DNA from: Schmidtea polychroa
Taxonomy: Eukaryota
Assembly (NCBI GenBank): GCA_044892525.1
Contig: CM097885.1
Coordinates: 149,234,001-149,297,879, forward strand
Direction: 5' to 3'
DNA: 63,879 nt
Shown here: one piece after another, positions 1-63,879 of the stretch
Position numbering within the stretch: position 1 is the first letter of the stretch
Layout of the letters: every line of letters starts with the position of its first letter
The notes under the pieces: model-generated
Told to the model about the DNA's origin: nothing
What the model saw: the letters and a program-made list of their open reading frames with translations, nothing else
Database searches by the model: none
Made by a program: the position numbers and the translations under genes

Positions 1-26680: not shown

Positions 26681-28153
26681 GCTTACTTTTTATGTTAGAA
26701 CGTTTTTATAAAAAAATTCCATACAAAAAGCCCTGATCGACTTAAATTCAACTTTTGTTTTTATGGAATCAGAATTAAAATTGATATCATCAACATTGGA
26801 TAATTTATTGCTCGTGAAATTGGCTGTAGAGGCTTTATGTAGAAGACATGTAAATCTTCTGTCAGCTGATACCATACTAGCATTTATGCTGCACAATCTG
26901 GGTACAACACCATTGTGTAACAATATGAAGACCTTCTTAATTCGAAGAAAAAAGAAAGACGCTCAAACTTATCTAATCTAATACAATATCTTCATAAAGG
27001 AGATCAAACTCAAAAGATTTTGGTTCTGTGTGAAAGTTTAACTAAAAAAGATTTAGTAAATTTAATTGTGAATCTTATACAGAGGCTTCCATCAACCCCA
27101 GCTGAAACCAAACCATCAGCTTCTGAATCTGAAACAGCTGTTGACGAAGATGTCATAAATTATAAGGGGTAACCTATGAATTTAACATTACAAGAAAAGC
27201 TGGATATGGCCATAAACAATGAATTAAAAATTAAAAGTGTGTTATAAACAAATCGAAATGTTAACGACTTGACCAAAATTATCAGCAAAGAAATCGAAAT
27301 ATTTGAGGAAGACGGCACGCGTGGTATTAACCTGAAATTGGTTTAGGATTATATTTTAACTATTCCCCAACAAGCGTGGAAGCTGAACGGGCTTTCTCTT
27401 CTTCAGGGATGTTATGTACCAAAATTCGTTCTTCTTTAAATGACGAAACTTTAAATAATCCATGCTTTTTGAGGTCATATTTTAATAATAAATAACTCTT
27501 TATTTCTATGTCTATCTGTTTTAAATAAATCGATTTTAACCAGTTTGTTACTTTAGACGATAAAAGTTTTTGAACTTTTTATTTATCCTTTTGTATTTCG
27601 ATTTGTGCTTTTTCCCAATTTTGAATACCGATACCGGTATTAATACCGGTATACCGGTTTCTATGGAATATAATACCGAAATACCAGTATTCAAATTTTT
27701 GTCCGGTATTGGAAGCCCTAATCCCAACATATGTATGATACCGTGAAAGTTGTGAAGTGTTAGTTGAAGGAAAATGACTAATGAGAGAAAAGGATCCAAA
27801 AACAAATTGTATCCTTAGAAACTCTGAACTAAACAACTGTTCTATCGAATATATAGTAGTGATAATCTTTCATCGATGAACGTATATTATTTATTAATAT
27901 CCGATAATTGAATTATTAAGTACGAATTATTGAGCCTTTCATTTCAATTCTTCTTAATGCTTCTAACAAAATAAATCGGTTTAATATGTTTCACAAAAAT
28001 TTAATATCATTTATTGTTAAATTTAATAAATAAATATTTTCGAAGTATTAACTTATTATTTAAAATATTAGAGTACTATAATGTTTATTTAGACATGTGT
28101 TTAAATATTGCTTCTATCAATTGATATATATTTAAAATATAATATTTTCCTTA

Positions 28154-28896
28154 ATGAAATATTTTACATTTTTATTTTTATGTATCGCAACAGCTCAGGC
28201 CAATAGTGAGTTTTCTTGTTTTATTTATAAATTTCTAGCTGTTTTTAAACTTTTTGTTCTTTAAGTGTTGGTAAAATGGTGTTATCGCTGCCAAAGTGCT
28301 CAAAGTGGTTGTGGTGGAAAAATTGATATTCGAATCAAACATTGGATGTATTGCTTGAATACCATTGCAGCAAAAAATATGTGTGTTAAAGTAATTGAGA
28401 GCATTGCAGGTATTATAATGTGAAATATGCTACAAGATATAATTTTTACAAGTGATTAGAATTAATTTTAATTATTACTAAAACCGGTTTAATAATTGAA
28501 TTTTTTAATTTCTCAATTATAAAATATTTCATAGTTTATTAACTAATCTAAATTTTGATATTCGTTTCCTTCCTTAGCTCTCAGGTTTTATTTTATTAAA
28601 CTATCGCTTATTCAGGACAGGAATATATCACTCGAGGTTGTCTAGATGATCTAGTTCGAGATACTAGGCATCGATTCGATATGCCTAATGTAATTCGACA
28701 TGGATATTGTGAGCAAAGTAAAAGTACCATTGCTATGAAACAATCAGGATACACAGGACAAGATAATAAAGTTTACTGCTTTTGCAATGATTTTGATGGA
28801 TGCAATTCAAGCGATCGTCTGTTGAGTATTTCCAGTAACATTTTATTTCTCTTATTCATTGTTGTAGCAGCTATTTTGGCAAATTATGATTTCTAA
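28154..28896 (+). CDS. Ly6/uPAR (LU, three-finger) quiver/CD59-like protein, 158 aa, signal peptide and GPI-type tail; exons 28154-28205, 28266-28409, 28616-28896
   Basis: GT-AG splicing gives MKYFTFLFLCIATAQANMLVKWCYRCQSAQSGC..YC..MCVKVIE..YITRGCL..GYC..VYCFCNDFDGCN-SS..ILFLLFIVVAAILANYDF. It has 10 Cys, a terminal C.C...GCN motif and a hydrophobic C-terminus. Confidence 0.9.
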
Positions 28897-29281
28897 TTTT
28901 TGTAAATTAAATTTATCTTGACCTCCCTTTGTATTCTGCTTGGTTTACATAAGATTTCAGTTAGTGTTGTGATTATATATTTATATATCAATAAACATTT
29001 TTTCTTGGTTTTTATTGGAAACTTGATAGGATGACTGATATTACTTGCTCATTCTCACATTTCACTGTTGATTACCATGAATCCGAGATTTGCAATTCAC
29101 TTTCCATATTTCCCTTCTCATCATTTCCTCAGAAACAGGCATCCGTTAATTGTTAAATATACAAGTCAACAAATGATAAAGAAGACAAAATGATTTGATT
29201 GATAAAAAATGGAATAATTTGTTAAGAGGCTCTTACTAAAGAACTTGCGCCAAGAATGAATAGTCGTGTGTGTGTGTGTGT

Positions 29282-30800
29282 GTGTTGAGGACTCATTTTA
29301 TAGATAGCGCCTAAATATAATTTATTTATTTGACTCGTGTAAGAATGAATTCTTTCTGGGAACTGCTGATTCCCATAATCTCAGGTACTCGACAACCAAA
29401 AAAGGGCTGACTATCTGGATATAAGAACATTTACCTTGCATGTAGTTGTCTTCATTTACCTGAAAACACAATCACATAAAGAGACACAAACACTTACATG
29501 CTAACGAACGGATGAATCACCATAAGCAGTAAAACTTGCATGAATGGTTGTTCTGGAGCTGATTTTCCGACCAAGTAGGCAAATATTGTATTCTGTTTCT
29601 GTTCAGCTAGCACACGCGTGCTCAACTTCAATAAGACTACGAGCTACTTTTCAGCTTCTTAACAAATAGCGATCGACTTTACGTTTTTAGATTACGTTTA
29701 TAATACAGTTTCTGATTTTAACTTGAACCTTCTAGATGTGTTGAATTTTATGAGATACATTTCTTGTTCCTCTGTTTCAACCTTTAGTTCGTTTGGTATG
29801 CAAATTTGGCTGGGGTATTTCCTTATTGTTATTTCTTCGTCATCTGCATATATTTTATTCTGTATTGCTTTGTAAAATGCTGAGTGGTGTTTGTATGTAA
29901 TGCATGTGTATGGACTTAATTGTGATGTTGTCTTGGGAGAACTTGATGTATTTGGTTGCTGCATTGATTTTTCTGTTGGTTGACTGGTTGATAGCTATAA
30001 TGATTTAAAAGAAAAATAAATTATAAACGTTATATTAATGTAACCATAGGGCCTACCCTGAGATGCAATATAATATATTATTAGATATGGGTAATTTTTA
30101 AAAATTATTGGACACATATATAGTAATTTGTGTTGAAATTTTATTCGATAAATGTATTTTCTCAATATAATTTGGTAAAGGGCTAAGTGGATAGTGTGTA
30201 TCTTCCTGGTACATATCTAATAAGATGACTCTGATAACGCTGTCTCTTTCACATATTTTCTATGTTTGGGTACATCCTTATTGTTATTATACTGAATATT
30301 ATTATATAAAAGAGCCATCTTTCGTGTAAAGGTTTTTGTTGAGGGTAATAGAGATTCTAATATTCTTCCCAGTTGTTATTTCGGGTTTGTTTAGTGGTAT
30401 TTTGTGGACATTTGGTATTTGAGCTGGTCGTACTTTTCGAGATGTGTTTGTTATTAGATTTTGTTTTTACTCTTTCGCATTAAGTCTCCTTTGTGGGTTT
30501 TAACAGTCGTGTGCTATCATGCCCGTACATCTTTTTATCATACCAACAATATTGCCATCAATATTATTAGAGACATTAACGATTCGTGGTCATTTTTCCT
30601 GATTTTTTTCATTGTTTTATTTATATTATTCTTCAGTTTCCTTTCAATTTCTCTGTCATCAGTATATTGTTTTTCTGTGTTAGCTTCTATCGAAATATTT
30701 TCATTACATAAAATTTTCCAACCTCAATTTGTATGTATCCAAGGTATCGCATTATTTTGTAATTTAATAAGTATATTTTCGGCTATTTATTTTGGCTATT
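29282..30800 (-). mobile_element. Possible decayed LTR-element 3' end: ~380-bp LTR (29282-29664) plus upstream ORF relics
   Basis: Minus-strand TGTTAAG..CCTCAACA abuts a (GT)n tract. ORF 29698-29964 and a stop-interrupted frame at ~30480-30780 ending SLMSLIILMAILLV lie upstream. No diagnostic motif. Confidence 0.3.
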
Positions 30801-31459
30801 TTTCTGTACTAGTAAAACCTTGAACTTTAAATAATTTTTCATTATATAATGTTAGGTAAGTAAAGTAGATAGTTAGTAGCCCCTGGCAACACGACCATTT
30901 GGTGCCACCCCGCCCCTAGAACTTTTTTTTAATTGCTGTTGGGGGCTACACTATATTTTTTCATTTCCACACTATAGTGAGGTCTCTTTAGACCAAAGGA
31001 TTTTTTCGCACACGAAAAATCCGCTCACTAAAAAAGCCACTGCTCCAGAAAACTACAGTATATTTTTCGCACCATAACCGGGTCTCTGGATTTTCGTATA
31101 CAAGATCCGACTTTCGTTAAAAACGCCAAGGTATTTTAAAGTCCCAAGAAATTTTGTATACAAAATCCGACTGTAACTAAAAACCCAAGGTATTTTTAAA
31201 GTCTATAATTTTTTGTACATGGAATCCGACATTGTCACACAACTTACAACTCAGGTACGTTTTCGGAATTATTTATTTCATCAAATAACTACTTATAAAA
31301 CCTTGTGGGACTACCTACCCCTTTTGTATTCATTTATTTAAAAAGAATAAAGTTATTTTTAATCGTTTCTAAATCATTTTTATATCAAATTTTTTTTAAT
31401 CGTTTTTAAATCATTTTTAAATCAAATTTTTTAAAATCATTTTTATATCAAATCTTTGT

Positions 31460-32246
31460 ATTCCATTTAGTTTTAGTTAATTTTTTTGTTCTTTTTAATT
31501 TTTTTAATTTTCATTTAGTTTTTAAGTTTTGAATAATAATTTTTATTGAGTTAAATTGTTATGCTTATTGATTATGAATGATAGTTACCGTGGATTTCAG
31601 ATCCAGCATACCATGGGTTGCTCAGACTGGTGGGTATGCTAGTTTTTCAATCACGCAACTGATTTGGGCCGTAATGCGGAAGTTTCTCCACAGGTCCGTC
31701 GCTGTAAGTAACAAGTAAAACATAGGTTAAAACTAAAAATACAACCAGATCCCTGTCAAATGTTTTGAAGAATAATTTGAATATTATGGAAATTATGAAG
31801 CAACATTTATTAACTTAGAAATAAAGGCGGATCCTTGCTCAAATCTTTTTGAAGGATAAGGTAAATATTCACAAATATTACAGAAAACACAGAGCAACAT
31901 CTATCAACAGAAAAATAAAGAGGAATCCCTGCGCAAAACCCTTGAAGATAACATTAGAAAACATCCAGAAATGAAGATATGACGATAATCTAACACAAGA
32001 ATAGATAATGATTAATGACATAAGACCTTTTATCGGCAGTCCAGAACCTGAAAATGAAAATAGCATGAGAAGTTTGTTTTAGTAATAGAACTCACCTGCT
32101 CATGGATTTGTGTACAGTACTAATATGGTCGTCGCCATGGGTACACAGATGGTATAAGCACAATAGTCATGAAGGCGTTTAGGAAGAAGTCGATTCAACT
32201 AACCTTAACACCTTTAAAAATAAAATGACACACATAAGCGCCAAAA
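31460..32246 (+). mobile_element. Older diverged LTR (3' portion) of the same family as the 21-kb element
   Basis: Colinear with 33285-34075: CTCAGACTGGTGGGTATGCT, three GATCCCTGCTCAAA-like repeats, TAAGACCTT.TATCGGCAGTC and CTCACCTGCTCAT. Ends CCAAAA instead of CCAACA. Confidence 0.88.
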
Positions 32247-33069
32247 ATAATCAAATCCAAGTTTTGCCGTGGATCGATGCCAATGACGGATGACACACAC
32301 TAGTAGAACTTGTCCAGAACGCTCAAGAATTAGAGCAAACCAAAGAAAAATTAAAAGAATATATGCAACTAACCATGGGAGTTGTTATAATATATAATGT
32401 GTTAAAGTTAATGTTGTTGTTTCTAAATATTATACTTTAAATAAATAATGTTTTTAAAATATAGACTCAGACTAAAATTTATTAGCACATTCATAATTTC
32501 CTCATTTTATAACATTTTCAACGACATGATCTTGTTGGGCTGAAGCCGAGAACTGAGAGTTTGTTTTAATCGATCGAAAATACCTAACACAAAAACCGCA
32601 AAGTTGAAAAATTTATGACCAAGGTTTAATTTAAAATAAATGAAATAAATTACATCACATATTAAGAACCAATAAACCCCGTATAATAGAATAAGAGATA
32701 AATAAATTTAACAAAAAATTCAACACTTAAAAATTTAAATAGAAAAATAATAAAATATAAAATAGAATTAGTTGAAAATTATTTAAACAATATAAAAATT
32801 AAATCGTCAAAAATAATAAAATTAGTTAGCATTATATAAATTGTAAAGTTTATAGAATTAAATGGTTATTTAACTTATTAAATTTAAAGAATAAAAATGT
32901 TTAAATTAATAAAAATTAATATAACTCAAATTATTTAAATTATAAAATTTATAAAATTAAAATTAATAAAAATTAAATAAGAAATTAATTAAATTTATTG
33001 AATTAAAACAAATAAACAATTGCACACACTCATGCAGGTATGCAAGACTAATTAAAAATTTCTCGCACT

Positions 33070-33121
33070 CTGATTGGATAGAGTGGCAGCAAATGCATGA
33101 AAAATCAGTATAAATACTGAT
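33070..33121 (+). promoter_or_regulatory. LTR promoter: inverted CCAAT box and TATA box
   Basis: CTGATTGG at 33070-33077, TATAAATA at 33109-33116, Inr-like TCATTT at ~33130, AATAAA at ~33272 (implies short R and long U5). Same elements at +19,705 in the 3' LTR. Confidence 0.7.
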
Positions 33122-33829
33122 CACAAATTCATTTAAGACTACTTTTTCTCTAACATCAAAATTTAGTTGTAGCCAGTGAAGCTCTCAGTTTTCGATTTTA
33201 TGCCCACGTGGATTTGGTAATTTATTTTTTATTGTTGTAGTAATTTTATGAGATGATTAAATTTAATATGCAATAAAATTTTTAGTTAAATTTTCTTTTG
33301 TTATTTTCTTTTAATTGTTTAATTTCATTTAGTTGCAGATATTAAATAATAATTTTTATTGTGTTCAATTTTTATACTAACTGATTACGAACGTTAGTAC
33401 CGCTGAATTGAGATTCAGCATATCATGGTTTGAGGTACCTTCGGGATGCTCAGACTGGTGGGTATGCTGGTTTTTCAATCGCGCAGCTGGATTGGGCCGG
33501 AATGTGGGGGCTTCCTCACGGGTCCTATCGCTGGAAGTACTGTGGTCAAATGTAGGTTAGGACTGAGAATACAGGCAGATCCCTGCTCAAATTTTTTGAA
33601 GTATAACGTAAATATTATGGGAAGCGTGGATTAACTTGAAAATAAGGGCCAATCCCTGCTCAAATTTTTCAAAGGATAATTTAGATATTGTAGGAAGTGT
33701 AGAACAATAATTATTAGCTGGAAAATAAGGGCGGATCCCTGCACAAAATTTTATAAGAGAACAATTAGAAATACCCGTAATTGAGGACCAACAACGATTC
33801 AAAAATAGCATACACAGTGAATAATGACG

Positions 33830-33999
33830 TAAGACCTTCTATCGGCAGTCTAGAACCCGAAAAGAAAATACAATGGGGAGTAGTTTTAGTAATAGAGCTC
33901 ACCTGCTCATTGTTTTTTTCGCCTTTGTGTACAGTACCAACATGGTCGTCACCATGGGTACACAAATGGTTTAAATTTTAATAGTCATGGAGGTGCTTA
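33830..33999 (+). ncRNA. Putative conserved structured RNA domain in U5 (pseudoknot plus two branched hairpins); copies at 53535-53704, 32021-32181, 58605-58774
   Basis: Stems supported by compensatory changes among three diverged versions (detailed in findings). Function unknown. Confidence 0.6.
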
Positions 34000-34082
34000 G
34001 GAAAGAGTCGAACGATTATGATTACCCCTAACGCATTTTAAAATCTAAAAATGATACACCCCTAAGTAACCAACATGATTTT

Positions 34083-34100
34083 TGGGGGCTCAGCCGGGAT
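34083..34100 (+). promoter_or_regulatory. Primer-binding site, tRNA-Pro type
   Basis: TGGGGGCTCAGCCGGGAT, 7 nt after the LTR; 16/18 match to the standard tRNA-Pro complement TGGGGGCTCGTCCGGGAT. Confidence 0.85.
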
Positions 34101-36260
34101 CTAGGTTTATAAATTGTTTTTGGCAGAAAAGCATTAATAAATAATAAATTTTCAAACTCAAAAATGGCAATTATTCGGAAAATTCAACTTCAACATCAAA
34201 ATGAGAAATTGTGCTAAAAGGAAAATATTAAATTAAGAAAATTAGAAATTAAAATTAATTAAAGAAAAAACTGTTTTAGAAATAAAATTTAAATATGGTA
34301 AACGGAAAATTAGTTAGAACGAAAATTGGGAAACTTAAGTTAGGAATTATGCTAGAAATAAAATTAATTTAGGCAAAAGAACCAAACGAACACATAAAAT
34401 TAAAATGAATAAAAATAAAAATTATTTTTGTTTCGGGAAATAGAATTGCTTGGATTAGAAAAATTTTCTAATTAACAACTACAAAAAATAAAATTTTGGA
34501 AAAATTTAGGTTAATAAATAAAAAACAGGATCGGAAAAACCACGACCAAATAATCATAATAAATTCGTAATGATAAAGTCGAAATTTGATGCTGCCGAAA
34601 AACCATGCTCAAATAACAATAGGAAAATTATAATTTAAAATTTATAAAAATAAGTTAATCCAAAAAAAAAATTAATTGGGGTAAAAGGGAATCAAAAGTA
34701 AAAATTATTTTAGTAAGGAATTAAATAGGTTGGAATAAAATTTAATTTAACTATAAAAATAGAAATTTAAAAATAAAAATTAACTTAAATAAAATCACAA
34801 AAAGTAATATAAGCATCAAAAGACAAAACTAAATTCGAAAAAATTTATTTAAAAACAAATAGGTAAAATATATAGAACTTACCTGTCAACGAAACAATCC
34901 AAAATAAATCAAGAGCATGGTATGAAATTTCATAAAAGCACCTAATAACAAATTCTAAAATACTTAGTTAATTAAAAAATTGAAATTGAAAAATAGGTAG
35001 AATATATTTACCTTATAGCGAAAATAATCTGAGAATAAAATATGATCAATTTCCTAGAAATTCACAAGAATCTGGAATATAAGGATGATGATTGCGAATA
35101 AAATTTAAAACCATGAATAAATTTTTACTCAAAAGTTAGCAAATCTTACCTAAAAAATCCATAAAATGAAACCAAAAAATTCTGGTAGAATAATCGATAA
35201 AAGAAAAAATATAGCAACCAGAACACTTGAATAATTACCAACACAATGTTATTAAGTAGTTGCCTGAGAATTGTGTGCATGATGATTTGTTTTGAAGTGT
35301 TGACAGGGAAGTGTTTTTTGAAGTGTTTGAAGTGTTTCTGGTTTCAACTCGCGTGTGTGAGTCAGATTGGCCTTGTGACGGATAAATGCAGTTGGATTGA
35401 TTGTGAAGTGTCTGAAATCGGTGTAGGCGTGTTTATGGTTCCGGAACAACTATAAAAATTAATTGTAACTACGCTTCCAGTGATAGCTTGTGGGTATTTA
35501 GCGACTGGTGTGGTGGTACATAGTCAATGAATTTTGCTCAGTGCTTTTAAGTCTACCGCTGGCATTGTTGAATGATGTAAAATCCAGATTAAAAACTGAA
35601 AATATTTGCCGACAACACCAGCTGTCCGTTGTCGGCTTGAGGTAATATCTGAAAAATGTGTATGTGTGTGTAGTAATAAAATATTCCGGATTTTACCACT
35701 CAAGCTCTACAACAGTCTAGATTGAATACATTGTATAGTATGCGTGCCGGCGGCATGGCATGGCATGTGTGCAGGTATTGATTTTCTACGTGCATGAAAA
35801 GCGGCCAATCAGAAACGAGGTGTGTAACAATTATTCATTTCTTGATTTTAGATTTCATTTCTTGTAGATTTGGATTTTTGCTGTAGTGTTCAGATGAAGT
35901 TGAAATTTTATGAGATTTATAAAACGAAAATGGAATTTGTTTGTATTGAAGTTAACATGTCTATCAATTGGAATAATGATTCGAATATTTACTTTTGAAA
36001 ATGATGCTGGAAATTTGATTAGTTCTTCGATTCATTGTAATTTCTCTCGGTTTGTTTCGTTGTTTTTGTCGATGTTGAATAAAACTTTGAGCGACTATCA
36101 AATCTTACATGCAAAACCATCAATGAATATCCATTTGAATTCTTCCCACATCAAATCCATCAATGCGTGGATAGTCAGTTTATTTTTCTGATATTCTGGA
36201 TTTAGGTATAGTTAGTGAAGGTATATAATCTGGGTAAGGTACTCATTTCCCCAAAGCACA

Positions 36261-39200
36261 TTTAATTATCACAAATGAGACATTCATTTAGCTTTGCCAA
36301 ATAGGCTTTGTTTTGGATTTAGTTAATTTTAAGATTTTTGTAAAAAAAATAATGAATAAAGAAGTAAGATATTTATTTATTTGTTCTGATGTGCATTGAA
36401 TTCTTCACGGTTTATCTAAAATATCAAGAATTTAGGGAAGAATCTTTAATATGATTGTTTATGTGATCGAGTGATGGCCGAGTGCCGGTTGGTGGGTCGG
36501 CTTCGGTTGCGCCGTGGGTTTGTTCCGGTGGATTGTTTCTTTATTTTCAAGAGAGCGGCTTGGAATGGTTATATATACTTTTCATTGATTTTGTGGACTT
36601 TACTAATTGAATTAATTTACTAATTAATTTACTAATTAATGTTTTATAAGTATTTTAAAATTCAGTTTTCAATAAAATTATGTATGGCTTTCTATTTTCG
36701 ATTTAATTAGTTAGGATGAGACGGAGGGTTGTCAGATTTGCATGCATGGAAAATGATCATTAATTATGTTATTATGGCATTTTGTACCTGTATATAAATT
36801 TATATGCACTTAAATAATTATTGTTAGGCAGTAATGGGATAATCAATGTATTGCTTTTGTGGGTACAAATAGAGATATTCTTCGTTGCTTAAATTGCATT
36901 GGAATGATGAATTAGTAGTCTGTTTTGAGTTTTGTTGTGGAATGATTGTTCTGACTCGTGATAATATTTATGTTATAAAACTATGAAATGTGAATTTTTG
37001 AACAAATACTGCCAAATTGGTGAATGAATGTAGTGATGGTCTTCGTGGTATGGAAACTTCTTGGAAGGTACACTGATAGATGAAGAATTAATAGTATGAA
37101 TGATTTAATTATCACAAATGAGACATTCATTTAGCTTTGCCAAATAGGCTTTGTTTTGGATTTAGTTAATTTTAAGATTTTTGTAAAAAAAATAATGAAT
37201 AAAGAAGTAAGATATTTATTTATTTGTTCTGATGTGCATTGAATTCTTCACGGTTTATCTAAAATATCAAGAATTTAGGGAAGAATCTTTAATATGATTG
37301 TTTATGTGATCGAGTGATGGCCGAGTGCCGGTTGGTGGGTCGGCTTCGGTTGCGCCGTGGGTTTGTTCCGGTGGATTGTTTCTTTATTTTCAAGAGAGCG
37401 GCTTGGAATGGTTATATATACTTTTCATTGATTTTGTGGACTTTACTAATTGAATTAATTTACTAATTAATTTACTAATTAATGTTTTATAAGTATTTTA
37501 AAATTCAGTTTTCAATAAAATTATGTATGGCTTTCTATTTTCGATTTAATTAGTTAGGATGAGACGGAGGGTTGTCAGATTTGCATGCATGGAAAATGAT
37601 CATTAATTATGTTATTATGGCATTTTGTACCTGTATATAAATTTATATGCACTTAAATAATTATTGTTAGGCAGTAATGGGATAATCAATGTATTGCTTT
37701 TGTGGGTACAAATAGAGATATTCTTCGTTGCTTAAATTGCATTGGAATGATGAATTAGTAGTCTGTTTTGAGTTTTGTTGTGGAATGATTGTTCTGACTC
37801 GTGATAATATTTATGTTATAAAACTATGAAATGTGAATTTTTGAACAAATACTGCCAAATTGGTGAATGAATGTAGTGATGGTCTTCGTGGTATGGAAAC
37901 TTCTTGGAAGGTACACTGATAGATGAAGAATTAATAGTATGAATGATTTAATTATCACAAATGAGACATTCATTTAGCTTTGCCAAATAGGCTTTGTTTT
38001 GGATTTAGTTAATTTTAAGATTTTTGTAAAAAAAATAATGAATAAAGAAGTAAGATATTTATTTATTTGTTCTGATGTGCATTGAATTCTTCACGGTTTA
38101 TCTAAAATATCAAGAATTTAGGGAAGAATCTTTAATATGATTGTTTATGTGATCGAGTGATGGCCGAGTGCCGGTTGGTGGGTCGGCTTCGGTTGCGCCG
38201 TGGGTTTGTTCCGGTGGATTGTTTCTTTATTTTCAAGAGAGCGGCTTGGAATGGTTATATATACTTTTCATTGATTTTGTGGACTTTACTAATTGAATTA
38301 ATTTACTAATTAATTTACTAATTAATGTTTTATAAGTATTTTAAAATTCAGTTTTCAATAAAATTATGTATGGCTTTCTATTTTCGATTTAATTAGTTAG
38401 GATGAGACGGAGGGTTGTCAGATTTGCATGCATGGAAAATGATCATTAATTATGTTATTATGGCATTTTGTACCTGTATATAAATTTATATGCACTTAAA
38501 TAATTATTGTTAGGCAGTAATGGGATAATCAATGTATTGCTTTTGTGGGTACAAATAGAGATATTCTTCGTTGCTTAAATTGCATTGGAATGATGAATTA
38601 GTAGTCTGTTTTGAGTTTTGTTGTGGAATGATTGTTCTGACTCGTGATAATATTTATGTTATAAAACTATGAAATGTGAATTTTTGAACAAATACTGCCA
38701 AATTGGTGAATGAATGTAGTGATGGTCTTCGTGGTATGGAAACTTCTTGGAAGGTACACTGATAGATGAAGAATTAATAGTATGAATGATTTAATTATCA
38801 CAAATGAGACATTCATTTAGCTTTGCCAAATAGGCTTTGTTTTGGATTTAGTTAATTTTAAGATTTTTGTAAAAAAAATAATGAATAAAGAAGTAAGATA
38901 TTTATTTATTTGTTCTGATGTGCATTGAATTCTTCACGGTTTATCTAAAATATCAAGAATTTAGGGAAGAATCTTTAATATGATTGTTTATGTGATCGAG
39001 TGATGGCCGAGTGCCGGTTGGTGGGTCGGCTTCGGTTGCGCCGTGGGTTTGTTCCGGTGGATTGTTTCTTTATTTTCAAGAGAGCGGCTTGGAATGGTTA
39101 TATATACTTTTCATTGATTTTGTGGACTTTACTAATTGAATTAATTTACTAATTAATGTTTTATAAGTATTTTAAAATTCAGTTTTCAATAAAATTATGT

Positions 39201-42200
39201 ATGGCTTTCTATTTTCGATTTAATTAGTTAGGATGAGACGGAGGGTTGTCAGATTTGCATGCATGGAAAATGATCATTAATTATGTTATTATGGCATTTT
39301 GTACCTGTATATAAATTTATATGCACTTAAATAATTATTGTTAGGCAGTAATGGGATAATCAATGTATTGCTTTTGTGGGTACAAATAGAGATATTCTTC
39401 GTTGCTTAAATTGCATTGGAATGATGAATTAGTAGTCTGTTTTGAGTTTTGTTGTGGAATGATTGTTCTGACTCGTGATAATATTTATGTTATAAAACTA
39501 TGAAATGTGAATTTTTGAACAAATACTGCCAAATTGGTGAATGAATGTAGTGATGGTCTTCGTGGTATGGAAACTTCTTGGAAGGTACACTGATAGATGA
39601 AGAATTAATAGTATGAATGATTTAATTATCACAAATGAGACATTCATTTAGCTTTGCCAAATAGGCTTTGTTTTGGATTTAGTTAATTTTAAGATTTTTG
39701 TAAAAAAAATAATGAATAAAGAAGTAAGATATTTATTTATTTGTTCTGATGTGCATTGAATTCTTCACGGTTTATCTAAAATATCAAGAATTTAGGGAAG
39801 AATCTTTAATATGATTGTTTATGTGATCGAGTGATGGCCGAGTGCCGGTTGGTGGGTCGGCTTCGGTTGCGCCGTGGGTTTGTTCCGGTGGATTGTTTCT
39901 TTATTTTCAAGAGAGCGGCTTGGAATGGTTATATATACTTTTCATTGATTTTGTGGACTTTACTAATTGAATTAATTTACTAATTAATTTACTAATTAAT
40001 GTTTTATAAGTATTTTAAAATTCAGTTTTCAATAAAATTATGTATGGCTTTCTATTTTCGATTTAATTAGTTAGGATGAGACGGAGGGTTGTCAGATTTG
40101 CATGCATGGAAAATGATCATTAATTATGTTATTATGGCATTTTGTACCTGTATATAAATTTATATGCACTTAAATAATTATTGTTAGGCAGTAATGGGAT
40201 AATCAATGTATTGCTTTTGTGGGTACAAATAGAGATATTCTTCGTTGCTTAAATTGCATTGGAATGATGAATTAGTAGTCTGTTTTGAGTTTTGTTGTGG
40301 AATGATTGTTCTGACTCGTGATAATATTTATGTTATAAAACTATGAAATGTGAATTTTTGAACAAATACTGCCAAATTGGTGAATGAATGTAGTGATGGT
40401 CTTCGTGGTATGGAAACTTCTTGGAAGGTACACTGATAGATGAAGAATTAATAGTATGAATGATTTAATTATCACAAATGAGACATTCATTTAGCTTTGC
40501 CAAATAAGCTTTGTTTTGGATTTAGTTAATTTTAAGATTTTTGTAAAAAAAATAATGAATAAAGAAGTAAGATATTTATTTATTTGTTCTGATGTGCATT
40601 GAATTCTTCACGGTTTATCTAAAATATCAAGAATTTAGGGAAGAATCTTTAATATGATTGTTTATGTGATCGAGTGATGGCCGAGTGCCGGTTGGTGGGT
40701 CGGCTTCGGTTGCGCCGTGGGTTTGTTCCGGTGGATTGTTTCTTTATTTTCAAGAGAGCGGCTTGGAATGGTTATATATACTTTTCATTGATTTTGTGGA
40801 CTTTACTAATTGAATTAATTTACTAATTAATTTACTAATTAATGTTTTATAAGTATTTTAAAATTCAGTTTTCAATAAAATTATGTATGGCTTTCTATTT
40901 TCGATTTAATTAGTTAGGATGAGACGGAGGGTTGTCAGATTTGCATGCATGGAAAATGATCATTAATTATGTTATTATGGCATTTTGTACCTGTATATAA
41001 ATTTATATGCACTTAAATAATTATTGTTAGGCAGTAATGGGATAATCAATGTATTGCTTTTGTGGGTACAAATAGAGATATTCTTCGTTGCTTAAATTGC
41101 ATTGGAATGATGAATTAGTAGTCTGTTTTGAGTTTTGTTGTGGAATGATTGTTCTGACTCGTGATAATATTTATGTTATAAAACTATGAAATGTGAATTT
41201 TTGAACAAATACTGCCAAATTGGTGAATGAATGTAGTGATGGTCTTCGTGGTATGGAAACTTCTTGGAAGGTACACTGATAGATGAAGAATTAATAGTAT
41301 GAATGATTTAATTATCACAAATGAGACATTCATTTAGCTTTGCCAAATAGGCTTTGTTTTGGATTTAGTTAATTTTAAGATTTTTGTAAAAAAAATAATG
41401 AATAAAGAAGTAAGATATTTATTTATTTGTTCTGATGTGCATTGAATTCTTCACGGTTTATCTAAAATATCAAGAATTTAGGGAAGAATCTTTAATATGA
41501 TTGTTTATGTGATCGAGTGATGGCCGAGTGCCGGTTGGTGGGTCGGCTTCGGTTGCGCCGTGGGTTTGTTCCGGTGGATTGTTTCTTTATTTTCAAGAGA
41601 GCGGCTTGGAATGGTTATATATACTTTTCATTGATTTTGTGGACTTTACTAATTGAATTAATTTACTAATTAATGTTTTATAAGTATTTTAAAATTCAGT
41701 TTTCAATAAAATTATGTATGGCTTTCTATTTTCGATTTAATTAGTTAGGATGAGACGGAGGGTTGTCAGATTTGCATGCATGGAAAATGATCATTAATTA
41801 TGTTATTATGGCATTTTGTACCTGTATATAAATTTATATGCACTTAAATAATTATTGTTAGGCAGTAATGGGATAATCAATGTATTGCTTTTGTGGGTAC
41901 AAATAGAGATATTCTTCGTTGCTTAAATTGCATTGGAATGATGAATTAGTAGTCTGTTTTGAGTTTTGTTGTGGAATGATTGTTCTGACTCGTGATAATA
42001 TTTATGTTATAAAACTATGAAATGTGAATTTTTGAACAAATACTGCCAAATTGGTGAATGAATGTAGTGATGGTCTTCGTGGTATGGAAACTTCTTGGAA
42101 GGTACACTGATAGATGAAGAATTAATAGTATGAATGATTTAATTATCACAAATGAGACATTCATTTAGCTTTGCCAAATAGGCTTTGTTTTGGATTTAGT

Positions 42201-43825
42201 TAATTTTAAGATTTTTGTAAAAAAAATAATGAATAAAGAAGTAAGATATTTATTTATTTGTTCTGATGTGCATTGAATTCTTCACGGTTTATCTAAAATA
42301 TCAAGAATTTAGGGAAGAATCTTTAATATGATTGTTTATGTGATCGAGTGATGGCCGAGTGCCGGTTGGTGGGTCGGCTTCGGTTGCGCCGTGGGTTTGT
42401 TCCGGTGGATTGTTTCTTTATTTTCAAGAGAGCGGCTTGGAATGGTTATATATACTTTTCATTGATTTTGTGGACTTTACTAATTGAATTAATTTACTAA
42501 TTAATTTACTAATTAATGTTTTATAAGTATTTTAAAATTCAGTTTTCAATAAAATTATGTATGGCTTTCTATTTTCGATTTAATTAGTTAGGATGAGACG
42601 GAGGGTTGTCAGATTTGCATGCATGGAAAATGATCATTAATTATGTTATTATGGCATTTTGTACCTGTATATAAATTTATATGCACTTAAATAATTATTG
42701 TTAGGCAGTAATGGGATAATCAATGTATTGCTTTTGTGGGTACAAATAGAGATATTCTTCGTTGCTTAAATTGCATTGGAATGATGAATTAGTAGTCTGT
42801 TTTGAGTTTTGTTGTGGAATGATTGTTCTGACTCGTGATAATATTTATGTTATAAAACTATGAAATGTGAATTTTTGAACAAATACTGCCAAATTGGTGA
42901 ATGAATGTAGTGATGGTCTTCGTGGTATGGAAACTTCTTGGAAGGTACACTGATAGATGAAGAATTAATAGTATGAATGATTTAATTATCACAAATGAGA
43001 CATTCATTTAGCTTTGCCAAATAAGCTTTGTTTTGGATTTAGTTAATTTTAAGATTTTTGTAAAAAAAATAATGAATAAAGAAGTAAGATATTTATTTAT
43101 TTGTTCTGATGTGCATTGAATTCTTCACGGTTTATCTAAAATATCAAGAATTTAGGGAAGAATCTTTAATATGATTGTTTATGTGATCGAGTGATGGCCG
43201 AGTGCCGGTTGGTGGGTCGGCTTCGGTTGCGCCGTGGGTTTGTTCCGGTGGATTGTTTCTTTATTTTCAAGAGAGCGGCTTGGAATGGTTATATGTACTT
43301 TTCATTGATTTTGTGGACTTTACTAATTGAATTAATTTACTAATTAATTTACTAATTAATGTTTTATAAGTATTTTAAAATTCAGTTTTCAATAAAATTA
43401 TGTATGGCTTTCTATTTTCGATTTAATTAGTTAGGATGAGACGGAGGGTTGTCAGATTTGCATGCATGGAAAATGATCATTAATTATGTTATTATGGCAT
43501 TTTGTACCTGTATATAAATTTATATGCACTTAAATAATTATTGTTAGGCAGTAATGGGATAATCAATGTATTGCTTTTGTGGGTACAAATAGAGATATTC
43601 TTCGTTGCTTAAATTGCATTGGAATGATGAATTAGTAGTCTGTTTTGAGTTTTGTTGTGGAATGATTGTTCTGACTCGTGATAATATTTATGTTATAAAA
43701 CTATGAAATGTGAATTTTTGAACAAATACTGCCAAATTGGTGAATGAATGTAGTGATGGTCTTCGTGGTATGGAAACTTCTTGGAAGGTACACTGATAGA
43801 TGAAGAATTAATAGTATGAATGATT
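36261..43825. repeat. Tandem array of nine 843/831-bp units
   Basis: Units start at 36261, 37104, 37947, 38790, 39621, 40464, 41307, 42138 and 42981, and are near-identical. Confidence 0.98.
36465..36547 (+). ncRNA. tRNA(Leu/Ser)-like GC-rich module with A-box, degenerate B-box and T4 (one per array unit)
   Basis: GATGGCCGAGTG matches the tRNA-Leu D-arm start. CTTCGG then CGTGGGTT resembles the variable arm/T-arm. The B-box GGTTTGTTCC is degenerate and there is no full cloverleaf. Confidence 0.4.
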
Positions 43826-46800
43826 ATATGCATATGATATATAAGAATGTATGGATTAAAGGGTTTATGAAAAAGTAAGCTACATATGATTCTGGTATTG
43901 AGTTGTCGATACATACAGTATATGATAAGGAATGTTTACACCAATTATGCTCTACCTGTAATACTTTCTACACATACCAAGCCAAGGGTAGAGTACCCAA
44001 GGATGTTGGAAGGCGTCGGTAAAAGGAAAAGATTAAACCCTAAAAACGATCGAATAAACATTCAAATAAAAAATATGATAAGACTCGACAGATAACAAAG
44101 CACCAAACGATAAATAAAGCAAGTGATAACCATGCCTTAGCTTCTGCAAATGTGAATCTGAGACGAACGACATTAAAGATAAAGAGATGAGTTTACCAGA
44201 CGAAACGGAGCGAATCAACAGATTCTACTGAAAGTAAAAGAAAGTGAAGACATGGAAAGACATCGAAACATCACGAATAGAAATAATAACTATATATCAT
44301 CAACACCTAGAATGAACAAAAGCGTTAAGTAAAAGACCAAAAACAAGAACTAAACTTGTCTGCAAGATAGATGAAGGGATATAACTCGCTGGTAACTCGA
44401 AAAATAAATATGAACCAAAGACAATCGAGAATAACTATTAAAAAATAAAACCACAGTATAAAAAGGGAGCAAAAATAAAACGAAATAAAATCTTCGTGAC
44501 AAAGACAGTGAAAAACTTTGCAAAATAGGCGAACATCACAGACATCAAGGATATGTCGAAAATGAATTTTAAAAATTTATGTAGAACGGCTCAGGAAGTT
44601 AACAAAGTAAATACAGAAATTAAGGAAAATAACTCCACAAGACACCGGAATAACGTGGTGGATATCGACAAAGGATCCGGCGAAAGAAACCAAGAAGCCC
44701 AAGGTTAGCCAAAGTAATATGAATATACATGACAGTTATACGTACGATGCTCATATTAATAACCGGAATGAACTATGAAAAATTTTCTAACGTCAACGAT
44801 AGAGAATGGGAAACAATTAGAACCAGACGGGTGAAATATACAGTAAATGAAAGAGTACAGAACGCTAAACTAAGAACAGCGAAAAGAGATCTAGAGAGTA
44901 TCACGAATTACGAACCCACATACATAGAAAGGGTTATGACTATATATAGGGTGAACAATGAATATATAAAGGTATATGATTATATAAAAATATATGTATA
45001 TATATTAGCGCGGTATGATTAGTATATAACTTCGGGAAGTAAAATGAAATAAAATTCAGATAAAAGATTAGGAATCAATGTAGGTGAATTGATAGAATGA
45101 GACGGATCACATTGGAAATCAATCCCAATACCACCACAGGAGAAATATGGAAGCAGAAAAGCGTCATATTATAGTAAATAACATTAGCTATACAGAAGCA
45201 AGGAATCTCATGGAGGAACAATCTAATCGAATATTTGAATAATGAATTTGTTCATGAGAGAATAATCAAGGATCAGAGAGGAAAAATTGAACTAAAGTAA
45301 AGAGAAATGGAACGACTCTAATGATAAAGCCGAATGCAAGAAATGAACTACTAAGAAAACTGAGGAAAACAAAGAGAGAAAGATATGGTCAGAATGTAAC
45401 GGAGAATATCAGACGGGAAAAGGAAACGGGAAAAAGAAAATGCAGGGAGCTGAAGATGAAGTACAAATAGTTATAACAAATCCAGCATAGTATTCATAGA
45501 AAAGTGTTATAAGATGAAGAGTAAAATATTCCGAGAAGGAGGTGGAATGAGCAGAAGAACACTGTATCTCTATTTTACATAAAGGAGAAAAACACAACGA
45601 ACTATTAGCATGGTCATAACATTGAAAAGAGACGGTAATGGCAGAACTGAGTGCCAAAAAGAGGACTAATTGTATATAAATAATTGCATATATCGGTGTA
45701 TACACCCCAACCAAAATGATATATAATAAAAGTAGAGGACCGATCACCATAAACAAAGATAAAATAATGCGAAAAATCAAAAATATTAAAATCTACACTT
45801 ATTTAAGAATAAGGAAAATTAATCACAGAAAATGGGCGTTTGGCAAATATGGTAGAAAGGACACGAGAACAAAATACTGAAAACCGAGAGAACACAAGAT
45901 AATAGAGAAATCAAAATAAGGAATGTCGAGGACGACATTTTGCGAAGACGCGGAGGAAAAATGAGATCAAACTAGGACAACAACAAACGGCAAATCAAGA
46001 TGAAAGTCAAAATGGACATGAGCAGTAATAGGAACAATCGGGAAAATTATACAAAAACATGATTGAGAGAAAATGAAGAGCGCACATATAACAAAATAGA
46101 ATGTGAACAAATAAACACAATAAAAATGACAAGGAAAACACAAAACGAAATGAACAAACAGAAAACAACAAGTAACAAATTCACAGAAAGAAAGCAAGGG
46201 CAAAGACATTTGAATGAAAAATCAAAATTACGAGAAACAACAAATATAAAATGAAACGCGATATATTATAATAGAACAAAAGTGAAAGCTTAACATCATG
46301 ACACGGAAAATTAAAATAACGAGAGATACTAACAAAAATGAGACCAATTAGAAACATGGAACAAAAGTTTTAGTTATGGAAAACGAACATACTGCCTACT
46401 TTTACGATGGAACAAAAAGTTACAATAATGAAAAACGAACGAACTGTCTACTTTTATTACGAAACAAAAAGTTGCAATTGTGGGATTGAATAAATTCAGA
46501 AACGATAAATGCAATAATATCAACCACTCCACGAACAGCTAGGGAGAAATGCGTACAGATGTAGATATCCAGATATAGGTGGATATGAGTATATGAATAT
46601 ATGTTTATGGATAAGGGTATATGTATAAGTATATGCGTGTATATGTAGACATAGATAAACAATTAAATGAGATAATGAAAATAAATGACCAATCAAAGTT
46701 ACGCGCCAAAAGTAAAATATCAAATAGACGCGGAAATAAGTTAAAAACATAAAATATAGGGAGTGGAACAAAGAGGCCCATAAACACAAAAACAACAAAC

Positions 46801-47577
46801 AAATTTTGAAAACGTAAAATATACGAAATGAGAAACATTATGACGGGGAAATCAGTGAGAGGTAACATAAAAAATCAAAGCTGAGGAAAATATACAAATA
46901 CGGAAGCGATAAATTACAAAATTGAGCAGGGATGTTTCGTAAATAAATCATTAACGAATAGAAGGGTAACGAATAAAATGGATAAACTAATATTAACAAA
47001 TAATGCGAGAGGGATCTGCCTGAGGAAATAGTGGACATATTAACAAGAAACAAGTCAACCGAAGCGGTGAGAGTAAAAGCGATAGCAATAAAACGTTAAC
47101 TGGATAAGAGACGTGGGTATATTTAGAATAATGAAGAAGGACCAAGAGTAATCGAGATAAGTTGATTAAGAGCACTGCGTATAAACGAGAATAAAGTATT
47201 ACGAAAATTGAGAGTAAATGAATAAGAAAAATTTTTTTTGCTGTTAGGATTTAGGAAATCCACAACCTATGAGCTACGCTCAGCGTAGTACGGATAAGGC
47301 CCAGGAAAGTACCAACTGTACTGACGAAAGATGTGGAACAGGGCCCATCGCATATACTGGAACATCTCTGCGTGTGACTGATCACCACACGATCGGAGAT
47401 CGACCAGTGCGAGTGTTTCACCTCCAGAGTCAGGAGAGTGGGGAAAACCTGGAAGAGTAGTAAAAAAGAAGCATGCAGGAGAAATAAAAGGAAGACCAAG
47501 TAACTGGAAAAAGACAAAGCGAAGTAAAGAGAAACAATTAGAGCTTAAAGATTAAATTCATAAGATAACCAGTAGAC

Positions 47578-48060
47578 GAATAATAGATGCGAATAATAGA
47601 TGCGAATAATAGATGCGAATAATAGATGCGAATAATAGATGCGAATAATAGATGCGAATAATAGATGCGAATAATAGATGCGAATAATAGATGCGAATAA
47701 TAGATGCGAATAATAGATGCGAATAATAGATGCGAATAATAGATGCGAATAATAGATGCGAATAATAGATGTGAATAATAGATGCGAATCCTAGATGCGA
47801 ATAATAGATGCGAATAATAGATGCGAATAATAGATGCGAATAATAGATGCGAATAATAGATGCGAATAATAGATGCGAATAATAGATGCGAATAATAGAT
47901 GCGAATAATAGATGCGAATACTAGATGCGAATAATAGATGCGAATAATAGATGCGAATAATAGATGCGAATAATAGATGCGAATAATAGATGCAAATAAT
48001 AGATGCGAATAATAAATGTGAATAATAGATGCGAATAATAGATGCGAATAATAGATACGA
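47578..48060. repeat. 13-bp satellite (GAATAATAGATGC)n, ~37 copies
   Basis: Read directly; a few single-base variants; degenerate 13-mer-like tail to ~48200. Confidence 0.98.
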
Positions 48061-48643
48061 ATATAAATGAGAATAATGGCTACGAATAGAAACGGAAATA
48101 ACAGACGTGAATATAGACGAGAATGTAAAAGGAAAGATAAACGAGAATATAGATGAGTACCTGGAAGAAACATAGACGAGAATATAAACGAGAATACGGC
48201 CGAAGTCATTGACGGATATATAACTGAAAATAAATAAGATTGTGAAGGAAAAAGACGAAAAATGAATTGAAAATAGACAACCATGTAGGAGAATAGATGA
48301 GGATATAGAATGGATAATGGAGAATCGAGTTAAGAATAATTTGAGGACCAATGTGTAAACAAAAATAACGACGAAATGAATATTAAGATATGCCGGTACC
48401 CAAAGAAACCAAAGTAAAAATATTGCAATTACACTATATAATATATATATTATAATTTATAAATATAATAAACGATAGGGAGAAGTGATATTTTTCTATT
48501 CAGGTAAATCAATCAATCAAGCCAATAGCCAAGTATCAGCAATCAAATAGAAGTTATTGTCAAATAATTAAGCCAAGTTCAGAAATATTGAACCAATAAC
48601 AAAGCATACCAGATCAAAACAGCTAATCATAGAACCAAGTTTA

Positions 48644-51169
48644 TTGAAAGAAGAAGAATTAAAAGTTGCAAAGAAAGGAAGACGAACTATTAAACCCACG
48701 CAAGCACAAGAAATCGAAAAGCAAAATCAAAAAGACATCTCAAAGACCAAAAGTCGATCCATAAAAGGAAGCAGTGAAAAGGATTTCGAAAACAATAAGC
48801 CAAGAAGCGTAATACGCGTATCAGAACCTCAGGCAGGAAAAACTCTATCTGAAAACAGAAATAATAAAAGTGACATAAACCTAATAAAAGAAAAGGCAAA
48901 CGGAAAAGGAATACAATTTGAGATGGTAGATACAGCAGCCCAAATAGAAGCGATCAACAAGAAACTCAGTGAAATGGAGATACTCAATTTCCAGGGAAAA
49001 TATAATGGCGAAAAATACGATGGAAAACCGAACAAACTATCAAACTTCGTCCAACACTTCGAATCTTATTGCGATGCTCTAAAATGGACACCCGAAATGA
49101 TAGTGAGAAGACTCCCACTATATCTAGCAGACGACGCGTTTAATTGGTACGTTGGAATGAAAGAGTGTACAATCCCACTAAAAACCTGGAAAGAAATTAA
49201 GGAAGCTCTGATAAAAACATTTGGTGAACCAAAAGATCCACAATACAAATTTCTAGAATTTTTCAATCGAGGACAAGCAGTGAATGAATCAAATATACTT
49301 TACGCAAGGGCACTAAGACGTCTAGCCAAACCGCTATTCAGTGAAAAGGATATGGAAACACAACTAGTAACCCAATTTGTAAAAGGATTGCGACGAGATG
49401 ACATTAAAGGTGTAGTCGGATGCAAAATCTGCAAGACGCTGAACGAAGCAGTAGAGGCAGCGAATGTAAGCGAAATGTACACCAAAGTAACACAACCACC
49501 AAGTATGAGGCATACCGCAGATAATCAACCCCAACACCACAAACAGTGGAGTCATAACAACAATGATCGAAGAAACGAAAATGACAACAAAAGCAAGAGG
49601 TTGAATAATAGAAACATTGGAAAGTTTTGTAATAACTGCAAGAGACAAGGACACTGGCTCGATGAATGTCATGGGCAAAGAAGATGTTAGAATTGCGATC
49701 AGAAAGGACATACCGCAGTAAGATGTGGGGTATCCAAAAAATGTTTCTCGTGCGGACAAGGAGACCATCTAGCAGTTGCATGTACGAATAAAAGAAACCA
49801 ACAATGGAGTGACAATAGGGATACGTCAGCAAAGCAACTAGCTGAAATACAAAATCAAATAACAATTCTCACAGGACTGTGCAGTAACATGATCGATTAT
49901 CAGTTTCAAGCGGAAGGAAAACAACAATCAAGAATAAATGTATTACAATGTGTGGGAGGCACATTACAAATTCAAAATATCCGAACAAAACAACAACGAG
50001 AATGGAATACCTTACAGATCGCGGAAGCACGAGAAGCGGAAGAAAGATGGAGTAAACGAAAAGAACCTCAGGCAAGAAGAGAAGAAAAATATTGGAGATC
50101 GAGAAAGGAAGAACTTTTAAAAATGGATATAATGAGACTAACCACCAACGACAACCAGAAGGAAAAGATAGAAAGAATGTGGGAAAGAGAACAAGAAAGA
50201 GTAATACAAATCAATATGATGGGAATGATAACGAGCAACGAAATAGATTTACAAAAAATTCCGGACTCAAGGATCGAAAGCGAAATAATTGAAAAACTGG
50301 AACAGGTAATATTAGACCATCAAAACATCAAACCATTTGAGGACAATCAGAGAGATTATACCGGCATCGATAGTCAGGTTGGAATTGCAGTAATCCCGGA
50401 AAAGCGCGAATCGGAGAATGGCGAAAATCACGAAAAACGAAATAATGAAAAAACGCAAGAAAAGTACCATGACATAAACACGTTAAAAACTGAAAGCGAG
50501 TGCGAACCAGATATCGAATGGGACGCAAGTACAAACAATTACGGGAACGAATACCAACCACAAGGACATAATGGGCGCTATCGGTTCTTCGATAAGACGC
50601 ATGGGAATTGTCAGAAAAATGAGCACGGAAAAAATAAATGTCGCCGCATAAAAAGGTGTTACGAATGTAAAAGAACTGGACATTTGGTCAATAACTGTCC
50701 GAATGGGACCAATCCAGTGAGAGATCAGTCACGAGAATACGCCACAGAACAAAACAATAAAAACTATGTCGAAAACAGAATTTGTCAGCCAGGGATACGA
50801 AAACATCAATCTCCAATGTTAATAAAACAACAGTCGACAAATGTACAGAGACGGACAAATGACGTGAAGGAACAGGTGAAACCCAACGCATACGAGGAAT
50901 TGAGGAGACAATGTGTGGAACAGTGCAGGTTAATAATGGAACTGGTTGTAAAAGAAACGAGACAGGATGAATTGATAATGATATGGAGAAAAGTTGCAGA
51001 AAATAAAACAAGAGAAAATGAGGTACTTAAGACAACGATACTCCGACTAAAAGAAGAAGCAAGGTCAGCCGAATTAAGAATCAATGAAATAACGAGTAAT
51101 CGAAAAAAAATGCAAAGATGGGGCAGAAGAGACACAAATGGTGACGGCCAAGGAAAAGAAGAAGGGTAG
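48644..51169 (+). CDS. gag: Retrotransposon Gag (capsid-like domain plus four CCHC knuckles and coiled-coil tail) with one in-frame TAG at 49688-49690
   Basis: YDG..FVQHFE..LPLYLADDAFNWY..TWKEIKEALIKTF..QFVKGL (Ty3 gag-like). Knuckles CNNCKRQGHWLDEC, C*NCDQKGHTAVRC, CFSCGQGDHLAVAC and CYECKRTGHLVNNC. ORFs 48644-49690 and 49889-51169 are the same frame. First ATG is 48923 (48644 is TTG). Confidence 0.9.
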
Positions 51170-52203
51170 TCCAAAGGATGTGGCGGAAATTAAAGAGGAA
51201 GTGTAGATGAAAATAGTAAAAAGGAAGTGAACATATGTAAAAATTGATGTATAAATAGCAAATTAAATGTACTAGATGTATAGGTATAAATTGATGTATA
51301 ATGTGGCAAAAGATCGATGTATAAATAGAAATGGATCAAGTAATCAGTTGGAAAAATACTAAATTTGAACCCTTACAATGGTAAAGGAGAACAGAGGCTC
51401 AAATGAGAAGAAAGAATATAAATCCAGAAGAAAGATAAAAGTACAAACCCAGAAAGAATGAGTTAAACGAATATCGAAAAGTAATATCTAATTTGGAACC
51501 CAAAACTAAGGAGAACGGTAAAAGATCCTGATAAATGAGACGAAAGTCACAGCCCCAGTGACATTGGAAAGTTAGTCAAATCAAGCTAACTAAGACGCAA
51601 ATCGAAGATAATTTGAGTTACCCATTAGAGAAAGAAAATTCCTTAATAAGAGCAATACCGTAAACAAAAACCACCGAGAAAAACCAAAAGAAAAATCTAT
51701 GTGTCAAATCACCCAGTTAAACAAAAGTCCCGAAGACCCTTGAGCAAGGTCTGTTAACTACCATCAAATGATCCAGAAAACCGGAATCCCAGCCTAAAAA
51801 TTCAAAGAGAATCAGGGAACAACAGTCAAACCCTGATAGAGAAAATCCTATGATCTTCAGTAAATATTACGAGCTAACTATGAAAATCAACAGCAGGGAC
51901 CAAACATGCCTACACAACCCAGACGAAAGATCGAAAACCGAGCCCAGAAACGAGAGAAACAACCAACTGATGAATTTATCCAGAAATAAAACTTTTGCAT
52001 ATGACTCGTACTTGAGTTTGGACACTGTATTAGTATGTATATGTATTATGACCAGTCACTGTATGTGGCAACTGCTTGAATTTGAGCTTAGACCTTTTTC
52101 TGCTAATTGAATTCTAACATGTCTTAAGCTATTATAGTATGTTTATAGGTTAATGGGAATGTAATAGACTATGACCTGGGAAATTCATATGTCTAACAGA
52201 ATT

Positions 52204-52237
52204 GCGGGACGCAATTTTAACGGGTCCCGGAGTGATT
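52204..52237 (+). promoter_or_regulatory. Atypical PPT region before the 3' LTR
   Basis: GCGGGACGCAATTTTAACGGGTCCCGGAGTGATT resembles the GGGAC..TTTTAAGGGGGG pattern of gypsy PPT regions but is pyrimidine-interrupted and can form a CGGGAC/GTCCCG hairpin. Confidence 0.45.
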
Positions 52238-53780
52238 TGTTGGGCTGAAGCCGAGAACTGAGAGTTTGTTTTAATCGATCGAAAATACCTAACACAAAAA
52301 CCGCAAAGTTGAAAAATTTATGACCAAGGTTTAATTTAAAATAAATGAAATAAATTACATCACATATTAAGAACCAATAAACCCCGTATAATAGAATAAG
52401 AGATAAATAAATTTAACAAAAAATTCAACACTTAAAAATTTAAATAGAAAAATAATAAAATATAAAATAGAATTAGTTGAAAATTATTTAAACAATATAA
52501 AAATTAAATCGTCAAAAATAATAAAATTAGTTAGCATTATATAAATTGTAAAGTTTATAGAATTAAATGGTTATTTAACTTATTAAATTTAAAGAATAAA
52601 AATGTTTAAATTAATAAAAATTAATATAACTCAAATTATTTAAATTATAAAATTTATAAAATTAAAATTAATAAAAATTAAATAAGAAATTAATTAAATT
52701 TATTGAATTAAAACAAATAAACAATTGCACACACTCATGCAGGTATGCAAGACTAATTAAAAATTTCTCGCACTCTGATTGGATAGAGTGGCAGCAAATG
52801 CATGAAAAATCAGTATAAATACTGATCACAAATTCATTTAAGACTACTTTTTCTCTAACATCAAAATTTAGTTGTAGCCAGTGAAGCTCTCAGTTTTCGA
52901 TTTTATGCCCACGTGGATTTGGTAATTTATTTTTTATTGTTGTAGTAATTTTATGAGATGATTAAATTTAATATGCAATAAAATTTTTAGTTAAATTTTC
53001 TTTTGTTATTTTCTTTTAATTGTTTAATTTCATTTAGTTGCAGATATTAAATAATAATTTTTATTGTGTTCAATTTTTATACTAACTGATTACGAACGTT
53101 AGTACCGCTGAATTGAGATTCAGCATATCATGGTTTGAGGTACCTTCGGGATGCTCAGACTGGTGGGTATGCTGGTTTTTCAATCGCGCAGCTGGATTGG
53201 GCCGGAATGTGGGGGCTTCCTCACGGGTCCTATCGCTGGAAGTACTGTGGTCAAATGTAGGTTAGGACTGAGAATACAGGCAGATCCCTGCTCAAATTTT
53301 TTGAAGTATAACGTAAATATTATGGGAAGCGTGGATTAACTTGAAAATAAGGGCCAATCCCTGCTCAAATTTTTCAAAGGATAATTTAGATATTGTAGGA
53401 AGTGTAGAACAATAATTATTAGCTGGAAAATAAGGGCGGATCCCTGCACAAAATTTTATAAGAGAACAATTAGAAATACCCGTAATTGAGGACCAACAAC
53501 GATTCAAAAATAGCATACACAGTGAATAATGACGTAAGACCTTCTATCGGCAGTCTAGAACCCGAAAAGAAAATACAATGGGGAGTAGTTTTAGTAATAG
53601 AGCTCACCTGCTCATTGTTTTTTTCGCCTTTGTGTACAGTACCAACATGGTCGTCACCATGGGTACACAAATGGTTTAAATTTTAATAGTCATGGAGGTG
53701 CTTAGGAAAGAGTCGAACGATTATGATTACCCCTAACGCATTTTAAAATCTAAAAATGATACACCCCTAAGTAACCAACA
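52238..53780 (+). repeat. 3' LTR
   Basis: 1,543 bp, same termini and sequence as the 5' LTR; followed by TSD ATCT. Confidence 0.96.
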
Positions 53781-54420
53781 ATCTATACAATCGTTACATA
53801 CATGTGGTTCGTTATCCTTGGGCTTCCTAATATTTTCAGTTGTATAATCCGTAAATTCCTCCTTAGGTTCATCAATTTCTTGAATGATTTCATCATCAGT
53901 TTCATCAAATACTGAATCTTCACTCACCTACCCAGCCTATATTTAATGCATTTGAAACAGATAATATGTCCTTCATTTTTACACCAACTATTTCCGCTAA
54001 TTTTGCCAACAAAAAGTTGATTAAAAGTTCTAAACAATAAATAATTCGGTAATTAACTAATTATATTAACCTTTTCCTAACATCATCATTAACACTAAAA
54101 CTACAATGTAAGTTTGTTTATAGAATATCTTTGTTAAAGTTTGCATGTGTTTTGCATTAATGTTGCATTTTCCTTGTTAATAAAGCAAAAAACAAATATT
54201 ACTAAATTCATTTATTAAATACATTTATTTAATACATCAACATTTATTAAAATAGTTGTGAAAGCCTAGCAGACATAATTTTCCAAATAGGAAAATACAC
54301 ATCATAATTATCAACTTTATATTCTTGGATAATTAAATTAAATAAAATTACAAGTTTTATTTGTTAGGCTCAAATGAAGCCGCCAGAAGTAGAAAATGGG
54401 GACGAATTGTTTTTACAAAT
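53781..54420 (-). pseudogene. Fragmentary minus-strand coding sequence hit by the 21-kb insertion
   Basis: VSEDSVFDETDDEIIQEIDEPKEEF..HVCNDCID continues as HVVENVIK* on the other side of the element (~32505-32532). Upstream pieces are joined by a 41-bp GT-AG intron but contain stops or frameshifts. Confidence 0.35.
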
Positions 54421-56171
54421 AAATTAAATTCAAATATCATTTTAAGTAAAATCAGGCAAAGTAGCTAAGCGAGTAAGAAAATTAAATAATAAAAAGGAGA
54501 AAAACAATAGATTAAAAACAACAGGAAACCTGAATAAGAAAATCACGAATAATGACTACAAAGCAAAGAGCCCATAAACAAATAAAAGAAAATAATTAAA
54601 TAAGATAACGAAACAACGGCCGAGAACCAAAAATAAATAAAATTTAGCATAAAAACATAAAATAAACACAAAAGAAAGTTAAAATAATAAACCACACGCA
54701 GAATTTCTAACGAAAACCCACCAAAATAAGTAAAAATATAAAAATTTAATAACCAAATAAGATAGATAATTAAAACAAATAAATAATTTGAAGAAAACGA
54801 ATAAAAACCTAAAACATAAAGAAAATAGCAAAATTACACCCCAACTAAGTCCTGATTGGACGAAAAATATTATATAAAGCGGCTGTTAAGTTAGTTCACT
54901 TAACTTCTAAAAAATTCTAACAGGTAAAAATTTCTTTTTAAAAAACATAACTTCTATAAAATTCTAACAGGGACTAGAGATTTCAAAACTCCAAACAGCA
55001 ATACCGATAACCCAAGGCACAGAGACTCATGATAAATATTCAGGAACTATATTCGAGAACTAAATTGAACATTGTAGCTTCATTCTGAGAGCATTTGATT
55101 TCGTATATTGAGTAACCGAATCGAACCAAAGTAATACGAATTATGATTTTATTTTCTTAATATTATTTTTACGATATGATAACCAGTGTAAATATATGGC
55201 TAAAATATTATGATTATTTGAATACTCTTCAATTTTCTCTTCACGGAACCCAGCGACGATACCGTCTGAATATCTGCACATGAGCTCCAATGTCATCCAG
55301 GGATTAATGATAGAGGAAAAATGCATTATTCAATTTCCAATGAGATGTGGGATGTTATCGACAGCAGTAGCAGAAATCAGGAGAATCGAATTATATCGGA
55401 GAAATGTTTTGTAATAGACATGTAGATGAAAATTAGTAATGTAGTGTTGGAAATGGCAATTCTAGCGATGAGCATCATGGGCAGACTCAGAGGGTATGGT
55501 CGCTGGTAAGAATTTATGCATATACCAATTTGTCATTTTATTATGTTTTTATAAATTATCATGACAATTTTTGAATAAGTGTCGAACCGTCTGGCGTGGT
55601 CGTCCGATAATAGTCGGTACTTGTACCGGTGGTTTTCAGGTGAACCATGAAAGGTGGTAAGACAGAGAACGATTTGACAGATTTTAAATACAGAGAGAGG
55701 AAACTAGAACATCGTATCCGTCAATTTCGAATCACAGGAGATCGTTTACATATTACATAAACATAGTGACAGTCATCCACGTAAAATGATAAACCGATTA
55801 TCACAAGTCATCTTCAACGATGTGAGTCGACCAAAACGAAGTCAATCTCTAATAATTTTCTTTAAGATTCACGGTCGAATCGAAAACTCGAGCGGCAGTC
55901 AGACAAATTAAACCAATATACATCATTAACCCAGATGTTGCCAAAACTATTTTATTCAAAAAAAACATAAAATTAGTAAAATCTTATTTAGAGTAGCTAA
56001 ATAAAGTTATTATACAAAATCAAGAATAAACAAAGAAGTTAACTGGTCAAGACTTGTAATTGTGATGTGCTAAACACATTCTTATTATAGATATCTCTAA
56101 ATAACTAGCGTATGCAAAATAAAAAAATATGTAAGGAGCGTTCTTTTAAAAGGACGGTGGCAACATTTGCG

Positions 56172-56228
<57 letters not shown>

Positions 56229-56272
56229 CGATAATAATAAATAAAGATGAAAATTCCATATCCGCCTAAATC

Positions 56273-57050
56273 GGTGAAATGGTACAAAATGGTACGGACA
56301 AAATGGTATGGACAAAATGAATAAAAAAATAACGAAATTAACTGATAGAATAACCAATAAAAATGCATTTTGATAAATACCATGTCACTTTAGATAGGCT
56401 AATTGTTATTAGAAAATTAGCTCAATTGGAAGTTTAAAATGTTAACAACCTGCATATTTAAGACAACGGCCAAATATAAGTTATTTTTAATATTTTTTAT
56501 TGTAAAAAATCGTAATCAACAAAATCAATCTACCGTGCATAATAATAATAATACACATATTTGCTAACGCGCCAGTGTACACCGGGCTAACGTAAGAGAA
56601 AGCCTGGTGAACTTCAGTCACAGGAACTGAATCTGAGGCGCATGAAGTAGATGAACTAAAGCAGATGAATCCCATACTTGAACACAGAATTGGAATCAGA
56701 TTAACAGGCAAAATTTGAAAGCCTTTTTGAAAGCCTTTTTATAGGGACTGTAAGATTATTGAAGCGTACAACAAACTGTCACATCAAGTTATTTCTTGGC
56801 TTCATTATAATTTATATATTGTCTAGATTTTTGGATTGTTTTTAATATTATTAAACGAAAGACAGAAAGAGCCAGACATTTATGCTAAATAAAAACAACT
56901 TACTTATGTGTTAGGGCAATAATTACTTAAATGCATTTGAAAAAAAAATAAACTTATTATTCTATTTGAACAAAGTTAAATCTATATAATTTAATACTAA
57001 TACCATTTAATCTTAGTACCATTTTATCCGTACCATTTTGTCCTAGAACC
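56273..57050 (+). mobile_element. Non-autonomous deletion derivative of the MULE at 24261
   Basis: Matches ~24340-24890 fused directly to ~26377-26680 through a TTC microhomology at ~56803. Retains the GGACAAAATGGTA subrepeats and the ..CTAGAACC end; no transposase. Confidence 0.88.
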
Positions 57051-57287
57051 ATCTAACCTAGTATTAATTTTTATTACTTTTATTTAAATGTTGATCAAAT
57101 CCTTCCATTCGTAAAATTCTATTTGATATGAAATATTTCGAGATGAGAGTATGACTGAAATATAATGACAGGGTCTCGTTATAGAGCGTTTGATATTTTC
57201 CATGTTTAATTAACTAACGGACGAACATACCCTAATCATTGCTTAGATGGGTATATCGTCAGGTTATCATGCATTTAATTTTCAGTT

Positions 57288-58085
57288 ATGTCGGAGCCAA
57301 ATTTACCTATTCGCGTTCTAAAACCATGTTTTTCATGGTCGGACAAGAATATGGATATTAAGAAACTACATGAGCATATAGGGGTTTTCAAAAAGCGTAT
57401 CGAAACACTAGAGCACACGTGGTTCTCCCCGCCACAAATGAAAGAAGAGAAGATGAAGATCCTCGGATTGGAACACTGCTGTGACAGTCTCTTAGAAGAA
57501 AGTCGTTGTCAGCGACTGACGATAAAGGCACAATCTGAAGCCCTGCACAAAATTTATTTCGAGTCTGAGTTACATAAACGGGTGAGAGAATAACCGATGA
57601 AAGACGGATCAAATATCTTCCCTCTTCATCATCGAATGGACGAATTCAAAACACCCGCGTCAGCAAGTTGCTCTAGACACGGACTTGAGTTTCCGGAAAT
57701 CGTCACGCCCATTTTACGTGGGGCAGCGAAGGAACCGATTCAATCTGTACCTACGCTTCACAAATCTTATAGTGGCATTTCTTCCACGAACGCCGAGAAA
57801 TCAGTCAACACGATTCCAAAAAAACTCAAACGGCCGCCGAGAGCCGAACGAACTGCAAAGCGTGGAGGAAAGATGGAGACATTAGAAGCGACGTTAATCG
57901 CGGCTCAGACGACTATCGCCAAAATAAATAGCAATCCTCAGTCAACGGTACTGCCTGATATCTTCAGAGTGATTCCCTCAACAACTGTAGTACCACCAAC
58001 GAATCCTTGGCTGCAGGTTGATGAGGATGCCCTGATGACCGAGGGAGAGATGGTAGAAACATCCTCATGTGTTGATCAGAAATAA
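57288..58085 (+). pseudogene. Unknown ~265-codon frame with one internal TAA, just upstream of an LTR (probable accessory ORF of an LTR element)
   Basis: ORFs 57288-57593 and 57597-58085 are in the same frame and GC-richer than the flanks. They are followed by a purine patch GGGCAGGGAA and TGTTGAG at 58132. Confidence 0.45.
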
Positions 58086-58131
58086 TTCGTCAAGGACTCT
58101 TGTAAATAGTGGGCAGGGAACGATTCGAACT

Positions 58132-58821
58132 TGTTGAGACATTAGAGAGAAATGATTTGATTTCGTGTTAATTAAATTAACTATGTGTCTTAATTTGTAT
58201 ATATCAATATATTTGTGATGGTATTTGACTCTTAATGGTCGTTAGTATGCTCAAACTGGCTTATTTTGATTGTTATGTCTTTCTATTTCGGTTATATTAA
58301 AGCAATATAATAACTTTAAAGAATGCTGAGGAAGTGTATGATAGTGAATATGGAAAATTGTCTGTGTAGAATGAGGAAACATCTTGTCTCATTTCCCAGG
58401 CTTCGATTTAGTACCGTTTCGAGTATCATATTAGTAATCTAGCATACCATTTGCGTATTTTGACGATACAATTATTCTCTAGGAAGTTCATTAAAGTGAT
58501 CGATTACGTCAACCAGGGAATGAGTATACCTGCTTACGGGAACAAATGGAAGAGAGATAAACACCGTCTCCTTAAACCAGAGATGTGAGAACGATGATTA
58601 GGGATAAGACCTTCTATCGGCACACTAGAACCCGAACCGTGAAGACTGCGGAGAGTAGTCCTAACATAGGGGCTCACCTGTCCACAGATTCCAACCTACG
58701 TATACATTTCCAACATGAACCATCTTCATGAGTATACGTACGGGAGATAAATCGTAAGTCATGTAGGGTACTTAGAGAAAGAAAACTGAGTATATTAATG
58801 ATCACCTTAGGTAACCCAACA
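58132..58821 (+). mobile_element. Distantly related LTR (~690 bp) sharing the U5 structured domain
   Basis: TGTTGAG..GTAACCCAACA; contains TAAGACCTTCTATCGGCA..CTAGAACCCGAA, GCTCACCTG and AGTCATG..GG.ACTTAG. The 5' boundary is inferred. Confidence 0.7.
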
Positions 58822-58861
58822 TATTTATAAAAAAATATATTGGGGGGGGGCGGAGATTGAT

Positions 58862-59230
58862 AACTTGAATTCTGTTACTTTTATGTTCCTAAATTTCGAT
58901 GGATTTTGCTAAATAATAAAAACTTCAACTCTATTATTTTATGCTTTCAAACTTCTAATTTGTTATTCTATGCCTTGAAACTTCGAATGGATTTTCTAAA
59001 ATAATAAGAATTCCAAATCTGTTATTTTATGTCTCGAAACTACTAATGAATTTTCTCGAAAAATATGGACTTCAATTCTATTATTTTATGTTTCGGAACT
59101 CTTGGTGGATCTTCCTAAACAATGAGAATTTCAAACCTGTTAATTTTAAGTTTCGGAATTATTGATTGATTTTCTCAAATAAATGATAATTTCGATTCAG
59201 TTGATTTTTATATTATGGAGCTTTTGAGCT
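58862..59230. repeat. Degenerate ~58-bp minisatellite, ~6-7 copies
   Basis: Recurring AATTCT(A/G)TTATTTTATGT..GAA..T..TGGATTTTC..AAATAAT. Confidence 0.7.
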
Positions 59231-59899
59231 TTTTTTCTTATAATATAAGTCTTCCAATTTTATTATCAAATCTTCGATTTTTTCTTGATTTTTTTTATTT
59301 TGAAAGTTCTCTATAGTTATAATTTATTTTCACTATTATTACTATATAGTTTTGTTATTTTTTAAATATACTATACATATAAAAATTATTAACAATATAT
59401 TAAAGTTCTTAATTACAATTTCCAAAAATAATAATATGACGTTATGCTCTACATATGAGACCGATGCCACGTGTAACGGTTGCATAAAGTTGATAAAATT
59501 ATTTGATTTCGGGTTTAATTAATTAGGATCTCGTTGCTACCAGTCAAACTTAAACGACCAAGACATTATCGCATGAAAATCACAATTCAACAATTATGTA
59601 AATTTAAAAATACTATAATTAATAGTTTTTATGTCTAAATTAGAAAAAAGATTATTGAGAAATTAATTATATTAATGAATTAAACAAGAAACACATTCAG
59701 TAAAAATCGAAATGTTATTAAAATTATTTATATGTTTAAATGCATTACTTATTTCTTACACGTAAAGTTAATTTAAAGCGCAATTGTCTGTGGTATCTTG
59801 ATTTGTATTTTCTTATTTCGATTGGTTCGGCATTAATTTAATATATCAATTAACTTAAATCTTTTATAATTCTTTTTATATATTTTAGAATTTATTTTC

Positions 59900-62800
59900 A
59901 TGCTTTCTATAGCATTATTTTTATATTTTACTCAATGCATTTGTCAAATCAATGGAAATTCTCTAACAGTTATTTTGGATTCAAAATGGGAAAATACTCC
60001 ATTAATAGCAGAAACAAGTGAATTTATAGCTTCTGAATCCGTTGGATTATTTTGGAATTTTGTGAAAGAACTAAATATTATAAAAGATAAATTAGATATA
60101 CACAATGAAATAAACAATTATGAAGCAGTTTGGAAAGTTACTAAAAAATTGTTAAATTCTGGACAAATGTCCGTTTTGCAGTTATCTTTAGCTATGAGGA
60201 CTTATTCACCTGCAGTTGAAATGAACCATCAGCTTGATAGTGATTTGAATTGTGAAAATTCTCTTACGGCAGCTAAAGTTGCAGATCAGAATTTTTGTGA
60301 AATAAACATCTTAAAGAATTTTATTTTAAACGTCAAAGGTAATTAAATAATTGTAAACTTTTAATTTGCAGTGTATATAAATAATTTAATAATAAATTGC
60401 GTAGATAGTAAAACAACTTATATCTTAAAGTATAGTTTATGTTAAGCTAGTTGAAAAATTTGAAAAAAGTAAGATAATTTGAATAAGTTTTTATTTGTTA
60501 GCTTTCCTATTGGTGTCGATCGCAATGACGTAGGTACTTGCCGGTCAGAGTTTTTCAAGATCGACCGGACTTGCCGACTGCAACAATAATAAAAACGCTT
60601 TAAAATCAACTGCCGCTTAAGTTTTTGAGAATTATATTCTATTATACTAATATTCAACTAATTAAGATATTTCTGAGATTAATTTTAAATTATTTTTTAC
60701 ATACTATTATTTAAAAAAAATTAAATTCGCCACCATAATAGTATTTAATTGGGAAATCTGAATTTAGAAACCTATCTAAGGGTTGAGTTTTACATGTTAG
60801 GTTCCAGACATTATAGCTACAATAGTTTTATTTTTTGCCGAAATTTGACAACAGTACATTCTCGATAATTTTAGCTATAATAATAGCTATCCTGCTGGAT
60901 AAATTTTTTATATTTTTTATCACAAAAAATTTAATTGCTTATCTCTGAATAGTTAAAAATATTTTATTATTCAGGTGACTTATCATACAATACAACATTA
61001 TACAAAACTGATAAGATTTATCCGGGTCTAGATAAACTGTCTAATTTGAATAAACATATTCCTATTATAATTCTTTATGGTGATTTACAAGACAAAAATT
61101 TTTACGATTGGCATAATGTGATTGTTGAATTGACAGTGGCACAAAAAGCCAATTATGTTTTTCGTCATAAAATTAAAGTAATCAAATGAAATTAATAAAA
61201 AAACATCCACAAGTTAATTGTAGAATCGTTCTGGAAAAACGAGATTAAGTGGATATGGAGTAGAACTAGCTATTAAAAGCACAGAATACAAAGCCGTAGA
61301 TGATACAAACGTTTCTGCTAGCAGTCAAGACGATATTTCCGATTTGAAAAAATCTCCTGGTCTCGATGATCGCAATGAAAACAGTGATGAAGAAGTTCAA
61401 GGTTTTATATTTTCAAAGCTAAAAGAGTTGCACCCGAATTCAACACAAGATCTCGATGCTTTTAAACACCATTTGCTGACGTCAGACTCAGAAATGCGAC
61501 CTCTGAAATCTTGGCAAATTCAAGAACTGAGCTTAAAGGCTGGCCAATTTGTGATGAATGCTTTAGTAAATAATGAAGCACTAGAAACTTTACGGGACAT
61601 TAGTCAAAACTATCCCGTCAGAGCTCAGTAATTCACATAACTACTCATGCTGGATTGTATTATAAAATGCTTAGTTATCTAGCCCAAGTTGCAGTGACAT
61701 CGGAATTCAAGAACGAGCTAACAATAAATCAAGCCTTGTTAGAACAGGTGTATAATATCCAACCAGGTCAAACTTTGGTCACCTTTAATGGCTATGTATT
61801 GTCACAGGATTTAGACATGTACGAAATACTAGACCTGGCTCGTCGAGAAATGGGTATTATGACAAAGTTGCACGATTTTGGTTTGCAGGTATGTAACTAT
61901 TCAATCAGAATTTATATTTATTATTAAAAAAATATTAATTACAATTGATAACTTTCCTAATTAGCACATTGTCTTGCATATTACACCAATATTAATAAAA
62001 ATCAAGTTATTGTCAATCAAATTTAATTAATTATATTTAATTATCCAAAAAAATAGTTTGAGTGCTAAAGAAAGATTGAAATGAAATTTCAATTTTTTTA
62101 ATCATAGATTTAATATAACATTCAATTGCTTACAGTGAACCATTTTATTTCTTTCACCATTGATTGTTTTCCAATTTAATTTATCTTTATTTATTTTTTT
62201 TGATTATCAATCAATATTTTGTTTGATATTTAACACGAATTTTGGCACATCTTTTTCAAGTGTTCCTTGGCCAAATTAAAATTTATTTACACTAATAAAA
62301 ACTGAAAAAAGATTATTTTTTAAATTAATTTTATTGGTTGATAATTTTATTTTTTTTTAATTTAAAAGGAAACATAAAAAGAATACAAAAGAAATTGCAA
62401 TTTTATGAGAGCTCTATATTGATTGTATCGTGGTTTTGAATGGAGGTAGCTAATATTTAAAAGGAATATTTATAAACTCGTATTACACTAATTAGTATTT
62501 TACTTCCTCATTTACATTATTCTCTTTTTCTTAGTAATTAGTGGTTTCGTTTTTGTTATTTCTTTTTAATCGAGCATGGATAGATACACTTCTAGGCATA
62601 ATTTCTTTTGTTTTTGCTTTTTCATGTCTTCCACTTTGTCTTGTTTTCTATACTTGTCTTTAAATTTAATATAATATATTTCGTGTTAAATATAAAAAAA
62701 ATATTGATCTAGTCTCAGAATAAATAAAACTAATAAAATGGCTTGATCGAATAAAAAAATTGAGTTTTCTAGATATTCCTTCATTTCATATGCCAATTTT

Positions 62801-63702
62801 TTTCCAAATTGCCTTCAATATCATACTAGATACGAAATTATTCAATACAATGAAAGCATATCTCCTTTTATTACATTTTATCTGAAGTCCATCGAATTTC
62901 AATTATATGGAAATTTAGCGTTTAATTTTTCAATTTCTTTTATTTTCATTTCTTTTTAAACTATTGATATTTTGTTTTATATTTAACTAATTTTCTCAGT
63001 AAAAATGTATACGTAATTAATGGTTTGATATTAGGGCGACCATATTTCATCTTTAATGAATGTTCAACATTCGTCAAATGAAGGCTCTAACTCGGCATCG
63101 CCATTTCTACTTGATTTCAGACCGGCCCCAGTCATTTATATAAATAATCTTGAAAAAGATCGTCGATATTCTTCATGGCCTAAATCAGTTAACGATTTAC
63201 TTTCTCCTACATATCCTGGAATGATGCGGAGAGTTGCTAAAAATTTTTTCAACGTCATTCTTGTTCTTGATCCAGCTGCAATCGAAAGTAGAGATTACGT
63301 TAAATTTGTTGAAGCCTTTATTATTCACAATGCACCAATCAGGTATGATTTTTGAACCTGTTGTGTTTGAATCAATCATTCTAGAATGGGTTTTCTATGG
63401 GCAATTGATCCAGATGTGCCAATAAAAAATGCTCCAGGAAGAGCACTTGTCAGAGCATTTAATTTTGTAGCGGGTGAAAAAGATGATCCATTGACAGCCT
63501 TGAGTTTTATGACAGACTTATATTCTTCGGTACAATAATTTTAATAAACCGATTAAAATTATGAACACCACACTATTTTTAGATTGAAGACAACGAAGAG
63601 ATAACTGTTAAAGTTGTGCAAAACTTTCTAAAATCAAAACATCCGGATGCTGATATGGAAATTGTTTTCGGTGAAACATCTGACTATGACGATAACATTA
63701 AG
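59900..63702 (+). CDS. UGGT: UDP-glucose:glycoprotein glucosyltransferase, 5' part; exons 59900-60338, 60975-61177, 61224-61627, 61675-61888, 63035-63342, 63385-63529, 63583-63702; continues beyond the window
   Basis: Spliced frame contains LDSKWENTPLIAETSEFIA, IILYGDL..YVFRH, RLSGYGVELAIKSTEYKAVDD, PLKSWQIQELSLKAGQ and YINNLEKDRRYSSWPKSVNDLLSPTYPGMMRRVAKN. All introns are GT-AG and phases are consistent. Confidence 0.95.
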
Positions 63703-63879
63703 GTAATATATAATGAAATAGATTTTATTTATCAATGATTATCCAAAAATACTATTTCGTTACAAAAACGTTTTTAAATGACTAAACTAAAAGAAAATTT
63801 AAATTATTTAATTAAAATATATAAAATTAATTAGTTAAGCTTCAAGTGAACATAAAGCTATAATACGCGGAATAATTAA

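What the first reader, a model, noticed from the sequence alone, without database searches (positions are those of the whole stretch)
32533..53780. Giant 21-kb, freshly inserted, pol-less LTR element carrying tandem cargo
LTRs identical by eye plus an intact TSD indicate very recent retrotransposition, yet the element has no protease/RT/RNase H/integrase and its gag has a stop, so a helper must supply these in trans. The layout is unusual: PBS, ~14.8 kb of mostly non-coding leader (9 x 843-bp array, decayed A-rich block, 13-bp satellite), then gag only ~1 kb from the 3' LTR. It implies packaging and copying of a ~20-kb RNA whose main payload is repeated non-coding modules. Large LTR elements are known (plant Ogre and LARDs, planarian Burro); I do not recognise this combination, so it is a candidate satellite/ncRNA-dispersing retro-vehicle.
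Basis: partly seen in the sequence, partly recalled or inferred. Interest (0 to 1): 0.85.

Follow-up and report, generated by a model that had tools for sequence, protein, structure and literature searches.

The report
Giant gag-only LTR retrotransposon with repeat arrays
This is a real, apparently very young 21-kb LTR retrotransposon copy that keeps only a damaged capsid (gag) gene and is otherwise filled with non-coding DNA, including a 7.6-kb tandem array. It is an unusually large example of a known class of helper-dependent elements, not a new kind of system.

Summary
Two 1,543-bp LTRs (32533-34075 and 52238-53780) are 100% identical, end in TG..CA with 6-bp inverted termini, and are flanked by a 4-bp target-site duplication.

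The 18.2-kb interior holds:
- an A-rich leader;
- a compositionally alien G/T-rich block with nine nearly identical 843-bp units;
- a 3.6-kb A-rich non-coding block;
- a 13-bp minisatellite;
- an 865-codon gag frame with one in-frame stop, ending 1.07 kb before the 3' LTR.

The gag is of Ty3/gypsy type by Pfam, by weak sequence matches to solved Arc and Ty3 structures, and by a confident model that matches Arc, PNMA2 and Ty3 capsid folds. No protease, RT, RNase H or integrase trace was found by profile scan or by tblastn with pol-bearing relatives.

Best reading: a helper-dependent, gag-only derivative that combines TR-GAG and LARD features and was copied in trans. No evidence supports an ncRNA payload. 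LTR elements that carry tandem arrays, including pol-deleted ones, are already described in plants, and 30-kb Burro elements are described in planarians.

I rate it a new variant of a known kind, of moderate interest.

The parts
32529..32532 (.). Target-site duplication, 5' copy (4 bp)
   Evidence: Identical 4-mer directly outside both LTRs
32533..34075 (+). 5' LTR, 1,543 bp, TG..CA with 6-bp inverted termini. The first ~700 bp are very AT-rich and the 3' half is 35-40% GC.
   Evidence: 100% identical to the 3' LTR. Termini; composition.
34083..34101 (+). Candidate primer-binding site (starts TGG, 7 nt after the LTR)
   Evidence: Read directly from the sequence. Complementarity to a tRNA could not be tested because no tRNA of the host is in hand.
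34102..35230 (+). A-rich, very low-GC leader, non-coding
   Evidence: AT skew +0.22 to +0.37 and GC 17-26%. Stop density is as expected from composition.
35231..43950 (+). G/T-rich block whose skew is opposite to the rest of the interior. It has ~1 kb of unique sequence, then the array. It may be captured or foreign sequence.
   Evidence: GC skew +0.3 to +0.4 and AT skew about -0.15. No inverted or direct repeats at its edges. No Pfam hits.
36260..43825 (+). Tandem array of 9 units (7 x 843 bp, 2 x 831 bp) with a three-unit higher-order pattern
   Evidence: No ORF, no Rfam family above threshold, no excess RNA structure.
43951..47576 (+). A-rich unique non-coding block. It includes a 52-bp x 2.4 repeat at 46356-46478 and a GC-richer island at 47245-47460 that folds unusually well.
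   Evidence: AT skew +0.35 to +0.57. No similarity elsewhere in the window. Stops at the expected density in all frames. No Pfam or tblastn hits. Fold z = -3.24.
47577..48088 (+). 13-bp minisatellite, 39.5 copies, decaying further to about 48186
48572..51166 (+). gag-like frame of 865 codons, broken once by an in-frame stop with no frameshift detected. It has no in-frame ATG ahead of the conserved N-terminal motif. It holds a capsid-like domain, four CCHC knuckle sites (three intact) and a long charged tail.
   Evidence: Pfam Retrotrans_gag E 3e-7 and zf-CCHC E 1e-4. 1 stop against ~58 expected. 264 relatives, best 36% identity. Sequence matches to solved dArc and Ty3 Gag structures. AF2 model with pLDDT >90 over ~150-307 matches dArc1/2, PNMA2 and Ty3 capsids.
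51170..52237 (+). 3' untranslated region. A stem-loop spans the junction with the 3' LTR. There is only a short purine-rich run where a polypurine tract is expected.
   Evidence: (z = -3.42)
52238..53780 (+). 3' LTR, 1,543 bp
53781..53784 (.). Target-site duplication, 3' copy
31466..32233 (+). Neighbour: older remnant of a related LTR, 72% identical to LTR positions 749-1527, same orientation, ~300 bp upstream of the insertion site
   Evidence: The flanks share nothing with the element's interior.

Best explanation
This is one copy of a non-autonomous LTR retrotransposon whose gag is of Ty3/gypsy type. It combines traits of the TR-GAG class (gag only) and the LARD class (large and mostly non-coding).

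Shown:
- The LTR, target-site duplication and PBS-like architecture.
- A gag frame that was under coding constraint until recently and now carries one stop.
- Complete absence of PR/RT/RH/IN.
- About 15.6 kb of non-coding interior, made of five compositional or repeat modules.

Inferred:
- A transcript of about 19.7 kb running from the 5' LTR to the 3' LTR was packaged, reverse-transcribed and integrated by proteins of a related autonomous element.
- If the host is a planarian, as the ~70% A+T content and the gag layout suggest, that helper is probably a giant Burro-like element.
- The pol-less interior already existed in the template RNA.
- The gag relic is probably dispensable, or at most a contributor.
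- The tandem arrays are the hypervariable non-coding repeats typical of LTR elements. They are thought to arise by template switching during reverse transcription or by unequal exchange, and their copy number may have changed during or after this insertion.
For: - Identical 1,543-bp LTRs, TG..CA termini and a 4-bp TSD.
- A gag frame with 1 stop against ~58 expected.
- gag identity: Pfam Retrotrans_gag and zf-CCHC; relatives are gag, gag-protease and Ty3/gypsy-order gag-pol proteins; weak sequence matches to solved dArc and Ty3 structures; capsid-fold matches to dArc1/2, PNMA2 and Ty3.
- No pol: 99 ORF pieces outside gag gave only chance-level Pfam hits. tblastn with 159 relatives, several carrying PR-RT-RH-IN, hit only the gag region of the whole window. 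No frame outside gag is depleted of stops.
- A diverged related LTR remnant at 31466-32233 and a fragment at 58605-58782 show that the LTR family is repeated in this genome.
- Literature: pol-deleted Ogre derivatives with gag next to tandem arrays, and arrays ascribed to aberrant strand transfer (PMC7004042); TR-GAG and LARD classes (PMC13570524, PMC6431247); Burro gag with Retrotrans_gag followed by three CCHC knuckles and Smc-like motifs, tandem repeats within the element, and total size above 30 kb (PMC6431247).
Against: - Only one copy could be examined. No other copy, no helper and no organism was identified, so transposition of this exact pol-less structure is inferred, not shown.
- The polypurine tract is weak and the PBS is unverified.
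- From established retrovirus work, long identical direct repeats are frequently deleted during reverse transcription. A nine-unit, 99.8%-identical array is therefore more easily explained if part of its expansion came after integration.
- A 14.5-kb leader full of short ORFs would make gag translation from the full-length RNA very inefficient.
- Perfect repeat identity could be an assembly or polishing effect.
Confidence: 0.68

Rival explanations
1. Remodelling after insertion. A smaller or autonomous element inserted here. The present interior (loss of pol, acquisition of the G/T-rich block, array expansion) then arose in place by deletion, insertion and unequal exchange. The LTRs stayed identical through youth or gene conversion.
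For: - The array units are nearly identical and ordered in a three-unit pattern, as expected from recent local unequal exchange.
- The G/T-rich block is compositionally foreign to the rest.
- From established knowledge, long direct repeats are unstable in reverse transcription.
Against: - No pol remnant at all remains, and there are 15.6 kb of non-coding modules of different apparent ages. Several independent events would have had to fit within a time in which 3,086 bp of LTR gained no difference.
- No repeats at the block edges mark a nested insertion.
Confidence: 0.15
2. Assembly artefact. The two LTRs belong to different elements, or the array length is wrong, because identical repeats were collapsed, expanded or mis-joined. 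Polishing then made the copies look identical.
For: - The window is a scaffold with three N runs.
- Repeats of 843 bp x 9 and LTRs of 1.5 kb at 100% identity are classic trouble spots. Planarian genomes are reported as hard to assemble because of such elements (PMC11410931).
Against: - The matching 4-bp TSD and the consistent orientation of the PBS-like site, gag and LTRs fit one insertion.
- The array carries ordered variants rather than being perfectly uniform.
- No N run lies inside the element.
Confidence: 0.1
3. Functional cargo. The 843-bp units, or another module, encode an RNA or a cis-element that the element has been selected to spread, making it a dedicated satellite or ncRNA vehicle.
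For: - The array makes up 36% of the element.
- A GC-richer island at 47245-47460 and the 3' junction hairpin fold better than shuffled sequence (z -3.2 and -3.4).
Against: - No Rfam family reaches threshold.
- The unit and its GC-rich core fold like shuffled sequence.
- No ORF or protein family was found.
- Single-sequence z-scores are weak evidence, and no covariation test was possible without further copies.
Confidence: 0.05

Closest known systems
TR-GAG elements (terminal-repeat retrotransposons with a GAG domain; plants; as described in PMC13570524)
   Same: LTRs and a PBS-like site, gag as the only retroelement gene, no pol, presumed trans-mobilisation ('semi-autonomous').
   Different: About 21 kb instead of a few kb. 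gag sits at the 3' end behind a 14.5-kb non-coding leader. The gag frame carries a stop and lacks an upstream ATG. The host appears to be an animal.
[quoted passage not shown] 2004, cited in PMC6431247 and PMC13570524)
   Same: Large (>4 kb), mostly non-coding interior between LTRs, copied in trans.
   Different: A recognisable gag frame is kept. The interior is dominated by tandem arrays. The review states that DNA trapped between LTRs 'rarely exceeds 10 kb' (PMC6431247), whereas this interior is 18.2 kb.
Ogre/Tat-lineage Ty3/gypsy elements with tandem-repeat UTRs, and their pol-deleted derivatives (PMC7004042)
   Same: Short tandem arrays embedded in an LTR element. Non-autonomous copies lack pol and have gag near the arrays. 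These elements are a proposed source of satellite DNA.
   Different: In Ogre the arrays lie downstream of the coding region (3' UTR), while here they lie upstream of gag. Ogre is a plant lineage. No sequence relationship was tested.
Burro/GYPSM1 giant gypsy-like elements of planarians (PMC6431247, PMC11410931, PMC8532177)
   Same: Gag with Retrotrans_gag followed by three adjacent CCHC knuckle sites, then a charged tail (Burro has coiled-coil, Smc-like motifs). Tandem repeats inside the element. Very large size. AT-rich host genome.
   Different: Burro encodes a polyprotein of about 4,900 aa with PR-RT-RH-IN and an env-like part, none of which is present here. Similarity to Burro itself could not be tested because no Burro sequence was available and fetching one was left out. 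The host of this window is not identified.

Membership tests
LTR retrotransposon (order level) | Two direct long terminal repeats ending TG..CA | tested here: met
   1,543-bp LTRs, 100% identical, with TG..CA ends and 6-bp inverted termini
LTR retrotransposon (order level) | Target-site duplication of 4-6 bp | tested here: met
   4-bp direct repeat at 32529-32532 and 53781-53784
LTR retrotransposon (order level) | Primer-binding site complementary to a tRNA 3' end next to the 5' LTR | tested here: inconclusive
   A TGG-initiated candidate lies at 34083-34101. The window holds no tRNA and no host tRNA set was available.
LTR retrotransposon (order level) | Polypurine tract next to the 3' LTR | tested here: inconclusive
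   Only a short purine-rich run precedes 52238, and a hairpin spans the junction
Ty3/gypsy (Metaviridae) superfamily | pol with domain order PR-RT-RH-IN | tested here: not met
   No pol domain was found anywhere in the element or window, so the element is not filed as a complete member
Ty3/gypsy (Metaviridae) superfamily | Gag with a Ty3-type two-lobed capsid domain and CCHC nucleocapsid | tested here: met
   PF03732 and PF00098. Weak sequence matches to solved Ty3 and dArc structures. Model matches dArc1/2 (TM 0.64-0.65), PNMA2 and Ty3 capsids. Distant relatives carry gypsy-order pol.
TR-GAG | gag is the only retroelement gene between the LTRs | tested here: met
TR-GAG | Intact gag ORF and small size (a few kb) | tested here: not met
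   One in-frame stop and no upstream ATG in the open frame. The element is 21,248 bp.
LARD | Long (>4 kb) interior without coding capacity | tested here: not met
   The interior is 18,162 bp, but an 865-codon gag frame is retained. About 86% of the interior is non-coding.
LARD | Interior conserved among many copies of the family | not testable with these tools
Burro/GYPSM1 | Giant ORF1 polyprotein with PR-RT-RH-IN and an env-like part | tested here: not met
Burro/GYPSM1 | Sequence similarity of gag or LTR to Burro; planarian host | not tested
   No Burro sequence or host identification was available. The resemblance rests on the description in PMC6431247 only.
Ogre-type array-bearing LTR elements | Tandem arrays in the 3' UTR downstream of gag-pol | tested here: not met
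   Both arrays lie upstream of gag

The most novel reading that the evidence does not exclude
An animal genome, probably a planarian, holds an active family of about 20-kb gag-only LTR vehicles. Their main content is a long non-coding leader with an 843-bp array, copied in trans by a giant autonomous partner, so that tandem-repeat seeds are scattered around the genome. This would be an animal counterpart of Ogre-derived satellite seeding. It would also show that the helper's particles accept about 20 kb of essentially foreign RNA.
Probability: 0.2. Interest if true: 0.6.

Novelty: new variant of a known kind. Interest (0 to 1): 0.4.

Why it matters
If other copies confirm that this structure transposes as a unit, three things follow:
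- It extends helper-dependent LTR elements to about 21 kb with an 18-kb interior. A review states that such trapped DNA rarely exceeds 10 kb.
- It shows a route by which long-unit tandem repeats are spread in an animal genome.
- It identifies a repeat class that is likely to confound assembly and annotation of AT-rich, repeat-rich genomes.

If it is a single remodelled or mis-assembled copy, it is ordinary.

Tried and rejected
Searches that came back blank:
- All three word-indexed protein searches (downstream gag piece, upstream gag piece, one UGGT exon).
- Exact look-up of seven window ORFs. None is in the collection.
No other copies, genomic context or sample name could therefore be obtained, and the organism stays unidentified.
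- The best relatives are UniParc-only entries without organism names.

Ideas tested and rejected:
- Nested transposon as the origin of the G/T-rich block: no terminal inverted or direct repeats at its edges.
- Decayed ORFs in the A-rich blocks: stop density is as expected in all frames, with no Pfam or tblastn signal.
- ncRNA in the 843-bp unit: only a sub-threshold SNORD52-like match and fold z-scores near zero.
- An older host element continuing across the insertion: the flanks, compared as separate pieces, share nothing with the interior.
- The N-terminus of gag relatives was sought upstream of the frame. Nothing exceeded chance.

Uninformative runs:
- The sigma-70 promoter scan of the LTR says nothing about a eukaryote.
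- A very permissive blastn of the LTR produced mostly AT-rich noise.

Not attempted:
- Pattern or protein scans of the viral, metagenome and prokaryote collections for more copies. These collections are unlikely to hold this genome, and I could not tell whether the bar on fetching covers such a step.
Full report
**Observation**

The window is 63,879 bp and about 30% G+C. It has three N runs (1294-1473, 8716-8917, 17021-17317). All lie outside the finding and were left untouched. Nothing suggests human sequence.

The two repeats at 32533-34075 and 52238-53780 are 1,543 bp each and identical at every position. Each begins TG and ends CA, with 6-bp inverted termini. The four bases outside the left end (32529-32532) recur outside the right end (53781-53784). 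A TGG-initiated candidate primer-binding site lies at 34083-34101, 7 nt inside the 5' LTR boundary. The only numerical correction is that the stretch between the 5' LTR and the gag frame is 14,496 bp, not about 14.8 kb.

**Anatomy of the 18,162-bp interior**

- *34102 to about 35230.* An A-rich leader with 17-26% GC.
- *About 35231 to about 43950.* The skew flips to G/T-rich. This block has about 1 kb of unique sequence, then the array.
- *Array, 36260-43825.* It has seven units of 843 bp and two of 831 bp.
  - The nine units differ only by two single-base variants and one 12-bp indel.
  - The variants are ordered so that units 4-6 and 7-9 form a repeated trimer.
- *About 43951 to 47576.* A-rich and unique.
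- *47577-48088.* A 13-bp minisatellite of 39.5 copies, decaying to about 48186.
- *48572-51166.* The gag frame.
- *51170-52237.* A 1,068-bp A-rich tail.

**gag**

The frame has 865 codons and a single in-frame stop. Base composition predicts about 58 stops, and the other two frames have 55 and 73. It was therefore a constrained coding frame until recently.

I searched its two pieces separately, as required.
- The upstream piece matches Pfam Retrotrans_gag (E 3e-7). The downstream piece matches zf-CCHC (E 1e-4).
- Three intact CCHC motifs were counted across the pieces. A fourth knuckle site is interrupted.
- An exhaustive HMMER search with the upstream piece found 264 relatives. The best is only 36% identical. 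The nearest nine are UniParc-only entries without organism names.
- These relatives are gag proteins, one gag-protease protein, and, more distantly, gag-pol proteins with the Ty3/gypsy domain order. One nematode protein has an in-frame viral fusion-glycoprotein domain.
- Sequence search of the PDB gave weak matches to Drosophila Arc capsids (E about 1e-3) and Ty3 Gag (E 5e-3).
- An AlphaFold model built on 45 aligned sequences is confident over residues about 150-307 (pLDDT above 90) and all-helical. It matches dArc1/dArc2 capsids (TM 0.64-0.65), PNMA2 and Ty3 capsids.

Relatives share a conserved stretch of 55-65 residues ahead of the motif where similarity to this frame begins. The open frame here has no ATG ahead of that motif, and nothing similar was detected upstream.

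Count of damage in gag: one stop, no frameshift detected, and possibly a missing start.

**No pol**

- Ninety-nine stop-to-stop ORF pieces of at least 40-45 residues outside gag, on both strands, were scanned individually against Pfam. They gave only ten single hits at E 0.011-0.082, none to a retroelement enzyme.
- tblastn with all 159 proteins fetched, several carrying PR, RT, RNase H and integrase, hit only the 48-51 kb region on the + strand in the whole window.
- No reading frame outside gag is depleted of stops.

**The non-coding modules**

- Rfam at gathering thresholds found nothing in the window.
- At E up to 1, the element gave only a SNORD52-like match once per unit, at 23.8 bits against a gathering score of 45. 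I treat that as chance.
- The 843-bp unit and its GC-rich core fold no better than shuffled sequence.
- The edges of the G/T-rich block carry no terminal inverted or direct repeats, so it is not recognisably a nested transposon.
- Two places fold better than shuffles: a GC-richer island at 47245-47460 (z -3.24) and a hairpin across the junction with the 3' LTR (z -3.42). These single-sequence results are leads only.

**Surroundings**

- A diverged remnant of a related LTR lies about 300 bp upstream in the same orientation (31466-32233, 72% identity to LTR positions 749-1527). A small fragment lies at 58605-58782. The LTR family is therefore repeated and has older members.
- The flanks, compared as separate pieces, share nothing with the interior.
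- Downstream on the + strand are the 5' exons of a UDP-glucose:glycoprotein glucosyltransferase gene (59870-63352; Thioredoxin_12, 13 and 14). I searched these exon by exon and left out the joined model.
- Upstream the window is rich in DNA-transposon and Penelope-like remains.

**Mechanism**

*Shown:* an LTR element with the cis features for retrotransposition, a recently constrained gag, and no enzymes.

*Inferred:* a transcript of about 19.7 kb was copied and integrated by the proteins of a related autonomous element.
- The pol-less interior pre-dated this insertion. Losing every trace of pol and assembling 15.6 kb of modules of different apparent ages would need several events, yet 3,086 bp of LTR have not gained a single difference.
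- With zero differences in 1,543 aligned positions, the rule-of-three upper bound on LTR divergence is about 0.2%. No absolute age is given because the host's substitution rate is unknown.
- Retroviral reverse transcription is known to delete long direct repeats often. The present unit number is therefore likely to have changed during or after insertion, and the trimer pattern fits stepwise unequal exchange or template switching.
- A 14.5-kb leader would hinder translation of gag from the full-length RNA. With the stop and the missing start, this suggests gag is now a relic.

**Comparison with what is known**

- Gag-only non-autonomous elements (TR-GAG) and large non-coding derivatives (LARD) are established classes that grade into each other (PMC13570524, PMC6431247).
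- Tandem arrays inside LTR elements, pol-deleted copies with gag close to the arrays, and their role as satellite seeds are documented for plant Ogre elements (PMC7004042).
- Planarian Burro/GYPSM1 elements exceed 30 kb. They carry tandem repeats and begin their polyprotein with Retrotrans_gag plus three CCHC knuckles, followed by Smc-like motifs (PMC6431247). Planarian genomes are more than 70% A+T (PMC11410931).
- The present gag layout and base composition fit that picture. This is a resemblance taken from descriptions, not a test.
- The differences from all of these are the position of the arrays and most non-coding DNA upstream of gag, the size of the interior (18 kb), and the apparent animal host.

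I therefore call it a new variant of a known kind.

The three word-indexed protein searches and the exact look-ups were blank. The organism, other copies and the helper remain unidentified.
- *Slip:* the ORF table printed by my script, like the tool's own ORF list, shows the bounds of the two gag pieces and so implies where the stop lies. My working notes while reasoning also considered its position. I stopped printing such tables once I noticed, deleted nothing, and give no position here.

Noticed in passing
window 24261-26680 and 56279-57044: A MULE-type DNA transposon has terminal inverted arrays of a 14-bp motif and a 319-aa MULE transposase ORF (25297-26259). An internally deleted, non-autonomous copy of it (94% identical, its two end segments adjoining) lies about 2.5 kb downstream of the LTR element.
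   Followed up: partly
window 31466-32233 and 58605-58782: These are diverged remnants (72% and 68% identity) of a related LTR. The first lies only ~300 bp upstream of the insertion site in the same orientation, so the young element landed beside an old relative.
   Followed up: partly
window 59870-63352 (+): 5' exons of a UDP-glucose:glycoprotein glucosyltransferase gene (Thioredoxin_12, 13 and 14 domains) begin about 6 kb downstream of the element. They were searched exon by exon only.
   Followed up: partly
window 15889-16521 (+), beside the N run 17021-17317: An ORF with a GIY-YIG nuclease domain, possibly from a Penelope-like element. Elsewhere in the flanks are a hAT dimerisation-domain remnant at 11788-12267 (-) and zf-BED and DDE_3 hits.
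   Followed up: no
window 47245-47460 (+): A GC-richer island about 1.1 kb upstream of gag folds much better than shuffled sequence (z -3.24, 0 of 200 shuffles). It might be a cis RNA element, but this is single-sequence evidence only.
   Followed up: no
window 35362-35372 and 35803-35813: Two inverted copies of an 11-nt CCAAT-box-like motif lie 430 bp apart in the unique part of the G/T-rich block. This hints that the block may be captured promoter-like host DNA.
   Followed up: no
window 10292-11430 and 18137-18976: A further dispersed repeat pair at 75-82% identity, unclassified.
   Followed up: no
protein P0001 (relative, 914 aa): The closest relative in the protein library contains two tandem copies of the gag capsid region in one predicted protein. 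This is either a tandem element or a merged gene model.
   Followed up: no

What the first reader, a model, noticed from the sequence alone, without database searches (positions are those of the whole stretch)
33830..33999. Candidate novel structured RNA: pseudoknotted U5 domain with compensatory changes across three LTR versions
Versions are A (here and 53535), B (32021-32181) and C (58605-58774). The closing stem is TAAG-ACC / GGT-(bulge)-CTTA. The hairpin TTCTA-[TCGGCA...]-TAGAA has a loop TCGG that can pair with the adjacent CCGA (CTGA in B, a G-U pair), giving an H-type pseudoknot. A second arm has outer stems ACAATG/CATTGT (A), CATGAG/CTCATG (B), CTGCGGA/TCCACAG (C) and inner hairpins TTTTA-gtaa-TAGAG (A), TTTTA-gtaa-TAGAA (B), TCCTA-aca-TAGGG (C). 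A third arm is GTGTAC..CATGG/CCATG..GTACAC (A) versus GTATAC..CATGA/TCATG..GTATAC (C). Unpaired CTCACCTG and AGTCATG are invariant. Conserved joiners plus a pseudoknot are what a ribozyme, IRES or packaging core looks like. It does not match the hammerhead, HDV, twister, pistol or group I cores as I know them.
Basis: partly seen in the sequence, partly recalled or inferred. Interest (0 to 1): 0.82.

Follow-up and report, generated by a model that had tools for sequence, protein, structure and literature searches.

The report
Folded RNA at retrotransposon LTR end
Many families of giant retrovirus-like jumping genes in this animal genome share a roughly 250-letter RNA fold, backed by paired mutations and matching no catalogued RNA family, just ahead of the tRNA primer site; it likely marks the element's genome for packaging and helps load the primer, while the pseudoknot first proposed is not supported.

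Summary
It lies at the 3' end (likely U5) of a 1.54-kb LTR of a gag-only element, and of 26-kb Burro-like gypsy elements whose LTRs are otherwise almost unalignable. The core motif occurs 4,503 times in the genome (control 8). The TCGG/CCGA pseudoknot and the TAAG-ACC closing stem fail: the 3' strand pairs with the LTR end instead, so the domain spans 33826-34071, next to an exact 18-nt tRNA-Pro primer site. There is no Rfam match, and HDV, twister-sister-like and hammerhead features are not met. Best reading (0.55, inferred): a 5'-leader replication domain for packaging and primer loading, whose first hairpin gates a splice donor. Support is indirect: a PAS-like 7-mer (p about 0.06, absent in one group) and a conserved acceptor before gag. 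No reads tested splicing or cleavage. A new ribozyme is not excluded (0.12).

The parts
32533..34075 (+). 5' LTR of the gag-only element (family A); TG..CA ends, 4-bp target duplication ATCT
52238..53780 (+). 3' LTR, 99.9% identical; holds the second A copy of the domain (offset +19705)
33826..34071 (+). whole structured RNA domain (PA module, P2, P3, linker, P4)
33826..33850 (+).
   Evidence: 3 of 3 pairs with significant shared changes; predicted by RNAalifold; not predicted by single-sequence folding (0.14 bp)
33829..33834 (+). 5' splice-donor-like GTAAGA; inferred exon|intron border 33828|33829
   Evidence: columns 91-100% conserved at +1..+5, A or T at +6 (anchored on this motif, so inflated); use as a donor not shown
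33837..33855 (+). possible 4-bp pairing of loop TTCT (33837-40) with AGAA (33852-55); would form a nested pseudoknot with PA
   Evidence: 82-96% paired, no covariation; inferred
33853..33859 (+). GAACCCG, complementary to nt 49-55 (T arm) of host tRNA-Pro; PAS-like candidate
   Evidence: 0.91 of group AB, 0.54 of CD, not in EF; shuffle p 0.057 and 0.070
33871..33912 (+). P2 arm: covarying outer stem, invariant GAGTAG/CTCACCTG core with small internal loop, covarying hairpin 33884-97
   Evidence: core pattern 4,503 matches
33922..33969 (+). P3 arm: covarying outer stem, 8-nt/1-nt internal loop with invariant CCAA (33937-40, complementary to the UUGG anticodon loop of the primer tRNA), covarying inner hairpin
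33984..33988 (+). conserved purine-T-pyrimidine-purine-T linker; partner unresolved
33992..34071 (+). P4: 33992-34001 pairs with the LTR end 34061-71; its loop holds TACCCCTA (34023-30), complementary to the tRNA-Pro D loop
34076..34082 (+). 7-nt spacer TGATTTT between LTR end and primer site, shared by families A, D, F
34083..34100 (+). primer binding site, exact 18-nt complement of host tRNA-Pro(UGG) 3' end
33272..33277 (+). candidate poly(A) signal followed by a U-rich tract (TATA-like box at 33109); places the domain in U5 by inference
   Evidence: not mapped with reads
48480..48503 (+). candidate 3' splice acceptor; the next ATG, 419 nt on, is the gag start (48923)
48923..51169 (+). gag (Retrotrans_gag, zinc knuckle), interrupted by an in-frame stop in this copy; no pol in the element
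32017..32246 (+). version B: decayed copy of a related LTR end; nearest genomic relatives 82-87% identical
58601..58821 (+). version C: decayed copy at the end of an LTR related to family D (shares the LTR-borne ORF); nearest relatives 76-87%

Best explanation
This is a conserved, covarying four-part RNA domain at the 3' end of the LTR of Burro-like gypsy retroelements, directly ahead of a tRNA-Pro primer site, and it likely works as the 5'-leader replication signal of the genomic RNA, predicted to be bound by the element's Gag for packaging and to help load the tRNA primer, while its first hairpin would gate a splice donor so that only unspliced RNA keeps the signal. SHOWN: helices PA, P2, P3 and P4; plus-strand RNA as the folding molecule; fixed place before the primer site; retention in both autonomous-type and gag-only elements. 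INFERRED: (1) in full-length RNA, PA pairs the three bases before GUAAG and so hinders U1 binding; (2) when PA is open, splicing to the acceptor before gag removes the domain and the primer site and yields an ATG-free gag leader; (3) after the tRNA 3' end anneals, the freed T arm, D arm, 5' end or anticodon loop pairs with boxes in the domain (GAACCCG; the P4 loop; CCAA), as PAS and the A-rich loop do in HIV-1 and the boxes do in Ty1; (4) the invariant internal loops are Gag/nucleocapsid or tertiary-docking sites; (5) P4 plays the part of the retroviral U5 terminal stem beside the primer site.
For: Covariation: 19 of 31 tested pairs in PA, P2a, P2b, P3a, P3b share more changes on the tree than matched column pairs (p<0.05 each, uncorrected). 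On a MAFFT alignment not fitted to the structure, 91.3% of cells pair against 76.4% in shuffles (0 of 500), and RNAalifold recovers PA, P2 and P3. P4: own-copy duplex -13.0/-16.9/-17.4 kcal/mol against -10.5/-10.0/-8.3 across groups. G-U against A-C cells 98:26 points to plus-strand RNA. The core lies 177-199 nt before an identical primer site in families A, D and F. D and F are 26-27 kb elements with gag, fusion protein, PR-RT-RH-IN, ankyrin and MATH domains, the Burro architecture (PMC6431247 passages). A-D and D-F LTRs give no BLAST hit at E<1e-3, yet all keep the domain; retention in a gag-only element is what a cis-acting replication signal predicts (established knowledge). GAACCCG complements tRNA nt 49-55, the 5' T arm that the HIV-1 PAS binds (PMC11251516 passages). 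In 13 of 13 loci with the canonical gag start, 530-732 nt before it hold no ATG (7.6-9.6 expected), and 12 of 13 have a conserved acceptor inside that stretch (about two independent lineages).
Against: No function was measured. tRNA complementarity is borderline without a positional prior (p 0.057 AB, 0.070 CD, 0.36 EF, sum 0.059), and group EF, which includes 26-kb elements, lacks GAACCCG. The CCAA-anticodon match is only 4 nt and could not be tested by covariation, because no relative with another primer was found (13 hits: 8 mutated Pro sites, 5 others). Rare variants at donor +3 are G and T equally (2% each), so they do not favour spliceosomal use; the conserved acceptor could serve another donor or spliced-leader trans-splicing. 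No conserved palindromic loop for dimer initiation was seen (by eye). In retroviruses packaging signals lie mainly downstream of the primer site (recalled), not in U5. About 49 near-invariant positions is dense for a packaging signal and could mean catalysis.
Confidence: 0.55

Rival explanations
1. The domain is mainly an RNA-processing switch: the GUAAG donor binds U1 to drive gag splicing or to suppress the upstream poly(A) site, and the folded arms decide its access differently at the two LTRs, as in foamy viruses. Packaging and priming would be secondary.
For: The best-conserved 5' feature is a donor consensus whose upstream three bases covary in PA. A poly(A)-like hexamer with a U-rich tract lies about 160-175 nt (D, F) or 550 nt (A) upstream. 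Foamy viruses use an LTR-internal donor and RNA structure in this way (PMC3694450 abstract). Conserved acceptor and ATG-free gag leader.
Against: It does not explain the invariant P2 and P3 loops, P4 or the fixed distance to the primer site. The donor is downstream of the hexamer and identical in both LTRs. No junction was observed.
Confidence: 0.2
2. The domain is a self-cleaving or branching ribozyme of a new class that trims read-through LTR transcripts or cuts unit-length RNA, as hammerheads do in retrozyme LTRs.
For: Dense invariant non-helical nucleotides. A 3-bp covarying helix that thermodynamics does not predict implies tertiary packing. The PA module has an HDV-like nested topology (recalled). 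The P2 core shares 5 of 6 and 3 of 5 bases with the twister-sister-like loop (PMC11620745 passages).
Against: No Rfam hit at gathering score in the window, nor on the motif at E<=5 in 20 loci. The twister-sister-like loop differs at three positions, including a change reported as almost inactive, and its unpaired G is paired here by the covarying register. No conserved HDV-type P2, G-U cleavage pair or catalytic C. A cut between R and the primer site would break the template for minus-strand strong-stop DNA (established mechanism).
Confidence: 0.12
3. The domain is a translation or nuclear-export element (IRES or CTE-like) for the long unspliced RNA.
For: Invariant internal loops on long stems resemble protein-binding export elements (recalled). 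Giant elements have a 159-161 aa RING ORF a few hundred bases after the primer site (4 of 4 loci printed).
Against: Gag starts 3-15 kb away behind 52-111 ATGs. The window's family-A element shows no ORF of 150 aa or more after its primer site yet keeps the domain. No sequence match to a catalogued element.
Confidence: 0.1
4. The stems are a by-product of shared ancestry or a DNA-level signal, with no RNA function.
For: All copies come from one genome and related elements; the copies were collected with motif anchors, which inflates conservation; B and C alone fold no better than shuffles.
Against: Shared changes on the tree exceed matched column pairs; slid controls fall to 31-44% paired; strand-biased G-U pairs; flanking LTR sequence is unalignable.
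Confidence: 0.03

Closest known systems
Retroviral U5/PBS segment (HIV-1 PAS, A-rich loop and three-way junction; MLV U5-PBS with tRNA-Pro); PMC11181671 and PMC11251516, passages read
   Same: Structured RNA just 5' of an 18-nt primer site; candidate contacts with the T arm and the anticodon loop of the primer; overlap with splicing control.
   Different: About 250 nt, four modules, no sequence or fold match; the donor-like site is upstream of the primer site and inside the LTR; the PAS-like box lies about 225 nt from the primer site and is missing in one group.
Ty1 5' TIPIRT domain with pseudoknot and tRNA boxes; Ty3 bipartite PBS; PMC4974528, passages read
   Same: Compact 5' RNA domain of an LTR retrotransposon carrying Gag-binding and extended primer contacts with the T and D arms.
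   Different: The Ty1 signals lie in R and in the gag frame around and 3' of the primer site and use tRNA-iMet; here the domain is non-coding, in the LTR, with tRNA-Pro.
Foamy virus major splice donor in the LTR; PMC3694450, abstract read
   Same: LTR-internal donor upstream of the primer site, with access set by RNA structure.
   Different: The foamy donor is in R upstream of the poly(A) signal; here the donor-like site is downstream of the candidate signal and its use is unproven.
Burro/GYPSM1 giant gypsy elements of planarians; PMC6431247 and PMC8532177, passages read
   Same: Carrier elements of 26-27 kb with gag, env-like fusion protein between gag and pol, ankyrin and MATH domains.
   Different: The passages read describe proteins and expression, not an LTR RNA structure; family A is a gag-only derivative with a 1.54-kb LTR.
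Retrozymes (hammerheads in LTRs) and twister-sister-like ribozymes; PMC4918200 search listing only, PMC11620745 passages
   Same: Conserved structured RNA in the LTR of non-autonomous elements; partial likeness of the P2 core to the twister-sister-like loop.
   Different: No hammerhead core; catalytic-loop bases and register differ; the elements are 9-27 kb, not small circular RNAs.

Membership tests
any Rfam 15 family | match to a covariance model | tested here: not met
   0 hits at gathering score in the window; 1 hit at E<=5 in 20 loci, off the motif
   61-81% paired, 0 of 3 significant; 66-71%
HDV-like ribozyme | nested double pseudoknot with loop L3 pairing just 3' of P1 | tested here: inconclusive
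   PA, CC/GG and TTCT/RGAA give a similar topology, the last without covariation; HDV layout recalled
HDV-like ribozyme | 6-7 bp P1 with G-U cleavage pair, P2 to the 3' end, catalytic C in J4/2 | tested here: not met
   PA is 2-3 bp with variable outer pair; closing pairs 21-60%; no conserved C before the linker; features recalled
twister-sister / TS-like ribozyme | loop L1 GCUCAA opposite GCUAG with G7 outside the helix | tested here: not met
   5 of 6 and 3 of 5 bases match; the G7 equivalent is paired in the covarying register; loop read off the numbering in PMC11620745 passages
hammerhead / retrozyme | CUGANGA and GAAA core around three stems | tested here: not met
   no such conserved columns; no Rfam hit; core recalled
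self-cleaving ribozyme of any class | site-specific self-cleavage | not testable with these tools
   needs a bench assay or raw reads; only contigs were available
retroelement primer-loading (PBS/PAS) domain | 18-nt primer site complementary to a host tRNA next to a U5 terminal stem | tested here: met
retroelement primer-loading (PBS/PAS) domain | upstream box complementary to the 5' T arm of the primer in all lineages | tested here: inconclusive
   0.91 AB, 0.54 CD, absent in EF; p 0.06-0.07
retroelement packaging signal | kept in cis by non-autonomous elements, at the 5' end of genomic RNA | tested here: met
   gag-only family A with at least 40 identical copies of the stretch and 26-kb elements both keep it; 5' position inferred from the poly(A)-like signal
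retroelement packaging signal | selective Gag binding, dimerisation and encapsidation | not testable with these tools
   no assay; no conserved loop palindrome seen by eye
major splice donor | donor consensus plus conserved downstream acceptor | tested here: met
major splice donor | observed splice junction | tested here: inconclusive
   contigs only, no joint listed at the site; the acceptor side was not examined with reads
Burro-like giant gypsy (carrier elements D, F) | over 25 kb; gag, fusion protein, PR-RT-RH-IN, ankyrin, MATH | tested here: met
   against PMC6431247 passages; BIR and BCL2 domains not reported by Pfam in the ORFs scanned

The most novel reading that the evidence does not exclude
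The invariant core (donor-like GUAAG clamped in a nested pseudoknot, the GAGUAG/CUCACCUG helix that resembles a U2/branch-site duplex, and the CCAA loop) folds into a catalytic RNA of a new class: a self-cleaving or self-branching ribozyme built into the LTRs of giant env-bearing retroelements, which would process the element's RNA without the spliceosome.
Probability: 0.12. Interest if true: 0.92.

Novelty: new variant of a known kind. Interest (0 to 1): 0.58.

Why it matters
Packaging and primer-loading signals are well described for retroviruses and yeast Ty elements, but I found none described for these giant animal gypsy elements. Here thousands of natural variants give a covariation-backed fold with about 49 near-invariant positions, shared by autonomous-type and gag-only families whose LTRs are otherwise unalignable. 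That makes two questions directly testable on a 250-nt RNA: how a 26-kb element with a multi-kilobase leader tells genomic from messenger RNA, and how it loads tRNA-Pro. The motif is also a sensitive marker for this element lineage. If the RNA cleaves itself, it would be a new ribozyme class.

Tried and rejected
Protein homologue search with gag: 472 candidates, none at E<=0.001, so no other species' LTRs could be fetched. Pattern scans of metagenome and viral contigs: 0 and 0. Sequencing runs: no RNA holder on record, contigs only; this is no evidence on expression. Laying four contig sets on the leader of a family-A copy listed no joint or loose end at the donor among the rows shown, one contig of a guessed-RNA run crosses it unspliced, and the tables were cut; uninformative. 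The acceptor side was not examined with reads. Genomic copies lacking the acceptor G before the gag exon: 0; expected either way, since a spliced RNA has no primer site. Relatives with another primer tRNA: none among 13 hits. An exon-1 ATG in a fixed phase with the donor: not conserved; a conserved open frame after the acceptor: not conserved. Intramolecular U1 mimicry (CUCACCUG pairing with GUAAG): rejected because an A-C mismatch at +3 is fixed in about 96%. Linker pairing with AU(C)GG: 73-94% paired, 0 of 4 covarying. No helix of 5 bp or more links the invariant segments. The T-loop-like look of the TTCTA loop and the Sm-site-like look of the spacer are recalled resemblances, untested; TGATT also precedes the 3' LTR, which offers an integration-end explanation for the spacer. 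Earlier scan notes: none by sequence or words. The PAS paper PMC1370257 was not held. Grohme et al. 2018 and its supplements were not read and might describe LTR features.

Full report
Setting. The finding lies in the last 250 nt of a 1,543-bp LTR (32533-34075; twin 52238-53780, 99.9% identical; target duplication ATCT). The element encodes only Gag (Retrotrans_gag, zinc knuckle). The own genome is 781 Mb and the window about 30% G+C. At least 40 places are identical to version A over 231 nt. B and C are decayed single copies whose nearest relatives are 76-87% identical.

A lineage-wide motif. A pattern for the arm-2 core with a free 14-nt hairpin gives 4,503 matches against 8 for the reversed control. 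Sub-patterns that avoid A, B and C gave 65 and 1,875 matches and brought in further families, here D, E and F. Two LTR pairs 26-27 kb apart were read: they hold gag, a Monjiviricetes-type fusion protein, protease, RT, RNase H, integrase, ankyrin and MATH/TRAF domains. This is the architecture given for planarian Burro/GYPSM1 elements (PMC6431247, passages); an earlier scan note on this genome names the same kind (e1-7879936). A-D and D-F LTRs give no BLAST hit at E<1e-3, and A-F only two short ones, one of them in this motif. I found no copy outside this genome.

Alignment. From 230 loci I extracted 193 distinct instances. 143 of 193 could be anchored; 50 were dropped (27 without the 5' module, 16 without the arm-3 anchor, 7 other). 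The effective number at 85% identity is 56. Anchoring and dropping inflate conservation: 49 of 182 columns are at least 90% identical. A separate MAFFT alignment of 45 rows, one of them mis-addressed, served as an unfitted check.

What covaries. The top mutual-information pairs are complementary and form helices. Counting changes that fall on the same branches, against column pairs of matched variability, 19 of 31 pairs reach p<0.05 uncorrected: PA 3 of 3, P2a 7 of 10, P2b 2 of 5, P3a 5 of 8, P3b 2 of 5; several of the rest are nearly invariant. On the MAFFT alignment my structure has 91.3% of cells paired against 76.4% in shuffles (0 of 500) and 31-44% when slid; the structure was derived from these sequences, so this leans in its favour. 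RNAalifold independently returns PA, P2 and P3. G-U cells outnumber A-C cells 98 to 26, which marks the plus-strand RNA.

The TCGG/CCGA pseudoknot forms in 61-81% of weighted copies with no covariation and is missing from groups D (no C in the loop) and E/F (no CCGA). The closing stem pairs in 21-60%. Once the LTR end is included, the same 3' strand pairs with it in 57 of 74 copies with an exact end, and with the 5' end in 4 of 74.

Corrected anatomy (A coordinates). PA, 33826-28 with 33848-50, encloses GTAAGA, an inner CC/GG hairpin and a loop whose first four bases may pair with 33852-55. Single-sequence folding does not predict PA (0.14 bp on average), so it probably depends on tertiary or protein contacts (inference). 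P2 (33871-33912) has an invariant core whose register cannot be fixed by covariation. P3 (33922-69) has an 8-by-1 internal loop with invariant CCAA. A 5-nt linker follows, then P4 (33992-34001 with 34061-71), the LTR end, a 7-nt spacer and the primer site (34083-34100). No helix of 5 bp or more joins the invariant segments, so the tertiary fold is open.

Primer link. The primer site is identical in A, D and F and lies 177-199 nt after the core (21 genuine sites among 25 rows listed for 237 instances). It is the exact complement of the host tRNA-Pro(UGG) 3' end. GAACCCG complements tRNA nt 49-55, the 5' T arm that the HIV-1 primer activation signal binds; HIV-1 also pairs a U5 loop with the anticodon (PMC11251516 and PMC11181671, passages), and Ty1 pairs boxes with the T and D arms (PMC4974528, passages). 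Here the 7-mer is present in 0.91 of group AB and 0.54 of CD but not in EF; against 2,000 shuffled tRNAs p is 0.057, 0.070 and, summed over the three groups, 0.059. AB and EF carry a D-arm-like complement in the last 95 nt (18 of 19, 13 of 18; CD 4 of 35), CD often a match to the tRNA 5' end (0.53). CCAA complements the anticodon loop, but it is 4 nt, and no relative with another primer exists here to test it. This is suggestive only.

Splicing link. GTAAG plus A or T is a textbook donor (recalled), and PA pairs the three bases that U1 would need upstream. Between primer site and gag lie 52-111 ATGs. Of 15 loci examined, 13 showed the canonical gag start; all 13 have 530-732 ATG-free bases before it (7.6-9.6 expected; part of the stretch is in-frame open by definition), and 12 have a conserved acceptor within it. 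These are about two independent lineages. Splicing from the LTR donor would drop the domain and the primer site from gag mRNA, the usual retroviral way to keep messenger RNA out of particles. Foamy viruses also gate an LTR-internal donor by structure (PMC3694450, abstract). No junction was observed, and the available runs were contigs with no RNA holder on record, so this stays inferred; trans-splicing onto the acceptor is an alternative.

Ribozyme? Rfam gives nothing in the window at gathering score, and nothing on the motif at E<=5 in 20 loci. The PA module recalls HDV topology but lacks its long P1, P2 and catalytic C. The P2 core shares 5 of 6 and 3 of 5 bases with the twister-sister-like loop, but carries a change reported as almost inactive and pairs the G that is free there (PMC11620745, passages). 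Cleavage between R and the primer site would break strong-stop synthesis. Ribozymes do occur in retrozyme LTRs (search listing) and in virus 5' UTRs (PMC13725137, abstract), and the density of invariant bases keeps a new class open at about 0.12.

Novelty and verdict. Searches for planarian LTR ribozymes or LTR RNA structure listed no paper on this motif; the library lacks most subscription papers, and Grohme et al. 2018 with its supplements was not read. The fold is new, but its place and likely role are those of retroelement 5'-leader signals, so I file it as a new variant of a known kind. Observation partly confirmed; interpretation partly supported; best explanation 0.55; interest 0.58.

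Noticed in passing
window about 33408-33533: A 126-nt block of the A (and B) LTR is 82% identical to a stretch about 3.3 kb from the end of the family F LTR, although the rest is unalignable: a second conserved LTR element.
   Followed up: no
L236 6059-6817; L239 5771-6556; window 57594-58085: LTRs of the giant elements (4.2 kb) carry an ORF behind a strong splice acceptor; no Pfam match for the window's homologue.
   Followed up: partly
L234 1376-1852; L237 1223-1705: A 159-161 aa ORF ending in a RING-like Cys/His pattern lies between primer site and gag in 4 of 4 giant elements printed.
   Followed up: no
window 34076-34082 and 52195-52237: TGATT follows the 5' LTR and also precedes the 3' LTR in A, D and F, after a conserved short hairpin and with no purine-rich tract; the unintegrated DNA ends would be mutually complementary, an unusual end design.
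   Followed up: partly
G000:C1 about 130.90-130.95 Mb and beyond; L240: Host tRNA-Pro(UGG) genes form a tandem array with a 475-bp unit; 2,170 pattern matches genome-wide.
   Followed up: partly
L231 7158-7203: A 44-nt skip in two guessed-RNA contig sets, starting GT on the element's sense strand; possibly a small intron in the family A leader, where contig depth peaks.
   Followed up: no
window 36260-43825 and 47577-48155: The leader of this copy is expanded by about nine 843-bp tandem units and a 52-bp repeat array; other copies are 9-13 kb from LTR to LTR.
   Followed up: partly
L234/L237 and L246-L256: Families D and F have nearly identical Gag N-termini but unalignable LTRs, and several different internal regions follow identical A LTRs, which suggests LTR swapping.
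   Followed up: no
window 25297-26262, 15889-16524, 59870-60346: MULE transposase fragment, GIY-YIG (Penelope-like) fragment and a host Thioredoxin_12 exon.
   Followed up: no
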